Part shown: positions 1 through 64,000 of the stretch, one piece after another
Position numbering within the stretch: position 1 is the first letter of the stretch
Layout: every line of letters begins with the position of its first letter
Translations under genes and position numbers: made by a program
Assembly (NCBI GenBank): GCA_965207225.1
Contig: CBDBLV010000004.1
Location: forward strand, 800,001 to 864,000
Direction of reading: 5' to 3'
Length of the DNA: 64,000 nt
From: Dehalococcoidia bacterium
GTDB taxonomy: Bacteria; Chloroflexota; Dehalococcoidia; Plut-88900
Notes under the pieces: model-generated
Databases searched by the model: none
What the model was told of the DNA's origin: nothing
The model's input: only the letters and a program-made list of their open reading frames with translations

Positions 1-109
1 CCTTGCACGAGCGGCTATTCTCCGCCATCCGTTGGATGACTCCTTGCATGATCTCAAGGTGAGTCCGGACAGAAGAGGACTCGTGCGTTATACGCTGGTT
101 ATCAGACAA
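1..109 (-). CDS. Partial (5' end only) small membrane-type protein, LSDNQRITHESSSVRTHLEIMQGVIQRMAENSRSCK...
   Basis: TTG at 109 preceded by AGGAGAGG. The HLExxQxVIxRMAxNS motif is one I recall from membrane proteins in TIR/defence loci. The ORF runs off the window edge. Confidence 0.55.
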   Translation of the reverse strand, partial: MSDNQRITHESSSVRTHLEIMQGVIQRMAENSRSCK

Positions 110-119
110 GTACCTCTCC

Positions 120-1064
120 TTATTCCTCACGTCTACCCATAGACGTAGCGGGGGACCGCCAAGGTCCTCCTGCGGGCCAGTGCATCTCGAAAGGCGATCC
201 TGCCACGATGCTTTCGCGCACAGGCTCCATGAATAGTCGTAATCGACTGCCGATTTCCTCGAACGCATTCGGTGGAGAACTCAATAGTTGCCCGTCCTGC
301 CCATAGGATTGCCAGCGAGACTGAATGTCCGCGTTTGAGTAGAAGGCTGATGTGAGGGCGTCGGGTATAGTGTGAGTCCAAGGGGTGCCGCGCCGCTCAA
401 AGCAGCGTTCTACCGCTTCTCGGAGCTCGGTCCCGTCAAATGAGAAAGTCTCCGACAGGGCCCATACATCGTAGAAGTCCTTCATACGACTGTTGCGAGT
501 ACCCAACTGCACCATGGTTTCAAACTTCTCGGCGATGGTGGCAACTCGCGGGTATGTGCGCACCAACGGTGCGGGAACGCCATCGATGAGAGTAGGAAGA
601 CATGCCTCGTCGACCACTGAGGTAACAGCATTGCCAAAGCCGAAGTCTACCTGTACTGGAATTCGTGCCGTGCCAAGCCGGGCGCGCAAGTTGGCTCGTT
701 GTCCTTGATACCTCTGATTGTCTCGAATCGACGAGATCCGCAATGTCTCAAGGTCAAACATGATCCCGTCCTCTTTGCATGGGACAGAGCAGACAGTCGT
801 GACGATCTCGCGAACGGCCTCATCATCACTTTCGCCAAACGCCAACAGATCGATATCGCGTGTGGCGCGATAAGGCTCCTTCATCCATAGCGCTAGGAGG
901 GTCGCACCCTTCAGAATACACCTTTCCTGGACCGCAGACTCACCTAGCCGGTAGAGGAATCGCTCGCAGGCGTAGCGGACGAGGGAAAGCTCAAACTCCG
1001 TCCCACCCCTTCTAGCCTCGTTGAGAAGACGCGCCCTGATTGAATCAGCGATGTTGGAACTCAT
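120..1064 (-). CDS. abiEii: AbiEii-type nucleotidyltransferase toxin (type IV TA)
   Basis: ERFLYRL, ILKGATLL, RATRDIDL, AEKFE and RMKDFYD motifs; 4-bp overlap with the upstream antitoxin. Confidence 0.9.
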   Translation of the reverse strand: MSSNIADSIRARLLNEARRGGTEFELSLVRYACERFLYRLGESAVQERCILKGATLLALWMKEPYRATRDIDLLAFGESDDEAVREIVTTVCSVPCKEDGIMFDLETLRISSIRDNQRYQGQRANLRARLGTARIPVQVDFGFGNAVTSVVDEACLPTLIDGVPAPLVRTYPRVATIAEKFETMVQLGTRNSRMKDFYDVWALSETFSFDGTELREAVERCFERRGTPWTHTIPDALTSAFYSNADIQSRWQSYGQDGQLLSSPPNAFEEIGSRLRLFMEPVRESIVAGSPFEMHWPAGGPWRSPATSMGRREE

Positions 1065-1663
1065 AGCACTCCGGTCTCCAGGATTGCGCTGAGGCGGCGT
1101 GAAGGCAGAGCGTCGAGCACCCGATGCAGTTCGTCAGTGGTCGCCTTGTTATCTCGAAGGGAATCTTGCAGGGCCTCAAGCGCGGTCTCTCGTCCAATTA
1201 GGCGCTCAAACCGGAAACAGTCGACTACTGTACGAGCTGGGGAAGTGATACGAGCAGGCACACCTTCGAACTTCGTTTCCTGTACACCATAGCTCAAGGC
1301 TGCGCCACTAAAGCGGACCAGCCGAATCCTAGTTCCCCCAAGTCGGGGAGGTCTCGCCTTATGCTGGATGGCGATCCATACTTGACGTGGGAGTTGCGTG
1401 CCGATCTCGTGCACCTGTAGCGCCGAGAGTAGACAGACGATGGCATTGGGGACCCTAGCGCAGACGGAAGCTATCGAGTAGCGTTCAGTCGGCTCGGCAT
1501 CGGCAAGCCGGTAGAGCCCACGGTCCACACGCTCAACAACCTCCTTGGCCTCAAGTTGCCGAAGCTTGTGGTAGGGGATACCCAGTTGCTCCAGTTGGCT
1601 CGGGCGAAAGAAGTTGCCAATGCCTGCCTCGCGGAGGGCGTCTCTATCTAGGTTCACAGTCAT
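1061..1663 (-). CDS. abiEi: AbiEi-type antitoxin / transcriptional regulator
   Basis: N-terminal wHTH (ERVDRGLYRL), CLLSAL..H, ITSPARTVVDCFR; coupled to abiEii. Confidence 0.88.
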   Translation of the reverse strand: MTVNLDRDALREAGIGNFFRPSQLEQLGIPYHKLRQLEAKEVVERVDRGLYRLADAEPTERYSIASVCARVPNAIVCLLSALQVHEIGTQLPRQVWIAIQHKARPPRLGGTRIRLVRFSGAALSYGVQETKFEGVPARITSPARTVVDCFRFERLIGRETALEALQDSLRDNKATTDELHRVLDALPSRRLSAILETGVL

Positions 1664-1789
1664 TGTATTGAAAATGTAGGCGTTCCCAACAAGTATGCCG
1701 ACATTTTACTATTCGCAGGCCAAGCTGTCAATATCAGTAAACCAGCCAAGGGCCTGACGTTTCCTATTGCGCTGAAGTGGATGCAGGAA

Positions 1790-3913
1790 CTACCTGACCA
1801 CCCCCGTCACCTCGCTCAGTAAACGCATGATGTCCGATTCGATGGTTTGAATGTCACGCTCTATTTCTTCGAGCGGGCGTGGCGGTGAGTACCGGTAGAA
1901 GTGGCGGTTGAAGTTAATCTCGTAGCCAACGACGCCCACCTTCCCGTCCTTGAGGTCACGCTTGGACTTGTCGATCCAGGCGTCTTGTACATGGGGAATG
2001 ACTTCGCGCTCGAAGAAGCGCTCGACGCTCTCCGACAGAGGTACGCGCTCAATGTCTCGAAGTTGGGGGTCTGGCTCTAGCTCACCGTTGCGGCGGCGAC
2101 AGACGGCGGCGGTCTCGTCGCGCTCTGAGAGGGCGTTGAGGATCGCTCTCTTGGCCGGAGCACGTAGCTTCATTTCAGATTCCTTTAGAGCGCCATCTAG
2201 AATCTCTTGGAAGGCTCTCCTGTCGGTCACTGTCGTCTCAGGCAGGTTGCGCAACATGTCGCGGAGAGCACTCTGCAGCTTGAGACCTTGAGATTCCTCC
2301 CGAGACGCCGCAGCTCCGCGCTTCTTCGATTTAGCCAGGGATTGAAAGCCCCTTTCCTCCTCAAGCCGAGATATGCGATCTGCGCTTGCCAGGAAGTTGA
2401 GCCTGAGTGGACGCTCGATGGTGATCTTGCGATAGCCGAAATGAGATGTGGAGAAGACACGACTCACGACGGCCTCCTCCAGCTCGCCTTCCTTCGTGAC
2501 AATGCGAGTGTCGCCATCGCGATAATCGACGAGCAGCTTCAGGATGTCATCCGCTTTATCTGGCGTTATCTGACGGCGCTTGTCGCCAAGACTCCTTCTC
2601 ATCGGCCCCCAAAACGACGATGCGTCGATGAGTTGGACCTTGCCCTGGCGCTGCGGGGTCTTGCGATTCGTCAGGAGCCAAATATAGGTGGCGATACCGG
2701 TGTTGTAGAAGAGCTGCTCAGGCAAGGCTATCAGAGCCTCCAGCAGGTCGTTCTCGAAGATGTAACGTCGGATCTCGCTCTCGCCACTGCCGGCGTCACC
2801 GGTGAAGAGAGGCGAGCCGTTCATGATGATGGCGATGCGCGATCCTCCTTCCTTTGGGTCTTTGGCGTGGGAGAGCATGTGTAGCAGGAATAGTAGTTGG
2901 CCGTCGCTGATTTTGGGCAGCCCGGGCTCAAACCGACCTAGACCGCCGAGGTCGTGCTCAGCTCGGACCGACCTCTCGTCCCGCTTCCAGTCTTTCCCAT
3001 ACGGAGGATTGGCAATGAGGTAGTCAAAGCTACGCGCGGCGTGGACATCGTTCGACAGCGTGGTACCGAAGGCAATGTTGTCGGCATCCCGGCCCGTTGG
3101 TTCCTTGATGAACAGGTCCGACTTTGAGACAGCCCAAGTCTCAGGGTTGACCTCCTGGCCAAAAAGGTGAATCTCGGCATCTGGATTCACAGGATCGCGC
3201 AGCAGGTTGCCGTTCTCCCAGCGGCCCAGATTGACGTGCTCCTTGGCAATCATTAGCATCCCACCCGATCCGCAGCACGGGTCATACACGGTACGGACGA
3301 CACCCCTGCCTCCGATACTGGCCTCGTCCCCCGCTAGCATCAGGTCGACCATCAGGTGAACGACATCTCGTGGCGTGAAGTGCTCACCGGGGTTTTCGTT
3401 CAGCGCCTCGTTGAACCTGCGGATAAGTTCCTCGAAGATTGTGCCCATCGCAGCGTTGTCGACCTGGTCCGGATGCAGGTCTACGCCGCCGAATCGCTCC
3501 AGCACCTGGAAGAGAAGGCCTGATTCGTCGAGCCTGCTGATGGTGTTGTCAAAGTCGAAGCGTTCCAACACCTCCCGCATGTTCTGGCTGAATCCGGCGA
3601 TGTAGTTCCGCAGGTTGGGAGCAACGTTGGGAGCGTCCGCCAGCAGCCTCTCGAAATCGTACCGAGAGGTGTTGTAGAATGCGAACCCGGATGCCCGGCA
3701 TAGCTGCATGTGGAGATCTTCGAGTCCCCGGCCTGATAATTCCGCCTGGCGTTGAAGAACGTCCTCCCTTGTGGAGGCCAGGACACAATCAAGTCGGCGC
3801 AGCACCGTCAAAGGCAGAATGACGTCCTGATACTTGCCTCTCTTGAAGGTGTCTCGGATCAGATCCGCGACGCCCCAAATGAAGCTAACGATCTCGCTGT
3901 GATTCATTGCCAT
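1790..3913 (-). CDS. hsdM: Type I R-M methyltransferase subunit M
   Basis: HsdM N-terminus (FIWGVADLIRD), GEHFTPR, YDPCCGSGGML (SAM binding) and catalytic NPPY. Confidence 0.93.
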   Translation of the reverse strand: MAMNHSEIVSFIWGVADLIRDTFKRGKYQDVILPLTVLRRLDCVLASTREDVLQRQAELSGRGLEDLHMQLCRASGFAFYNTSRYDFERLLADAPNVAPNLRNYIAGFSQNMREVLERFDFDNTISRLDESGLLFQVLERFGGVDLHPDQVDNAAMGTIFEELIRRFNEALNENPGEHFTPRDVVHLMVDLMLAGDEASIGGRGVVRTVYDPCCGSGGMLMIAKEHVNLGRWENGNLLRDPVNPDAEIHLFGQEVNPETWAVSKSDLFIKEPTGRDADNIAFGTTLSNDVHAARSFDYLIANPPYGKDWKRDERSVRAEHDLGGLGRFEPGLPKISDGQLLFLLHMLSHAKDPKEGGSRIAIIMNGSPLFTGDAGSGESEIRRYIFENDLLEALIALPEQLFYNTGIATYIWLLTNRKTPQRQGKVQLIDASSFWGPMRRSLGDKRRQITPDKADDILKLLVDYRDGDTRIVTKEGELEEAVVSRVFSTSHFGYRKITIERPLRLNFLASADRISRLEEERGFQSLAKSKKRGAAASREESQGLKLQSALRDMLRNLPETTVTDRRAFQEILDGALKESEMKLRAPAKRAILNALSERDETAAVCRRRNGELEPDPQLRDIERVPLSESVERFFEREVIPHVQDAWIDKSKRDLKDGKVGVVGYEINFNRHFYRYSPPRPLEEIERDIQTIESDIMRLLSEVTGVVR

Positions 3914-4779
3914 GATTTTCGGTTCTCAAAGTTCCAGATATATAGTTAACCCACTTGGTTTGTGTCGCTAGGGTAGCAATCCGTGTCTATGCGTGTTGGG
4001 GCGGAGCCCAATTGCAGACTGGTTGTCACTGGCAAGCTTGCAACGATGATGTAATGCTACGACTGTATCGAGAGCCATCAACCTTCTTGGGTACCGTAGA
4101 GCAAATGGACAAGCCAGTCAATACGTGATTTCTTCGCCTTGACGCTAGATTGCTTATAGTAGGGCGTGGGAATGGGATGGGCAACCTTGGTCGGCGAACA
4201 AGGGCCGTACGCAAAGGCAGTAAGTTGGTGCGACTGACTATGCACGCGCGCTGCCACCCCTGAGTTCAGAATGATACCTGTCTCACGTGCACCGGTGATC
4301 ATACGAGCGAGGCGCTGATTGCGGATTGCCCTACGTGGAACTTGCGGGAAGCATCTGTGACATCGCCTGAAACTCAAAAGTGACCGCATCCGTGTCCGTG
4401 CAGGAGAAGGCTACCTCGTTTCAGTATCATCCCCATCTGGCGCCACGGCCTAGAGTCCAGCGCCGACCTCCGTTCCTGCTCCAGGTTGAACGCACACTTG
4501 AACAGGGACTTGGCGGCCAGTCTGGGCTTCCGACTACGGTTCGTTGACTTGATGGCTCCTCAGCTATGAGTTGCACCCAAGATAATAGAGACAGCTGCGG
4601 GTCCGCGGCCTCGCAGTGGTAGCCGTTTATCCCGTTTCTGGATGGCATCAACGGCGACGGCTGCACTTAGGCCAGCTTCCATCCGTTGTCCACCAGCGGA
4701 TCCACGACAGTCTTGGCGGCACACGCATGGGCGAAGATTTCCATATCGCCTGTCACAGGACATTCCTTCATCAACCACC

Positions 4780-5604
4780 TCATCCCATCAGTTCCACCAC
4801 AGTCTGAGAGTGAGGTTGCGCCGCCGCCGCCGGTGCGACCTCGGTGTATTTCTCCGGCTCCAGCCGCGCCAGCCGTCGCTCCAACTGCTGGACGGTCTCC
4901 GCTTGCTCCTCTCCGCTCGTCTTGCATCTACCCTCAATCGCTTCGAGGCGACTCCGAAGCTCCTCCTCCAGCGACGACATACGCTCGGTCAGGGCCTCTA
5001 CCCTCTCACGCTGCCGCGCCGCGACCGAGCCGCCCCCCAGCAGCGGGTGTCGCTCCAGCGCGGCGCTCATCCGCGCGGTCAGCCTGCCAGACTCGATGGC
5101 CCTGGACACGGTCCGGTAGCTGACGCCCAGACGCGCCGCCGCCTTCGTCCTGCCCTCGGCCTCGATAATGTCCCGCAGCAGCGCCATGAGCCGCATGTCG
5201 CCAAGGCTGTCCAAGCTCCGGCTGGAATCCGGGCACCACTCCTCTCCATCCGGCTCTGGAGCTTCCACTGGCGCTTTGTCCACTTTCCTAGCCGTCACTG
5301 TCCACTCCAGCCCGGTCCGCCCACCGGCGCTTTGTCCACTTTCGTAGCTGCGGCTGTCCTGTAGGGGTGGAACGAGCCCCGGATTCGAATCGCTTGCTCC
5401 GATGTGGCGGGACGCCCCATTCACCCCGATTTCAGCTACGAAATCGCTCTCCCCGCAAGTTGTCGTTCCAATCGATCCCCTGTACACGGGTAGTACACCA
5501 CAGCGGGCCCTCCAAATATCAGGCCTCTTGAGGGGGGCCTCTGCGCGTGCCCGGGCGCGTCCGCGATCCTCCTCGCGCGATGCCTGAGTCGAGAGCCCGG
5601 TCAA
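4780..5604 (-). CDS. HTH-containing hypothetical protein with coiled coil; true start probably near 5200
   Basis: GRTKAAARLGVSYRTVSRAIES is HTH-like and is followed by a heptad-rich segment. The upstream part of the ORF overlaps a non-coding repeat. Confidence 0.5.
   Translation of the reverse strand: MTGLSTQASREEDRGRARARAEAPLKRPDIWRARCGVLPVYRGSIGTTTCGESDFVAEIGVNGASRHIGASDSNPGLVPPLQDSRSYESGQSAGGRTGLEWTVTARKVDKAPVEAPEPDGEEWCPDSSRSLDSLGDMRLMALLRDIIEAEGRTKAAARLGVSYRTVSRAIESGRLTARMSAALERHPLLGGGSVAARQRERVEALTERMSSLEEELRSRLEAIEGRCKTSGEEQAETVQQLERRLARLEPEKYTEVAPAAAAQPHSQTVVELMG
5265..5560. repeat. Module B copy 1 (copy 2 at ~6290-6590, partial copy 3 at ~7170-7290)
   Basis: Shared 2x GGCGCTTTGTCCACTTT, ATCGCTTGCTCCGATGTGGC, TGTAC-N7-GTACA palindrome and GAGGGGGGCCTCTGCGCG. 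Confidence 0.85.
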
Positions 5605-5739
5605 CCGTGCCCGGCGCGTCCCATCCGCTTGGCGTCGAGAGCCGCAGCGAGGAGCGGGATGAGAAGGGGCAGCGGAAGGATTCCATCAATGGGCCGCGCG
5701 AGACCCGCCAACGCGGGCTGCGCATCCTCGCCCGGGAGA

Positions 5740-5960
5740 CCGTCCGCGGTCCACTACGCCGGGATACGCTCCGGAAGTCGCGGCGCGCCGCCATTGTGCG
5801 GCGGTTCACCCCCGGGGCCTCTGCCGCGCCGACCCTGCCCCGGTCGTTGACCAGCGCGTCCAGCAGGTCCAGCAGGGAGGCGTCCGACAGGGGGACATTC
5901 GTGCCGTCGCCGGAACGCTTGGGCCCATTCGCGACAGGCTCGTCACGGTCAGCCACCAGG
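5740..5960 (-). pseudogene. Degenerate paralogue of the HTH protein at 4780
   Basis: LLDLLDALVNDRGRVGAAEAPGVNRRTM resembles LLRDIIEAEGRTKAAARLGVSYRTV. A further decayed copy lies at ~7600-7850. Confidence 0.5.
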
Positions 5961-5965
5961 CCTCC

Positions 5966-6185
5966 GAAACTACAATAAGCGCAATACAATGAGTACAATA
6001 AACCTGACACGGACCCGCAGTAAATTCACTTGCAGGATTCCCCTCGGGATTTCCCATATTCCCCTTCAGACAGGTACGATTCTCACCCAGATTGCACTCT
6101 GCAATGTATTCCGGTTCTCCTTACAGCCCAGCCACGGCGAAAAACGGCTCAGGCGATTGTAGTCTGACGCATCAGCCCTGCGGCG
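5966..6185. repeat. Module A copy 1 (CAAT-repeat / CTCCTTACAG-CCAGCCACGGCGAAA / GATTGTAGTCTGACG element)
   Basis: Aligns by eye with 7876-8092 and 9525-9735. Confidence 0.8.
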
Positions 6186-6289
6186 TCCCGTGTCGGATCT
6201 TCCCTCTGGTCGCCTGCGTAGGCCGAGCGCGGGGACCGAGCGGCCGGGATCACGGCCTCAAACCCTGTTCTCAACGCATCCCCAGCCCT

Positions 6290-6590
6290 CACCGGCGCTT
6301 TGTCCACTTTCGTAGCTGAGCCTGTCCACTCACGCATTATCCACCCACCGGCGCTTTGTCCACTTTCGTAGCTGCTACTGTCCGGCCGCCTTGGAACCAG
6401 CCCCGGAATCGAATCGCTTGCTCCAATGTGGCAGATTGGTCGATTCACCCCGTTTTCAGCTACGAATCAGTCCCGGTTACAACTTGCCGTTCCAATCGAT
6501 CGCCTGTACACGGGTATTACACCGCCAGCGGCCCTCATGACAGCTGACCCTGTGAGGGGGGCCTCTGCGCGATCCCGGGCACGCGCGCCA
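6290..6590. repeat. Module B copy 2
   Basis: Colinear with 5265-5560. Confidence 0.85.
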
Positions 6591-7875
6591 TGTCTGAGTC
6601 GAGCGCGCGGATTGCCCAGACCCAGCATCGTCCCATCCAACACCGTCAGCCCTTCGACGATCCCGCCAGCGCGGATTCCCGGTTTCTCCAGGACCCATCC
6701 GCCGCCCTTCGATGTCCATGTTCCACTTTCCCCATCTCATGGCTGGGAGCGTCCCGCAGGGGCGCTGGGAACCCCGGAGTGGATTGCATGGTCCGATGCG
6801 ACAGACCGACCCATGCGCTCCGAATTCGACCTTGGTGCGACTCGCCGTCCTGGGAGATCGCCTGCACACGTCCGGCGCCCCGCCAGAGGCCCGCCGGACG
6901 GCCGATCCCCTGATGGGGCTGCGCGCAGCCCCGGGCGCGTCCACGATCCCACCGCGGGCCGTCGCCCCGGTCGGCGAACCGGTGTCAGACCGCGCCGTCC
7001 ACCATGTCGCGCGCCGCGCATACGCTGGTGGACTCCGCGCCCGCCGGCATGACCCCGCCCCGCCCCGGAATCGCCCTCTCGGACGCAGCTCAGACATGGT
7101 CGCCTTCCGTCCCACAGCCCGGTTTTCCGACTTGCATTTCTGCAACTTTCGCCGGAACCCGCCCATTCACCTGATCGCTTGCCGCGATGTGGCAACCCCC
7201 TTCCGTTGGGGTCCGTTTCAGGTTCAAATCGGCCCCGACTTGCATTTCTGCAACTGTCGCAAATCCCTGTACACGGGTAGTACATCGCATCCGGTCTCTG
7301 GGGCGGTTGCGGCGGCCCCGCGGGACCGCTCGCTCAGACTCCGCGGCGACGCGTGTGGAGCCATCCCCTCGTCGACTCGCATTCTTACGACTCTCACCGG
7401 AATCGGCCCATTCATCGGGTCTGCGCGACCTCCTCGGCCTCTGCGCCGAAATCGATTGCTCCGACGTGGCGACTGCGCGACAGACTCCGCGAACCTGCCG
7501 GGACGCCCCCGTGTCGGGAATTGGAGACAGGATGTGCGCCGGCGCGCAACGAGACGCGATCGCTCCGCCCGCGGCTCGACGGTCACTCTCAGAGCCCGAT
7601 TCGCTTGCTCCAGCGCCGCCGCGCGTCGCTCCAGGCATGCCGCCACCTACGCAAAGTCGCCGGCGTCATCGCCCTGTTCATCAACGTCAGCATCCGCATC
7701 CCAGCGCTCATCCATAGCGCTTCGCATCCGCCGGGACTCGCGGCGCGCCGACCCTGCCCCGGGCCATTGACCGGAGCGTTCAGCGGAGGGCTGTCCGATA
7801 GGGGGGATGTTCCCGCCGTCGCCGGAACTCTTCAACTCACTGGTTAGCGTCAACCACACGGCGCTCCATGTCTCG

Positions 7876-8092
7876 GAACTGCAATAAACTGCAATGCAAT
7901 AACTACAATCGAGTTGCGATGGAGCGTCAACTTCCCGATTGCCAAATTGCTTGCTCGAACCCCTGCGAATCAACCTGATTTCAGTTGGAAACGGCGTCGA
8001 TTGCATTCTACATTGCGCTCCAATTCTCCTTACAGACCAGCCACGGCGAAACACGGCTCAGGACGATTGTAGTCTGACGCGTCAGCCACGGC
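7876..8092. repeat. Module A copy 2
   Basis: GAGTTGCGATGGAGCGTCAACTTC and GCCAAATTGCTTGCTCGAACCCCTGC are shared with copy 3. Confidence 0.85.
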
Positions 8093-8290
8093 GGACCAGC
8101 GCGGAGCGTTCCGTTGCAGGAACAGGATTAGGGACTCTTGCAGGCTGCTGCAGGCGTCTGAGAAGCAGAGTCCACCGTGGAGGGGTTCACCCTCTACGGA
8201 TCAGACCCCCGGCGCCGGCCGCAGCGCTAGAGATTCTGGGCAGAGAAACGGAGTGGAAGCAGACGGCGTCTCATGAGGGCCTCACCCGTC

Positions 8291-9391
8291 TCATCGCTCC
8301 TCCAGGAGCACGGCCCCCGTGGGAACTCCGAGCCGCTCCAGGGCGGCCTCGACCTCAGCCTCGACTCTGGGATTTCGACCTGGGTCGATTTCAACTATCA
8401 GCCTGTTCTTCTCCTCCATGAAATCAGGGATGAGGTCCGCGTCGGGAATGTCCAGTCCGTCAGACTGGATGAGCAGGTACCACTCCAGAAGCTGCTCCCA
8501 GGTGTACTTGCCCTGGATTGCATGAACGCGTGAGAGCCGCTCCAGGCTCTCACGGCCCACCACCTTGAGCGCGAGGTCCTCCGCCTCCTGCTGAGACGGC
8601 TCCATCATGTAGACGTTGAGCGTCCAGGAACCAGTTGATCCCTGTTCCCAGAACATACCGCCGAACCCTGGCGTCGACACACCCGTACTCAGATCGACTA
8701 CTTCTCGTGGCGCGCATTCGTATCTGGCCGGACCTCCAACCTGCGCCCTCCCTTGAACCTTTACCCTGACCGCGTCGACCGGTATGTTCTCCTGCGACAG
8801 CAGGTCATGTATCCGCCGTTGCGCTCGGTCCCTGTTGCGCTCGCAATCTATACCATACACGAGCTTGTTTTCCGCCTCTTGGACGTCCGACATGGTCAGC
8901 TCGGGAATGTCCCATATTCCAGAGTTGAAGAGCTGGTGTTGCCACCTCTCGAGCTGTCTGAACGTGTAGTTCGCTTGGAGCGGGCGTACCTCTCTGATCT
9001 TTGTCATCCCCCTGTACACCACGGGCGCGAGGTGGGTGATGGTGACCTCTTCCACAGCCTCAGGTGACGGATTCACCAGATATACGTAGACGACATTGTC
9101 GACCGGGTCGATGAAGTGGCCTCCGTATCCCGGCCCCTCCACCGGAGTCGGTGTTGGAAGCGGAGTGGGTGCGGGTGTGGCTGAGGGAACGGGAATCGGC
9201 GAGGGCGCCGGAGTTGAGCTTGAAGAGACAGGTGCGGATGTCGGAGTGAATATGGTCGACACAGTCGGTGTCTGGGGCGAACTCGTCTCTTGACTTGGTG
9301 TCAGTCCACACGCTGACGCCGCGATCAACAGGGTCAGGGCAATTACATGGGTGAGTGGTCGGTTCACGATTTCTCCCATCTCCGATAACAA
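8291..9391 (-). CDS. Putative lipoprotein with Pro/Thr linker and two internal repeat domains
   Basis: Signal peptide ending IAASAC, a PT-rich linker, and repeats GPGYGGHF..VYVYL..ANYTFRQL / TPGFGGMF..LNVYM..GKYTWEQL. Confidence 0.75.
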   Translation of the reverse strand: MLSEMGEIVNRPLTHVIALTLLIAASACGLTPSQETSSPQTPTVSTIFTPTSAPVSSSSTPAPSPIPVPSATPAPTPLPTPTPVEGPGYGGHFIDPVDNVVYVYLVNPSPEAVEEVTITHLAPVVYRGMTKIREVRPLQANYTFRQLERWQHQLFNSGIWDIPELTMSDVQEAENKLVYGIDCERNRDRAQRRIHDLLSQENIPVDAVRVKVQGRAQVGGPARYECAPREVVDLSTGVSTPGFGGMFWEQGSTGSWTLNVYMMEPSQQEAEDLALKVVGRESLERLSRVHAIQGKYTWEQLLEWYLLIQSDGLDIPDADLIPDFMEEKNRLIVEIDPGRNPRVEAEVEAALERLGVPTGAVLLEER

Positions 9392-9524
9392 TGCTCGCCG
9401 CTCCCGTTCTTCCGAAGGCGGATGAAGCTTTCAGTCCTACCTTCAGACGAACGTCGATCTCTTCGGTTTCATCGTCCCCTGCACGTCTCCTCCGCAGTCC
9501 GAACTAGGCCAGACCCACGCCTGG

Positions 9525-9735
9525 GGACTACAATAACTGCAATACAATCAGTACAACAGAGTTGCGATGGAGCGTCAACTTCGCACTCGCCAAATTGCTT
9601 GCTCGAACCCCTGCAGATCAACCTGATTCCCGTTGGGAACGGCGCCGATTGCATTCTGCAATATACTCCACTTCTCCTTACAGCCCAGCCACGGCGAAAA
9701 ACGTCTCAGAGCGATTGTAGTCTGACGTGTCGGCC
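9525..9735. repeat. Module A copy 3
   Basis: Colinear with 7876-8092. Confidence 0.85.
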
Positions 9736-10032
9736 CCCGGCAGCCCGACGGCGACCGACATATCCGGCTGATCCCCAGGAGCCTTCTGAAACAGGCTCAC
9801 TTGGGAACTCACCCCGGAACCGGCCCACTCACCGGATACCCGGCGCCCGTCCCGAAATTGCTTGCTCCGATGTGGCAGCTATGTGGCAGGGCGCGGCTAT
9901 TGAGGGGCTGATCTGGACTAGAATGGTCGCGCCGGGGCGGATTGTCGTTGGGTCCTCCTTGACCATGGAAGCTCATATTGGAGATGATAAGAGTAAGACA
10001 GCGCGCTACCACTATAGGGAAAAAGAGAGACC

Positions 10033-10239
10033 ATGCCCACCAAACCAAGGAACACCGCCACCATCACTTTCTCCCTGTCGCACGAGATGGCGCAAGAGCT
10101 TCGGGAAGTGGTCAAGGATGAGGATCGCACCGTCAGCGAGCTTCTGCGGGAGGCCATTCGCCTCTACATGGAGGAACGAGAGTGGCGCATACAGGAACGG
10201 ACGCTGAGGCGACAGTCACGCCGGACGGAGCAAGGATGA
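10033..10239 (+). CDS. Ribbon-helix-helix (CopG-like) DNA-binding protein
   Basis: TITFSLS..MAQEL..EDRTVSELLREAIRLY pattern; ATGA overlap with the recombinase. Confidence 0.8.
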   Translation: MPTKPRNTATITFSLSHEMAQELREVVKDEDRTVSELLREAIRLYMEEREWRIQERTLRRQSRRTEQG

Positions 10240-10508
10240 ACACGGAGAAGATGAGCATGAACGATATGAGCGACTACACACCGGTGGCCCTGTACGCCAG
10301 GGTCTCCAGCGACAGACAGGACGTTGACCTGTCGGTGGCTGCGCAGCTGCGCGCGCTCAGGGACTACGCCGAGAAGAACGGCTACATAGTCGCCCGCGAG
10401 TACGTGGACGAGGCCGAGAGCGGACGCATCGCCGATAGACCGCAGTTCCGTAAGATGCTGGACGAGGCCAGCAAGTCGGAGGCTCCCTTCAAGGAGATAC
10501 TCATATGA
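10236..10508 (+). pseudogene. Truncated large serine recombinase (N-terminal catalytic part only)
   Basis: VALYARVSSDRQ..SVAAQL..YVDEAESG..DRPQF; ends abruptly before the VxxxxRFxR motif. Confidence 0.88.
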
Positions 10509-10824
10509 AAGACACAATAGCAACGGAAAATTCAGGTACTCATGGACGGTGGGGCTGGGGAGCTTCAAACCTTATGGTAGGTGATGAATCGCCGATCGAG
10601 CAGGAGCAGGACGGTAGATGGCATTGTCTGCAAGATGTGGCTGGGGATCGTTGGACTGTCTGCCTCGTCCTGCAAACGACTGCGCCCGGTCCTTTCCGCG
10701 CGCTGGACAGGTGTAGTAGAATGTGGCGCGTAACAGAATACCTTGTTGGAGGGGCCGAGGAGTGGATGCGCCGGTCCGGTTGGCCGGAGTCGGCGCAGGC
10801 TCCGGGCCAATTGTCGGGTGAGAT

Positions 10825-11535
10825 ATGACGACGCCAGACACGACATTTGCCAGGAAGCCGGGTGTTCGGGGAACCTTCGTGTTTCCGGACCCGCCGGAAG
10901 ACCCGGACGACAAGATGACCAGCTTTGACCATCTGACGATTACGGGCACGGCCCATTCCCTGGCGGTACACTTGGGCAACCGTGAGACGACGCTGGTGGC
11001 CGGGGAGCACTACCTGGCGCTGGCTCCCACTCGAAGCCTGGCCGGGGTGCGCTATCCCGACCTGCTGGTGGCCTTCGGGGTGGACCCGGAAGCCTACCGC
11101 AGGAGCAACGCCTACGTGATCTCGGAGCAGGGGAAGCCGCCGGACTTCGTGCTGGAGATAGTCTCGCCAAGCAGCGGACGGACGGACCGAGTGGAGAAGC
11201 GTGTTGACTACGCGGCTCTGGGCATCCCCGAATACTGGCGGTTCGACGAGAGAGGGCGAGTTTCCGAGGAGCGATTGGCCGGAGACCGGCTGGTTGAGGG
11301 CGCGTACGTTGCGGTGGAGATAGAGGAGCTGCCCAACGGAAGCCTCCAGGGATACAGTGCCGTGTTGGGCCTGAATCTGCGATGGTCGGATGGTGAGCTG
11401 CTGTTCTACGACCCCGCCACCGGGGAGCCCATCGCCACGTTTGAGAGTGAACGAGTCCGTGCCGACACAGAGCAAGCCCGCGCCGAGGCTGCCGAGGCCC
11501 GAGTCAGGGAGTTGGAGGAGCGGCTGCGTCGCTAG
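10825..11535 (+). CDS. Uma2 family (DUF820) endonuclease-like protein
   Basis: YPDLLV, GKPPDFVLEIVSPS, YAALGIPEYWRFD and a C-terminal coiled tail. Confidence 0.9.
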   Translation: MTTPDTTFARKPGVRGTFVFPDPPEDPDDKMTSFDHLTITGTAHSLAVHLGNRETTLVAGEHYLALAPTRSLAGVRYPDLLVAFGVDPEAYRRSNAYVISEQGKPPDFVLEIVSPSSGRTDRVEKRVDYAALGIPEYWRFDERGRVSEERLAGDRLVEGAYVAVEIEELPNGSLQGYSAVLGLNLRWSDGELLFYDPATGEPIATFESERVRADTEQARAEAAEARVRELEERLRR

Positions 11536-11611
11536 GGAGCGTAGCCTCGCCGGCAGACCGGTAGGGCAAGGAATACCAGGCAAAAGTTCGCCCACCGCAG
11601 CGGTGCCGCTA

Positions 11612-12832
11612 CAGGGCAATCGCATCTTATTGAGCAAGGACCTTGAGTAGGTAGTCATTGTCCCAGGCGGCGTCTTTTCGCTTACCGGCGAGGCTGCGCT
11701 TGGTGGACTTTTCGGCCTTGAGCAGATTCAGAGCCATGCGGCGCAGCACGGAGAAGTTCTCGGCCCCGTCCGCTACGCACCCGGCTCCCGTCCTCATTGA
11801 ACGTCACGTCCAGCGACCAGTGCAACTGGTTTTCTATACTCCAGTGACTGCGCACCGCGCTGAGTAAGGCACTCGCATCGTTGGGCAGGCTCGATATGTA
11901 GTAGCGCGACTCCATCGTCGTCTTGTCTCCTATGCGTCGCTCACCTTCCACCATCGCCAGCGTAGTCAGCCCCGGCCATCGCCTGTACTCATCGACGTAT
12001 CTGACGTTGCCGAGGTCAGACACCGTCCAGCAGCGGCGCGTCTCGACTCGTCCATGACCAGCATCCACCGTCTCGTGGTAGTCGTGGTCTATGTCGTCGA
12101 AGCAGGAGTTGCGGATGAGGTCGAAGACATCGACCACTCCCTCGTGCAGGAGTACCTGGTTTCTCTTGACCGCCAGCACGTAGTCGGCTTCCTCCTCCAG
12201 TATCTTCGATGCAATCTCCCTCTGGCAGCCCATGGCATCTATCGTCACGATGCATCCCTCGACCGCGAGCATCTCAAGCAACCGGGGTATCGCCGTGATC
12301 TCGTTGGAGCGTCGGTCCACACTGGTCTGCCCGAGCGTCACGCCGCTCGCACAGGCCCAAGCACTGACCATGTGGATAGCGCCCTTCCCTACGTATCGAT
12401 CGTGCGAGCGTCGCACCGCCTTGCCGTCTATGGCCACCACATCACCTTGCAGAACCTCACTGACTGCCAGCACCCACTCGGTGAAACAGCGCTCGAACTG
12501 CTCAGCGTCCAGCTTGGCGAACACCCTGCCGAAGGTGTCGTGCGAGGGAATGCCGTTGGGCAGTTCCAGCATACTGCGCAACCATCCTTCCTTGCGCCTG
12601 CCGAACGCTTCCACGTCTACCCAACTGTCCGCTTCCGCTATGGCGCCGCAGAGCGCAATAGTAAGAATGTCGATCAACTCGTGGCGTTTGGTTCGGTCTA
12701 TACGCGGGTCATCGAGGCTGCTAAAATGCTCCGTAAGCGAAGCAGGGCTACTATTGTCCATCGGCCAATCTCCTTATGAGACTGACCCCAATTTTATACT
12801 CTGCCTAAACTAATTTAGATGCGATTGCCCTG
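11612..12832 (-). mobile_element. ISAs1-family insertion sequence
   Basis: Perfect 16-bp terminal IR CAGGGCAATCGCATCT; no obvious target duplication. Confidence 0.92.
11627..12761 (-). pseudogene. ISAs1 transposase with a 1-nt frameshift near 11765
   Basis: DPR..KRH, PSHDTF, IDGK, DAMGCQ and HWSIENQLHW.LDV motifs. The C-terminus AENFSVLRRMALNLL is in another frame. Confidence 0.88.
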
Positions 12833-12978
12833 GGCGTTGATCTTGACAACGAACCCCAGATTGGCGGATGATATACACTGGCCGCTTGCGACATATATTG
12901 ACATGAGCTAGAAATACTACTGATCCAGCGCCCGCAGGCGTCGCGGCATAAGTCGGGCGACACAGGAGGTTCGACGAC

Positions 12979-15900
12979 ATGACCAACGCGCTGCGGAGCT
13001 TCACCCCCCCCCCCCCCCGCATTTCGTGGGGGTTCTCTCTCATGAGGCGCCCTGGGATTGCGCTTCTCGCCCTCGCGCTGCTGGCGGTGGTGTTCGCGGC
13101 GACGCCGGCGGAGCAGGCTAACGCGCAGACCGCGCAGACCTTCGTCAGCAACACCGGCCAGGCAGACGGGGCTGCTACATCTCTGTCCAATGACTACGCC
13201 CACGCCTTCACCACCGGCAGCAACCCGGGTGGGTACTCCCTGACCAGCGTCGCCGTGGAATTCGCCTCTATCCACAGCGGCTTCAGCTCTTCATCCCTCA
13301 CCGCCAGCATCCACACCGACTCCAGCGGGTCTCCGGGCAGCTCCCTCGGGACCCTGACCAAGCCCGCCAGCTTTCCCGTCTCCAGCTCGGACCAGACGCT
13401 GGCCTTCACCAGCGCGGGCATCGACCTTGCGGCGAGTACCACCTACTTCCTAGTGATTGACATTAGCAGTGGTGAGCCCTTTTCGAATCTGCGCTTGACG
13501 ACTTCGGACGCCGAGGACAGCGGAGCCCTGGCCGGTTGGAGCATCAGCGACGGCACTTTGTTTAGAGCATTTTCCTCAACAGCCGCATGGACCACCAGCA
13601 CGTCATCACCGAAACTCAGCCTCGGCGGCGTCAGCAAGCCTTTCCTGGTTTCGAACTTCGGGCAGGCGGACGGCGGCACCGGCAATTTCGTCCAGCACGA
13701 CCACGCCCAGGCGTTCACGACGGGCGCCAACGCCGGCGGGTACACCCTGACGGGCGTCGACTTCTCGTTTCCGCAAATCAACGACGGCGGGCTGGCGGGG
13801 AAGCTGGCTGCCGAGATCAGAAGCGACAGCAGCGGAGCGCCGGGCGCGGTGGTCGCCACCCTGACCAAGCCCGGCACGATTGCCGCCGGCACGAACAGCT
13901 TCACGCACTCGGGCGTGGCGCTCGCGGCGAACACCACGTACTGGGCGGTGCTGGACGTCACCCTGGTCCTGTTGCCCGGCGCCAACACCATCCAGAACAC
14001 CGGGTCGGACGCCGAGGACGCCGGCGGCGCGGACGGCTGGACCATCGCCGACGACGGCCACTACCGGACCTGGAACACCTCGGGCGCCTGGACCTCGTTC
14101 AGCCAGTCCCGCAAGATGACCATCCACGGCACGGCCGTCGAGACGGTCGAGACGGAGACCTTCGTCGCCAACACCGGCCAGGCGGACGGAGGCACCTCGT
14201 TTCTGGGCAATGACTTCCACCAGGCCTTCACCACCGGCTCCAACGGCTTCGGCTACAGCCTGCACAGCGTCGACGTGGAGTTCTCCACCATCGACAGCGC
14301 CTTCAGTTCCTCGGCGCTGACCGCCAGCATCCACGCCGCCTCCGGCGGGTCTCCGGGCAGCTCGCTGGGGACCCTGACCAACCCCGCCAGCTTCCCCGCC
14401 TCCACCTCGGACCAGACGCTGACCTTCACCAGCAGCGCGGGCATCGACCTTGAGGGGAGCGCCACCTACTTCCTGGTGATCGACATGGACGCTGGCCAGG
14501 GTTCTTCGAGGGTACGCCTGACGGGTTCGGACGCCGAGGACGGCGGGGGCCTGGCCGGCTGGAGCATCGCCGACGGCGCCGGGACGAGAACGGCTTCCTC
14601 GACGGGCGCGTGGACCCCCAACGTATCATCACTGAAGATCAGCCTCGACGGCGTCAGCAAGCCGGAGCCGCCGCGGGTGAGCATCCTTGGCGACGGCGCC
14701 GTCACCGAGGGCGTCAGCGCCAGCTTCACGCTGAGGGCGGTCCCGGCGCCCACGGCAGACCTGCCGGTGAGCGTCACGGTGACCACGACCGGCGACTTCG
14801 GGTACGGGACCCTGCCCACCAGCGTCACCATCCCGGCCACCGGGTCGGCGACGCTGGAGATCCCCACCACCGGCGACGACGTGGACGAAGCCCACGGCTC
14901 GGTCACGGTGACCCTGGTGGACGGGTCGGACTACGACCTGGCCACGTCGCTGGGGACGGCGACGGTCCGGGTGCGGGACGACGACCCGCCGCTGGTGAAG
15001 AACATCGGCCAGTCGAGCGGCCTGGTGCAGGGCATGCACGTGGACCTGGCGCAGGGTTTCGACACCGGCGGCAACCCCTCGGGGTACACCCTGACCAGCG
15101 TGGACGTGGCCTTCAACCGGTCCACCGAGGACTTCGGCTCCAAGCTGACGGTCACCGTCCACAAGGGTGCCAACGGGGCTCCCGGCACGGTCGTCGGGAC
15201 CCTGGCCAATCCCGCCTTCGTGAACCGGCAGGCCGGCACGTACAGCTTCACGCACCCGGGCGTCGCGCTCGAGGCGGACACCCGCTACTGGGTCGTGCTG
15301 GATGCAACCGGACTCACGGAAGGCAACAGCCAGGTAAAGTTCACGCAGAGCAACTCCGAGGACGCGGGCGCGGCGCCCGGCTGGAGCATCAACAACGACG
15401 CTCGCATCCGCGCGCAGGGGGGCGGCAACTGGATCACCCTGGTCGGCGGCTCCACTCTGTCCATGGGAGTCAACGGCCGGCTGCTGCCCCACGCGGACGG
15501 TTCCTACACCGTGCCCCTGGACTGGCCGCTGAAGCCGCTCGGTCTGGGCGCGGGCGAGACGTTCCGGCTGCTGTTCATCACCGACGACTGGCGCGACGCC
15601 TCCGCCACCGACATCGCCGACTACGACGCCCACGTGCGGGACGCCGCCTTAGGGGGGCACGCCGACATCCGGCGCTACGGCGACCAGTTCCGGGTGGTAG
15701 GCTCCACCGCCGCGGTGGACGCCCGCGACCACACCCGGACCAATCCCAACGAAGCCGGGCACCCGGACGTACCCATCTACTGGCTGAACGGCGAGCTCGT
15801 CGCGGCGAACAACGCCGGCTTCTGGTCCGACACCTGGGAGAACTGGGCGCAGGCGGACCGCCGCTTTGAGAGCGGCAGGCGGGACACCGACGCGGACTGG

Positions 15901-18900
15901 CCGTGGACCGGCACCCGCACCGACGGTGCGAAGGAGGCGAACCCTCTGGGCGCCAGCAACGCCCGGCGCGGACGGTTCTCGACCACCGACGCGGACACCG
16001 GCCCCATCAGCTACAACACCGTCGCCAGCACCCAAGACCACGCGTTCTACGGCATCTCGCCCCTGTTCCGGGTGGAGCCCACGCCGGTGAACGCGCCGCC
16101 CGGTGAGCCGGCGGTGATGAGCAACCTGGGCCAGGCGGACGGCGCGGCGTTGACCGTGACGACTGCCGGTACCGTACGTGACCGCGCGCAGTCGTTCACG
16201 ACGGGCAGGAACGGCGGCCACTACCGCCTCAACAGCGTCGACGTCGAGTTTGCCGAGATCGGCGACTCCGACGCCGCCCGTGATCTGAGGGTACAGATCT
16301 GGGCCGGCTCCGGCGGCTCGCCGGGCAGTACCGCCGCCGACGTCCTGGCCGATCTGGCGCGCCCCTCCATGCCGGTGGGCAGCGCCGACCGGACCTTCAC
16401 CTTCACCTACCAGGGCGACGACGGTTCGGGGCTGCGGCTGGAGCCGAACACCACCTACTGGGTGTACGTATACGACGCGTCCGCGCAGCCCAACAGCAGG
16501 TACACCCTTCGCGCCACCGCGTCGAACTCCGAGCGCCTGCAGGGCCTGCGCCTGCCCGAGGGCTGGAGCATCGGCGACGGCCACAGTTCCTGGTCGCTCT
16601 ACCCCAACCCCGCCGTCTCCTGGAGCACCCACTCCGAGGCGCTCAAGATCGGCCTGAACCTGGGGGCCGCCGACGCCTTCGTGCAGTTCCGCACCTGCGC
16701 GGGCACGGTCTCGGGCAACGACTGCGACACGGGCTGGGTGATCGCCAACTACAACAGGCACGACCCGCCGCCGACGATCACGCTGACCGAGGGCGGCCCG
16801 GCGGTGACCTACCAGTGGCAGGCGGTGGACCCCCACGAGCGCCGGCACTTCTACGTCGCCAGCCAGGTGGCTGAGCCGCTCAGCCACTTCGGCGGCTACA
16901 TCGGGCCGGGCAAACCGGACCGGGACCGGCTGATGTGCCACACCGGGAGCCGCAGCCCCTACAACCTGGGCGACCCCATCGTCGAAGGGCTTGGCCGGGA
17001 TGGGATACATTTCGGCTACGGCAGCACCGCCGGCCCGCTGCTGGACCGGCACGACGGCTGCCCCTTCTCGTCGCAGTCCGTCTACGAGAGCGACGCCAAC
17101 AAGTGGCGTCCGGTGAGCCTCGCCGCCGGCCAGGACAGCGACGCCTTCGACCACGGGACGTTCCTGATCCACCGGCCCCACGCCGTCGGCCACAACTTCT
17201 ATGAAAATGGCGTGCTGTACCAGGTGGAAGGCTTCGACTACCCCGAGGTGCGGGTGCCGCTCATCATCAGGGACGACGACCAGTGGGAGCAGACCCTGGA
17301 GTTCTCCATCGACGACGGGACCACCTGGACCTCCATCGAGGACGGCGGGCTCAATCTGGCCTTCCCGGCCTCGCTGAACACCGGGCGCAAGGCGCACTAC
17401 TTCTGGGTGCGGACGAAGAACGACCCGCCGGCGGACCAGGACAAGCGCTTCTCCATCAGCGCCGACTTCGCCAAGCCGCTGTTGCGCAGCGGCACGTCGG
17501 AGTACTTCCGGTCCCACCGGGTCTGGTTCACCAGCCCCGCCGCATCGCACCTGCACACCTTCAGAACTGACTCTGCCGTCAGCGCCGGCTCGGTCACGGT
17601 CAGCCGCACGCCGGTCCAGGTCGACATCCACGTCGGCGCCAACGTGGTCGGCAACGTGACCTTCCAGGTCGAGGGCTACAAGCTGTACGAGCGCAGCGAC
17701 AACCAGGTCTCGACGGAGACGCCGCCGAAGACGGTGCGCACCGACAGCTTCAGCTTCCACCGCACGCTGGGCTCCTGCGTGGGCTGCCAGCGGCTGCTGG
17801 GCGACCTGCCGGACCCGGTGGTGGAGCGCGTGGGCGACCTGAGCTACGCCAACCTGTCCGACACGGGCATCGACCTGAGCTGGCCGCAGGTGGTCGGCGC
17901 CGAGGGATACGAGGTGCGCTACTGGTCCACCACGTCGCCCTTCCCCGGCGTCCCGGCCGACGAGGCCTGGTTCGGGGCCGAGCCCAACGACCCGGCCTGG
18001 AACATCCGCCACCTGGAGCCGGACACCGAGTACCGGGCGGTGGTCTACTACGCCGACCACGGCGCGACGCAGCTGAGCACCGCCAGCCCGGTGATCCGCT
18101 TCACCACGCTTGCGGCGGGCTCGCCGGTGGAGGCGGAGCCCACGTCGGTGATCGTGGAGCGGGTGCCCGAGGTGTCGATCAGCGCCGCCGGCGGGACGAT
18201 CACCGAGGGCGAGGACGCGGTCTACACGGTCACCGTGAACCCCGCGCCCGACGCGCCGCTGGACGTCAGGGTGGGCGTGGCCGGCCCCGGCTCCGTGGTC
18301 GCCGCCCAGCACCTGGGCGAGCGCACGGTCAACGTGCCCACCGGCGGCAGCGTCTCGTTCACCATCCCCACCGTCGACGACACCGGTTGGGGCTCCAACG
18401 GGATGCTCGGCGCGACGGTGCAGTTCGGCGAGGGCTACCGGCTGAACAGGTTCAGGAGCTACGCCTCGGTCTACGTCGCCAACAACGACCTCCCGCCGCC
18501 GCCGCCGGTGCAGCTCAAGCGCGTCTCCGACACCACGGCGACCGTCGCCTGGAAGCCGCAGGGGGACGGCGCGTCCTACCTGGTCGTCTGGCACGAGAGC
18601 TTCACGGGCGTCCCGGTCCTGACGGAAGTCACGACCACCGCGACCGAGCACCAGCTCACCGGCCTTAATCCGCAGTCGCATTACGTGGTCTCCGTCCTTC
18701 ACGGGACGACCCAGCTGGACAAGATCACCGTGCGGACCCTGGCCGCCGGCGCGACGCCGAAGACCTTCACGGTGGACTTCGAGACGCCCGCGCCCAACAC
18801 GTCCGTGCCGGTGATCAGCGTGACCGCCGACGGCAACGTGACCGAGGGCGGGGACGCGACCTTCACGGTCAGCGCCAACCCGGCGCCGGCTGCGGACCTG

Positions 18901-21654
18901 GACGTGAGCGTCACGGTGTCGCAGAGCGACGACTCCGGGATATCCATAGAACATCAGACGGTGACCATCCCGACGGCGGGCTACGCCACGCTGACGGTGG
19001 CCACCACCAACGACGAGGTGGACGAGCCCGACGGATCGGTCACGGTCACCGTCGACGCCAGCGCCAACCTCGACTACCGGGTGTCCTCGTCCCAGGGGAC
19101 GGCCGTCGTGGTCGTGTCCGACGACGACGGCGGCTACACGGTCAACCAGGGAACGATCGCCAGGGTCAAGGAGCTGGCGTCGCAGACCCAGCACGGCGCG
19201 GCCCACGTGAACCGCTGGAACCGGGTGCTGCTGGCCTTCGGCGAGCACGACGGCACCGGCGTCACCGGCGGCCCGATGACGGCGGCCGAGGCCCAGGACA
19301 TGGCCGACAATCACAGCAGCCCCGTCTGGGACCTGGTGGTTGTCGAGCTGACCGCCCTGGAAGCGGCCGCGGCACAGACGCCGCCGCCGCCGCCCACGCC
19401 CGAGGTGAGTATCACCGCTGGCAGCGGGGTGACCGAGGGCGGCGACGCCACCTTCACGGTGACGGCCAGCCCGGCCCCGGCGTCCAACCTGGACGTCAGC
19501 GTCACGGTGTCCCAGAGCGGCGACTACGGCGCCACCACGGGCCAGCGCACGGTGACGATACCCACCTCGGGCAGCGTCACCCTGACTGTCGCTACCACCG
19601 ACGATACTACCGACGAAACCGACGGGTCGGTGACGGCGACGGTGAACGCGGGCAGCGGCTACACGGTGTCCTCGTCCCAGGGCGCGGCCACGGTGGCCGT
19701 GTCCGACAACGACGACGCCTCCACGCCGGTGGTGAGCGTCAGCGCTGGCAGCGGGGTGACCGAGGGCGGCGACGTCACCTTCACGGTGACGGCCAGCCCG
19801 GCCCCGGCTGCGGACCTGGCGGTGAGCGTGACGGTCTCCCAGAGCGGCGACTACGGCGCGACCACGGGCCAGCGCACGGTGACCATCCCGACTTCGGGCA
19901 GCGCCACGGTGACCATAACCACCACGGACGACGACGTGGACGAGACCGACGGCTCGGTGACGGCCACGGTGAACGCGGGCAGCGGCTACACGGTGTCCTC
20001 GTCCCAGGGCGCGGCCACGGTCGGCGTCGCAGACAACGACGACCCGGTCGTCGAGGAGCAGACGGGCTACACGGTTGACCCGGACGTGATCGCGAAGGTC
20101 AGGGAGCTGGCGTCGCAGACGCAGCACGGCGCGGCCCACGTGAACCGCTGGAACCGGGTGCTGCTGGCCTTCGGCGAGCACGACGGCGCCGGCGTCACGG
20201 GCGGTCCGATGACGGCGGCCGAGGCCCAGGACATGGCGGACAAACACAGCAGCCCGGTGTGGGACGAGGTGGTGACCGAGCTGACCGCCCTGGAAGCGGC
20301 GGCAGCGCAGACGCCACCGCCGCCCACGCCTGAGGTGAGCGTCACCGCGGGCAGCGGGGTGACCGAGGGCGGCGACGCCACCTTCACGGTGACGGCCAGC
20401 CCGGCCCCGGCGGCCAACCTGGCGGTGAGCGTGACGGTGTCCCAGAGCGGCGACTACGGCGCGGCCACTGGCCAGCGGACGGTGACCATACCCACGTCGG
20501 GCAGCGTCACCCTCACCGTCGGCACCACGGACGACAGCGCGGACGAGACCGACGGGTCGGTGACGGCGACGGTGAACGCGGGCAGCGGCTACACGGTGTC
20601 CTCATCCCAGGGCGCGGCCACGGTCGGCGTTGCCGACAACGACGACGCACCCACGCCGGTGGTGAGCGTCAGCGCAGGCAGCGGGGTGACCGAGGGGGGG
20701 GGCGCCACCTTCACGGTGACCGCCAGCCCGGCCCCGGCGGCGGACCTGGCGGTGAGCGTGACGGTGTCCCAGAGCGGCGACTACGGCGCGGCCACTGGCC
20801 AGCGCACGGTGACGATACCCACCACGGGCAGCGTCACCCTCACCGTGGGCACCACGGACGACAGCGCGGACGAGACCGACGGGTCGGTGACGGCGACGGT
20901 GAACGCGGGCAGCGGCTACACGGTGTCCTCATCCCAGGGCGCGGCCACGGTCGGCGTTGCCGACAACGACGACGCCCCCACGCCGGTGGTGAGCGTCAGC
21001 GCAGGCAGCGGGGTGACCGAGGGCGGGGACGCCACCTTCACGGTGACCGCCAGCCCGGCCCCGGCGGCGGACCTGGCGGTGAGCGTGACGGTGTCCCAGA
21101 GCGGCGACTACGGCGCCACCACGGGCCAGCGCACGGTGACCGTCCCCACCACGGGCAGCGTCACCCTCACCGTGGGCACCACCGACGACGACGCCGACGA
21201 GACCGACGGCTCGGTCACGGCGACGGTGAACGCGGGCAGCGGCTACACGGTGTCCTCGTCCCAGGGCGCGGCCACGGTGGCGGTGTCCGACAACGACGAT
21301 GCCGCGCCGGAGGTGGAGATTACCGTCACCGTCGAGGCCGCGTCGGCGGTTGAGGGCGACGTGCTGGAGTTCCGGGTGGTGCTGTCGGCGGCGTCCACCG
21401 AGGAGATCAGGATCAGATGGAACACCGCGCCTGCGTACCACCTGCTGGACGACCGGGCGCACCGGTCCGACTATCAGTACGCCGAGGGTGAGCTGGTGTT
21501 CGCGCCGGGGGTGACGGAGCTGACGGGGGAGGTGTGGCTGGAGTACGACGACGATGAGGAGCCGGACGAGTACTTCGTGGTGGAGGCGTACCTGCCCGGG
21601 ACCCTCTACCCGCCCGACGCCGTGGGAACCATGACGATCATAGACGACGACTAG
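12979..21654 (+). CDS. Giant secreted/surface protein (2891 aa): choice-of-anchor-R-like beta repeats, lectin-like domain, FN3 and many Calx-beta-like repeats
   Basis: AGGAGG RBS; signal peptide ..AEQANAQ; repeats (VSNTGQADG..AQAFTTG.N..GY.L.SV); VTEGGDATFTV..V.DND repeats; FN3-like IDLSW..YEVRY..LEPDTEY. Confidence 0.92.
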   Translation: MTNALRSFTPPPPRISWGFSLMRRPGIALLALALLAVVFAATPAEQANAQTAQTFVSNTGQADGAATSLSNDYAHAFTTGSNPGGYSLTSVAVEFASIHSGFSSSSLTASIHTDSSGSPGSSLGTLTKPASFPVSSSDQTLAFTSAGIDLAASTTYFLVIDISSGEPFSNLRLTTSDAEDSGALAGWSISDGTLFRAFSSTAAWTTSTSSPKLSLGGVSKPFLVSNFGQADGGTGNFVQHDHAQAFTTGANAGGYTLTGVDFSFPQINDGGLAGKLAAEIRSDSSGAPGAVVATLTKPGTIAAGTNSFTHSGVALAANTTYWAVLDVTLVLLPGANTIQNTGSDAEDAGGADGWTIADDGHYRTWNTSGAWTSFSQSRKMTIHGTAVETVETETFVANTGQADGGTSFLGNDFHQAFTTGSNGFGYSLHSVDVEFSTIDSAFSSSALTASIHAASGGSPGSSLGTLTNPASFPASTSDQTLTFTSSAGIDLEGSATYFLVIDMDAGQGSSRVRLTGSDAEDGGGLAGWSIADGAGTRTASSTGAWTPNVSSLKISLDGVSKPEPPRVSILGDGAVTEGVSASFTLRAVPAPTADLPVSVTVTTTGDFGYGTLPTSVTIPATGSATLEIPTTGDDVDEAHGSVTVTLVDGSDYDLATSLGTATVRVRDDDPPLVKNIGQSSGLVQGMHVDLAQGFDTGGNPSGYTLTSVDVAFNRSTEDFGSKLTVTVHKGANGAPGTVVGTLANPAFVNRQAGTYSFTHPGVALEADTRYWVVLDATGLTEGNSQVKFTQSNSEDAGAAPGWSINNDARIRAQGGGNWITLVGGSTLSMGVNGRLLPHADGSYTVPLDWPLKPLGLGAGETFRLLFITDDWRDASATDIADYDAHVRDAALGGHADIRRYGDQFRVVGSTAAVDARDHTRTNPNEAGHPDVPIYWLNGELVAANNAGFWSDTWENWAQADRRFESGRRDTDADWPWTGTRTDGAKEANPLGASNARRGRFSTTDADTGPISYNTVASTQDHAFYGISPLFRVEPTPVNAPPGEPAVMSNLGQADGAALTVTTAGTVRDRAQSFTTGRNGGHYRLNSVDVEFAEIGDSDAARDLRVQIWAGSGGSPGSTAADVLADLARPSMPVGSADRTFTFTYQGDDGSGLRLEPNTTYWVYVYDASAQPNSRYTLRATASNSERLQGLRLPEGWSIGDGHSSWSLYPNPAVSWSTHSEALKIGLNLGAADAFVQFRTCAGTVSGNDCDTGWVIANYNRHDPPPTITLTEGGPAVTYQWQAVDPHERRHFYVASQVAEPLSHFGGYIGPGKPDRDRLMCHTGSRSPYNLGDPIVEGLGRDGIHFGYGSTAGPLLDRHDGCPFSSQSVYESDANKWRPVSLAAGQDSDAFDHGTFLIHRPHAVGHNFYENGVLYQVEGFDYPEVRVPLIIRDDDQWEQTLEFSIDDGTTWTSIEDGGLNLAFPASLNTGRKAHYFWVRTKNDPPADQDKRFSISADFAKPLLRSGTSEYFRSHRVWFTSPAASHLHTFRTDSAVSAGSVTVSRTPVQVDIHVGANVVGNVTFQVEGYKLYERSDNQVSTETPPKTVRTDSFSFHRTLGSCVGCQRLLGDLPDPVVERVGDLSYANLSDTGIDLSWPQVVGAEGYEVRYWSTTSPFPGVPADEAWFGAEPNDPAWNIRHLEPDTEYRAVVYYADHGATQLSTASPVIRFTTLAAGSPVEAEPTSVIVERVPEVSISAAGGTITEGEDAVYTVTVNPAPDAPLDVRVGVAGPGSVVAAQHLGERTVNVPTGGSVSFTIPTVDDTGWGSNGMLGATVQFGEGYRLNRFRSYASVYVANNDLPPPPPVQLKRVSDTTATVAWKPQGDGASYLVVWHESFTGVPVLTEVTTTATEHQLTGLNPQSHYVVSVLHGTTQLDKITVRTLAAGATPKTFTVDFETPAPNTSVPVISVTADGNVTEGGDATFTVSANPAPAADLDVSVTVSQSDDSGISIEHQTVTIPTAGYATLTVATTNDEVDEPDGSVTVTVDASANLDYRVSSSQGTAVVVVSDDDGGYTVNQGTIARVKELASQTQHGAAHVNRWNRVLLAFGEHDGTGVTGGPMTAAEAQDMADNHSSPVWDLVVVELTALEAAAAQTPPPPPTPEVSITAGSGVTEGGDATFTVTASPAPASNLDVSVTVSQSGDYGATTGQRTVTIPTSGSVTLTVATTDDTTDETDGSVTATVNAGSGYTVSSSQGAATVAVSDNDDASTPVVSVSAGSGVTEGGDVTFTVTASPAPAADLAVSVTVSQSGDYGATTGQRTVTIPTSGSATVTITTTDDDVDETDGSVTATVNAGSGYTVSSSQGAATVGVADNDDPVVEEQTGYTVDPDVIAKVRELASQTQHGAAHVNRWNRVLLAFGEHDGAGVTGGPMTAAEAQDMADKHSSPVWDEVVTELTALEAAAAQTPPPPTPEVSVTAGSGVTEGGDATFTVTASPAPAANLAVSVTVSQSGDYGAATGQRTVTIPTSGSVTLTVGTTDDSADETDGSVTATVNAGSGYTVSSSQGAATVGVADNDDAPTPVVSVSAGSGVTEGGGATFTVTASPAPAADLAVSVTVSQSGDYGAATGQRTVTIPTTGSVTLTVGTTDDSADETDGSVTATVNAGSGYTVSSSQGAATVGVADNDDAPTPVVSVSAGSGVTEGGDATFTVTASPAPAADLAVSVTVSQSGDYGATTGQRTVTVPTTGSVTLTVGTTDDDADETDGSVTATVNAGSGYTVSSSQGAATVAVSDNDDAAPEVEITVTVEAASAVEGDVLEFRVVLSAASTEEIRIRWNTAPAYHLLDDRAHRSDYQYAEGELVFAPGVTELTGEVWLEYDDDEEPDEYFVVEAYLPGTLYPPDAVGTMTIIDDD
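13004..13018 (+). repeat. C15 homopolymer inside the 5' coding region (candidate phase-variation tract)
   Basis: 15 consecutive C at codons 9-14 (TPPPPR). Confidence 0.8.
18810..21300 (+). repeat. Intragenic tandem ~300-bp Calx-beta-like repeats with two helical-domain insertions
   Basis: Near-identical GGCAGCGGGGTGACCGAGGGCGGCGAC...TCCCAGGGCGCGGCCACG units. Helical repeats at ~19130-19380 and ~20065-20310. Confidence 0.9.
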
Positions 21655-21682
21655 TCCGGCCCAGCCGGACCGGCAAGAGGAT

Positions 21683-21721
21683 GCAAGGGGGGCCTGCGGC
21701 AATGTCGCAGGCCCCCCTTGC
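21683..21721 (+). terminator. GC-rich hairpin after the giant protein gene
   Basis: GCAAGGGGGGCCTGCG-N7-CGCAGGCCCCCCTTGC, 16-bp stem; no U-tract. Confidence 0.7.
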
Positions 21722-22125
21722 GCTGGCCGTGGGGCGGCTAGGTAATATACTAACGTGGGTGTCAGGATCGCCGGAGTGAAGTTGGATCACCCATCCACAA
21801 TTCGAAAATGGTTCTGCCTATCGTCAACTCAGGCCCACCAGACTTGATAAAATCAAGAACCTTCGAGTTGCGGATAGTCTTAGAACTATAGCGGGTAGGC
21901 GTTTACCTTGCGCCGCTAGCCGCGTCGGTGGGTTGCCTGACGGGAGCGGCGCATTCATCGGCGACCTTAGGAATCCTGTCCAGCCAGGGACCAGTTCATT
22001 CGGCGAGGCCACGAATGCTCAACCGTGGCGGCAAACCCGAAAAAACGTCCGTCGATAACGCGCGGTGGCCAGACGCAATGTGGTATGGCTCATAAACGTC
22101 CGATTCCAGAAACTGGAGCATCGCC

Positions 22126-22851
22126 ATGGTCGGTTCTCGACGTCTTCCGGGATTCCAAATCGAGAGGGTCTGGGCCAAGAATTTTCGCAGCATCGCTGAT
22201 GCAACCCTGGACCTAGGTCCAATGACCATGCTCGTCGGACCCAATGCATCGGGCAAAAGCAACGTGCTCGACGTTCTCAGGTTCTTGAAAGACTCGCTGA
22301 GGTTCTATCTGGAAGCGGCGGTTTCGCTGCGCCGCGGGTTCGACGCGATCCTGCGCCGAACCGAAGGGCCGCGTCCCGAATCAATGGAAATCGGGATTAC
22401 CGCTACCATAGGCGGTACTCCGCGCCAGCCAGACCGGTTTCGAATTGAATACAGCTATGCGCTGGGCGCCGAACCCGACGGTGGTTACGTCGTGGCATGG
22501 GAACTCGCGACCGTGGACTCGGACCCTGCTGGTCAACGAGAACCTCTGGCGCTCAGGGTGGAAAACGGACGCATCTCTTCCCCAAGCCAATGGGCAGAAC
22601 ACATCGTGCCGGATGCACGTTCCCGACCGGACGACTCCGAGAGGGCTGGGTTTGACGCCACGGATTTATATATGCGACGCTTAGTGAGGGCGTGGGCAAT
22701 TGGCAGAGCCCCTGGCGCCAGGGAAGTTGAGGAACCGGCCGCGTTCATGGCACAGGCCCTGGAGGTCATGCTAAACCGTATCGCCCTGACTAGGTACTAT
22801 CACATCTTCCCGAATACGCTCCGGGAGCCTCAAAGCCAGGTTCGAGCATAA
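22126..22851 (+). pseudogene. AAA_21/RecF-like ATPase, C-terminally truncated
   Basis: KNFRSI and Walker A GPNASGKSN; ends before the signature motif and Walker B. Confidence 0.75.
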
Positions 22852-23060
22852 GGTGAGTGACCACCTTCCCCTGTGGATCCGACTGCCGCTTCCGGTAGAC
22901 TGAGTTCCCGCGCTACTCATCCACTAAGGCGGCTGCACCAAGCGGGTCAGAACGTATCGAGTGAACGGAGGCACCAAAACTGTTTGGCTGGATTACAGGC
23001 GGCGATAATCGCAAGGAGCCGGAAGACGCGAACGCGCAGCGACGCAAAATCGTCAGGTCG

Positions 23061-23333
23061 ATGTTCTACTGGTTACTGATCGGAGTAATCGCATCTTCAA
23101 TCGGGCTGGTTCTCACAGGCGGTATGTTCATGGGCATCTTGTTCGGGAGCAGTGATGGCTCGGCAAAGGCATCAACCAACCAGTTCGTTCAGGGGGTTGT
23201 CTTGACCTCAATAACCGGAACGATAGCTGCCCTGCTTACCTACATGGGCATGATAGTCAAGGGAATTGTGGACAACTTGACATCAGGCAATAGCGAAGAT
23301 AACAGAGAACAGGACAACAACAATGAGAACTAG
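23061..23333 (+). CDS. Small two-TM hypothetical membrane protein
   Basis: Two hydrophobic stretches; the start may lie further upstream. Confidence 0.5.
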   Translation: MFYWLLIGVIASSIGLVLTGGMFMGILFGSSDGSAKASTNQFVQGVVLTSITGTIAALLTYMGMIVKGIVDNLTSGNSEDNREQDNNNEN

Positions 23334-23986
23334 CCCACCGGCGAAGACTCCACCAGCGCGGCCAACCGTCGCCTCTCCGCCTCCGCTTGGTCTCTGACCC
23401 TACGCTCTTCGTCATGCCTGAGCGCGTTGGCGATGGCGACCGACGCCTGGGAAGCGAACATGACCAGTATCTCTTCGTCTTCTACCGAGAACCCCGTACT
23501 CCCTTCATTCTTGGCAAGGCAGATGCTGCCCAAAGACCGGCCGCGATGGTTGATAGGGGCGCCGAGAAAGGACTTCATCGGCGGGTGGTTCTCAGAGAAG
23601 CCGACCGAGAAGGGATGCATGGCAATATCCGCGATTCTCAGCGGCTCTTGAATCTCGTTCAGATAGCCGAGCAGCCCCGGCGCTCGCCGTTCAGAGGTAA
23701 AGTCCGAAGTGGCGAACTCTCCGATCCGCCCTGAATCGTCGAAGACGCCGACCGCTCCATATCGAGCGCCGGTCAGATCGCGCGCGCCGTCAACGATTTC
23801 CTAAAGCGTGGCGTCAAGTTCCCATATCTCGGCTACACGACCGCTGATCTCGCTCATCTTGGCGAAGCGATCCCGCAGGGCGCTGATCTCTCCGCCTATG
23901 GGCGTCTTCCATCTCCGAACCTCCTCCAGCGTCGCGTCTCCATCCTACAGACCATCTAATCCAGCGACGGGATTGAAACGCATCAT
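23330..23986 (-). pseudogene. 5' fragment (GAF region) of a paralogue of the hybrid kinase at 27673-29979
   Basis: EDEEILVMFASQASVAIANA..AEAERRRLAALVESSPVG. In-frame TAG near 23803 where the paralogue has CAG; truncated. Confidence 0.85.
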
Positions 23987-24025
23987 ATCACAGCCTCTGT
24001 CGCCAGGGTCGGCCATCCCGGAATC

Positions 24026-24074
24026 TTTGATGGTTTTTTGATGGAAACGGGGTTGTTTTTGATGTCCATTTGAT
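24026..24074. promoter_or_regulatory. Four TTTGAT direct repeats (spacing 11/21/11), putative OmpR/PhoB-type binding boxes
   Basis: TTTGAT at 24026, 24037, 24058 and 24069; same geometry at 30032-30080. Confidence 0.75.
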
Positions 24075-24198
24075 ATCCGACCACTATCATCGACAGTATC
24101 ATACGTCAGAGGAGGCGCTACATGGTCCTTCATACGGGTATTCGTCGCTAGGTTCTGCACAACGTACATGGTAAGGCGCATAAGTGCATTAAGGAGAT

Positions 24199-24747
24199 TT
24201 GGAAATGAGACCGATAACGCGAATCATGCTGATGCTGGCGACCCTAGCGGTAGTGGTCGCCCTCGCCACCACGCAATTTCTGAATGAGCGAGTTGAGGCA
24301 GGTCACAATTGCAGTTGGCCCTATTCCGGAAACAGCGTTCCTGTGAAATACCGATGGGGTTCCATCAATACCGCATGGAAGGCGGCGTTTACCACAAGTA
24401 TCAGCGACTGGAATGGGCTCGGGACCGACGTCACATTGAGCTATGATGCCTACGGTAAGCTGTGGATGGGCCAATACAATCAAAACGACGGCCAGTATGG
24501 TCTGAATCAGAACTGGTGCAGTGGAAACGACATAGTCAATTCTAACAACTGGGGCAATCTGCATTACGAACCTCACACGTTGAACGAACGGAGAAGCATA
24601 ACAGGCCACGAGCTCGGACACGGCCTTGGTCTGCATCACACAGGATCCGGGCAATTGATGTACACATACTGCTGCCCGTCAAGCAGTCTCTACAAGCCGA
24701 ACAATGACGATAAGAACGACCTGAACGCCTTGTACAACGGACCTTAA
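24199..24747 (+). CDS. Secreted matrixin/M10-like zinc metalloprotease (metzincin)
   Basis: Signal peptide; HELGHGLGLHH zinc motif and Met-turn (QLMY). Confidence 0.88.
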   Translation: MEMRPITRIMLMLATLAVVVALATTQFLNERVEAGHNCSWPYSGNSVPVKYRWGSINTAWKAAFTTSISDWNGLGTDVTLSYDAYGKLWMGQYNQNDGQYGLNQNWCSGNDIVNSNNWGNLHYEPHTLNERRSITGHELGHGLGLHHTGSGQLMYTYCCPSSSLYKPNNDDKNDLNALYNGP

Positions 24748-24813
24748 AGGGTAATCACTGCATATGAAGCTTTGGATGGTGGCAATTCCATTTCACAAAG
24801 GAGTACAGGAACA

Positions 24814-25413
24814 ATGAGACAGATACTTAGATCGATCGCCGTCGCGATTGCTGTAGGATTGATTTCTCTTGCAATAGCATGTGGCGATACGACGACCACA
24901 GTAAGCAGTGCGTACGTGACAGCTAGTTCGGTTGAAGAACTTGTAGGTCGGTCGTCCTTGGTAGTCATTGGCACGGTCGCGTCCACCGGACCCGAGCGCC
25001 GTGAGATACCTGGTAGGTTGCCCAGTGATCCTACGCAAATCGATCCCAACTACACTGGCGTAGGACAAATCTACGAAATTGAGGTCGAAAGGTATCTGAA
25101 GGGTACGGGGGGCACAACAATACGAGTGGTGCAATTCGAAGGCAGCATCGTATCGCTCGGAGGTCAAGTCAGAGAGATTCAGTCGGAGAGCGCCGGCCAT
25201 CCCTTGACAAGTGCCACACGTTATCTTCTCTTCCTAATCCCTCAGGGCCAAGTTGATGATCTATGGCTCGGGACCGCGCAACCATTCCGATTTGCTCTAT
25301 CGAGTGGTCTCGCTAAGGCTGAGAGTCCGGAAGGAGGAATACCGGATCTATTCCCTAACCGCTCAGAGTCAACCTTGATTAGTGAGGTTGAAACGATCCT
25401 CACGCGAGGTTAA
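24814..25413 (+). CDS. Lipoprotein, partner of the protease
   Basis: Lipobox LAIAC; SVEELVGRSSLVVIGTV..EVERYLKG..YLLFL; homologous to 31917-32555. Confidence 0.8.
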   Translation: MRQILRSIAVAIAVGLISLAIACGDTTTTVSSAYVTASSVEELVGRSSLVVIGTVASTGPERREIPGRLPSDPTQIDPNYTGVGQIYEIEVERYLKGTGGTTIRVVQFEGSIVSLGGQVREIQSESAGHPLTSATRYLLFLIPQGQVDDLWLGTAQPFRFALSSGLAKAESPEGGIPDLFPNRSESTLISEVETILTRG

Positions 25414-25503
25414 TACAAAGAATAGCGGAAGTGGTTGCATTACCCCGGATGTGCTCATCTTGCTCCACTTCCACTATTCTACCAATATGGATGGAGGCAT
25501 ATT

Positions 25504-26211
25504 ATGCGTAGGCTAATCATATCATTCATATTGGGCATTCTCACCCTTTGCTGTAACGTGTCAAATCCAGTTCCGCCATCATCTATCGCCATAGAGAAAC
25601 AAGAACAAGACGGTTTCACTCCAAGCGCCTCGACACAGACAACTCCTGAGACATTCTCCACGCCCGCTACGCCTACGGTAGTTCCCCTTCATGAACAGAA
25701 ACAGCCTCCCGCTCCATCCCTAACGGCGACATCGAGCCTGCCAATCAGTCGCTCGGAGTCGCAGCCGGTCGCCCCAGTGCCGACGACTACACCGAGCCTG
25801 CCAATTCCCCCAGTTCCTCAGACCTATATCGAGTACCGTGGAGGTCTCTATCCGGGACGGCTAAGCAGCTACTGCTGGCCGATGAGTGCGAATAGCTCTG
25901 TCTGTACAGGCGGTGTAGCGTGGCAAGAGTTGGACAAGGCTCCCGCGGTCCGTATGAATCAAGGGGACGACTTCAAGATTGTCATTACAGGCGCCGATCA
26001 CAGTCCGGATCCAGAACTAACGCGATTTGCAGTGTTCACCGTAGTGGAAACAGAACCATTGCTGCGACTGGGAGAGCAAATCTATTCGATTGACGTGGAT
26101 GGGAACGTACATGTACCTGACCTTCCCGAGGGAATTTACTTCGCAGCCATTTCCCTGAAGTATCACGTCGGTGACGTTTCCCACGGTTTCAAGGTAGAGA
26201 TAGTTCATTAA
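25504..26211 (+). CDS. Putative lipoprotein with Pro/Thr-rich linker
   Basis: Signal peptide ending LTLCC, PT linker and a C-terminal beta domain (SSYCW). Confidence 0.7.
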   Translation: MRRLIISFILGILTLCCNVSNPVPPSSIAIEKQEQDGFTPSASTQTTPETFSTPATPTVVPLHEQKQPPAPSLTATSSLPISRSESQPVAPVPTTTPSLPIPPVPQTYIEYRGGLYPGRLSSYCWPMSANSSVCTGGVAWQELDKAPAVRMNQGDDFKIVITGADHSPDPELTRFAVFTVVETEPLLRLGEQIYSIDVDGNVHVPDLPEGIYFAAISLKYHVGDVSHGFKVEIVH

Positions 26212-27552
26212 CAGATCGCTGAAAAAGACGCGTTGAAGTCGCGTTCTCCAAGTTGGTGAGATACAATGCCCCACCAGTCCAACCGCACAGGAGAACGTGT
26301 CATGAGACGCCGGCGCAACCCCCAGTCCACCATGCTCGCCTTCGTCAACCTTGACGAGCGAGTCCCACCTGACCATTGCCTCAGGATCATCAAGTGAGTC
26401 TCTGGCGATGCGCTCGATCGCGTGTCAGACGACTTCGACGCGATGTACTCGAGGGTCGGTCGGGCCTCGGTTCCGCCCGGGCGTCTGCTGAAGTCTCTGC
26501 CGCTGATCTCTCTGTACTCGATACGCAGCGAGAGAGCGTTCTGTCAGGAGCTCGACTACAATCTGCTCTACGCTGGTTCTGGGAATGGACCCTATGGAGC
26601 CGAGCTTCGACGCGACGGCGTTTACCAAGAACAGGAGAAGGCTGCTACGCCACAAGTTGCGAAGGAATCTGTTCGAGGAGGTGGCGTATGAGGCGGACAG
26701 GCGCGGGCTGATGTCCGATGAGCATTTCAGCGTGGACGGAACGCTCATCGAGGCGGCGGCATCCATAAAAGCTTCAGAAGACGCAACGACGACGATGATA
26801 CAGGCGACTCTGGCTATGGGGAGGGCGCGAGTGGAGACTTTCGAGGGGAGAATCTGAGCAACTCCACCCAGCGTAGCGCGACCGACCCTGATGCGAGACT
26901 GATGAGGAAGGGCAAAGGCAAGGAGTCGAAGCTGGTTTTCATGGCTCACGCGCTGATGGACAACAGGCATGGACTGGCGAGCGATTTTCGGCTGACCGAG
27001 GCGAACGGAACAGCCGGGAGGAATTCCGCGCTGGACATGCTGATGCGGATACTGGCAGTCGGCGACTGAGCGTGGGAGCCGATAGGGGATACGACACGAG
27101 GGACTTCGTAGCCGAGTGCAGAGAGCTGAAAATCACCCCGCGCGTGGCTCAGAAGAAGAGGTGGTCGGCGATAGACGGACGAACCACGCGCCATAAGGCA
27201 TACAGGTCGAGTCAGAAGATCCGAAAGAGTGTGGAGTCGATCTTCGGGTGGATGAAGACCGTTGGAGGGTTCCGTCGGAGCCGGTATCGTGGAGTCGAGA
27301 GAACCGGACTATGTGGAGAGCTGGTGGCGACGGCGTACAACCTGGTGAGGATGTCGAGGTTGATAGCTGATCGGGAGGCTGAAGCGCCCATCTTCGGCTA
27401 GCGCTCCGCTGCCGACGTGCGCCACTCAGACCCTGGTTGGGCTCTGAGGGCGGCAAATCAGACCGTCTCAGACCGAAAATCGCCGGAATGGGCCCTTCTG
27501 TGCGACCGATGCGCTCGCTACGCCGTCTTGATCCCCCTTCTTCCGCAATCTG
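26212..27552 (+). mobile_element. Degenerate IS5/IS1182-like element (transposase pseudogene ~26302-27401)
   Basis: Imperfect IR CAGATCGCTGAAAAA / TTCTTCCGCAATCTG. Motifs DERVPPDH, LYSIRSER, FSVDGTLIEA, ADRGYD and VESIFGWMK are split by a stop and frameshifts. Confidence 0.85.
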
Positions 27553-27672
27553 ATAGAGAAGTGGGGAAGAGAGGCTAGACTTCTTCGCCAAAGAGGGAGG
27601 AGCTTCGCGCCAGTGGGCGCCGGAATAGTAGGGGAGGGCAACGAACAACGACTTAAGCTGGTGGCCTAAAGT

Positions 27673-29979
27673 CTATCCCTTCGCCATCCGGTAGCCGACG
27701 CGGGGCTCGGTGAAGATGTACTTTGGATTTGTGGCGTTGTCTCCCAGCTTGCGCCGAAGGTTTCTGAGTGTGGCGCGAAGCAATTGAACGTCGCCTGCGA
27801 ACTCCAACCCCCAGACCCGTTCGAGGATCTGGTCGTGAGTCATCACCCGTCCGCCGTTGACGGAAAGTTCGAACAGCAGCTTGTACTCGGTAGCGGACAA
27901 CGACGCCTCATGACCGGATATGGCGACCGCGCGGTCTGTATAGTTGATGCTCAACTCTCCCAGATGAAAGGGTTGACGCCGGGTAGCCGCGCCTGCCGCC
28001 TGCCGCTTTCGCAGTGACGCTTCGACCCTAGCGATCAGTTCAGTCGAAGAGAAGGGCTTGACGATATAGTCGTCGGCGCCCATATCGAGAGCCTTCACCA
28101 CGTTATCTTCCTGATCATTGGCGGACAGGAATATGATCGGCGTGTCGGACACCTCGCGGACGCGGTTCATCAACTCGAACCCGTTCGCGCCGGGCAGCGT
28201 CAGGTCCATCAAGACAAGCTGGGGGCGCTCCGTATCCAGGAAACGCATCATCTCGCCCGAGTTGACGGCGCCGAAAGTCGCGTACCCGCGGTCGTCGAGT
28301 ATGGTTCGGAGCAGCCGCAGGATTTGACGATCGTCATCCACCGCGAGAATCTTCGTCATGTCGCCGGATCTGAGCGCCGGAGCGCCGATGGTGGGCGGCT
28401 GAACGGCGTCGGCTAATGCGGGAATCGTGAATACTATCCGAGTGCCCTGTCCTTCGCCGCCGCTCTCAGCGCGGATTCTGCCCCCGTGCGCTTCCACTAT
28501 GCCCTTGCAGATAGCAAGCCCAAGACCTTCGCCAGCGACGCTTCGCTCGCTGCCGGCGGTCTCTATCCTCGAGAACTTCTTGAACAGGTTGGATAGCTGG
28601 TCGGCGGGTATTCCCCTGCCTTCGTCCGATACTGAGAAAGCGACGTAGATGTCGTCCTTAGACGCGGTTAGCTTGATGGTCGCGGTCTCGCCGGAGTACT
28701 TGGATGCGTTGGATAGTAGGTTGTTCAGCACCTGAACGATTCGCTTCCCGTCCGCCGAGACCTTCGGCAGGTTCGGCGAGATTTCCACCACTACCGGGTT
28801 TCGTCGCCCTTGGCGTATGAACGCCATCCTTGCTTCGTCAACAATCGTCCCCACTTCCGCAGGCTCGATATCCACCGATATAGACCCCGATTCTATCTGC
28901 GTCATGTCGAGTAGATTGTTCACGAGGTCGCGCAGGTGATCCGCCTGCTGATCTATCATGCGAAAGTACTGCATCATCTCGGAACCTGTCGGGGAAGTGG
29001 AACTGCCCAGCACAATGCCGGCGCAGCCCTTAATGGTAGTCAATGGCGTTCGCAGCTCGTGGCTCACCATGGCGAGGAATTCGCGGCGTAGCCGCTCCAC
29101 TTCCTCCAAGGGAGTCATATCCTGTATCACGGCGACGGCGGACACTATCTCGCCGTCTTCGGAATAGATGGGCGTGGCGTTGACGAGGGTAGGCACCTTG
29201 CGCCCGTTGGGGAGATCGAACAGTATCTCTTCCGCCCGCGTGACGTCGCCGCGGTCCAGCGCCCTTGCCAACGGGCGCTCGTTGCTTTCGTACTTCTCCC
29301 CGTCCATGCGTCGGTAGAGCGCAACCTCGTGGTAGCGCACGAGGGTAGAGCCTGGCTCCGGGGAGACTCCCAAGATGCGCTCCGCTTCCTGATTGACCGA
29401 CGCGAACGTTCGGGTTTTGGCGTCAACCACCAGAACGCCCACCGGCGAGGTCTCCACCAGCGCAACCAATCTGCGCCGCTCGGTCTCTGCCTGCTCTCTG
29501 CTTCGCCGCTCTTCCTGATGTCTGATGGCGTTGACTATGGCGACGGCGGCTTGCGACGCGAACAGCGCCAGTATCTCTTCGTCTTCTTCCGAGAACTCAT
29601 CGCCGCCTTCCTTCCCGGCAAGGTATATGTTGCCCAGCGACTTGCCGAGATGGAAGATAGGCGTTTCGAACGACGGCCGCCGTTCTGGAGTAACGCCGGA
29701 AGTGATGAATTCCCCAATCCGCCCGGATTCGTCGAACAGCCCGACCGCGCCGTACCGAGCGTCGGTCAGCGAGCGAGCGCTGTCAACGATTTCCTGAAGC
29801 GCGGCGTCCGGTTCCCAAATCTCGGAGACACGGCAGCTGACCTCGATCATCTTGGCGAAGCGAGCGCGCAGGGCATCGGTCTCTCGCCTAGCGGCGTCGG
29901 CCTTCTTCATATCGCCTCCCGAATCGTGCTGGCATCCCATTGGACCATCTCGTCCGGCGACGGGATGGGAGCGCATCAT
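27673..29979 (-). CDS. Cytoplasmic hybrid sensor kinase-regulator: GAF-PAS-HisKA-HATPase-REC-winged helix
   Basis: SHELRTPL, NLLSNASKY, GEGLGLAIC, ILAVDDD..LMDLTLP..KPF and SATEYKLL..IFTEPRVGY; no TM segment. Confidence 0.92.
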   Translation of the reverse strand: MMRSHPVAGRDGPMGCQHDSGGDMKKADAARRETDALRARFAKMIEVSCRVSEIWEPDAALQEIVDSARSLTDARYGAVGLFDESGRIGEFITSGVTPERRPSFETPIFHLGKSLGNIYLAGKEGGDEFSEEDEEILALFASQAAVAIVNAIRHQEERRSREQAETERRRLVALVETSPVGVLVVDAKTRTFASVNQEAERILGVSPEPGSTLVRYHEVALYRRMDGEKYESNERPLARALDRGDVTRAEEILFDLPNGRKVPTLVNATPIYSEDGEIVSAVAVIQDMTPLEEVERLRREFLAMVSHELRTPLTTIKGCAGIVLGSSTSPTGSEMMQYFRMIDQQADHLRDLVNNLLDMTQIESGSISVDIEPAEVGTIVDEARMAFIRQGRRNPVVVEISPNLPKVSADGKRIVQVLNNLLSNASKYSGETATIKLTASKDDIYVAFSVSDEGRGIPADQLSNLFKKFSRIETAGSERSVAGEGLGLAICKGIVEAHGGRIRAESGGEGQGTRIVFTIPALADAVQPPTIGAPALRSGDMTKILAVDDDRQILRLLRTILDDRGYATFGAVNSGEMMRFLDTERPQLVLMDLTLPGANGFELMNRVREVSDTPIIFLSANDQEDNVVKALDMGADDYIVKPFSSTELIARVEASLRKRQAAGAATRRQPFHLGELSINYTDRAVAISGHEASLSATEYKLLFELSVNGGRVMTHDQILERVWGLEFAGDVQLLRATLRNLRRKLGDNATNPKYIFTEPRVGYRMAKG

Positions 29980-30031
29980 ATCACAGTCCCTGCCGCGTGG
30001 GAGTGTGCTGGGGGAAAGCCATCCTGGATTC

Positions 30032-30080
30032 TTTGATGGTTTTTTGATGGAAATGGCGTTGTTTTTGATATCCGTTTGAT
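30032..30080. promoter_or_regulatory. Four TTTGAT direct repeats (spacing 11/21/11)
   Basis: TTTGAT at 30032, 30043, 30064 and 30075, between the divergent kinase and protease genes. Confidence 0.75.
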
Positions 30081-30187
30081 GTTGGGCGTCTATGATGGGC
30101 AGTGTATGGGTTAGAGAGGGGCGACGGATGGACAGGCTGAAGGCCTGCTTGTAGTGTCAAAATCCAGAATACACGATCTAGAGGAGA

Positions 30188-31888
30188 ATGATCATGACAC
30201 GGGTATTGTTTCTAAAATTTCTGCTACGGTGGATGGTACTGCCAATAGTAGCAGTTACGGTTTTCGGTGTCTCGGTACTTGCTGGGGCGAGTACCGCTTA
30301 CGCTTACAACGATAGCGGTTCTACACCGTGCGTGTGGCAATACGAAGCAAACACGACACTCCAGCTACCATATGTTGCTGACCCAGATCACCCGCCCAGC
30401 GGCGCGTACGCAACTGCCTACTCTCGAGCGCGATCGTCATGGAATGGTTCAGACACGCCAGTTTCCTTTCAGCATGACGGTTCACAGTCCAACCATAAGA
30501 TAGGAGTTCGAGACCTTGGACAGTCGGGTAGCGTTTCCTTTTAGGTGGTAGAAGACAGCAGTCCACGTCGCTGAAGCAGGATCATCAGGTTGTGTGGATT
30601 CCACCAGGTTCCCATCCGCTCCCGCCGTCTAAGCTCACGATTCAACCGTTCAAGCAGAGAGGTGGTCTTGTAACGTGACTGTCCACTCACAAGGTGCGCC
30701 AAGCCCTTGCTCAACGCCTTCTCGCACCAGTACTCGGCTTCGCCGCCACTCAGGTACATTGCGTGTTCAGCGTGAGTCCGAGCCTCAGCCGGACTCTCAG
30801 ACCTCAGTAGTTTCAGAGCTTCGGAGAACCCCGCCTCGCCTATGTTCCTGAGGTATTCTCTCAGCAGATGGAACTGACACAGCTGGTGGTTGGCCTCTCT
30901 GCCATAGGTCATCTCTATCGCCGACGCTATCGCAAGGTCCCCGTCGCTCACTATATGTACAGGAGACTCCGCGCCACGCATATACGCCTCGGCAACAGTC
31001 TCCTCCCAACTGTCGAACGTCGCCATCACGTTGCCCCTGTCGTCACGGACCACCTTCATCTCCACAGCGCCCTGTGCGGTTCGTGTCCACAACCCGTCCA
31101 TCTCCAGGACATCCCCACCCATGCTGGTCGCTCGCAGCTTCTCCTTCCTTATCCACTTGCACAGCGTACTCTTTGCGAATCCAAACAACTTCCCGACCTG
31201 AGCGTAGCTCAGACCCAGCGCCGCCAACTCTATCGCCTTCTCTCTGGTTTTTTTGAGTACCGGTTCCTCTTTTCGTCTCCCAGAAGCTCCATTCCACTAC
31301 TCATGAGTCCACACTCAGAGCAGCGGAACTTCGGGACCGATAGCCTGAGTTCACCGTCCTTTGTGATTATCGAGCGCGGGTAGCTTTGGTGTCTGCTCAT
31401 CGCAAGGTCGCACTCAACGCACATCGGCCTGTAAGCGTCCAGGGCGGACTGGAGTCTGTCCTGCATATACTGGGCCATCGTACGATCTCTCTGTTCTTCC
31501 AATTGATATAGCAGACCCGACATCGCTTGCCCCTCCTCAATGGTGTGCCTGAGCTCATCCTATAACCTGACCACCTAAAAGGAAACGCTACCGACAGTCG
31601 GGACCTCTGGGAAGAACGTCTTGGTCATGCTTTTCTTGGTTCCACAAGCGATCTGCAACGACCACACTGTTGAACTCGGCTATCTTAGACAGCAAGAGCG
31701 CGAATTACAAGAGATCAGTCGCTACTCACGAACTGGGACACTACATCGGTGTTCGACATAGTAGCGAGTCGCCCGCTGTCATGAAGACCAGTAGAAACCG
31801 CAATACGATCTATCTGGTGTACGAAGACGACGAGTGTGCGGTGAATGACAGGTACTCGCATACGAGCTACCCAGTGACCTGTGATTAG
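30188..31888 (+). pseudogene. Secreted matrixin-like metalloprotease interrupted by an IS
   Basis: Removing 30527-31592 plus one TSD copy restores ..DLGQS|GPLGRTSW..THELGHYIGVRH..AVM in frame. Confidence 0.9.
30527..31592 (-). mobile_element. Compact 1066-bp IS with a two-ORF (frameshift) DDE transposase, family uncertain
   Basis: Perfect 23-bp IR GGTAGCGTTTCCTTTTAGGTGGT; 8-bp TSD GACAGTCG; ORFs 31230-31523 and 30541-31227 joined at an A7 run. Confidence 0.92.
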
Positions 31889-31916
31889 AAACAAGTAACG
31901 AAAAGGAGGTTAAACT

Positions 31917-32555
31917 ATGAAATTCAGAATGTTCGCATTCTTTGGCACCATAGTAGTTGCAGGGCTTATCTTTGGGATCCTAGTGGCTCCAAATTTGATA
32001 CTTTCTGGCGGCAGCGAAGACGAGTGGGCCGACTACACTAGCGCCGATACACTGGTCAGTGACTCTGACAGAATCATAGTCGCCCGATACTTGGACGAAA
32101 CGCTCCATGTCAAACCGGAGACATCAGCGGCTACAGGGAAAGAGCACGGGTCTGTGAGTCACCTCTTTCGTCGTTTCGAAGTCGTCGAGTCGCTTAAGGG
32201 GAGCGCGACGATTGGAGAAACAATCTTCGTAGCGTTCACAACCGGCTACACGACCAAATTAGACAACGGCGAGTCTGAGTTCACTTCATTCGAGGTTGCA
32301 CCCTTGGTTCCAAGCCAGGAGTACGCGCTATTCCTCTATGGCGTACCTAGGAGGGAAGGTTATCCGACGAAATACGGGGAAACCCTGTGGGCGACTACTG
32401 GCGAACCTGGCATCGCTTTAATAGACCAAAGCGGTGGCCTAAGCTTCAAGTCCAGTGAACGGTACAAGAACGAGTATGGGCTTGTGTCTGATACTGGAGC
32501 TCCATTTATACTCAGCAAAGATCAGATAAGGTCGATCGTGTCAACAAGTCAATGA
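31917..32555 (+). CDS. Membrane-anchored partner protein, homologue of 24814-25413
   Basis: AGGAGG RBS, N-terminal TM, SADTLVSDSDRIIVA..EVVESLKG..EYALFL. Confidence 0.8.
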   Translation: MKFRMFAFFGTIVVAGLIFGILVAPNLILSGGSEDEWADYTSADTLVSDSDRIIVARYLDETLHVKPETSAATGKEHGSVSHLFRRFEVVESLKGSATIGETIFVAFTTGYTTKLDNGESEFTSFEVAPLVPSQEYALFLYGVPRREGYPTKYGETLWATTGEPGIALIDQSGGLSFKSSERYKNEYGLVSDTGAPFILSKDQIRSIVSTSQ

Positions 32556-33589
32556 GGGTCCGGTAGAATAGCTGGCTTGCTATGAAACGCAAAAGGGGCC
32601 GCATACATGGGGAGCTAGCGATTACATTAAAACAGGGAACAGAGACTTCCCACTGTCTGTAACTGGCCCGGACGGTCAACTGATCGGATACATAGGTCCT
32701 AACGGCTACTGGACTATCGGTGAACCAGATCCTGTAATCACGGGTTCGGTGATGACGGTTGAAGAATTCGGCGGGCCCGACGCCAACCAACAAGCGCCTG
32801 CCGGACAGTGAACTACTCATCAAGTCAGCGTTCTGGCAGCGTGCGACCAGAACGCTGACTTGCAACAAAGTTAGATTAGGGAGGGGTGCGCCATTGCAAT
32901 CATGTGCTGGCGCGCCCTGATTGGTTCGTCGAACACTCGGCAGTGCCCTAGGAGGCTACGGCCCTTCATCTGAAAACCTATCCCTTGGGACGATTGTCTC
33001 AGGGGATTTTCTTTTGCCAAGCTCCCTCTCCCGCCTGGCCCGCGCCCATTCCCTGTGACCGCGCGTCGCACCGCTATCAGCGTCAACGACTCGGTGACGC
33101 TCCAGTGCGTCTCGCTCACGTTTAGGAGCGTAAGCTTTGCCGCAATCGCAAGTGCCTTGACTGCCAGGCGGCCCAGCGCGAGAACCAGACAGTCAACCCA
33201 CTTGGGAATCAGCCCCGGATAGTCCGGGACGTCCGCCCTGTGGGAGCTGCGGCCCCTGCTGCGGACCTCGTTCATTCCCCCAGGCAGCATCTGATCACCT
33301 CATTACCCCGCTTCAGTTCGTCTATAGCAGCTAACATCATCGCATTCACCTGAGTTTGAGTTTCCTTTTGGGAATTATAAGGGAGACTTGACGGAATGGT
33401 CACACGACAACGCAATGCTGGGTATGGGAGGTGGGCAACTATCTAAGGAGTCGTCCAGTACTAGGAAGGCAAACCCACAGCGCAGGCAGTGTTTGGCGAC
33501 CTCCAGCCTCGACTTTGTACAATAGCTAGACAGAATAAGGAAGCGGGATAAGCTGGGCGTACCAATCCATCACGAGAGGTACCGCCCGC

Positions 33590-34386
33590 GCTCATCCCGC
33601 CAGAAGCTATTGTACCGATACTCCAGCCCTTCTCAAGTCTGTTACACTGGAGGACGTGGACGAAAGCTCAGATCCTGCTGTTCGGAGCCATACTCAGTCC
33701 GCGAAAACGGACCATCAAATCGGAGCTTCGCGTAATAGGACTCGGCGACGATTACGGCTTCGCAAAGTATCACCACGTTCTCAACCGCGCGGTCTTCTCT
33801 CCTCTCCGACTCAGCAGGGTTCTGCTGTTGATTCTGGTCCAGCGTCTCGGTCGAGACGGTGAGCCGATGGTCTTCGGTATAGACGAGACTAACGAGCGCC
33901 GTCGCGGCAGACGCATCAACGCTCTGGGAGTCTATCGAGACGCTGTCCGCTCCAGCGAGTCACATGTGGTCAAGACCACCGGTCTGCGTGGGATAAGCCT
34001 GATGTGGCTGGCGCACATACCATGGGCGCATCGAACCTGGGCCCTGCCGGTTCTGACTGCTCTGGCTCCATCCGATCAGTACCATAGGGAGGTCGGTCTT
34101 CCTCAACAAGAGGATCACCGACTGGGCGCGTCAGATGATACTCCAGATGCGACGCTGGCTGCCTACCAGACGCATCGTCGTGGTCGCAGACCGTAACTAT
34201 GCCGCCCTCGAATTGCTCAACTTCTGCCAATCCCTGACACAGCCGGTCACCTTCATCACCAGGCTGAGACTCGACGCAGAACTCTACGAACCTCCGCCAA
34301 GCAGAATGCCTGGACAGATCGGACGTCCTCGCATCAAGGGACAGCGACTGCCCTCGCTTGGGATCGCAGACCGCATACTGGTATAG
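33590..34386 (+). pseudogene. Degenerate DDE_5 (IS701/IS4-like) transposase fragment
   Basis: FGIDETNERRRG..GVYRDAVRSS, WALPVLTALAPS, VVADRNYA and ITRLRLDA in several frames; ends approximate. Confidence 0.8.
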
Positions 34387-34401
34387 TGGAGTTTGCGCCT
34401 C

Positions 34402-35289
34402 ATGATCAATCTATTCAGAAAACTCAAGACGTCCTTAGGGTGGTGTGACGCCGACTCTGACTCTGACCTTTCGTATCTATACCGCGTCAACCTTCATGGC
34501 GAGCCTGACATGGAAGAGCTCGCGGAAGCGGCAGGTCGGCGTATGCGCCATTGGATGTTGATTGAGAACGTCGGGAACGTGATTCTTGGACTGCTTATGG
34601 CAATCCCGTTGTTCATCGCTAGGCGTCTGAAGAGACAAGCGCAGTCCGCGCCGCCCGAATTGGACGAACACGGATTTCCGATGGACTGGCGACAAGACCC
34701 TACGACTCGCCCGATCTTGGTTAGCCATCTTGAGCAGTCTGCAGAGGACTGGGCAATATTCGAACGCTGGTGCGAAGCCAAGTCTTTCAGGGCGTTCCCA
34801 GCTTCGCCTGAGACGGTTCTGAAATTCCTAACCGACCCGTCCGTTCACGGGCAGCGTCTCGCAGACGTGTACTGGGCCATTGATCGCCGGCACGATGCCT
34901 ACTACTGGAATGAGGATGCGAATCCTTGCTACTACATAGACCGCTGTTACAGCGTAGATGTTTCCGCGAACGGGGAGGTGACGTTCGCGGACCACTGGAA
35001 CGTCTTTGACTGGTGGCGCCGCGAAAGGGACGTCGTCTCTTTACCCGCGTCTCCGGATGCGGTTCTGGCGTTTCTGAGAGAGCCGCCTCTGTCCGGCCCT
35101 AACCTCTACCACGTTTGGGTGGCAATAGGCGAACGCCACGATGCCCACTATCGCCACGAAGACGCCAACCCTCGCTATGTCCTGGAGCGAGAGTTTGGAG
35201 TGAGTGTCGCGCCGGACGGGGCGGTGAGCATTCCTGCCAGCGCTCCTAATGCCCCAGCCTATCCCATGCGTTGGGGTTATACTGAGTGA
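34402..35289 (+). CDS. Hypothetical protein: TM helix plus two tandem domains resembling the Cre-like recombinase N-terminal domain
   Basis: WAIFERWCEAKSFRAFPASPETVLKFL and WNVFDWWRRERDVVSLPASPDAVLAFL repeats, each followed by RHDAxY..EDANP. Confidence 0.65.
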   Translation: MINLFRKLKTSLGWCDADSDSDLSYLYRVNLHGEPDMEELAEAAGRRMRHWMLIENVGNVILGLLMAIPLFIARRLKRQAQSAPPELDEHGFPMDWRQDPTTRPILVSHLEQSAEDWAIFERWCEAKSFRAFPASPETVLKFLTDPSVHGQRLADVYWAIDRRHDAYYWNEDANPCYYIDRCYSVDVSANGEVTFADHWNVFDWWRRERDVVSLPASPDAVLAFLREPPLSGPNLYHVWVAIGERHDAHYRHEDANPRYVLEREFGVSVAPDGAVSIPASAPNAPAYPMRWGYTE

Positions 35290-35479
35290 AGCCCCGCGCT
35301 CCGACGGAATGAACATACGACTGCTGGTCTCTATTTATTCAGAGGCTGTACCCGATTTAGGCAGGTAGGTGTTTCGAGGGATACGGTTGACAGTGGAGTA
35401 GCGCTCTGGTTCCAGCTTTCGCGAGAATGGGGTCGAAGACGAAAGTGGGGTCCAATATCTGAACGCACAATCTAGGAAA

Positions 35480-35508
35480 GTAGGGACAGGTTTGAAACCT
35501 GCCCCTAC
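35480..35508. repeat. REP-like palindrome
   Basis: GTAGGGACAGGTTTGAAACCTGCCCCTAC (GTAG foot plus hairpin) downstream of the DUF1501 gene. Confidence 0.75.
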
Positions 35509-35568
35509 GGGTTAGCCGAATTATCCTTACGGTTGTCGGATAGTCGGGCGTTAGTTGTTTCCAGTGCG

Positions 35569-36310
35569 CTAGTTGCGGACGAAGTCGAACTGCTCGAAGT
35601 TGCCGTTGGCGATCGGTTCTGGGCCGAGGCCGAGCCAGCGGTCGAGGATGGTGGAGTAGGTGATGCGGAAGTCGTTGCTGAAGAGCATATCGCCTTCGAG
35701 CTGGTCTTCGGGGCGCAGCGACGGGAAGTCGCCGTAGAGACCGCCGTTGACGTCGCCGCCAACTACGAACGCCACGCCGCCGGAGCCGTGGTCGGCGCCC
35801 GCTCCGTTGTCGTTGATGTGGCGCCCGAACTCGGAGAACATGAGGACCACCGTGTCCTTGTCGCGCCCGCGCTCCTTGAGGTCGTCCATGAAGTCGGCGA
35901 CAGCGGAGGATACGTCGCCCCACAACTTGGCGTGGGCGGCGAGCTCGTTGGCGTGTGTATCGAAGCTGCCGCGCTGAGTGTAGAACCCGCGGGCGCCGAC
36001 GTCGGCGAACATTGCCTGAGCGATGTTCTTCATGTTCTCAGCTATGGGGGTGTCTGCGTACTCGACGCTGGAGGTGTAGGCTTCGGGAGCGGTGCGGAGG
36101 ATGTCGGCGCCCTTGAGCGCGTCCATGCCCACCTGGCTGATGAACTGCGAGATGGTGTCTTTGCCGGATCCGCCGTATATCTGCGAGAACGCTTCTAGGG
36201 CGAGCTTGCGCGCCGCTTCGTCCTTGATGTCGGGCATCAGGCCGTAGGTCTCGAGGTTGCCTACGGAGGCGACGGGGACGTCTTTGGCGTACATGGCGCG
36301 CGGCAGCCTC
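35569..36310 (-). pseudogene. DUF1501-family protein, 5'-truncated
   Basis: GSFDTHANE, MFSEFGR..N..GADHG and GGDVNGGLYGDFPSL; homology stops at GLPRAM near 36310. Confidence 0.85.
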
Positions 36311-36410
36311 CTGGGCGGGGTACGATGGTCGGGGTCGGGTGTCGGTGGAGCATGTAGTGGCGCCGGGATACTCCGCTTTGCTGACCAAGCCGGAGGCGGA
36401 GTCCGCGTAA
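36311..36410 (+). pseudogene. 3' fragment of a paralogue of the multi-HTH protein at 62110-63207
   Basis: Translates to WAGYDGRGRVSVEHVVAPGYSALLTKPEAESA*, against RAGYDGRGRVSVEHVVVRGCSAMLKRPDEATA*. Confidence 0.85.
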
Positions 36411-37045
36411 GAGAAGCGGCCGCATGGACGGCTCACATCGAACCGCGCGCAAACGACGACGCATCCGGGCCTTGCGCATCCAAGCAGACATCCGGGGGCG
36501 TGGCGCGCCTCGGAGACTCATCGACACCTATCGCGACGTCATCAGGGGCCTGTCACTCTCTCCCTACAGACCCACCAGGGCGCCACCGTAGTGGGCAAGA
36601 TGTGAACAGGGAAGACCTTCAGCGCGCCGTGCAACGCGGCATAGTATACCCGGCTCAACTGGGAAGAACTCGGAGAAAGTTCTTGGGCCAACAGACCCAC
36701 CTTCGAAGCGAAAGCCTAGGGGGACAACAGCATGTCGGTAAAGCGGCTACAGTCCCAAAGCGTTCTAGGGCCGGTTCCGCAAGGCCCGCGCGATACCGTG
36801 AAAGCTTGATTGCCTGAACCCCGGTTCCCAAGCGGTGTTGCACTTCACACGCCGGCAGAACGCTTGAAACCCGGCGCCGCTCATTGCGCTGGCCTGACGT
36901 AGGAACCACTGCAACTCCGATGAGCGGACGATGACCGATGCGGTCATTCAAGGAAACGAACGGGGCGCCTACAGTCGCGCTCGAACGTCCTATGTCGAAA
37001 CGGCGATGGGGAACAACGGCTCGCCCTGGGCACGCCTCAGTTGCC

Positions 37046-37243
37046 TCAGTCTTGGTCACGAGACTCCGATTCGCGCTCTATCGTAATGATCCTCACTTTG
37101 AGGAAGCGAAACGCAAGCGCGATGACGACGACCAGCGCCAAGCCGGTAACCAGCGCTTCAAGAAGCTGCAGCCAGACAATGGTAAACAGAGATTCCATTC
37201 TAATCATGGTGTGGAGTCTAGCCGAATCACACCCCATCGTCAA
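37046..37243 (-). CDS. Possible small single-TM protein
   Basis: MESLFTIVWLQLLEALVTGLALVVVIALAFRFLK hydrophobic helix. Confidence 0.35.
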   Translation of the reverse strand: MTMGCDSARLHTMIRMESLFTIVWLQLLEALVTGLALVVVIALAFRFLKVRIITIERESESRDQD

Positions 37244-37254
37244 CGGAACGCGGG

Positions 37255-38436
37255 ATGGGTAACCGTCCCATAGGCGGAGACGTGGACTTTCTGCGCGAGG
37301 CGCTGCGGGTGTTGATGGATGCGATCATGGATGCCGAGGTCTCAGCGAGGATCGGCGCCGAGCATGGCGAACGCAACCCTGACCGACTGACTCATCGCAA
37401 CGGGTACCGCTCCCGTACTTGGGACACGAGGGTCGGGACTATGGAGCTTCGCATACCCAAGCTGAGGGAGGGAAGCTACTTCCCCTCTCTGCTTGAGCCT
37501 CGAAGGCGCAGCGAACGCGCTCTGCTGTCTGTTATCCAGCAGGCGTACGTCGAGGGTGTGTCCACGAGGCGTGTGGACGATCTGGTCAAGGCGCTGGGAT
37601 GCGATGGCATCTCCAAGAGCCAGGTGTCTCGTATCTGCGGGGAGCTCGACGGTGTGGTCGACAGCTTCCTGGGAAGGCCGCTGGATGAAGGACCGTACTG
37701 CTATGTGTGGCTGGACGCGCTGAGCCAGAAGGTCAGAGAGGAAGGCAGGATAGTCAACGTATCTGTGGCTGTGGCGACCGCGGTGAACGCCGAGGGCAAG
37801 CGTGAGATCGTGGGCATGGACGTGGGAACGAGTGAGAACGGCGCGTTCTGGCTGGCGTTCCTGCGATCCCTGTCCACCAGGGGCCTTTCGGGCGTTCAGC
37901 TTGTGACCTCGGATGCACACCATGGACTGAGGGATGCGATAGCGACTGTGTTCGCCGGCGCCGGTTGGCAGAGATGTCGCGCCCACTTCATGACCAACCT
38001 TCTCACCCGCGTACCCAAGAACGCCCAGCCCTGGGTTGCGACCATGGCGCGCACGATCTACCAGCAGCCGTCCGCCGAGGAGGCGCGCTCCCAGTTCAAC
38101 AGAGTCGTCGACCAACTCAACGACCGGTTCCCTGAGGCATCCTCGATGCTGGCAGAAGCCGGAACTGACATACTGGCGTTCACCTCCTTCCCCGGCGCTC
38201 ACTGGAAACAGGTATGGTCGAACAATCCCCAGGAGAGACTGAACAAGGAGATACGTCGCAGGACCGACGTGGTGGGGATCTTCCCGAACCGGCCCGCGGC
38301 GCGTCGGCTGATCGGAGCTGCACTCGCCGAGCAGCGCTATGAGTGGGCAGTGGGCAGACGGTACCTGACGCCCGCTTCAGCGACCTACGACAAAGCGTTG
38401 CCGGAGGCTCAGATCACACAGCCGACTGCGGCTTAA
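37255..38436 (+). CDS. IS256-family transposase (native N-terminus replaced)
   Basis: RNGYR..DTRVG..IPKLREGSYFPS, GVSTRRV, WLDA, SDAH.GL, WQRCRAHF and SNNPQERLNKEIRRRT. Confidence 0.92.
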   Translation: MGNRPIGGDVDFLREALRVLMDAIMDAEVSARIGAEHGERNPDRLTHRNGYRSRTWDTRVGTMELRIPKLREGSYFPSLLEPRRRSERALLSVIQQAYVEGVSTRRVDDLVKALGCDGISKSQVSRICGELDGVVDSFLGRPLDEGPYCYVWLDALSQKVREEGRIVNVSVAVATAVNAEGKREIVGMDVGTSENGAFWLAFLRSLSTRGLSGVQLVTSDAHHGLRDAIATVFAGAGWQRCRAHFMTNLLTRVPKNAQPWVATMARTIYQQPSAEEARSQFNRVVDQLNDRFPEASSMLAEAGTDILAFTSFPGAHWKQVWSNNPQERLNKEIRRRTDVVGIFPNRPAARRLIGAALAEQRYEWAVGRRYLTPASATYDKALPEAQITQPTAA

Positions 38437-38966
38437 TTGAACAAAAGGATTGACGTACTCCCACACCACTCTAAGGGACTTGACCACCAGGTGTGTATCG
38501 CGCACGTCAGAAAGTGGGTGTGGAACCGACTCAGGGAGATAGAAGGGTGGGACTGGTACAGGAGTCGGATATGGCTTCTGCTGACCGAGTTGCCACAGGG
38601 AGGTGGGCGAGAGTTGCTGGAGATGGAGCCTGTGGTTCGCAGACAACCGAAGCTTCACAGGCTGGTGGTGGAGTTGTGCGAGAAGTGGCGGTCTCTGACA
38701 TGTCACCAGCGGGTGAGAGCAATGCCACAGACCAACAACTGCACGGAGCGGACGATAGGAAGGAGCAAGATCAGGTACAGGACGGTCAGGGGGTACAAGA
38801 GCGAGGAAGGAATGATGAATGGACTGGGACTCACGCAGTGGGTATGGAGCGGTCAGGAAGCGCTCGACCTCGGCGTGTTGATCGCCGCCTAGATACTGGC
38901 TCTCTCTGCCCACGCTGACCCTTTCAAACTACTTTCAACATCTCACACCGCCTATGGGACGGTTAC
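37259..38966 (+). mobile_element. Chimeric element: ends of an unclassified IS enclosing an IS256 transposase and a second transposase C-terminus
   Basis: Perfect 19-bp IR GTAACCGTCCCATAGGCGG at 37259 and 38948-38966. Confidence 0.8.
38437..38892 (+). pseudogene. C-terminal fragment of an unclassified DDE transposase (same family as 43848 and 49771)
   Basis: HQVCIAH, TNNCTERTIGRSKIRYRTVRGYKSEEGMMNGLGLTQWVWSG. Confidence 0.8.
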
Positions 38967-39623
38967 GCCGGAGGTCTCCCCTTGACAATCCGGACGATGG
39001 CATTCAACAAGATAACGCCCCACGCGTATTACGCGGCGTCTTCGCTGACGAGGGCGGCGTGAAGGGATTCTCAAGGCTTCGACAGCGGCGCGTGAGTGGT
39101 CATAACGTTTGTCCCATGCGAACCAGTCCAGTCCTCGACGCTTAAGCTCGTGTCTCAATACGCGGAGTTCTGCTGATACGACGTATTTTGGACGTGTGGA
39201 GTGGGTGAATCCCTCTTGTCCGTGGGTTATGAAGGCTGCGTCGGCGTCGGTCATGGCGGCGAACAACTCGTCGTCCGGCAGGTTCTGAGCGCTTGCTCTC
39301 CACCTGCTCCAGGGGATTCTGCATGATTCCTCGGAGAATACGAGAGTCGAACTTCCTATCGAGTCCACTCCCAATCCACATTCGCCGCAGGCGTACTCGG
39401 TTGGAGAGTTCTCTGATCTCCATTGGTGGATTGCCCGTTCGTCTCCACACATGACGAATTCGTCCAGCAGTTGCTTTGTATGATCGAGTGATGATACGAG
39501 AGCTACGACTTGTCCTCGGCCTTGGTCCGGCTTTTGCGAGTCGGCGAAGAACTCCGATACTGGACGTTGGAATATCGTGGTGAGATAGATCTCTTTTTCA
39601 TGCTCCGTTAGCGCGGCGACCAT
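38952..39623 (-). CDS. Hypothetical protein; C-terminus runs into an IS end
   Basis: AGGAG RBS before the ATG at 39623; no recognised domain. Confidence 0.45.
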   Translation of the reverse strand: MVAALTEHEKEIYLTTIFQRPVSEFFADSQKPDQGRGQVVALVSSLDHTKQLLDEFVMCGDERAIHQWRSENSPTEYACGECGLGVDSIGSSTLVFSEESCRIPWSRWRASAQNLPDDELFAAMTDADAAFITHGQEGFTHSTRPKYVVSAELRVLRHELKRRGLDWFAWDKRYDHSRAAVEALRIPSRRPRQRRRRVIRVGRYLVECHRPDCQGETSGVTVP

Positions 39624-39955
39624 ACGATGTCTCCTGTCCTCGATTTCCACCGGGCTTTGCAAGTCTGGTGAAATGTGGAATCTGGGATTCAGTATAGCAC
39701 GATGTGGAAGTTGTTGTTCGTTCGGGGCATGGGGTAAGCGTATGTGAGATATAATGGCGCCGTAGGAGGCGGCGGACATGAGACCGATCACACTATTGAA
39801 TTACTTGTCGAGATGATCGCTCGGCAGGATGAGGCGTTGGCCGAACATACCGCCGATGAGCGCGATGCGGTCGATTGCCGGCCGGGACTGGATAACCGAA
39901 GCGATCAATGGCCTGCCGTCCTCTCATGCGGCTTGCTCAGACTAAAATGATGTTA

Positions 39956-40837
39956 GAGGGTGTCTGAAAAGGTATTTCATGCGGGTCGCGCCAGTCTGCG
40001 CAGCATCAGCCTGACCATGGCAGCACATACAAGCGCCTCCTCTGTCTCTGGCAGGAACTCATAGTCCTTCGACAGCCGACGGTTGCGAACCAGCCACGCA
40101 AACGTACGCTCCACCACCCATCGCCTGGGCAACGCCACAAACCCCACCGGGCGAGTCGGCGGATCCTGGTCATCTCGTAGCCACACCCTCCCACTCCACG
40201 GATGTCGAACCACCTCCAGATCCCACCCCAACTCGGCCCGCATCCACTCCTTCAGTCCCCTGTAAGCGCTGTCGGCCCATACCTTCGCCATTCTCGGGAA
40301 CACGCCTCGCAACTTCCCAAGCAGCAACTCCGCTCCCTTCCTGTCGCGCAATCCCGCCTCATGCGCCACCACCTTCATCGCTAAACCCCGTGTATCGACC
40401 AATATGCGCCTCTTTCGCCCATTTATCTTCTTGCCTCCGTCGTAGCTTCGAGGCCCCTTTTTTCCGTGATCCTCACCGACTGGCTGTCGATGATTGCCGC
40501 GCTCGGCGTGGGATCGCGCCCCTGCCTCATTCGCTCCCGCTCACGCAGATCCTGGTTGATCTCCTCCCACACCCCTTCCATCCGCCAGGCTCTGAAGTAG
40601 TGATAGACCGTCTTCCACGGTGGAAGATCATGCGGAAGCATCCGCCAGGATATTCCACCCCTCAGAACGTAGAAGATGGCGTTGAGCGCCTCTCTGGTAT
40701 CTGACGAACGTGGCCTTCCACCGGACCTCGCCGGTGGAATCAGCGGCTTGATGATGGCCCACTCTTTGTCGGTCAGGTCTGTCGGGTAAGATAGACGCTT
40801 CATAATGAGCCTATCCTACACCCTTTCAGACACCCTC
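39956..40837 (-). mobile_element. IS5-family (IS1031-like) element with a two-ORF transposase (40423-40803, 39977-40402)
   Basis: IR GAGGGTGTCTGAAA, TTA target duplication; YPTDLTD.EW, IIDSQSV, ADSAY and [11 protein letters not shown]; A6G4 slippery run. Confidence 0.92.
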
Positions 40838-40852
40838 TTATCCACAAAAAGC

Positions 40853-42001
40853 CTAGCCTATGGATGCCCTTGCCTTTCTGACGATGTAGTCTATGGCACC
40901 AGCAGTCTCTTGCCTGCGACCGTATAAAGTCCCATCCGGTGCCACCAACCCGGCATTCACCAGCAACGATCCAGCGTTATATCCGGGCCTAAGTGATGAG
41001 GATCGCAGGAAATCCGCCAAAGGCTGCCAGTCGTCTGTCCCCCAAGACCGGTAACAGCCTGCCAGTATCCTGAACACACTTATGTTGTATGCGAGAGTAG
41101 ACGAACGTAGTTGGGGAATTTCCGAGTCTTGGACATCTCCAGAGACCAATTGCTGATATTCCTTACGAGCAGCAACCATGAATTCATCTGCCCAATGCAG
41201 ACTGCGCTTGTACAGATCTTCCAAGTTCAGCATATACGAATCATTGAGGTCTCTGCTGACACGCCTCCCGGATCCTACCTCCATGGTTTTCAGGGTGGTT
41301 GCCAGCTGATTGATTGCGATTATGTTCTGGCTGGCTCTTGGGACACTGGACCTCTCCATATCGACTCGGCCGGCGAATAATTTGCTGTTTTCGGAGAGCC
41401 ACATCGCAGCCAGATTGAAGGCGTCTCTCTGATCGAATCTGGTAACGGTGTGCGCCTCAATTCGTTTTGTTTGCGACGCATCTACGAACATTTGCCTCAA
41501 TGTCTTGATTTCGTCCTCGGCGTATAGGACTATGGTCATTGATGCCCTTCTCAATGTATCTAGTTTGTCGGCGTTGCGGTCATCATCCAAGTTGGATAGG
41601 TCATACAGTACGTCCTGTATCGCGCGGCGACGATGCTGACCGTCAAATATTCTCAGGGTGTTTGTCCTGTTAGTGAGAATTCGCAGTTCGCCGAAATCTG
41701 GGTATTCATCCGAATCATAGGGATCGAACTCTACGGCGTTGGGCGCAACCCCAAGCATCAATGCGCCGAGCAGCCAGTTATCTTTCTCGTCAAGATATCT
41801 CTGAATGTTCTTTGCATGGCTCGGCGTAAGACGGCGATTGGCTTCTCTGACTATGTTGTCTTCCACACGCTGAGGCAGTAGCCCATCGAGTGTCTGAAGA
41901 TCGAGCGCGAAGTAGTACACGTCGCGACCTCCCTGACGGAACCGATGGGATGGAATACGCAGGCTATACTGGTTGCTTACTTCAGGTATCACCAATGCCA
42001 T
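40853..42001 (-). CDS. DGQHR/DndB-family (ParB-like fold) protein
   Basis: FRQGGRDVY, ANRRLTPSHAKNI..YL, IFDGQHRRRAI and RQMFVDAS; AAGGAGG RBS. Confidence 0.88.
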   Translation of the reverse strand: MALVIPEVSNQYSLRIPSHRFRQGGRDVYYFALDLQTLDGLLPQRVEDNIVREANRRLTPSHAKNIQRYLDEKDNWLLGALMLGVAPNAVEFDPYDSDEYPDFGELRILTNRTNTLRIFDGQHRRRAIQDVLYDLSNLDDDRNADKLDTLRRASMTIVLYAEDEIKTLRQMFVDASQTKRIEAHTVTRFDQRDAFNLAAMWLSENSKLFAGRVDMERSSVPRASQNIIAINQLATTLKTMEVGSGRRVSRDLNDSYMLNLEDLYKRSLHWADEFMVAARKEYQQLVSGDVQDSEIPQLRSSTLAYNISVFRILAGCYRSWGTDDWQPLADFLRSSSLRPGYNAGSLLVNAGLVAPDGTLYGRRQETAGAIDYIVRKARASIG

Positions 42002-42049
42002 CTGAGAACCTCCTTGAATGTTATTTCCAAAGGGCTTGCAATTCTGTAC

Positions 42050-43633
42050 TTAGTTTCGACCGGCTACTCCCCTTGCCTCACTTACTATGTAGTCGATCGC
42101 TTGAACCACCAAGCGTTGCTGCGCATCTGGCGAAGTACCGCCAGGAGCTACCACACCAGCATCTACCAATAGAGCGTTTGTGCGGCTACGCGGCTTTAGT
42201 GAAGCATCGCGAAGAAATGACGCCAAGTGTTCCCAGTCAGAACTGCTCTTTGACCATTCGTGATGACATCCTGCGAGAATCCTGATGACAGTGGCGTTGT
42301 ACGCCATAGTTTTAGTACGCATCTGGGGAAGGTCTGAGTTATCGATTTCACCGGCCATGAGGTTGTTGTATTCGCCCCTCGCGGCGGGCATGAAGTCGTC
42401 TGCCCAATCCAGACACCGTTCATATAGAGAATCCAAGTCAAGCATGTAGGTTTCGTTAAGATTCTTGCTGACCCTGCCTCGGTATCCGACCTCCAGGGTT
42501 TTTAGGGTAATCGCCAACTGGTTGATAGCGATTATGTTGTGGCTGTTTCTGGGAACTGACGCTCTCTCCATCTCGACACGACCTGCAAACAGGTCGCTGT
42601 TTTCGGCAATCCAGAGCGCAGCCAAGTTGAACGCATCCCGCTGGTCGAATCTGACGACTGCATTTTTCTCTATGGGTCTGGTCTGAGCTGCATCTGCGAA
42701 CATTTGACGCAGGGCTTCTATGCTGTCCTCAGCATAGAGCATAATGGGCAATGAAGACTTTTTCAGAGAAGACAGCTTCCCGAAGTACGCGCGATTATGG
42801 GAAAGTTCTTCCAACGCATCCTTGATTGCACGCCGTCTGTGCTGGCCGTCGAACATTTTCATAGAAGCGGCATCATCTCGAGAGATTGAGAGTTCTCCCA
42901 CAGAGAGGTTGCCAGAGTATGGACGAAATTGCACAGCATCCGGAGAAACTCCCAACAGCAGCGTTCCCAACAGCCAATCGTCTCGATCCTCCAGGTAATC
43001 CTGGATTTTCTTGGCATGGCTTGGCGTCAATGGGCGATTGGCGTCTCTAACCATTCTGTCATCTATCCGGTCGGGTAGAAGGTCGTTCATAGTTTCTAGG
43101 TCCAAGGCGAATGCGTACACATCGCGTCCGCCCTGCTGGAACCTGTGAGCAGGCATCTTGAAAGGCATCAGCGCCTCCTTGAGGTTTTCCACAGCCAAGC
43201 CATGTTCGGACTCGTTGATCTCCGAGAGCGCCTTACCGATATCGGTCAAGCCGGACGTAGCGCACACAAGGTCAATGTCATGCTCGGGAGGGTGCGATAC
43301 CTCGTTGCGCGCTTTGGTGATCGCGTACATGGTATCCAACGGTCTCGCGCCCGGCGCGAAGGAATTTTGGAACACGTCCCGCCAGTACTTCTTGATGATC
43401 TGAGGGAAGTCGCCGATGTCTATTGATTCTGCGACGCTTCGACCAGCGCGTCGGTTCTGTATGAACTGATTGTACTGGTCGTCCCGGAGCGCAGAGCCTA
43501 CTAGCTCCTCTACCTCTTTGCCCAAGATGCGCTTGAGGTGTCGGATGATGAAAGGTCTCATTGCGTCTCGGTAAATGTCCAGTCCATCGGTTAGTGCTTT
43601 CTTGTTTGGACGGTCAATCGCTATCACTGCCAT
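42050..43633 (-). CDS. Swt1-like HEPN domain fused to a DGQHR/DndB domain
   Basis: N-terminal GLDIYRDAMRPFI..DIGDFPQIIKKYW.DVF..RNEVSH (R-x4-H); C-terminal MFDGQHRRRAI; GGAGG RBS before the ATG at 43633. Confidence 0.85.
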   Translation of the reverse strand: MAVIAIDRPNKKALTDGLDIYRDAMRPFIIRHLKRILGKEVEELVGSALRDDQYNQFIQNRRAGRSVAESIDIGDFPQIIKKYWRDVFQNSFAPGARPLDTMYAITKARNEVSHPPEHDIDLVCATSGLTDIGKALSEINESEHGLAVENLKEALMPFKMPAHRFQQGGRDVYAFALDLETMNDLLPDRIDDRMVRDANRPLTPSHAKKIQDYLEDRDDWLLGTLLLGVSPDAVQFRPYSGNLSVGELSISRDDAASMKMFDGQHRRRAIKDALEELSHNRAYFGKLSSLKKSSLPIMLYAEDSIEALRQMFADAAQTRPIEKNAVVRFDQRDAFNLAALWIAENSDLFAGRVEMERASVPRNSHNIIAINQLAITLKTLEVGYRGRVSKNLNETYMLDLDSLYERCLDWADDFMPAARGEYNNLMAGEIDNSDLPQMRTKTMAYNATVIRILAGCHHEWSKSSSDWEHLASFLRDASLKPRSRTNALLVDAGVVAPGGTSPDAQQRLVVQAIDYIVSEARGVAGRN

Positions 43634-43769
43634 ATGGGATGACCTCCACATCGATTCCTGAGAGCCATGCATGGGCAATCTGCCAGATCAGCACTTGCCC
43701 CGAAGCAAAATTTACAGCACATCTAAAATAACATATTATTTTACGTCTTGTCAAGCATGTAAGATAACA

Positions 43770-44708
43770 GCGGTCGCCCGATAGGTGGTGTGCGAGTTTG
43801 GGATGAATTCGAGATGGGGGCGCCCCCTCCAGACGGGCGACAGCCGGCTACGCCGCCATCAGCTCTGTAGCATCGAGTCTGTGCCCGCTCCACATCCACT
43901 GCGCCAGCCCCAATCCGTTCATCATCCCAGATTCGCTCTTGTACCCCCTCGCCGTCTTGTGCCTGACTTTGCCGCTGCATATCGCCCGTTCCGTGCTCTT
44001 CGACCGCCGGCTTGTACGTCGAAAGATGTCGTTCGCCGCCGACCCCACGCCGAACTTGCTCATGCACCCGCTCAACCACTCCACAAAAGCCGCCGGATCT
44101 CGCCTCGTCAGAACGTCCATACCCAGAAGTTGACCGCTTTCGGCGTTAGCAACGAAGCCGACCACCGCCTCCTCGCCCCGCAGCTTCATGAAAGTCTCGT
44201 CCGCTCCGATCACTCGAACCCTGCCTGGCGCCGAGCGCGCCAAGCCCGACAGGGCGCTTGTCCCCGCTTCCCGCGCCGCTCGCCACACGCTCATCCTAGA
44301 CATGTCGCATCCCAGGGCGGTCAGCGTGTGGGTTGCGGACCTAAGCGACAGTCCCAGCGCCCAGCTCAGCGCGGCGAACGTGAGCCTTTGGCTCTGGTCG
44401 CGCCGGTCCACGCCTTGCGGGTAGTGTCTGAATGCGCGTCCGCAGTCCGCACACAGGAATCTCAGCGCCATGACCGCGTCGACTCGGATGTCCTCGATGG
44501 GCTGTTGGACTTCGCCGTGCTCGCGTAGGACGCCGCAGCCGCATCGAGGACATTTCGACGGTCGACAATCCGGCCGGATCTTGACCTGTGGGAGCGTGAA
44601 TCGTACCCTTGGCATCGCCGGGGAACCTCCGGGAATTGTTTGTTGAGTATCAGCACCCTACCAGGTTCCCCAACCCTTTTCTTCAAACACCGCCTATGGG
44701 ACGATTAC
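43770..44708 (-). mobile_element. Unclassified IS with internally deleted Zn-ribbon/HTH/DDE transposase (43848-44615)
   Basis: End CCGCCTATGGGACGATTAC matches the IR at 38948; CPRCGC..CADCG, GADETF and GYKSESGMMNGLG. Confidence 0.78.
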
Positions 44709-44776
44709 GTGTTGTCTACCGTCGCGCCCTGTGACACTCAATCCGGCGAGACTCCGGCCCTTGCGCGACCGTCGGC

Positions 44777-45373
44777 TCAGGCGTCGCTGTTGGTGGAACG
44801 GGTGTCGTGATGGGGGATTCTGAAGCATCGGCTGGTCATGCCCGGGATGTCCCACATGAATCCGACCAAGCCAAGCAGGATCGACACATCCGCCACGTTG
44901 AAGATGAACCATGGGACAATGTCGATGAAGTCCGTCACGTGTCCCAAGACCAGCCGGTCGATGAGATTGCCAGTGGCGCCGGCGAGCATCAGGCCAAACG
45001 TAACCTGCGTCCGCGCTCCAGTTCTGGCCTGTGACCAGTAGAGCGTGAACAGCAGGCAGATGCCCGTGGCGGAAATGGTGATGATCGCCAAAGTATGGCC
45101 GCTGAAAAGGTCGAGAGTATTGCCCATGTTCGCCACATGTGTGAATCGGAACAGGCCACCCGCTGACCACGAATCGCCAATCGCCAGCGTCCAGATGATG
45201 AGTACTTTAGATACCTGGTCCAGCGCCAGGGCCGCAAGTGCGGTGGACATACCGATCCGGTGAGGCAAGACAAAGGTAGTAAGGCGCGTTAGAAGTGTAA
45301 CTTGTCGGTGCATGACATTCACTGACGTGAAGGGCGCGGGCAAGGAGTATCCTCGGTCTGCGCCCAGACACAC
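44777..45373 (-). CDS. lspA: Lipoprotein signal peptidase II
   Basis: LDQVSK, GATGNLIDRL..GHVTDFID and FNVADVSI motifs; start probably further downstream. Confidence 0.88.
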   Translation of the reverse strand: MCLGADRGYSLPAPFTSVNVMHRQVTLLTRLTTFVLPHRIGMSTALAALALDQVSKVLIIWTLAIGDSWSAGGLFRFTHVANMGNTLDLFSGHTLAIITISATGICLLFTLYWSQARTGARTQVTFGLMLAGATGNLIDRLVLGHVTDFIDIVPWFIFNVADVSILLGLVGFMWDIPGMTSRCFRIPHHDTRSTNSDA

Positions 45374-45388
45374 TGGTCGTTGTGGGAG

Positions 45389-45844
45389 TCATTGCAGGTA
45401 TGGGGCGGCAGTCTTGCCACCAACGTATGCGCTCACGCCTATCACCTCTCCGGTCTTGGCATCCAGCGCGAACGTGATGTTGTCGTAGGTCTGACCACCG
45501 GCGCCCGGCAGGGACAACATCACGTCGCCCTCAAACGCCACCACCCAGACTCGTCGATCAGGGTTGAGTCCAACCCCGCTCGCATCCGGACCTGCTTCGC
45601 CGGTTCCGTTCGATGAAACCCTTGTGTAGTCAGCAAGATTGGTTAGCGTGGTCGTCACCCTGGCAGGGACACCGACGAGACCCGCAAACTGGGCCTCCGA
45701 CAATCCTTTGGTCTGCGCTTCGTTGGCATTCATGACGCTGCTCTGGTTGGGATTAGCCGCGAAAGTGAAGATAAGGGACGCGATAATCCCAAGAACCACC
45801 AGTACGATCAAACCTCCGAATATAAATGGTTTTCTTGCCGTCAT
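45389..45844 (-). CDS. Membrane-anchored/secreted hypothetical protein (PepSY-like C-terminal hairpin)
   Basis: GGAGG RBS, N-terminal TM, VWVVAF..FALDAKTGEVIG. Confidence 0.7.
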   Translation of the reverse strand: MTARKPFIFGGLIVLVVLGIIASLIFTFAANPNQSSVMNANEAQTKGLSEAQFAGLVGVPARVTTTLTNLADYTRVSSNGTGEAGPDASGVGLNPDRRVWVVAFEGDVMLSLPGAGGQTYDNITFALDAKTGEVIGVSAYVGGKTAAPYLQ

Positions 45845-45872
45845 GGCAATACCTCCACGGTTTCTGTGTCGT

Positions 45873-46322
45873 TTACTCGTTGCCTGTTGCCCGGAAATTA
45901 TTTCCGTCGATGTTCACGGTCGTGTACGGAGCATCTTCGCGGTGGACGATATGCCCATTCCATGACCGATGGACCCAGCCACCGCCGCTCCACACCTGAT
46001 ATTTCAGCCCCCCACTGCCGCCGTCGCCGCACCTGGTGTTGCCCATTCCCTCGACGCCGGTTGCAACTTCCCCGCCGCAGAATACACGGTCGCCCTGTGC
46101 GAAACTGAGATTGTCGGAGTGAATATGCTGGCCGTCATAAAACCAGTGATACTTCGCCGACTGCCGGTCGTACTGGTTTGAGAACGAGTGGGTGGAGCCT
46201 GAATCATAGGAGAATTCCCTTGTATGATAGTCTGGGTTTTCCCAGACTATTAGACCCTTAAATGTCCCGTTGGACTTCTTCCACCAACCGATCTCACCAT
46301 ATCGCCGCGGGCTGGTCTGCAT
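45873..46322 (-). pseudogene. C-terminal part of a secreted beta-sandwich protein, neprosin/G-peptidase-like
   Basis: GEIGW..WFYDG..CGGEV motifs; in-frame stop just upstream, N-terminus missing. Confidence 0.5.
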
Positions 46323-46713
46323 GACCCCGACGCGGTTGTAGGACCATTATAGCGATAATCCGAGAAATTCCATTTGGCGCATTCAAATCCACCGAGTGTC
46401 AGGGAATCATAAGAAGGCAGTGGCCGAGTCATGCGCTCGGCTACATGGACGGACCACAGTCTGGACAATCAGTCCTGACAGATATTTGGCCCATGCTGAA
46501 GGCGTGGGGCGTAAGAATGACGGGCACCCAGCCCAGACGCTATGAAATGACCGATGCCGCCAAGACGACGGTGAGATGAACTCGTCCCCTTGCCCTCACA
46601 CCAACCCAGCCCGCCTGGTAGACTCCGCGCTCTTGATGTACCTACTCCGTAGCCGCTCCACGTCATCGCGGACGCGCCCGGCAGTTTCGGCGCGCGTTGC
46701 TGTCAGCATCACA

Positions 46714-48147
46714 CTAGTACTACAGTCGCAGATGATCATGGAGATGCTGGAGTCGGCGTTGGTAGTGGCAACGGCGGGCCCGGGCCTGGTGGCGTCGTCT
46801 CCAGCGGGACCAGGCTAACGCCAATTCGGGCGACCCCCTGGGCTGCCAGATCAATCGGCACAGCAGTCGTCGCACCTCGGGAACCGTGAACGGTATCAGT
46901 CTTTGATCCCGACCCGCGTCTCCCCCTTTTTGACTTCTGGGCAGGCGTTAGCCCGTAGCCGCACTACCGCCAGGAAGGCATGGGCCAGCATGGCCAAGGT
47001 GACGTGCCGGTACCATCCCTCCCATCTGCGCACTTCATACTGGTCCAGGCCCACCTGACCCTTGGCTTCCTCAAAACATTCTTCAATGGTCCACCGAGTT
47101 CCCACCACTTGCGCCAGTTCCTTCAGAGTCGTCTCCCCAGGGCCGTAGCAGACGTAATAGGCCAGCTCTTCAGGCTGAGCTATGCTGCGGCGGACCAGCA
47201 GCCAGTACCCCTTGCCTGGTTCCCGCAAAGGACGGATAGCAACCCAGGTCCAGTCGTAAATCCTAGGTCCCTTGGCCCCGTCCCCAGCGCTCAACCGGAC
47301 CCAGTCCGCTTCTTCCACTTGGGACGCCAACCGGTCCGCACGCGCCTGGCTGTACCCTTCCTCCGTCCATGCCCACAGCTTCTCGTTGCTCTTGATAGCC
47401 AGCGCGTGGGATATCTCTCGCTCCTCCAGCCATCGCCGCAGCCTGCGGTCGCTGCCGTACACCGTGTCTCCGGCAAACCACCGGAAGGGGATGCCCCCTT
47501 CTGCCGCACGCTCCACATTTTCCGGGCCAGTTGCGGCTTGGTCTGGAACCTTACCCCCTCCGGCGCTCCCGCCTCATGGCGCCGCTCCCAATCCTCTGAC
47601 CATACCTGGGGCAAGTACAGCTCGCGATCCAACAGAACCCTGCCCTGGGCGGTAGCGTAGGTCAGGAATACTCCTACCTGGCAGTTCTCTATTCGCCCCG
47701 CCGTCCCACTGTACTGACGTTGCACCCCCGCCGACTTGCTTCCCTTCTTCAGGAATCCCGTCTCGTCCGCCACCAGCGCCCCGCAAGCGTCTCCCAGATA
47801 CTCCACTACGTAGTCCCTGAGATCGTCTCGAACCAGCCCAGCGTCCCATACATAGTTGTACAGCAGGCGCTGCACTCCATCGGGCGTGGCATCCCCCGCC
47901 TGCTCCGCCAACTGCCATCCGTTCTTGCGCTCCACGGGACTGAGCAGCCCTTTCAGGTAGGCCAGTGCCCGCCAGCGGGGTTCCGAACGGTAGAACCGTG
48001 CCCCAATGCGCCGGTGGAGGTCCTCAATCCCTTTGGCCCACTGCGCCACTTCCAACACCTCAACCATCTCTCCAAACAACTCCTCTCCTCACCAATTATC
48101 TGAAGTAACCCTATTCTACTTGAACTTATCTGCGACTGTAGTACTAG
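46714..48147 (-). mobile_element. IS701-family element, transposase frameshifted (47291-48079, 46896-47516)
   Basis: Perfect IR CTAGTACTACAGTCGCAGAT including CTAG; [33 protein letters not shown] and RWTIEECFEEAK..GLDQYEVR. Confidence 0.92.
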
Positions 48148-49003
48148 GGCGTGTCGTCAAATTCGTGAGATGGTGTTAGCCTAGGCGCGTAAAGTTATAC
48201 AGCCCGAGGGGAAATGTGTCCACCATGACAAGAGCGCCCGCCCACCGCCGCCACGATATATCCGACAGAGTCTGGAACATCCTCGATCCGCTGCTGCCTG
48301 GGCGCAAAGGCAGCTTGGGACGTCCTGCCCAAGACAACCGCCGCTTCATCAACGCGGTGTTCTGGATAATCCGCACAGGCGCGCCTTGGAGAGACCTTCC
48401 GCCTGACTACGGCGACTGGAAGAATACCCACCGTCGCTACAGCCGTTGGCGGGATAGAGGTGTGTGGGAGGAGATACTGGATGCGCTGATGGACGAACCA
48501 GACTTTGAATGGCTGATGATTGACGCCAGTTATGTGAAAGTCCACGCACACGGCACAGGAGCGGAGGGTGGCAGTGAGGCTATCGGTCGCACAAAGGGGG
48601 TTGAACAGCAAGTTGCGCTTGGCGGTGGACGCACACGGTCTGCCAGTAAGGATGCTGGTCACTGCGGGTACGGTGGCGGACAGCAGCGAGGCGTTGGCGT
48701 TGATAGAGGGCATAGAAGCGGAACATCTGCTGGCGGACAAAGGATATGACAGCAATGCTATCGTGGAGGGAGCGTTGGAGCGTGGGATGAATCCTGTGAT
48801 ACCGCCCCGTAGGAACCGGCGTGAGCAGAGAGGATATGACCGTTATCTGTACCGGTTGCGGCATTTGGTGGAGAATGGGTTCTGTGAGTTCAAGGGATGG
48901 CGAGGGATAGCGACCCGGTATGCGAAGAAGGTGTCATCATATTTGGCAAACTGCCAGATTAGGGCAATACTCATATGGGCTAAAATCATTTGACGACACA
49001 CCC
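48147..49003 (+). mobile_element. IS5-family (IS427-like) element with a two-ORF transposase (48216-48749, 48568-48993)
   Basis: IR GGGCGTGTCGTCAAAT / ATTTGACGACACACCC, TA flanks; RTGAPWRDLP, MIDAS, ADKGYD and RHLVEN..WRGIATRYAK. Confidence 0.92.
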
Positions 49004-49601
49004 TAACAGCGTCGTCTCCTAAGTTGCGGACCGCTTTCGGTACGCTCTGCTCGTAGAGGCGACGCGCCACTTCGGGGGAGCGGAAGCCCAGGCCGCGCCC
49101 CCGAAGTCCGCGCGTCTGAAACAGGCGTCGCGTCTGCGGGGATAGATTATTCCACCCGCCAGTCGAGTTAGTGATGACTCCGCTCACCGGACGCGCCGCC
49201 ATCCCACTTGCGACGGAGCCAGTGTCCGAACCGGCCCCGTCGTTGATGCCGTTCACGACTTCCAATTCGGTTTCAGGCCATGCGTAGATCTTCTGGGCGA
49301 CAACGCTAGCGCCCTTAGATATCGTCTTGTCGCAGTAGCCGCACCGGACGTCATCTCGAGTCTTTTCCCGGGATGTGTACCAGTGATTGAGCCTCCGGGT
49401 GTAGCAGGCGCGGGATCTAAGTCCTTGCTTGCGTGTCTTCGCTTTGCACTCGGCGCACTCGATACAGGAATTCTCGTATTTGCGTCGCAGGAAGTCATCA
49501 GGCATCGCTGGAGGCATTTGCGATAGGCATCGGGATCCCACAGAGATCATGTGACTGCACTCCGTACAGCGGATGTCTTCCTCTGCGATTACTTGCCACA
49601 T
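49004..49601 (-). pseudogene. Cys-rich (CxxC) hypothetical protein truncated by the IS5
   Basis: CTEC, CIECAEC and CGYC motifs; the frame runs into the IS end at 49003. Confidence 0.6.
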
Positions 49602-49676
49602 GTCTGTTCCTTGTCAGAATCGGAATGTACGAATCATACCATATTCGGATGTGATGTAGGAGTCCCCACCTAGACG

Positions 49677-50360
49677 GTAACCGTCCCATAAGCAGTTGTT
49701 GAAGAAAAGAGTTGGGGAACCTGATAGGGTGTTGACACTCAACAAACAACTCCCGGAGGTTCCCCAGCCGATGCCAAGGGTACGACTCACGCTCCCACAG
49801 ATCAAGACCCGACCGGATTGTCGACCGAAGAAATGTCCACACTGCGGCTGCGGAGTCCTGCGCAAACACAGCGAGATCCCAAAGGCCCATCCAGAACTTC
49901 AGATTCCTGTGTACGGACTGCGGACGCGTGTTCAGACACTACCCCAAAGGTGTGGACAGACACACTCAGAGCAGGAGGCTTAGGGCGTTCGCCGCGCTGA
50001 GCTGGGCGTTGGGACTGCCGCTGAGGTCCGCAACCCACATCCTTGCCGCCCTCGGATGCGGCGTGTCGAGGATGAGTGTGTGGCGAGCCGTCCAGGAAGC
50101 GGGGGCGAACGCGCTAGCGGGTTTGCGCCGCGCCGCGCCCGGCAGCGTTCGAGTGATGGAAGCGGATGAGACGTATGTGAATCTCAAGGGGGAGAAGATC
50201 GTGGTCGGCGTGGTGGTGGACGCCGAGAGCGGTCGGTTTGTGGGGATGGACGTTCTTTCCAATCAGGATACGGCGGCGTTTCTGGAGTGGCTGGAAGGGT
50301 ACGCGCGCGAGTTCGGCGTCCAGACGCTGGTGACCGACGATCTTGCGACGTACAAGGTGG
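49677..50360 (+). mobile_element. Truncated, frameshifted third copy of the unclassified IS
   Basis: Left end GTAACCGTCCCATAAG; MPRVRLTLPQIK..CPHCGC, EADETY and LVTDDLATY. Confidence 0.8.
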
Positions 50361-50559
50361 TAAAAGTCCCTCAACCACTGTTCAGTCATCTCGTGGAGTC
50401 TCTCACCTATGCCGCTCGACGGCCTCGACCAATGTACAAAGTCGAGGCCAGACAGCAGTGAATAAAGACTGATGCCAACTAGAATCATGAGTCATTCGAG
50501 GCTTGGGAATCAGTGATTCCCCGCACCTCGGCATGGAGGGCTTGTCCACAATGGACCGA

Positions 50560-51978
50560 TCACTTGATGCGATTGTGATAGTGGTTCCAAAAAGTCTCGC
50601 GTAGCAAAGGGTCGCTCGTCTGTAGACGTACTACTGACTGTGTACTTTTTTCCTTAAGTACCAAGTACTTGGATCTAGGCTGAACGAGTTCGTACTCAAG
50701 GGTGTTCGTAAAGATGCGGTGTAGTAGATCTGTCACCTGGTCTGTGGAGGTGGCCACCATCGCTCCGACAGCTACGCCCGTATCAAAATTAATCAGACGG
50801 GACAGAGGATGTACATCGCGGAAGAAATCACTTCTGAATTCCTCGTTCGCGAAAATGATGACGGGCTTCCCTAGACTCAGCGCCATGGCAGCCTCAGCAT
50901 CCTTGCCGTAGCTATCACGACTACCAGCATTAAGAATGAGAGCCTTTGCACACTTCACCATCAGACACTCGACTATCCCCTTGTCCTCGTGGTGCTCTGC
51001 GGCACTAAGCGTGGGGTCAAAATACCGGAGCTTCAACGATTGCAATTCGTAATCGTCAAACACCTTTTCACAAAACTCTGCCATGTCGCGGAAGTCGTCC
51101 CGGGTACGCATTGAGGTTGCTATATATACATCCAAGTCGCCTACCATTGACAAGTACATATGGGTATTCGAAAGGGCTGCTCTCCGGGCGCGGGTGAATT
51201 CTTGAGCGACGCGGCGAATCTTCTCAACTAGGCCGTCTTCATCTTCTAGGACCTCTTCCATAAAGTCATCCGCCGAGAGTTGCAATTGCGGCTGAAGATG
51301 TGCGTATTGTGTTTTTGCATAGTCGCCAGTTAGTAGCTGTCTAGCGGTCAATGGAACCCCACCATCGGTGCGGTGTTTTCGGAATAGGTCGATCATGACC
51401 TGCTCTATCTGGTTAGCGTCTCCTTTTCCCTCGACAAGCTCGAACGACTTGCAAGCCATCTCAGATATCAGATAGCGATTGTCTTTGGCGATCTGTGAGA
51501 GCAGAAGAGCTTCACCACGTTCTTTCAGCCCAGTAATTCGGCTGGAGTCGAAGAAGGCATGCAGGTCAGTCTCGGACAGTTGACGGAGCCTTTGATAGGC
51601 GGTCCTGATGCTCCCGAAGTACAGCAGGGCGTCCACGTAAAACCTATACAAACCCCAGTAGAGCTGGTCGATAGACTGAATGTTCTTCGATCCAGGCCAA
51701 CGTTCGTCGAAGCAGGGAACGCGGCAGACATCGTAGGGATGCTCCGGAGCGCTAAGCCAATAGTAAGTGAACAGCGGTTGTGATACTGGTGCTTCATGAG
51801 CCAAAGTCAGCAGCTGATTAAGCCGCGCCCTGCTGAGCGGGTGCGTTTCGAGATCCGCTAGTGCATTGAAGACCTCGTCGGGCGTCTCTGGCCGCAGCCA
51901 ACTGTCGAGGCCACCAGTTCCACCTTGAAATAGCTGAAACTGCTCAAGGATTTGTTCCTTTTTCACTGTCGTCGACAT
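50560..51978 (-). CDS. Hypothetical protein with C-terminal nucleoside 2-deoxyribosyltransferase-like domain
   Basis: DVYIATSM..YFDP..DSYGKDAEAAMALSLGKPVIIF resembles the NDT signature (G-x3-E-x3-A-x3-GKPV). Confidence 0.65.
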   Translation of the reverse strand: MSTTVKKEQILEQFQLFQGGTGGLDSWLRPETPDEVFNALADLETHPLSRARLNQLLTLAHEAPVSQPLFTYYWLSAPEHPYDVCRVPCFDERWPGSKNIQSIDQLYWGLYRFYVDALLYFGSIRTAYQRLRQLSETDLHAFFDSSRITGLKERGEALLLSQIAKDNRYLISEMACKSFELVEGKGDANQIEQVMIDLFRKHRTDGGVPLTARQLLTGDYAKTQYAHLQPQLQLSADDFMEEVLEDEDGLVEKIRRVAQEFTRARRAALSNTHMYLSMVGDLDVYIATSMRTRDDFRDMAEFCEKVFDDYELQSLKLRYFDPTLSAAEHHEDKGIVECLMVKCAKALILNAGSRDSYGKDAEAAMALSLGKPVIIFANEEFRSDFFRDVHPLSRLINFDTGVAVGAMVATSTDQVTDLLHRIFTNTLEYELVQPRSKYLVLKEKSTQSVVRLQTSDPLLRETFWNHYHNRIK

Positions 51979-52340
51979 CAGGCAGTCATTTCCCCTTCTC
52001 AGTTTCCACGCGTACTCTCGCGGGAGCACATCCAATATATGTATCTATGTAGGCTCGTGCATAGTCTCACATAGGGTTCAGTGATTCTTCGTGATCTCGC
52101 GAGGGTTGCCCACAAGCGGAAATCAGTGTCTCCCGCGAGCTTCGGTTGGTTTCTCAGTCACCAAGCTAAGGAGGATGATACCCTAGTCTGGAGACTTTGG
52201 AAAGCTCAGTGAGAGCGGGATTTCAGTTTGAACTTGGGGCGCTGACTAGGCACTCATAGAATGCCGACCCTTATTGTTACCAGCCGTCGAGCCTTCTATG
52301 GCTGAAAGAACTCATAACCTCCCTTGACACCTCGGATTCA

Positions 52341-55300
52341 TCAGGGCTGGCTGAATGCCCAGTCCTTAGACAGAACTTCGGCTTGCTCCAAGACGGTCTG
52401 TGTCGCTTTCTCCTGCTTGTCCGGCGGGTAGCCGTGTTTGCGGAGGATGCGGCGAACCAGCCTCCGCAGATTGGCGCGGACGTTCTCCCGCAGCGTCCAG
52501 TCGATGGTGACATTGTTCCGGACCGTTTCGACGAGCTGGCGGGCGATGTCTCGGAGAGCATCGTCGCCGAGCTTCTGTACGGCGCTGTCGTTCGTTCCCA
52601 GCGCGTCATAGAAGGCCAGTTCGTCTTCCGACAGTCCCAGTCGTTCGCCCCGCGCGTGGGCCTCTCGCATCTCCTTTGCGAGAGCGATCAACTCCTCGAT
52701 TACCTGAGCCGCCTCTATCGTGCGGTTTTGATAGCGGCGCAGCGTCTGTTCCAGCATCTCTGCGAAGGAGCGGGCCTGCACCACGTTCTTGCGGCGGCGA
52801 ATGCTCAGCTCGCCCTCGAGCAGCTTCCGGAGCAGTTCGACCGCCACGTTGCGATGCTGCATCCCTCTGACCTCGGCCAGGAATTCGTCCGACAATACCG
52901 AGATGTCCGGCTTGCGCAGACCAGCGGCGTCGAATACGTCCATCACTCCCTCGGCGGCGACGGCCCTGGATATGATCTGTCGCACGGCGAGGTCAATGTC
53001 CTCAGCCAATCGAGCGGCCCTTGGAGCCTGTTTCGACAGCGCGGCGCGTACAGTCTGGAAGAAACCCACGTCATCGCGTATTCGCATGGTCGCCGGGTGT
53101 GGCACGGAGAGCGCGAAGGCTTGCGACAGCTGCCGGACGGCGTTCAGGTAGCGTTCCTTCCCGTCCTCCTGAGCCAGTATGTGTTCTTGAGCTGCGGGCA
53201 GGAGGGACAGGCGTTCCCGATGAGATCCCGTCTTCCAAACACCCCAGTCGAAGCCGTGGAACAGGCGACAGCAGATCTCATGCTTTTCCAGCATCGCGTC
53301 GACCGCCTCTTCCTGGTCCAGCGCCGTACTGCCGCTACCGCCGCTTTCGGTGTACGTCGCCAGAGCCTGTTTCAGGTCTTGCGCCAATCCGAGGTAGTCC
53401 ACCACCAGGCCACCGGGCTTGTCCCCAAACACGCGGTTGACTCGCGCTATCGCCTGCATAAGCCCGTGGCCACGCATTGGCTTGTCAACGTACATGGTGT
53501 GCAGGCTGGGCGCATCAAACCCCGTGAGCCACATATCGCGCACCAGCACGATCTTAAACACGTCGTCCGGGTCACGGAAACGTTGCGCCAGCGCCTCGCG
53601 CCGCGCCTTGTTCCCAATGTGCGGCTGCCAACCCACAGGATCAGACGCCGAGCCGGTCATTACGACCTTGATCTCGCCCTTGCCATCATCGTCGTCATGC
53701 CAGCCGGGACGCAGCCGGACCAGTTCGCGGTACAGCTCGACGCAGATGCGGCGGCTCATGCAGACGACCATCGCCTTGCCTTCCAGCGCCTCCCGGCGGC
53801 TCTCGAAGTGGGCAACGATGTCCTCCGCGATCTGCTTGACCCGCGCGGGCGCGCCGACGACCGCTTCCAGCTGCGCCCACTTGGTCTTGAGTCGCTCCCT
53901 GCGTTCTATCTCCTCGCCCTCGGTCGCTTCCTCGAAGTCGGGGTCTATCTTCGGCCTCTCGCGCTCGTCTAGAGCGAGCTTGGCAAGGCGGCTTTCGTAG
54001 TAGATCGGCACCGTTGCGCCGTCCTCGACGGATCGCCGGATGTCGTAGATGCTGATGTAGTCTCCGAACACGGCGCGGGTGTTGGCGTCCTGGATCTCGA
54101 TGGGCGTGCCGGTGAAGCCAACGAACGATGCGTTGGGCAGCGCGTCTCGCATATGTCGGGCGTATCCGTCGATGAAGTCGTACTGGCTGCGGTGCGCCTC
54201 GTCCGCGATTACGACGATGTTGCGCCGCTCCGACAGCGTGGGGTGCGTATCGCCGCGCTCCTCTGGGAAGAACTTCTGGATGGTGGTGAAGACCACGCCG
54301 CCGGCGTTGACCGATAGCTTGGCGCGCAGGTCGGCGCGGCTCTGCGCCTGCGTCGGCGGCTGGCGCAGCAGATCCTGGCAGCGAGAGAAGGTGCCGAATA
54401 GCTGGTCGTCCAGGTCGTTGCGGTCGGTGAGGACGACGACGGTCGGATTCGCCATCGCCGGATCGCGGATGATGGCACCGGCGTAGAACGCCATCGTGAG
54501 ACTCTTTCCCGAACCCTGCGTGTGCCATACGACCCCGATGCGGCGGTCGCCCGGCTCTCCGCCCGGTCGTCTCGACTCGTACTCGTCGATTCTCGCATCG
54601 CCTACACGCCCAATACGCGCCGCCCTAAGCGTCTCCTCTACGGCTACGCGCACGGCATGGAACTGGTGATAGCCCGCCATCTTCTTGACCGGCGCGCCGC
54701 CCCCATCGTCATCAAACGCGATGAAGTCTCGGATCAGAGAGAGAAAACGGCTCCGCTCAAAGACGCCTTCGAGCATCACCTGGAGCTGGGGGGTATGAGA
54801 GTCTGCCAGCGCCTCGCCGGTGACGGTTCGCCAGGGCTTGAACCACTCCTTGCCCGACGTGAGAGCGCCTACCCGCGCTTCGATGCCGTCCGACACGACC
54901 AGCGCCTCGTTCATGGAAAACAGCGTGGGAAGCTCAGACTTGTAGGTTTGGAGTTGGTTCCATGCCGTCCAGATCGTCGCGTCCTCGTCCGCGGGGTTCT
55001 TCAGTTCGATAATGCCAAGGGGCAGGCCGTTGACGAACAGCACCACGTCCGGCCTTCGGGTGTTTCGGTCCTCGGTGACGGTGAACTGGTTGACGGCGAT
55101 CAGGTCGTTATTGGCGGGGTTGTCGGAGTCGATGACTCGGACCTGGTTGCCTCGTAATCGTCCATCCGCATCCTGGTACTCGACCTCCACGCCGTTGACC
55201 AACATCCTGTGGAATGCCCTGTTGCGAGCTTCTAGGGTTGAACCCTGGGGCCGGGTCAGCTTGCGGTAGGCATCTTCCAGCGCCGACGCAGGCAGCGCAG

Positions 55301-55478
55301 GGTTGAGTGTGGCTACAGCATCCCGCAGCCGACGCTCCAGCACCACTTGGCCGTAATCGGTGCGCTCGTCATTGGAGGTCTCGGGAGCGATGTCGGGGCC
55401 GTGTGCCGTCTGCCAGCCAAGACCCTTCAGCCAGTCAAGGGCAGCCTGCTCGACTTCGGCCTCAGTGATAGTAGTCAT
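52341..55478 (-). CDS. hsdR: Type I restriction endonuclease subunit R
   Basis: [47 protein letters not shown] and QAIARVNR. Confidence 0.96.
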
Positions 55479-55987
55479 TTCATCCAGTCCACGACGCCAG
55501 CGATTGCCAGGATAACCATAACCGTCAGACCCGCATGAAGCCCAGCGAAGAGGATAGGTATCCACCGTTCGCTCTTCGACACAGCACGATACGCCGGACC
55601 TTGTCCCTCCTCAGCCAATCGCCACTCATGCTTGTACATCGCCACTGGAAGATGTTGCTCGAACTCGTGAATCACCTTGAACTTGACTGTGTTCAGGTCT
55701 GCGTGTGACTTGATGATCAGATACCAGAGCAGGGACACGGGAATCCCTATAATGGGAATCAGCAGCGTCCAGTAGCTCTGGCCGAAGTTTGCGGACTGCA
55801 GCCCATACAGCGCAACCAGCGCGGCGTTAATGGTCAGCAGGTAGCGGTTTGAGGTGACACGCCGTGAGCTAACATTCTCAGCAGATTGAACGTATAGCTT
55901 GTACTGCTCCAGCAGGTCTGCCTTAAACGACTTGCCGTAGGATTCTTCGGTCCTAGGAATCAATGATCCGCACTTCTCGGTACCCAT
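55475..55987 (-). CDS. Small multi-TM membrane protein (resembles the RipA/octameric membrane protein family)
   Basis: [21 protein letters not shown]...LN..KF.VI..E..LP and E.WIP.LF; three hydrophobic helices; coupled to the TIR gene and hsdR. Confidence 0.7.
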
Positions 55988-55989
55988 GC

Positions 55990-56379
55990 CTACCTCGGAC
56001 TAGCGATGAGTTCTTTCAGGGTGGGCCAAGTCCAAGGATGCATCACCTTCTTCTTCGGCGCTGTGTTCGGGCGGGAACATTGCCCTTGCCTGCGGCCCTT
56101 CAGCAAGAAGTAAGGCTTCTTCTCTTCCCGAGTGATGGCAACCTCGCCTGCTACTCCGCTGGCCCTGTGCGTACGCCGTCCGCAGATAACGATGACAAGG
56201 TCGCACCTGCGTATCCGAGACCGAACCTCATCCCGCCATTTTTCGTCGATTCGTCCGTACACAGACTCATCCTTTATGCTGAATGGCGAGTCTGACCTCT
56301 CAGCTTGGGCGACCAAATCGCCCCTCAGGTCCTTGTCGTTGTCGAAGTCAAAGCTGATGAATACGCTCTTGGTGGTCAT
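55990..56379 (-). CDS. TIR-like domain protein (MTH538/DUF1863, ThsB-like)
   Basis: VFISFDFDND, D.S....W...RSRIRRCD.VIVICG.T..GV..EV (putative catalytic Glu) and KPYFLLKGR. Confidence 0.85.
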   Translation of the reverse strand: MTTKSVFISFDFDNDKDLRGDLVAQAERSDSPFSIKDESVYGRIDEKWRDEVRSRIRRCDLVIVICGRRTHRASGVAGEVAITREEKKPYFLLKGRRQGQCSRPNTAPKKKVMHPWTWPTLKELIASPR

Positions 56380-56461
56380 TTGGTATCTCCTCTCAGCGCT
56401 GCCTGTTCAAAATCGGCTTCGTGATGGTGGTCGGAGGTCTGAGCATTGGAAATGAAGAACT

Positions 56462-57502
56462 CTACGGTGTATTGGGTGCATCGAAGTCAATCTCAAGCAT
56501 ATGAAAGCCTTTCTGCTCAAGAAAGTCGGCAACCGCCTGTTGATACTCGGGCATATACTCAATGTCAACGACTCCCGCAAGTTCCGTTGCTGCATTTGTA
56601 AGGAGAATCACAGGCAACGTTATGGTTTGGTCTCCCTGTCGCTGATCAATTGGCGTCAGCGCCCAGCTGCGCCCTTGAAATCCATGTGCCATTGATATCC
56701 ACCGGGGCGACTTATCCAAGCCACCATCGATTACCACATGCTGCAGCTCCGAATCGTATCCTGGGGCTATGAGACCGTGTTCATTTAGCCGATTTAGGGC
56801 AGTGTAACTTAAGCCATATTCCTTTAGAGAGTTATTTGCGGCTCGACCATCCAAGGAAATGACAAATTCATTTCCTGCTCGTTTTGCACCACCTCCCCTT
56901 AGACCAATCTGAGGTGTCATCCTAGCTGAGCACAATCCTCTAAAAAGTCTAGCCGTTGCTCTATCGAGATTCTTGAGGATGCTCATAGTTCTAAATGAAG
57001 TGCTCCCGGGTCTTTCTACTTCACCTGCAAGGATCTTGCCCCAGAGCTGTTGCATCTCTTCAGAAGATACGTCTTGCACATCATTGAAGAATCGCGCTGT
57101 CCAGTCGTGATCAACGTCGTGGTCTTGGACCTCCCTATCTCCAAGCTCCAAGGCGGCCTGCGCAACCACTGATCCGATGTTGGCCTGACGCTTCTCCTCT
57201 CGGAACTGCACTCTTTGCTCTATGAGATCTCCTATTGTCACTTCCCCTTGAAGTGCTGCTTGAGGAGAGATCAGCTTTGATCGCGCCTCCACCTGCGCCG
57301 CGGCAATGATCTGTATGGACGTTGCGCGACCCTGAGTCAGGATTCGCTGTGCCTCTGCTTCCCCTTCCGCAGCTATGGCTCTTACCTCAGCGTCACGTCG
57401 CGCTACCATGCGAGAGAAGAAGAAGCTCGCCGTGCTACCTATTCCACTCGCCGTATAATCGATTAGCTTCTCAATAGCCCGCACATTTACCTTGATATCC
57501 AT
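56462..57502 (-). CDS. DUF2806-family protein
   Basis: EEKRQANI..V..A, VDHDW..RFF..QDVSSEEMQ.LWGKILAGEV..PGS.S.RT..LKNL. Confidence 0.82.
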   Translation of the reverse strand: MDIKVNVRAIEKLIDYTASGIGSTASFFFSRMVARRDAEVRAIAAEGEAEAQRILTQGRATSIQIIAAAQVEARSKLISPQAALQGEVTIGDLIEQRVQFREEKRQANIGSVVAQAALELGDREVQDHDVDHDWTARFFNDVQDVSSEEMQQLWGKILAGEVERPGSTSFRTMSILKNLDRATARLFRGLCSARMTPQIGLRGGGAKRAGNEFVISLDGRAANNSLKEYGLSYTALNRLNEHGLIAPGYDSELQHVVIDGGLDKSPRWISMAHGFQGRSWALTPIDQRQGDQTITLPVILLTNAATELAGVVDIEYMPEYQQAVADFLEQKGFHMLEIDFDAPNTP

Positions 57503-58818
57503 TACGTCACCCGCACTCCCCCCGACACCAACCCCGGCAGCAGTGCATCTCGCTGGGCAGCAAGGACCAGTGACTCTTGGCGGTTGAACTCGATCTGAGC
57601 AAATAGAGGACTGACCAAGGCTTTTAACTCTGCCCATATCTCTGCTGGAGGGTACGGCAACAAGTAAGGGGCCAACGCGTCAACCTGAACTCTCTGCCGT
57701 CCGGACGTCCCCGTCATGCTTTGGATGGCGTGCTCTCGGAATGCGGCGTCACGGGCCAAGAGGTATGTGTATTCAGATGGAACAGGTGGAATCGCCCGCA
57801 TCACAATGAATTCGGTCGAGCCCCAACCCGCCGTACCTGCCGCCAGCGACTGGACAAAGGCCGTCTTGCCGTTTTCCAAGCAGGGAGTAATCCGTGCAAG
57901 GAGCGTATCGCCGTTGCGAAAGCGGGTACCGGATTTGAACTCTCGCAATATGGGAGAGCTTGGACCAGACCCAGACGTTGGGAGGGATGCCATGTCAAGG
58001 TAATGAGCCACGGTTCCCCGCTTCATTGGCTCAGGGGGGTTTAGCTTCACTACCTCCTCCAGTGCTTTTACCTCCCACTCCTCCGGGATCTCCCCCAGCT
58101 CCGAGTCCACCAGCCGGTCCGGGAACAGGTTGTAGAGGTCGGAGGAGAGGCCGGGCAGCGACTCGCCCCGGTGATAGCGGCCCTCTATCTTGGCCCGCAC
58201 AGGGTCGAAGTCTACGAACCAGGACTTGAACAGCGTCCTGGCCATCTCCTCCAGCGTTTCGTTCATCCGCCGGTTCAGCTCGATCTTGTCATCCAGCGTG
58301 CCGAGGATGCGGGCGATGGCGCGCTGTTCGGAGAGGGGTGGGAGTGAGAATATATATCGTGAAACGTGTTCCCAATCGGCTCGAGGCATTCTTGTACCTG
58401 TTGAGCCGGCCATGGCGAAGTCCACGAACTCATGGGATGCCATGCAGTAGTGAAGATAGCCTTGTTCAACTCCCTTCTTTGCGCGAACTACCCAAATGTC
58501 GGTCGAACACAACCCATTTGCAGGTGCACGGACTACCTTTCGAAAGTATGGACGTAGCTTACCGAACAAGGTGTCGCCGCACTTAAATCGCGCCTTTGTA
58601 CTGGTTACATCGGTAGCTGTTCCTTGTCCGACTAGGGATAGGGTGCCTTCTCCTATGTGCTCAAGACCTATGTAAAGAGCATCATCCATTTCAGAAGGGG
58701 ATACAGTATCCCGAATCAACTCCGCGCACTCCTCTAACGTCGCCTTGCGCCATCCGTCCGCCGCCCGGTTCAGAAACTGTGGCGCAATACGTTTGTCTAG
58801 ATCAGCCATTGCTGCCAT
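57502..58818 (-). CDS. hsdS: Type I R-M specificity subunit S
   Basis: Two TRDs and the conserved LPPLSEQRAIARILGTLDDKIELN and QRDALLPGLVSG. Confidence 0.94.
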   Translation of the reverse strand: MAAMADLDKRIAPQFLNRAADGWRKATLEECAELIRDTVSPSEMDDALYIGLEHIGEGTLSLVGQGTATDVTSTKARFKCGDTLFGKLRPYFRKVVRAPANGLCSTDIWVVRAKKGVEQGYLHYCMASHEFVDFAMAGSTGTRMPRADWEHVSRYIFSLPPLSEQRAIARILGTLDDKIELNRRMNETLEEMARTLFKSWFVDFDPVRAKIEGRYHRGESLPGLSSDLYNLFPDRLVDSELGEIPEEWEVKALEEVVKLNPPEPMKRGTVAHYLDMASLPTSGSGPSSPILREFKSGTRFRNGDTLLARITPCLENGKTAFVQSLAAGTAGWGSTEFIVMRAIPPVPSEYTYLLARDAAFREHAIQSMTGTSGRQRVQVDALAPYLLPYPPAEIWAELKALVSPLFAQIEFNRQESLVLAAQRDALLPGLVSGGVRVT

Positions 58819-58820
58819 CT

Positions 58821-59132
58821 CTAAAACTCCACATCGCGGGGTCTCAAAGGTATCCGCTCAAATTCGAAGTCTTCGGAGCCGCCTTTGGGTATTGCCAGCG
58901 GGTGCTCCGCGAAGCTCGGTATGTCTTCCTGTGTGGGGGCGCTGTCTTGGATTAGCTCGGCGGTCGTCTGATGATCGTAGAGACGCGCGTATTCGTCCGC
59001 CGACAGCACGACGACGGCGGATGCGCCATCGCATGATACGCGCTGCGGTTCGCCGGTTAGGGCGGCGTCAACTATGGCGGTAAAGCTATTCTTGGCATCC
59101 TGCAAAGTCCAGTCTGTCACTATATCCTCCAT
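58821..59132 (-). CDS. Phd/YefM-family antitoxin
   Basis: WTLQDAKN.F..VDAA..GEPQ.V..VVVLSADEY. Confidence 0.8.
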   Translation of the reverse strand: MEDIVTDWTLQDAKNSFTAIVDAALTGEPQRVSCDGASAVVVLSADEYARLYDHQTTAELIQDSAPTQEDIPSFAEHPLAIPKGGSEDFEFERIPLRPRDVEF

Positions 59133-59177
59133 CTAGCGCGCTGGCCGGGGCATAGATACTCTATCATGCCCTCTTGG

Positions 59178-59588
59178 CTACGGTTGGCAAAGCGGGGGAC
59201 CTAGCACGTCTCGGCCGTCGAACTTGGCGCCGGGCTTCTGAAGCAGTATGTCGAGGCGGATGTCTAGCAATTTGTGGATGGCGCGGGCCTGCGGTACTGT
59301 TAGGTTTCGCTTGCCTTCCATCACTTCGCAGACTTTCGCATCGGTGCCGATGATTTGGATGAGGTCATGGGGCGTCAGATACCGGTCGTCCAGCGCGCGC
59401 TCGATGGCGGCGGCGGCGGTAGGAAAGCCCATCGGATAGCGCTTGTCTTCATATCTCACGACCATTTCCACTAGCGCTTCACATTCTTCACCCTCCGGTG
59501 TGCTCGGCTCTGCGGCGAATATCTCGTCGATCCGCCCAAGCGCGGCGTCGAGGTCTTCTTCGGTGAGAATTTCCGTGACAGCTACCAT
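59178..59588 (-). CDS. higA: HigA-type HTH antitoxin
   Basis: ALGRIDEIF..TPEGEE..YED..DL..IG..V.EVM.GKR.LT; downstream of higB. Confidence 0.85.
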   Translation of the reverse strand: MVAVTEILTEEDLDAALGRIDEIFAAEPSTPEGEECEALVEMVVRYEDKRYPMGFPTAAAAIERALDDRYLTPHDLIQIIGTDAKVCEVMEGKRNLTVPQARAIHKLLDIRLDILLQKPGAKFDGRDVLGPPLCQP

Positions 59589-59590
59589 AT

Positions 59591-59884
59591 CTAAACCTCC
59601 CCAGCGTCTATTCTCTCATATTCGGAGTGGGTTCCAATGAACCGGATATAGACGCGTCTCGCTCTGTAATTCACTCTTGCGACCAGTCTGTATCTGTTCC
59701 CCCTGATCCTGAACACCGCGCGGTCCGAACCTACGATACTGGCGCGTCGGTATCGCTGCAATAGGTCGGCAGGGGAACGCCAAGTCTCTTCGCTGACCCG
59801 TTGGTGCCAATCGTTCAGGGCATTCTCCGCGTCTGGGTGTCTCCGCCAAAACCTCTGAAGTGTACGTTTGGAAAAGATTCTCAA
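59591..59884 (-). CDS. higB: HigB-type mRNase toxin
   Basis: MRIFSKRTL..FW..HPDA, VFRIRGNRYRL and YIRFIGTHSEY..ID. Confidence 0.92.
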   Translation of the reverse strand: MRIFSKRTLQRFWRRHPDAENALNDWHQRVSEETWRSPADLLQRYRRASIVGSDRAVFRIRGNRYRLVARVNYRARRVYIRFIGTHSEYERIDAGEV

Positions 59885-59974
59885 AGTCGAGTCCGTCCCC
59901 AGTGTGCCGATGCATCTTGTCGCAAGTGTCGTTTGCCGCGCTCATTCTTCCATTATACCCCAGCCACGTCTTCC

Positions 59975-61525
59975 CTACCTACCAAACCCCAGCCTCGCTA
60001 GGTTCTTCTCTATCTCGGCATCGAGCCGTTGCGTCTCCGCCCGCTGCTCGCGCCACTGGGCGGATAGGCGCGCCATCTTGTCGGCGAAAGGTTCGCCGTC
60101 GTCGGGCTGCGGCTCTACGCCGACGTAGCGGCCCGGCGTCAGGACATGTCCGTGCCTGCGTATCTCATCGAGTGTCGCGCTCTTGCAGAAGCCGGGGACG
60201 TCGGCGTAGTCATCTGCGTTCGGCTTGCCACCCCAAGCATGGTACGTGTCGGTGACGCGGGCGATGTCGTCGGATGACAGGTCCCGGCGGGTGCGGTCTA
60301 TCATGTGTCCCAGCTTGCGGGCGTCTATGAACAGCGTCTTGTCGGGTCGCGCTTCGTAGTCGGCGGCGCGTCCCCGACGCAGGAACCAGAGGCAGGCGGG
60401 TATCTGGGTGGATCGGAACAGCTGTCCCGGCAGGGCGACGATACAGTCCACAAGACCAGCCTCGACGATGTTCCTGCGTATCTCGCCCTCGCCTGACTGC
60501 GCGGACGACATGGAGCCGTTGGCGAGGACGAAGCCCGCCACGCCTCGCGGAGCGAGGTGGTAGAGGAAGTGCTGCACCCACGCGAAGTTGGCGTTGCGCG
60601 CCGGCGGGATTCCGTACTGCCAGCGCCTGTCGTCGCGCAGCCTCGCGCCGCCCCAGTCGGAGACGTTGAAGGGCGGGTTGGCCAGGATGTAGTCGGCGCG
60701 CAGGTCGGGGTGGCGGTCGTTGTGGAAGCTGTCGCCGCGCTCGATCCGTCCCACGATGCCGCGGATCGCCAGGTTCATCTTCGCCATGCGCCAAGTGGTG
60801 TAGTTGGACTCCTGGCCGTAGATGGAGATGTCGGCCCTTGCCCCACCGCCGTTGCCATTGCCGCTGGCGTGGGCGCGTATGAACTCGTCGGACTGTACGA
60901 ACATACCGGAGGAGCCGCAGCAGGGGTCATAGACCCGCCCGCGATACGGCTCTATCATTTCGACGAGGAGGCGCACGACTGAGCGCGGAGTGTAGAACTC
61001 GCCGCCCTTTCGTCCCTCGGCAAGCGCGAACTGCTCCAGTAAGTACTCATAGACGCCCCCAAGCGTATCGTTGGCGCGGGCGTCGGCCCCGCCAACCTTG
61101 ATGTTGCTGACCATATCAACAACCCGACCCAACCGCTCCTTGTCCAGTGCGGGGCGCGCGTAGTCCTTCGGCAGCACATCCTTGAGCGCGGGGTTGTCGC
61201 GCTCGATGGCGGACATTGCGTCGTCCACCGCCCGGCCTATGGACGGCTGGCGCGCCTGCGACTGGAGCTTGCTCCAACGGGCTTCGGGAGGGACCCAGAA
61301 GATGTTCTCTGCGATGTACTCGTCCCGGTCCTCGGCGGCCTCCTCGCCCCATTCGGCCAGAACCTCGGCGCGACGCTCCTCGAAGGCGTCCGAGATGTAC
61401 TTGAGAAAGATGAGGCCGAGGACGACGTGCTTGTACTCGGCGGCGTCCATGCTGCCGCGCAGCGCGTCCGCCATGCGCCACAGTTCTGGCCTGAAGTCTG
61501 CTTCGGCTGTTTGGGCGGTGGTCAC
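59975..61525 (-). CDS. hsdM: Type I R-M methyltransferase subunit M
   Basis: [34 protein letters not shown] and NPPF. Confidence 0.96.
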
Positions 61526-62109
61526 TTGGTTGCCTTTCGCTTATCCGTTGCGGTCACTATAGATTTTAGCACAAAGGGATGTGGAGGCGCAGGGGCCATC
61601 GGCCGCATTGAACAAGTACAAGAAGTGGCATTGACTCCGACTTGCCCACAGGAGCGCAAGACTTCAAGGCATCGGGCTGGGCGCTCCGCCCAAGACTGAG
61701 CACAATTCTTTCACAGTCGAATAGCTAAAAGCGCGGACCTGCAAGCCGCGCCTAGGCGAAACGATCAACCCTTAGTGAATGCTGAATCAGTGTCAACGCC
61801 CGTCCGAGTTTACTTCCGTTCAGCTTAGCTATGTCTACTCCAATCGCCAAAACGGACTCATGCAATTTTCTCAGGTAGGATTAGGCGGCGCCGACCGGCG
61901 CCATGGCGGTGAAAGCGTCTATGTTCAGATACCGAGAAAGGCTAGGGTATGCGGTGAGGACGCGCCAGTCGCCGGAGGTTAAATGCAAAAAGGGCGGCAT
62001 ACACGTGCGGCCAGGGGGACAACATCGCTCGGTCAGCGATGCTGTCCTCCTGCCACTAGGTCCATTATTTCCGCTCCGGCGGAAGTCTGCAAGACGTATG
62101 CTAAGAGCG

Positions 62110-63207
62110 CTACGCGGTAGCCTCATCCGGCCGCTTCAGCATGGCGGAGCAACCGCGCACGACGACATGCTCCACAGACACCCGTCCCCGGCCGTCGTAC
62201 CCGGCGCGGAACGCGTACTCCACCGTGGCCCCCTCCGGCGCCCGTCCGCCGGTCCGCACGGCGCGTCCGCCGTCCCCGCGTCCGGGCCCTCCCGCGCCGC
62301 GCACCACCGTCCCGCTGCGCTCGCCCTTGCGCCAGCCCAGCACCTTCACCTCTGCGGGCATCACCCGCTCAGCCGGAGTCGGCTGGAACAGCGCACGGTG
62401 CAGCCTCTTCAGCGCCCCCGGCGACGGGCTGCGCCGGCCGGTCATGATCTGCGAGAGGTGGCCTGAGCTGATGCCGGCCCTCCTCGCCACCTCGTTCTGG
62501 CTGATGTCGTGGGCGTTCATCCGCTCCCACATGGCATCCCGGTCCACACCGGCGCACCGCGCGGGCGCCACCTCCACCGGACCCTCGAGGGCAGCCTCGA
62601 CCCTTGCCTGGACCCCGGCGCTCATGTTCCTGTGTCCCCGGGAGACCTGTATGAGGTATCCGTAGGATATGCCTACCTTCTCTGCCAGGTCCTGCATGGT
62701 CATTCCCATCTCGCGTGCGCGCTCCCTGATGTAGCTGCTCTGACCGCCTGCCACGCTCCCCCTGCGGTTGGCGCGCCGCGCGGGCGCTATCTTCACCGGC
62801 GTTCCGAGCGCGGATTCTACCCTTGCCCGCACCCCGGCGCTCATGTTCCTGTGTCCCCTGGAGACCTGCAAGAGGTATCCGTAGGAGATGCCCACTCTCT
62901 CCGCGAGGTCCTGCATGGTCATACCCATCTCGCGAGCGCGCTCCCTGATGAAGCTGCTCTCTGCGGTAACGACCTCGCGCTGTCTGTGGACGGTTCCCTG
63001 TCCCGGGACCTCTCCCAGCGCCGCCATCGCCTTCTCCCGCATCGTCTGCGACCACGGCCTGCGCCCGGTCGCGACCTGCGACAGGTAGCCCGCCGACACG
63101 CCCATCAGAGCCGCCAGGTCCTTTATGGTGAGACCGCGCCTCCTCGCCGCCGCCCTGAGCTCGCTCTCGCGTACCGCCGTCGTGGTTGTCATCGTTGCCG
63201 TCGTCAT
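62110..63207 (-). CDS. Protein with four tandem XRE-type HTH domains and a small C-terminal beta domain
   Basis: LAALMGVSAGYLSQV, 2x MTMQDLAE.VGISYGYL.QVSRG and SQNEVARRAGISSGHLSQI; AGGAGG RBS. Confidence 0.85.
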   Translation of the reverse strand: MTTATMTTTTAVRESELRAAARRRGLTIKDLAALMGVSAGYLSQVATGRRPWSQTMREKAMAALGEVPGQGTVHRQREVVTAESSFIRERAREMGMTMQDLAERVGISYGYLLQVSRGHRNMSAGVRARVESALGTPVKIAPARRANRRGSVAGGQSSYIRERAREMGMTMQDLAEKVGISYGYLIQVSRGHRNMSAGVQARVEAALEGPVEVAPARCAGVDRDAMWERMNAHDISQNEVARRAGISSGHLSQIMTGRRSPSPGALKRLHRALFQPTPAERVMPAEVKVLGWRKGERSGTVVRGAGGPGRGDGGRAVRTGGRAPEGATVEYAFRAGYDGRGRVSVEHVVVRGCSAMLKRPDEATA

Positions 63208-63488
63208 GTCGCTTCCTCCTGAAATGAAGAAGCGGGACGGCCCCCGTGTCGGAGACAGTCCCGCGTGGTTCCACGTCCCGGTGGTCGGGACTGTCTGTTT
63301 GGGTGGTGTAGTTGCTATTGTTGCCGGGTGTGATCCCGATTTCGGGCAAAGAAGAAGGGCCGCCCCCCGCGATGGCGACGACCCTTGAATTGAGATGGGT
63401 AGTGGAGCCGGCCTACGGGCGTGTCCACCGCCTGATGCGGCGGGTGAACCGCCAGACCAGCAGCGCGGCGGTGCAGAGACCCACCAGA

Positions 63489-63512
63489 GCCTGCCCCGTA
63501 CTGGATACGGGG
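63489..63512. repeat. 24-bp REP-like palindromic element
   Basis: GCCTGCCCCGTACTGGATACGGGG; an inverted variant lies at 63701-63726. Confidence 0.7.
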
Positions 63513-63700
63513 TTGAGAATGGCCGCCTCAGCTCCGTGGCCGAGCGGCAGCGGCGTCCACCACTTCCGCCACGACATCTTCGGCGCGTCGCCCACCGGCT
63601 CGTAGGCCGTCCGGATGGGCAGCACCACGAGCGCCTCCAGGCGGGTTATCACAAGGTCGCGCGCAGCCACGCGTGTGGTAGCGCGCGTCTATGCCCTCTC

Positions 63701-63726
63701 CCCCGCGTATCGGGGTACGGGCAGGC
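63701..63726. repeat. 26-bp REP-like palindromic element (inverted copy)
   Basis: Reverse complement is GCCTGCCCGTACCCCGATACGCGGGG. Confidence 0.65.
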
Positions 63727-64000
63727 CGACTTCTGCCTGAAGGCCAGCCCGTCGGAGCGACCGCCGCGGCAGATGGCCGTGGCCGTCCTGAACCAGCCCC
63801 GCTCGAAGCTGACCCTGTGGGGCAGCAGGTCCGCAATCAGCGCCGCGCTGGGTCCGATGGGTTGTTGCGTCACGTCATTTCCTACTGATACTGCTTCGCG
63901 CGTCCGTTCAGGTGTTGCCATTCGTTACCTCCTTGTCGAAGCTGATTGCCGTTGACTTCCGTGAATCCGTGTGCCGTTCCGAAGACGCCCGCCGTCCGAA

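Follow-up and report, generated by a model that had tools for sequence, protein, structure and literature searches.

A window of 64,000 nt from the genome of a Dehalococcoidia bacterium (contig CBDBLV010000004.1, the whole stretch of DNA analysed here) contained two adjacent paralogous genes, A and B. Both products have a DndB-type DGQHR domain of the ParB/Srx fold, and A carries an additional N-terminal HEPN domain with an intact Rx4H motif. The pair recurred as a unit in distant genomes, was sporadically distributed and occurred independently of the dnd and dpd systems. We give a probability of about 0.5 to the reading that this cassette is a two-gene module, self-contained and horizontally mobile, of the same functional kind as the anti-phage systems centred on ParB/DUF262 proteins. 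By analogy, it most likely works as a stand-alone sensor-effector defence module in the manner of SspE, GmrSD, Dazbog or PD-T4-2.

Organization of the cassette

Both genes were encoded on the minus strand. Gene A (42050..43633, ATG at 43633) encodes a HEPN-DGQHR protein of 527 aa (P0001) and gene B (40853..42001) a DGQHR paralogue of 382 aa without a HEPN domain (P0002). The stop codon of A (TAA, 42052-42050) and the ATG of B at 42001 were separated by a spacer of 48 nt (42002..42049, minus strand), which contained the ribosome-binding site of B (AGGAGG, 42014-42009, 7 nt before the ATG). A GGAGG (43647-43643) was located 9 nt before the ATG of A. The GC content was 0.51 over positions 41000-42999, compared with 0.56-0.65 in most flanking 500-nt segments. 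An earlier note on this DNA had described two co-oriented, lower-GC genes 48 bp apart with strong ribosome-binding sites, and this description was accurate. No terminator-like site was found on the minus strand in 40600-43900.

Upstream of A, a putative sigma-70-like promoter (43725..43754, minus strand) consisted of TTGACA, an 18-nt spacer and TATTTT, with 10 of 12 matches and a TG before the second hexamer. Judging by its sequence, this element would drive the expression of the cassette. A similar element, TTGACA...TAT(A/T)(C/T)T, was seen by eye upstream of A at the related loci L003, L006, L008, L009, L015, L017, L022 and L025. The spacer and the -10 hexamer were overlapped by a 20-nt palindrome (43724..43743, minus strand) with 8-nt arms and a 4-nt spacer, which also occurred at L025 with 7-nt arms and partially at L018 and L022. 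Speculatively, it might be an operator, by analogy with the autoregulation reported for DndB (PMC4507180).

Outside the cassette, the downstream flank contained an IS5-type transposase split into two ORFs (39977..40803, minus strand), one with DDE_Tnp_1 and DDE_Tnp_1_2 (39977-40402) and the other with DUF4096 (40423-40803). The upstream ORF (43848..44615, minus strand) had no Pfam match; it is possibly a transposase and was called transposase-like only because its C-terminus resembled, by eye, the ORF at 38437-38892. The insertion sequences formerly placed on each side are thus clear downstream and tentative upstream. A complete Type I restriction-modification system was also present in the window, 8.7-18 kb from the pair (HsdR, 52341-55565; HsdS, 57502-58818; HsdM, 59975-61525).

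Domain architecture of A and B

The N-terminal domain of A (residues 1-157; 43163..43633, minus strand) was Swt1-like. HEPN_Swt1 (PF18731) matched residues 17-120 with 33.1 bits (E 7.7e-8), above the Pfam cut-off of 27.5. The Rx4-6H motif was present as RNEVSH (R109-H114; 43292..43309, minus strand), with a polar residue (N) following the arginine, and R109, N110 and H114 of the RNxxxH motif were invariant in 32/32 aligned A proteins. The domain was modelled with a pLDDT of approximately 90 (residues 10-155), while the C-terminal half of A was modelled poorly (pLDDT <50). Among 48,161 chains, the top two matches to the N-domain model were the HEPN domain of yeast Swt1 (4pqz; Z 8.1, rmsd 3.6, 125 aligned) and AbiF (8vz6; Z 8.0, rmsd 3.5, 143 aligned), followed by the HEPN domains of sacsin and AF_0298 (Z 6.5-6.6), all of these Z values being modest and inside the range common for helical models. 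With its all-helical fold and conserved Rx4H motif, the N-domain is a HEPN domain, as had been proposed earlier. The invariance of the motif in all aligned A proteins speaks for selection on an active RNase.

The remainder of A (residues 158-527; 42053..43162, minus strand) is DndB-type, with a ParB/Srx-fold DGQHR domain and a C-terminal helical domain. DndB (PF14072) matched residues 160-474 of A with 145.7 bits and was the sole Pfam domain of B (141.4 bits). Both proteins passed the DGQHR model TIGR03187 (A 108.9, B 93.5; cut-off 58.85 bits). Residues 158-525 of A were 57% identical to B over 372 columns (E 3e-153), so the close paralogy that had been noticed was substantiated. The DGQHR motif (A, D262-R266, 42836..42850; B, D120-R124, 41630..41644; both minus strand) was invariant in the 32 aligned A proteins and in 37/37 B orthologues and single-gene relatives, and the same was true of QGGR, ANRxL and DGQHRR as a set. 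Because these motifs stay invariant, B is no decayed copy. Its architecture, a ParB-like domain followed by a DndB-C helical domain, is that of DndB and DpdB. The model of B (pLDDT 82.2) was nearest to SspE (Z 7.0), followed by PadC (6.0), pNOB8 ParB-N (5.6), sulfiredoxin (5.3), BrxU (5.1) and DndI (5.0); all six chains at Z ≥5 have the ParB/Srx fold. Residues 167-358 of the A model matched SspE (6jiv) with Z 5.9. A Foldseek search with both models returned no match at E ≤1e-3.

PF14072 and PF18731 occurred together in 113 among the best 120 A homologues listed. The HEPN clade of A comprised 355 representatives at E ≤1e-3, and the match started within the first 50 residues in 143 of the best 150. 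Its C-terminal partners, in 113 scanned proteins, included DUF499 (10), UDG (4), DUF4268 (4), Mrr_N (4) and DndB (3). On the basis of these sequences, the HEPN clade of A is a movable N-terminal module. The Swt1-like/Abi2 catalogue of Anantharaman et al. 2013 includes the DUF499 AAA+ fusion Ava_2192 and, as in A, a Swt1-like HEPN domain whose Rx4-6H motif is intact, joined to a ParB-superfamily domain, "ParB (Saro_3948)" (PMC3710099). A fusion of DndB to HEPN was also noted by Makarova 2013 (PMC3632139).

Occurrence and evolution

Related loci (41) comprised 20 with HEPN-bearing A and B, 7 with a HEPN-less A and B, 11 with a single DGQHR gene and 3 with fragments. The pair was therefore present at 27 of the 41 loci. 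When the gene sets of these loci and of the window were clustered (42 sets), no non-pair family was shared beside the pair and no conserved third gene was found; the best non-pair cluster occurred in 7/42 sets and was not adjacent to the pair. This neighbourhood survey confirmed a conserved two-gene unit. In a quick tree, the A and B phylogenies mirrored each other (SH-aLRT of the A clade 99%), and HEPN-less pairs were basal in both clades. Together with the 11 single genes, this indicates that HEPN joined a DGQHR pair secondarily and is not the core of the system. The tree suggests an order from single gene to pair to HEPN gain. Since HEPN was missing from 7/27 pairs and from the 11 single-gene relatives, the family cannot depend on an RNase as its essential function, and a separate role falls to the DGQHR core. 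The previous view of a HEPN RNase restrained or scaffolded by its paralogue is qualified to this extent.

None of 30 relatives, 8 congeneric species among them, had a match, and only 2 of 400 other sampled genomes of the phylum had one, with two adjacent matches in each. Close relatives (58-69% identity) were encoded in Chloroflexota, Latescibacterota and Nitrospinota, and HEPN-less pairs in Binatia. No relative was found in viral contigs, and plasmids contained only canonical DndB genes (approximately 25% identity). The pair is sporadic and most likely an accessory, horizontally mobile cassette, to which its reduced GC content and the IS elements beside it in the window also point. Its nearest neighbours at the 27 loci were mostly housekeeping genes, with no Pfam family in more than 3 of the 106 scanned, which makes the association with defence islands weak and partial. 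Defence models (E ≤1e-35) matched one member each of these 106: HEC-02A, HEC-02B, PDC-S34, PDC-S32 and a CBASS cyclase.

Relation to DNA modification and known defence systems

The genome containing the window (92.3% complete) had no match to DndC, DndD or DpdA. DndE had no match either, an uninformative absence since its model was silent in every control genome as well. DndC was encoded in 2/27 genomes with the pair, at a distance of 160 kb in the first and on a different contig in the second, and DpdA did not exceed its cut-off in any of the 27. The cassette thus stands alone in the genome of the window and likewise in 25 of the 27 others that contain the pair, as the earlier note had suggested, and its homologues are not confined to dnd or dpd clusters. 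A and B are not DndB proper by score (TIGR03233 equivalog; 63.5 and 60.5 bits, cut-off 328) or by linkage, as dndCDE was found neither nearby nor in the genome and DndC was adjacent in neither of the two positive genomes. They are not DpdB either (NF041060 equivalog; 29.6 and 27.7 bits, cut-off 300).

In a PADLOC search at E up to 1, the reach of which is limited because HMMER filters drop most matches above E ~0.1, only the DndB and DpdB models matched A and B. Identity with Dazbog, PD-T4-2 or Menshen was rejected on this result; PADLOC 2.0.0 presumably contains models of all three. By sequence, the cassette belongs to none of SspE, GmrSD, Dazbog and PD-T4-2.

The cassette nevertheless resembles these systems, of which GmrSD, SspE, Dazbog, Menshen and PD-T4-2 are listed as validated ParB/DUF262-centred defence systems (PMC10952713). 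In SspE, DndI and GmrSD/BrxU, too, a ParB/Srx-fold domain with a DGQxR-type motif is N-terminal to a helical domain. They appear to share a common logic with the cassette, in which a DNA sensor with an NTP switch is coupled to a nuclease effector (PMC13251355, PMC11662687, PMC10952713): a "recognize-hydrolyze-activate" scheme is described for SspE (PMC13251355), and phosphorothioate sensing is reported to stimulate the ATPase of DndI (PMC11662687). ATP and GTP binding was also reported for a DndB-like protein (bioRxiv 10.1101/2025.10.10.680097). In contrast, GmrSD, BrxU and SspE contain DUF262 (PF03235, DGQQR motif) and a C-terminal DUF1524/HNH nuclease, whereas A and B, for all the shared fold (SspE Z 7.0 and BrxU Z 5.1 with the B model), gave no hit to PF03235 up to E 1 and had no such nuclease, both ending in the DndB-type helical domain. 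The putative effector of the cassette is an N-terminal domain of the HEPN RNase type instead of the C-terminal DNase of SspE, DndI and GmrSD/BrxU, there is a second, paralogous subunit, and no partner phosphorothioate modification system is present.

Dazbog (DzbAB) and PD-T4-2 are, like the cassette, small stand-alone modules around a ParB-fold NTPase without DUF1524. Dazbog consists of two genes, the first with DUF262, is described as acting by abortive infection and reacts to a DNA methylase from phages (bioRxiv 10.1101/2022.08.27.505566); PD-T4-2 is listed under both DUF262 and HEPN PF18735 in a review table (PMC10952713). Pfam gave DndB and HEPN_Swt1 in the cassette but neither DUF262 nor PF18735, and the cassette differs further in that A combines HEPN and the ParB fold in one protein, with its paralogue B encoded by the second gene. 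DndB (dndBCDE) and DpdB (dpd) share PF14072 and TIGR03187 with A and B, both over the cut-off, but the cassette gene is duplicated, A is fused to HEPN and neither dndCDE nor dpdA is nearby. We found no published description of a HEPN-DGQHR gene paired with its paralogue, and the relevant passages of Anantharaman et al. 2013 do not include a paralogous second gene. The cassette had been put forward as a candidate new system. The novelty is smaller than that: HEPN-ParB and HEPN-DndB fusions and ParB/DUF262 defence were known, the fusions in print since 2013, and we see the cassette as most likely a variant, still unnamed, of the ParB/DUF262-type anti-phage systems.

Predicted interaction of A and B

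A was predicted to bind B, in agreement with the association expected earlier. The ipSAE values of the complex were 0.74, 0.66 and 0.64 (median 0.66), and the best of three controls scored 0.00. The same mark was reached by 58/80 solved complexes and 2/110 mismatched pairs, counts that hold only roughly here because our own alignments were used. At least 74% of the contacts were common to the runs, and the pLDDT of the partner was at least 75. The predicted contact ran through the ParB-fold domains, with H265 and R266 of A inside the interface; the HEPN domain was outside the confident interface, so the prediction does not directly support the earlier suggestion that B restrains HEPN.

Equivalent residues of the two paralogues faced each other, making the predicted interface pseudo-symmetric, and the same mode could serve homodimers of A or of B. 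Three interface positions differed between the paralogues. At A174/B30, where Ala174 of A packs on Tyr30 of B in the prediction, Ala was present in 26/28 A proteins, Tyr in 25/28 B proteins and Ser in 8/11 single genes. A245/B103 was Val in 27/28 A and Phe in 28/28 B, and A298/B158 was Met in 27/28 A and Val in 20/28 B.

Putative function

In the module that we propose, A and B would both be made from one promoter and would form a pseudo-symmetric heterodimer through contacts between the ParB/Srx-fold DGQHR domains. By analogy with SspE, DndI, GmrSD/BrxU and Dazbog, the heterodimer would bind a nucleoside triphosphate and DNA, and its NTPase cycle may report a DNA cue, for instance a modification of foreign origin or the DNA of an invader. 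HEPN RNases are active on RNA in dimeric form. With one HEPN domain per heterodimer, RNase activation should need two A-B units, which would have to meet, for example side by side on target DNA. This would amount to abortive infection through RNA cleavage and growth arrest, with HEPN having joined later as an effector on the DGQHR core. A more specific version, which we hold only tentatively, is that A and B are an obligate heterodimer of paralogous ParB-fold NTP switches with an asymmetric interface, and that two heterodimers on a DNA cue license the RNase. The asymmetric interface would then leave exactly one HEPN domain per sensor unit.

The 7 HEPN-less pairs and 11 single genes, which keep every motif of the DGQHR domain, and the basal position of the former in both clades also led us to consider that the DGQHR heterodimer itself is the effector, either a DNA nickase or an NTP-depleting NTPase, activities that have been proposed for enzymes of the ParB/Srx group, and that HEPN is an optional back-up effector or RNA-binding accessory. 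Krishnan et al. 2024 (PMC10853773) raise the possibility that DndB is a nuclease or nucleotide-degrading co-effector. We regard this alternative as rather unlikely, though the least so of those considered, since none of the 32 aligned A proteins deviated in the R, N or H of its HEPN motif and the domain was kept in nearly all of the best A homologues listed.

The absence of HEPN from the 7 pairs weighs against an addiction or toxin-antitoxin-like selfish module, in which the toxin would be A, a HEPN RNase, and B would capture A and block A-A pairing and HEPN dimerization. Toxins are common among HEPN proteins (PMC3710099), and a sporadic, mobile two-gene cassette with its own putative promoter, IS elements on its flanks and complementary residues in the predicted A-B interface would suit such a module. 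However, B is full length with all motifs kept, where typical antitoxins are small and labile, and HEPN lay outside the confident interface. A type II HEPN-MNT toxin-antitoxin system was rejected, the only partner being the DGQHR paralogue: there was no MNT-type antitoxin gene and no nucleotidyltransferase among the flanking ORFs. We consider the selfish module improbable. Still less probable is that A and B are orphan DndB-like regulators of transcription or modification that serve an unrecognised DNA-modification pathway elsewhere in the genome. Both do match Pfam DndB, and the palindrome overlapping the promoter recalls the autoregulation of DndB (PMC4507180), but their scores fell well short of the equivalog cut-offs of DndB and DpdB, DndC was absent from 25/27 and DpdA from 27/27 pair-bearing genomes, no partner gene was conserved, and the conserved HEPN active site would be left unexplained.

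ParB-fold (DUF262/DGQHR) NTPases are emerging as DNA-sensing switches, as in GmrSD, BrxU, SspE, DndI, Dazbog and Menshen. The sensor-effector module proposed here would be an RNase-coupled version of such a switch, with an RNase-type HEPN domain in place of the DNase. The steps of its evolution can all be seen in living relatives: the gene on its own, the duplicated pair, and the pair to which HEPN has been added. An annotation as "DndB" in uncultivated Chloroflexota and neighbouring phyla does not imply phosphorothioate modification. A testable idea that arises from the cassette is that how many effector domains each sensor unit carries may be determined by a paralogous partner. If A and B do form an obligate heterodimer that works in this way, the HEPN RNase would be licensed by a new, stoichiometry-gated route, and uncultivated Chloroflexota and other phyla would possess an abortive-infection system that is new.

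Organization and sequence families of the gene pair

Gene A (positions 42050–43633, minus strand, ATG at 43633) encodes a HEPN-DGQHR protein of 527 amino acids. It is followed, after an intergenic spacing of 48 nt, by gene B (40853–42001, minus strand), which encodes its DGQHR-only paralogue of 382 amino acids. A GGAGG ribosome-binding site lies 9 nt 5' of the ATG of A and an AGGAGG site 7 nt 5' of that of B; both are strong. The GC content was approximately 0.51 across the pair versus 0.56–0.65 in most flanking windows. The earlier note had described two co-oriented, lower-GC genes with strong ribosome-binding sites, and every detail was borne out. No terminator-like site was found on the minus strand between A and B. 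A sigma-70-like promoter (TTGACA-18 nt-TATTTT) was located at 43754–43725 on the minus strand, about 90 nt before the start of A, and inspection by eye showed a similar promoter-like element, conserved as TTGACA...TAT(A/T)(C/T)T, in front of A at eight or more further loci. In the window (43724–43754 region) and in L025, a related locus from another genome, an AT-rich palindrome overlaps the promoter spacer and the -10 element; it could be an operator for autoregulation.

In a Pfam scan, residues 17–120 of A matched the Swt1-like HEPN family (PF18731, 33.1 bits, cut-off 27.5), and a DndB-family region (PF14072, 145.7 bits) followed C-terminally at residues 160–474. B matched the DndB family only (141.4 bits), and DUF262 and DUF1524 were without match in either protein. 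The scan thus recovered the domains named beforehand, HEPN_Swt1 plus DndB in A and DndB in B. The close paralogy proposed for the two DGQHR/DndB domains was also upheld, residues 158–525 of A being 57% identical to B (E 3e-153). Both proteins passed the DGQHR domain model TIGR03187, and both scored far under the DndB and DpdB equivalog cut-offs. With PADLOC, the DndB and DpdB models were the only ones matched by A or B. A sequence search of the PDB with the profile of A gave no match at E up to 10. Judged by sequence, A and B are members of the DGQHR/Pfam-DndB family, A additionally of the Swt1-like HEPN family, and neither is DndB or DpdB proper.

Conserved motifs and predicted folds

The RNxxxH motif (R109, N110 and H114) was invariant in an alignment of 32 A proteins, as were the QGGR, DANR and FDGQHRRRA motifs. 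Together with the PF18731 match over cut-off, this confirmed the reading of the N-terminal domain as a HEPN domain with an R-x4-H motif. The DGQHR-domain motifs were likewise invariant in 37 B orthologues and single-gene relatives, which indicates that B is an intact paralogue rather than a decayed scaffold.

In the AlphaFold model of A, the HEPN domain alone was confident (pLDDT ~90) and the ParB-like core moderate. A fold search of this model against 48,161 PDB representatives gave the yeast Swt1 HEPN domain (4pqz; Z 8.1, 125 aligned) and AbiF (8vz6; Z 8.0, 143 aligned) as the top two matches, with further HEPN domains at Z 6.5–6.6. The model of B was good (pLDDT 82.2), and the six chains matching it at Z ≥ 5 all had the ParB/Srx fold: SspE (7.0), PadC (6.0), pNOB8 ParB-N (5.6), sulfiredoxin (5.3), BrxU (5.1) and DndI (5.0). 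The Z values for both proteins are modest, yet consistent with the sequence assignments. Foldseek against the PDB returned no match at E ≤ 1e-3 for the whole model of A or B; ParB, BrxU and SspE reached only E 0.6–0.8 for B. For the helical C-terminal half of B the model was confident, but the fold search hardly probed this part. It is equivalent to the later portion of the Pfam DndB model and to the helical 'DndB-C' domain, which PMC12065111 reports as common to Menshen NsnA, GmrSD and SspE.

Predicted complex of A and B

The predicted A–B complex reached ipSAE values of 0.74, 0.66 and 0.64 (median 0.66) versus 0.00 in all three controls. Among the calibration cases, 58 of 80 solved complexes and 2 of 110 mismatched pairs attained this ipSAE mark, counts that hold only roughly because our own alignments were used. 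The runs had at least 74% of contacts in common, with a partner pLDDT of at least 75. The interface was pseudo-symmetric, formed by equivalent ParB-fold elements of both proteins: residues 160–178, 209–226, 292–300 and 307–319 of A and 17–34, 65–82, 152–160 and 167–179 of B. From the DGQHR motifs it took in H265 and R266 (A) as well as H123 and R124 (B), and the HEPN domain lay outside its confident part.

Since A and B are paralogues, the prediction cannot tell a heterodimer from homodimers. Position A174/B30 is Ala in 26 of 28 A proteins, Tyr in 25 of 28 B proteins and Ser in 8 of 11 single genes (relatives with one unpaired DGQHR gene). The corresponding residues at A245/B103 are Val (27/28), Phe (28/28) and Phe (7/11), and at A298/B158 Met (27/28), Val (20/28) and Val (10/11). 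It is this pattern of contact residues, not the complex score, that points to a specialised heterodimer; the pairing of small against large residues would favour A–B over A–A or B–B.

The pair as a conserved unit and its history

Two scans, with one genome kept per species, yielded 41 related loci, which were classified by tblastn. HEPN-bearing A was followed by B in 20 loci and an A-type gene without HEPN by B in seven; 11 carried a single DGQHR gene and three (L016, L042 and L043) only fragments. Clustering of mechanically called ORFs within ±10 kb in 42 sets (the fetched loci and the window) revealed no other family adjoining the pair; the best non-pair cluster occurred in 7 of 42 sets and was non-adjacent. 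Among the 106 ORFs that were the two nearest per side in the 27 paired loci, each Pfam family was found in three at most, and most were housekeeping genes. Defence models matched there at E 1e-35 or lower were HEC-02A, HEC-02B, PDC-S34, PDC-S32 and a CBASS cyclase, with one member each. This neighbourhood survey agrees with the proposed two-gene unit, paired in 27 loci and joined by no further gene family. The neighbours of the single-gene relatives were mutually unrelated (GH116, MgsA, HipA and DUF5656). In a large protein collection, A matched 923 proteins at E ≤ 1e-3; 113 of the best 120 had both domains, and none of these 120 was named.

A quick IQ-TREE phylogeny of 67 DGQHR regions, rooted at the midpoint, split an A clade (28 rows, 21 with and seven without HEPN; 99% SH-aLRT) from B and the single genes. 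HEPN-less pairs branched first in the A and B clades alike, and HEPN-bearing pairs formed a derived group. A separate or decayed HEPN gene was sought by tblastn (E up to 10) in the HEPN-less loci, with nothing beyond chance-level matches. With the midpoint root as a caveat, the simplest reading is that a single gene was tandemly duplicated into A and B and that A then gained HEPN.

An exhaustive search with the HEPN domain of A found a clade of 355 representatives at E ≤ 1e-3. In 143 of the best 150 (P0125–P0274; proteins of 105–1187 amino acids) the match started within the first 50 residues, and the clade consensus was RPN..AL..A.DIYRDAMRPF ... ARN...HP. A Pfam scan of 113 of these 150, leaving out 28 shorter than 200 amino acids and nine over the residue limit, gave DUF499 (10), UDG (4), DUF4268 (4), Mrr_N (4), DndB (3) and LRR (2) as C-terminal partners. 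TPR was also seen in this position, and many C-terminal parts were without a Pfam family. Several of the partners are DNA- or base-recognition modules. The HEPN clade of A is a movable N-terminal module.

Some loci departed from the common architecture. L016 (10016–11186) holds a decayed pair, broken up into several short ORFs that carry pieces of A and B; the same genome, also represented by L035, additionally carries an intact single DGQHR gene. In L026 (11202–12806), a HEPN-less pair from a Binatia MAG, B has a C-terminal extension of ~150 amino acids with sub-threshold matches to KorB (E 9e-4) and HTH_ParB (E 3e-3), which suggests an added DNA-binding helix-turn-helix. Just three longer B relatives were found, the metagenome proteins P0122–P0124 (672–701 amino acids), in which a B-like DGQHR domain is followed by a conserved extension of ~300 amino acids. 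For this extension, Pfam gave no family and the ESM Atlas no usable similar protein; the extension may act as an alternative effector.

Distribution, mobility and separation from dnd and dpd genes

In the genome of the window (92.3% complete), A and B were the only DndB-family genes, and DndC, DndD and DpdA were without match. The lack of a DndE match is uninformative, because the DndE model matched no control genome either. DndC was found in 2 of 27 other pair-bearing genomes, near the pair in neither, so the search was capable of detecting it; DpdA was over cut-off in none of the 27. The claim that the pair stands apart from dnd and dpd genes therefore held for the genome of the window and for 25 of the 27 others.

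None of 30 relatives (eight species of the same genus, three of the same family and 19 of the same class) had a match at E ≤ 1e-10, and the pair was present in 2 of 400 sampled other genomes of the phylum. Relatives at 58–69% identity occurred in MAGs of Dehalococcoidia, Caldilineaceae, Latescibacterota and Nitrospinota; the cassette thus moves horizontally. Among viral contigs, 35 pattern matches yielded no confirmed relative. The 329 plasmid records were all below 60% identity; the matches listed, all annotated as canonical DndB or DGQHR proteins, had 24–27% identity and left the HEPN part uncovered. In an empty-site comparison, the flanking DNA (33500–36300 and 44700–46400) matched nothing in five genomes of the same genus, which makes the comparison uninformative. 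The stretch was present in four sequencing runs from one sample, and one further DNA run shared 9% of words; no RNA run was among those listed.

Genomic context within the window

Downstream of B lie a split IS5-type transposase (39977–40803) and, farther on, an IS256-type transposase (37255–38436), which is accompanied by a truncated copy. Upstream of A, an ORF without Pfam match that may be a transposase (43848–44615) is followed by lspA (44777–45373) and a split DDE transposase (DDE_5/DDE_Tnp_1; 46896–48079). With 30541–31227, these elements make up a dense IS cluster, and the IS-dense region around the cassette is an insertion hot spot. The ORFs 38437–38892 and 43848–44615, both without Pfam match, have similar C-termini, and a 279-aa ORF without Pfam match (38952–39791, minus strand), a short way downstream of the cassette, has an IS element on either side.

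A complete Type I restriction-modification system is located 8.7–18 kb upstream of the cassette on the same strand (HsdR, 52341–55565; HsdS, 57502–58818; HsdM, 59975–61525; all minus). Small ORFs and a DUF2806 gene (56462–57637) lie between HsdR and HsdS. A multi-HTH protein (62110–63207) matches the RmrA, capH and HTH_VI models, and 27673–29979 (minus) encodes a 767-aa hybrid sensor kinase with GAF, PAS, HisKA, HATPase and receiver domains and a C-terminal Trans_reg_C DNA-binding domain.

Putative mechanism and relation to known systems

HEPN RNases act as dimers. With one HEPN domain per A–B unit, activation would therefore need two units. We hypothesize, with a probability of about one half, that A and B join as a heterodimer into a ParB-fold NTP switch that would bind DNA and report a cue, that two such units meeting on the cue would activate the HEPN RNase, and that RNA cleavage would then lead to growth arrest. 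The sensing step is proposed by likeness to SspE, DndI, GmrSD/BrxU and, probably, Dazbog. In the available text of the respective sources, ParB-fold NTP switches sense DNA cues in SspE (PMC13251355) and DndI (PMC11662687), with the same role for GmrSD/BrxU (PMC10952713) and probably Dazbog (bioRxiv 10.1101/2022.08.27.505566), and a DndB-like protein is reported to bind ATP and GTP (bioRxiv 10.1101/2025.10.10.680097).

Other readings were weighed against this one. The DGQHR pair might itself be the effector and HEPN a back-up, which we consider unlikely. A toxin-antitoxin-like addiction module seems less probable still, and we regard it as most doubtful that A and B are orphan regulators of an unknown modification pathway.

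Under the preferred reading of a DNA-sensing switch coupled to a HEPN RNase, the cassette would in function most resemble ParB/DUF262-centred defence systems. The first gene of Dazbog has DUF262, and the system acts by abortive infection in response to a phage DNA methylase (bioRxiv 10.1101/2022.08.27.505566); the review PMC10952713 tabulates PD-T4-2 under DUF262 and a HEPN family. The earlier note had presented a candidate new stand-alone anti-phage system. In the literature searched, no description of the paralogous HEPN-DGQHR and DGQHR pair was found, and the supplementary neighbourhood tables of PMC3710099, PMC10853773 and PMC12065111 may hold one. The fusions as such were already in print in 2013: Swt1-like HEPN fused to ParB is listed in Table 1 of PMC3710099, and a DndB-HEPN fusion was noted in the available text of Makarova et al. 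(PMC3632139). The cassette is therefore less novel than was held. It is a real, conserved and mobile two-gene unit, set apart by sequence models from DndB and DpdB proper and without match to DUF262 or DUF1524, and a reasonable candidate for experiment with a putative role in defence.

Follow-up and report, generated by a model that had tools for sequence, protein, structure and literature searches.

A conserved TIR and 8xMP membrane-protein gene pair, probably a Thoeris-like defence module, carried as cargo in a type I restriction-modification operon

Introduction

In a Dehalococcoidia bacterium, a small TIR-domain gene and a gene for a small membrane protein are packed one after the other in front of hsdR, which raises the question of whether the two form a signalling defence module of their own and whether that module depends on the restriction-modification (R-M) enzyme encoded around it. 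The window, meaning the whole stretch of 64,000 nucleotides that was analysed, had been described earlier in a sequence-only reading, whose claims are taken up below where the results bear on them.

Results

Organization of the locus

The host operon is a type I R-M system whose hsdM, hsdS and hsdR genes share one strand according to Pfam and PADLOC (Table 1). The membrane-protein gene had been said to begin 2 nt after the TIR gene and to end on an ATGA overlap with hsdR, and both statements were borne out: the TIR stop TAG (55992-55990) is followed by two bases (55989-55988) and by the ATG of the membrane-protein gene (55987-55985), and the plus-strand 'tcat' at 55475-55478 is a minus-strand ATGA, so that the TGA of the membrane-protein gene overlaps the ATG of hsdR. 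Read from this junction, hsdR begins M-T-T-I-T-E... and matches Pfam HSDR_N, SWI2_SNF2 and T1RH-like_C. Together with these two junctions, the lack of a terminator-like site on the minus strand agrees with a pair packed within the R-M operon; in the promoter and terminator scans, sites were no more numerous than in shuffled sequence. Its position between hsdS and hsdR was also correctly given, but the pair is not the sole occupant of this interval, since a DUF2806 gene (57502-56462) lies there as well, its likely ATG at 57502 overlapping the hsdS TAA (TAATG). The same DUF2806 family is found in the hsdS-hsdR interval of three related loci (L009, L015 and L017).

Table 1. Positions of the TIR/8xMP pair, the host R-M genes and neighbouring cargo in the window.
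Feature	Position	Strand	Size, evidence or detail
ThsB-like TIR gene	55990..56379	minus	129 aa; ORF list, Pfam ThsB_TIR, PADLOC ThsB1, AF2, PDB fold matches
Candidate catalytic Glu E79 of TIR gene	codon 56145-56143	minus	
8xMP-family membrane protein gene, proposed effector	55475..55987	minus	170 aa; Pfam PF24838
Predicted parts of the 8xMP protein (residues)	N-terminal cytoplasmic helix; TM1 49-67; TM2 73-92; conserved cytoplasmic segment 93-141; TM3 142-166		
ATGA junction, 8xMP TGA / hsdR ATG overlap	55475..55478	minus	sequence
hsdR, type I restriction subunit	52341..55478	minus	1045 aa from ATG at 55478; Pfam HSDR_N, SWI2_SNF2, T1RH-like_C; PADLOC REase_I 1106 bits
DUF2806/TIGR03899-like cargo gene, between hsdS and TIR gene	56462..57502	minus	Pfam DUF2806 E=8e-33; weak Abi_alpha E=0.002
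hsdS, specificity subunit	57502..58818	minus	Pfam Methylase_S; PADLOC Specificity_I E=2.2e-112
hsdM, methyltransferase subunit	59975..61525	minus	Pfam N6_Mtase, HsdM_N; PADLOC MTase_I E=7e-206
Additional cargo, hsdM-hsdS interval	58821..59884	minus	Pfam, PADLOC
HigB-like / PD-Lambda-2_A gene, hsdM-hsdS cargo	59884-59591	minus	Pfam, PADLOC
136-aa ORF, hsdM-hsdS cargo	59588-59178	minus	PD-Lambda-2_B profile match, positions 4-123 of 402 only
Phd/YefM-like gene, hsdM-hsdS cargo	59132-58821	minus	Pfam, PADLOC

Identity of the two proteins

The TIR protein was recognised by Pfam ThsB_TIR (E=4.5e-6, 27.4 bits against a cut-off of 21.2), and its matches in PADLOC-DB v2.0.0 were limited to ThsB1 (E=9.8e-4) and PDC-M50B (E=0.017). 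A sequence search against PDB chains found nothing; the AF2 model (pLDDT 87.4) gave as its top PDB fold match a B. cereus TIR (8fz9, E=4.4e-6, TM 0.70), and ThsB structures were matched as well. In the profile alignment E79 shares its column with the B. cereus ThsB residue that we take to be the catalytic Glu, E85, and it is unchanged in 30/30 TIR homologues and in 76/76 TIRs abutting an 8xMP gene. With a Pfam match above cut-off, ThsB fold matches and a conserved E79, the description of the gene as a 129-aa ThsB-like TIR with a candidate catalytic Glu can be retained.

The membrane protein matched Pfam PF24838 (8xMP) over profile positions 1-135 of 136 (E=1.2e-36, 126 bits against a cut-off of 30). 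Profile searching, which had been proposed as a check on both proteins, thus returned ThsB_TIR for the first but assigned the second to a named family instead of leaving it unclassified. The homologue searches retrieved 421 TIR sequences and 1053 8xMP sequences, the latter family having 2399 representative clusters at E<=1e-3; consequently, neither gene is a chance ORF.

Hydropathy analysis of 8xMP gave three uncharged hydrophobic stretches, those listed as TM segments in Table 1. Two of them passed a Kyte-Doolittle value of 1.6, the first being weaker, and the AF2 model (pLDDT 89) shows each of the three as a helix, which makes the earlier call of a three-TM protein a reasonable one. Across 56 sequences R43, L113, P114, E121, W122 and E140 are invariant, and the most conserved residues cluster at the predicted cytoplasmic membrane boundary (S40/R42/R43 before TM1; S94/N99/K102/F103 after TM2; E121/W122 and E140/P144 before TM3).

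As had been remarked from the sequence, no known ligand-binding domain is visible in this protein: SLOG, Macro and caspase domains were absent by Pfam, and Macro was not matched by any of 56 family members either. No match was obtained in PADLOC-DB v2.0.0 or NCBIfam, a sequence search against PDB chains found nothing, and the Foldseek comparison of the model with the PDB gave no solved look-alike (best E=0.94). Look-alikes in the ESM Atlas, the protein's own family excluded, reached at best a score of 0.81; a lead at 0.75, to a cluster with PycTM in 11% of its members, was too weak for use. When 20 longer 8xMP representatives were compared with Pfam, 8xMP was the only domain; in the sequences of six of them the N-terminus is extended by hydrophobic or low-complexity stretches, and none showed a fusion to a TIR. 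A four-copy oligomer model built with alignment A2 reached a score of 0.25, the mark being 0.42, which speaks neither for nor against assembly. That 8xMP forms an octamer is a conjecture taken solely from the Pfam family name, and a literature search found no relevant paper on 8xMP / PF24838 as an octameric membrane protein family.

Conservation of the pair and its neighbourhoods

Related genome loci were gathered with a 15-sequence alignment scan. By a strict rule, the 8xMP ORF is immediately adjoined by a same-strand TIR ORF in 75/79 loci, or 77/79 once two degraded copies are added (a degraded TIR in L060, a split 8xMP in L076); these loci are close relatives, mostly of one class, and the counts are therefore not independent events. 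Where the start could be placed, the spacing between the two genes was -4 to +9 nt in 67 of 70 loci. The set ranges over Chloroflexota, Latescibacterota, Alphaproteobacteria, Nitrospirales, Gemmatimonadota, Planctomycetota, Acidobacteriota and one archaeal-labelled MAG. Twelve of the 79 loci have extra tandem TIR genes, and one locus, L065, has no small TIR and instead carries a TIR-APAZ and short pAgo pair with 8xMP immediately after it.

More distant members, at 25-45% identity, were found on plasmids, where 34 records matched and 16 loci were inspected. A TIR-domain protein lies directly upstream of 8xMP in 12 of these 16, in bacteria and in haloarchaea, the latter providing five of the 12. 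The gene order on a Clostridium plasmid is caspase-TIR-8xMP-TIR, and in Paenarthrobacter a TIR+caspase pair adjoins TIR+8xMP, these two plasmids being the only ones with caspase genes beside the pair; in Rhizobium a TIR-NB-ARC-WD40 protein is encoded 2 nt upstream of 8xMP. The remaining four loci (Leptolyngbya, Acaryochloris, Streptomyces and Embleya) have no TIR beside the 8xMP homologue, that of Streptomyces and Embleya being preceded by a DUF4328 membrane protein, which indicates that the 8xMP family is not strictly bound to TIR genes. The sole match in the phage collection was a plasmid record also present there. The tightly coupled pair is thus conserved in both the genome and the plasmid sets, an outcome that the proposed co-occurrence check had called for, and such coupling is expected of a Thoeris-like sensor/effector module.

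The surroundings of the pair bear on whether it serves against phage at all. A PADLOC scan covering 18 of the 25 loci without flanking hsd genes gave matches within 4.5 kb in 12 of the 18, and the defence neighbours outside R-M include CBASS (L056), AbiE, HEC-05 and PD-Lambda-2. A non-phage role, either as an addiction or toxin-antitoxin-like cassette stabilising the R-M locus or plasmids or as a housekeeping membrane function, would suit the position of the pair among toxin-antitoxin genes on a Haematospirillum plasmid, the toxin-antitoxin-like pairs common in the same R-M interval, and the 8xMP homologues without a TIR neighbour. It is nevertheless very improbable, given that the catalytic-position Glu is retained in every one of the 76 TIRs, that the pair recurs in the company of genes for CBASS, pAgo, caspase-Thoeris, AbiE and R-M, and that its spread over phyla and archaea is patchy, as is typical of defence genes.

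Relation of the pair to the R-M enzyme

Type I R-M operons with defence genes embedded in them have already been described, and in the available part of one of these sources PrrC is reported almost exclusively embedded in this way (10.1101/2024.01.29.577857; PMC11411939). The TIR/8xMP pair lacks such near-obligate embedding. It has hsdS upstream and hsdR downstream in 44/79 genome loci, and in 25/79 it is not flanked by any hsd gene on its own strand to a distance of about 8 kb; on plasmids, 11 of the 12 TIR/8xMP pairs have no adjacent hsd gene. Where hsdR lies downstream (46 loci), it follows 8xMP directly in 20 and is separated from it by 0.5-6.5 kb of other cargo in 26. The hsdS-hsdR interval of relatives carries Gabija-like, Abi_C, SIR2, Fic, AbiJ and DUF433/PIN-like genes and frequent toxin-antitoxin-like pairs, a variety that points to a cargo site rather than to a specific partnership. 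Remnants of hsdR starts separate stacked cargo genes in the Chloroflexota operon family.

Pairwise distances compared over 42 loci (Mantel, Spearman) correlated at 0.37, weak to moderate, between TIR and 8xMP and at 0.64 between 8xMP and hsdR, which suggests that the two partners are not simply co-inherited. A cassette evolving independently of the R-M backbone had been expected, and the Mantel comparison did not show it. Part of the association of 8xMP with R-M may, judging from these sequence distances, reflect shared descent.

It had been suggested that the pair guards the R-M enzyme. In a guard arrangement like that of PrrC/EcoprrI, the assembled type I enzyme would silence the pair, and a phage anti-restriction protein disabling HsdR or HsdM would fire a second, abortive layer. 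The translational coupling to hsdR in the window, the arrangement of the 44 flanked loci with hsdR directly after 8xMP in 20 of 46, the 8xMP distances that follow those of hsdR and the precedent of PrrC itself (10.1101/2024.01.29.577857, in its available part) are all compatible with this, but the loci and plasmids without hsd genes, the cargo intervening in 26 of 46 loci and the unrelated genes occupying the same interval leave a guard quite unlikely, and the suggestion is not sustained. The best reading is that the pair is cargo in the type I R-M operon, a position that is in itself no evidence of functional dependence on the enzyme, and that the hsdS-hsdR interval of this operon family gathers varied defence genes which are read through together with hsdR.

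Proposed mechanism and significance

The proposal made here starts from what the loci contain, namely two proteins of identified domain families, a Glu at the catalytic position, a tight and conserved pairing, several TIR architectures found with 8xMP and neighbourhoods rich in defence genes. By analogy with characterised Thoeris systems, TIR and 8xMP probably constitute an autonomous signalling defence module in which 8xMP acts as a membrane effector reading the TIR product. The 129-aa TIR would sense infection, and its conserved Glu would turn NAD+ into an ADP-ribose-derived signal. On the same analogy, 8xMP would be a ring-forming three-TM inner-membrane protein, and the signal would be bound by its juxtamembrane Arg/Lys-rich surfaces, probably between protomers; as 8xMP has no known ligand-binding domain or solved look-alike, this site is a conjecture. 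Binding would open or remodel the ring and breach the membrane, whereupon the infected cell would arrest or die.

Many bacterial TIRs are NAD+-depleting effectors, those of the TIR-APAZ proteins of short-pAgo systems among them, and the roles could accordingly be reversed. The TIR would then be the killing NADase, and 8xMP a membrane sensor or scaffold, triggered for example by injection or envelope stress, that activates the TIR by contact and needs no diffusible messenger. The 8xMP gene directly after the TIR-APAZ/pAgo pair in L065, the lack of a recognisable ligand-binding domain in 8xMP and a translational coupling suited to a stoichiometric complex all fit this arrangement. It is nonetheless rather unlikely, as this is a small TIR of the ThsB type and as extra tandem TIRs accompany a single 8xMP in 12/79 loci and operons are shared with caspase-type Thoeris effectors, the pattern of several sensors feeding one effector; the weak distance correlation between TIR and 8xMP also sits poorly, if indirectly, with a co-evolving interface.

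More tentatively, and with the balance somewhat against so broad a claim, 8xMP could represent a further Thoeris type, in which a widespread family of ring-forming three-TM effectors (the 2399 clusters above) reads the TIR product at a juxtamembrane site, with no dedicated sensor domain. On this broader reading, its occurrence behind TIR proteins as different as ThsB, those of the long archaeal kind, a TIR-NB-ARC-WD40 NLR-like protein and TIR-APAZ/pAgo would imply a response to a generic TIR product. The broader reading also has the cassette of this Chloroflexota operon family seemingly bring along its own copy of the hsdR 5' end.

If 8xMP is indeed a Thoeris effector, a large and broad family from bacteria and haloarchaea would be added to TIR-based immune signalling, and a minimal system of 129 + 170 aa would be at hand for asking by what means a membrane ring that lacks a sensor domain recognises an NAD-derived messenger. 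The pairing of 8xMP with TIRs of the NLR-like and Argonaute-linked kinds would tie signalling Thoeris to presumed plain NAD+ depleters. Cassette stacking by hsdR starts, if true, would let a single R-M operon accumulate defence genes in a manner of which no description was found, and the nesting illustrates how type I R-M operons in uncultured Chloroflexota gather defence cargo.

Comparison with known systems

Among operons with embedded cargo, PrrC/EcoprrI, TgvAB of Vibrio VPI-2 and the 'guilt by embedding' candidates resemble the window in having same-strand, probably co-transcribed genes between hsd genes; in the available parts of the sources, TgvAB does not need restriction by HsdR for its action, and PrrC serves as a guard (PMC11411939; 10.1101/2024.01.29.577857). 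The TIR/8xMP pair is absent from PADLOC-DB v2.0.0. Short pAgo systems of the SPARTA type (TIR-APAZ + pAgo) are linked to the family through L065, where 8xMP directly after such a pair suggests that it can couple to TIR-APAZ too, but no Argonaute occurs in the window, where the TIR is a stand-alone protein of the ThsB type.

Of the Thoeris types, type I (ThsA, SIR2-SLOG) differs in its effector, the partner protein here having neither SIR2 nor SLOG by Pfam, and type IV in its caspase-like protease effector, none being found by Pfam in the window operon. In type II (ThsB + TM-Macro), an effector anchored in the membrane reads the signal from the TIR and presumably disrupts the membrane, according to the available parts of two sources (10.64898/2025.12.03.692087; PMC11204291); membrane anchoring is likewise proposed for 8xMP, which however has no Macro domain. 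The SLATT effectors of type VII Thoeris and CBASS are also small helical multi-TM proteins with an N-terminal cytoplasmic helix, and weak SLATT_1 matches were obtained for 2/56 8xMP members (best E=0.0029) and none for the window protein.

The available part of a 2025 preprint describes TM-only Thoeris effectors of the DUF2270, SLATT and ion-channel kinds (10.64898/2025.12.03.692087), and apart from those weak SLATT_1 matches 8xMP matched none of them; a literature search on ThsJ/ThsF found nothing beyond this preprint. The module had been called non-canonical Thoeris-like, and the ThsB-like TIR and the conserved coupled pair support the likeness, but 'non-canonical' is weakened by these already described membrane effectors without a classical ligand-binding domain. 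The closest comparison is type V (ThsB + ThsF, DUF2270, PF10028), also a two-gene operon of a small TIR and a small three-TM protein without such a domain. As far as the available part of the preprint goes, type V was tested experimentally, whereas TIR/8xMP is known here from sequence, and the model of ThsF is a closed homo-oligomeric ring whose inter-protomer pockets, the presumed signal site, are positively charged; ThsF responds to 3'cADPR (10.64898/2025.12.03.692087). The window effector belongs to Pfam 8xMP and not to DUF2270, which matched 0/56 8xMP members at E<=10 in a search whose HMMER filters drop most weak matches. Taken together, the general marks of a Thoeris system are present in this locus: a ThsB-type TIR, a conserved Glu at the catalytic position and a conserved operonic partner in the effector position.

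Operon layout in the window

The genes of the entire region lie on the minus strand, with hsdM transcribed first and hsdR last (see table). The ATG of the DUF2806 gene overlaps the TAA of hsdS (TAATG), which amounts to translational coupling, two bases separate the TAG of the TIR gene from the ATG of the 8xMP gene, and the ATG of hsdR overlaps the TGA of the latter (ATGA). A consensus scan of the minus strand found no terminator-like site, which is weak evidence since the site counts of the scan were not above those of shuffled sequence. GC content dips to 0.49-0.55 across the DUF2806, TIR and 8xMP genes, whereas most of hsdR has 0.61-0.66 and most of hsdM 0.62-0.67. The coordinates and description of the sequence-only reading were right with one exception: the pair does lie between hsdS and hsdR, but it is not alone there, as the DUF2806 gene separates hsdS from the TIR gene. 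This additional gene, which has no PADLOC match, is possibly another defence cargo. Its family was also observed in the same interval of three genome loci (L009, L015 and L017).

Upstream of hsdS, the 136-aa ORF looks like a truncated remnant because no more than the first third of the PD-Lambda-2_B profile is matched (positions 4-123 of 402). Full-length versions are present in two genome loci (L023 and L034). The Phd/YefM-like gene lies directly upstream of hsdS, and an adjoining toxin partner is not recognisable. Just downstream of hsdR, the 491-aa ORF has low GC content (about 0.51) and no match in Pfam, PADLOC or NCBIfam; in the Atlas it resembles unnamed clusters (0.93-0.95), and a weak lead (0.82) points to nucleoside 2-deoxyribosyltransferase-like proteins.

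Features of the window operon and its surroundings, with loci discussed in the text; coordinates after a handle are within that locus, and further hsdR-start remnants exist
Sequence	Feature	Coordinates	Strand	Remark
Window	365-aa ORF upstream of hsdM	62110-63207	-	several near-identical helix-turn-helix-like repeats (translation only)
Window	hsdM	61525-59975	-	
Window	HigB-like / PD-Lambda-2_A gene	59884-59591	-	PD-Lambda-2_A match, E=1.3e-36
Window	136-aa ORF	59588-59178	-	PD-Lambda-2_B-like
Window	Phd/YefM-like antitoxin gene	59132-58821	-	
Window	hsdS	58818-57502	-	
Window	DUF2806 gene (DUF2806/TIGR03899-like)	57502-56462	-	weak Abi_alpha similarity, E=0.002
Window	TIR gene	56379-55990	-	
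Window	Membrane-protein (8xMP) gene	55987-55475	-	
Window	hsdR	55478-52341	-	
Window	491-aa ORF	50560-52035	-	
Window	ORFs resembling transposase or IS fragments, beside the operon	48843-50488	both	translations judged by eye
L001	hsdR-start remnant	8510-8602		
L012	hsdR-start remnant	7371-7532		
L013	hsdR-start remnants	7402-7581, 8510-8590		
L017	hsdR-start remnant	7459-7581		
L030	hsdR-start remnant	8510-8644		
L058	hsdR-start remnant	8526-8699		
L044	Tandem TIR/8xMP pairs	6336-8489		
L065	TIR-APAZ, short pAgo and 8xMP genes	5204-8519		
L089	DUF4328 and 8xMP genes	1243-2944		
L095	DUF4328 and 8xMP genes	1646-2968		
L096	TIR-NB-ARC-WD40 and 8xMP genes	131-4238		

The TIR and 8xMP proteins

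The 129-aa protein is a ThsB-type TIR, its Pfam ThsB_TIR score exceeding the cut-off, and its AF2 model (pLDDT 87.4) matches best, among solved structures, a B. cereus TIR (8fz9) and several ThsB, followed by the TIRs of SARM1 and MyD88. Residue E79 is invariant, being kept in all 76 TIRs that abut 8xMP; its aligned counterpart in B. cereus ThsB is a Glu that we take to be catalytic E85.

The 170-aa protein belongs to Pfam PF24838, the "octameric membrane protein family (8xMP)" (E=1.2e-36), a family of 2399 representative clusters at E<=1e-3. According to its AF2 model (pLDDT 89) and hydropathy, a cytoplasmic N-terminal helix continues into TM1 (49-67), a loop of five residues links TM1 to TM2 (73-92), and 49 residues on the cytoplasmic side separate TM2 from TM3 (142-166). 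In an alignment of 56 diverse members, the invariant or nearly invariant residues group at the cytoplasmic membrane boundary (S40, R42, R43; S94, N99, K102, F103, E110, L113, P114, E121, W122; E140, P144), and N54 within TM1 and G81 within TM2 are also conserved. Neither sequence nor fold searches found solved relatives, PADLOC and NCBIfam have no matching model, and no publication naming the family was found in the literature.

Conservation of the pair

With an 8xMP alignment as query, a scan of one genome per species gave 79 loci. Plasmid records with a distant 8xMP homologue (25-45% identity) numbered 34. A TIR homologue on the same strand abuts the 8xMP gene in 75 of the 79 genome loci by the strict rule, and in 77 once a degraded TIR (L060) and a split 8xMP (L076) are included; a TIR-domain protein is also encoded directly upstream in 12 of the 16 plasmid loci inspected. 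The pair proposed from the sequence is a genuine and widely conserved module. Its coupling is conserved as well: of 70 loci with a placeable start, 67 have a gap of -4 to +9 nt between the two genes. The two loci outside the count of 77 are L065, the only genome locus without any match to the ThsB-type profile, and L068, where the TIR match sits 2.6 kb upstream. More than one strong TIR match occurs in 12 of the 79 loci, in most cases because another TIR gene sits just upstream; L044 holds two complete pairs in tandem within a single hsdS-hsdR interval. A contig labelled as a Thaumarchaeota MAG (L072) has the order hsdM-hsdS-TIR-8xMP-hsdR, its 8xMP being 62% identical to that of the window; this occurrence could stem from transfer or a binning error.

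Relation to the R-M operon

In 44 of the 79 loci, 8xMP is flanked on its own strand by an upstream hsdS and a downstream hsdR, and at least one such gene is present in 54; the other 25 have none within about 8 kb, although some of them lie on short contigs. Where hsdR is downstream (46 loci), it directly follows 8xMP in 20, and 0.5-6.5 kb of other genes intervene in 26. When the hsdS-hsdR intervals of the 44 loci were scanned with Pfam, many of the 137 further ORFs had no match, and the remaining ones fell into many cargo families, including a Gabija-like OLD-ATPase/UvrD pair, Abi_C, DUF2806, SIR2_2, Fic, AbiJ_NTD4, DUF4238, DUF3800, Mrr_cat, DUF4365, many pairs of DUF433 with DUF5615/PIN-like genes, and others. 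Therefore, the interval is a variable cargo site. Defence genes embedded in type I R-M operons are already described in the consulted portions of PMC11411939 (TgvAB) and bioRxiv 10.1101/2024.01.29.577857.

The suggestion that the pair guards the R-M enzyme, in the manner of PrrC, could apply to the embedded copies; it is not supported and is unnecessary, since many pairs, such as those of the 25 loci lacking flanking hsd genes, are free-standing. Eighteen of these 25 loci were scanned with PADLOC, and 12 have matches within 4.5 kb; in L056, a CBASS operon lies immediately upstream of TIR-TIR-8xMP. Because of such defence neighbourhoods, a role of the pair outside defence is unlikely.

A contrary result comes from 42 loci, over which 8xMP distances correlate more closely with those of hsdR (Spearman 0.64) than with those of TIR (0.37). 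Shared ancestry of entire operons may therefore account for part of the association with R-M, and TIR genes seem to have been exchanged relative to 8xMP. In contrast to the 8xMP-hsdR trend, DNA identity between the window and L001 is 90% in the cassette, 78% in hsdR and 81% in hsdM.

The 90% block common to both takes in roughly the first 49 nt of hsdR. Short remnants of the beginning of hsdR, covering residues 1-22 up to 1-58, directly follow 8xMP in L001, L013, L036 and L058, where they precede further cargo and a full hsdR, and in L030, where a full hsdR is absent from the stretch examined. Similar remnants lie within about 250 nt upstream of the TIR gene in L004, L012, L013, L015, L017, L031, L044 and L055, and none lies upstream of it in the window. 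More than one hsdR N-terminal match is present in 15 of the 49 loci having any, and a TIR homologue from the database (P0129) is annotated with an hsdR remnant fused at its N-terminus. From these sequences, it looks as if each incoming cassette brings an hsdR 5' end of its own, which takes the place of the previous one. Other cargo cassettes, besides TIR/8xMP, are flanked by such remnants in related type I R-M operons.

Varied TIR partners of 8xMP

Five of the 12 plasmid loci with an upstream TIR are haloarchaeal, and bacterial plasmids with this arrangement come from Polaromonas, Haematospirillum, Paenarthrobacter, Synechococcus, Novosphingobium and Clostridium. On a Rhizobium leguminosarum plasmid (L096), the gene of a 1215-aa TIR-NB-ARC-WD40 (NLR-like) protein ends 2 nt upstream of the 8xMP homologue. 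No TIR was found near the homologue in four of the 16 inspected loci; in two actinomycete plasmids (L089 and L095), a DUF4328 membrane protein replaces the TIR as upstream neighbour, and some members of the family may thus function in a different setting. The Clostridium plasmid has the gene order caspase-TIR-8xMP-TIR, in Paenarthrobacter a TIR and caspase pair lies 3 kb away from TIR and 8xMP, and in L065 the 8xMP gene comes 6 nt after a TIR-APAZ and a short pAgo gene, which PADLOC scores as SPARTA-like. Consequently, 8xMP repeatedly occupies an effector-like position behind TIR proteins of quite different build. Reversed roles, in which the TIR would kill and 8xMP would be a sensor or scaffold, are possible and agree with the pAgo-linked locus, but the multi-TIR and caspase-sharing operons better suit signalling from TIR to 8xMP. 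The interest lies chiefly in how large and widespread the 8xMP family is and in its pairing with NLR-like and Argonaute-linked TIRs.

Proposed mechanism and comparison with Thoeris

In the signalling model, the TIR would sense infection and produce an NAD-derived messenger, which rings of 8xMP would bind at their Arg/Lys-rich juxtamembrane surface and, once bound, would breach the membrane. The putative Thoeris-like role proposed from the sequence is well supported by comparative evidence. Thoeris effectors consisting of TM segments only have been a published concept since late 2025 (10.64898/2025.12.03.692087). The consulted text of that preprint presents the type V effector ThsF (DUF2270) as a protein of three TM helices that is activated by 3'cADPR and whose modelled ring has positive pockets where protomers meet; 29 putative effector types are catalogued, including "a variety of proteins with TM-spanning helices", and the type IX effector is ThsJ, whose domain that text leaves unnamed. 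8xMP may be among these 29 types, or be ThsJ itself. Type V Thoeris is the nearest precedent for the TIR/8xMP pair, from which 8xMP differs in that none of the 56 members compared matched DUF2270 in the test run. The similarity of 8xMP to SLATT is marginal (2 of 56 members).
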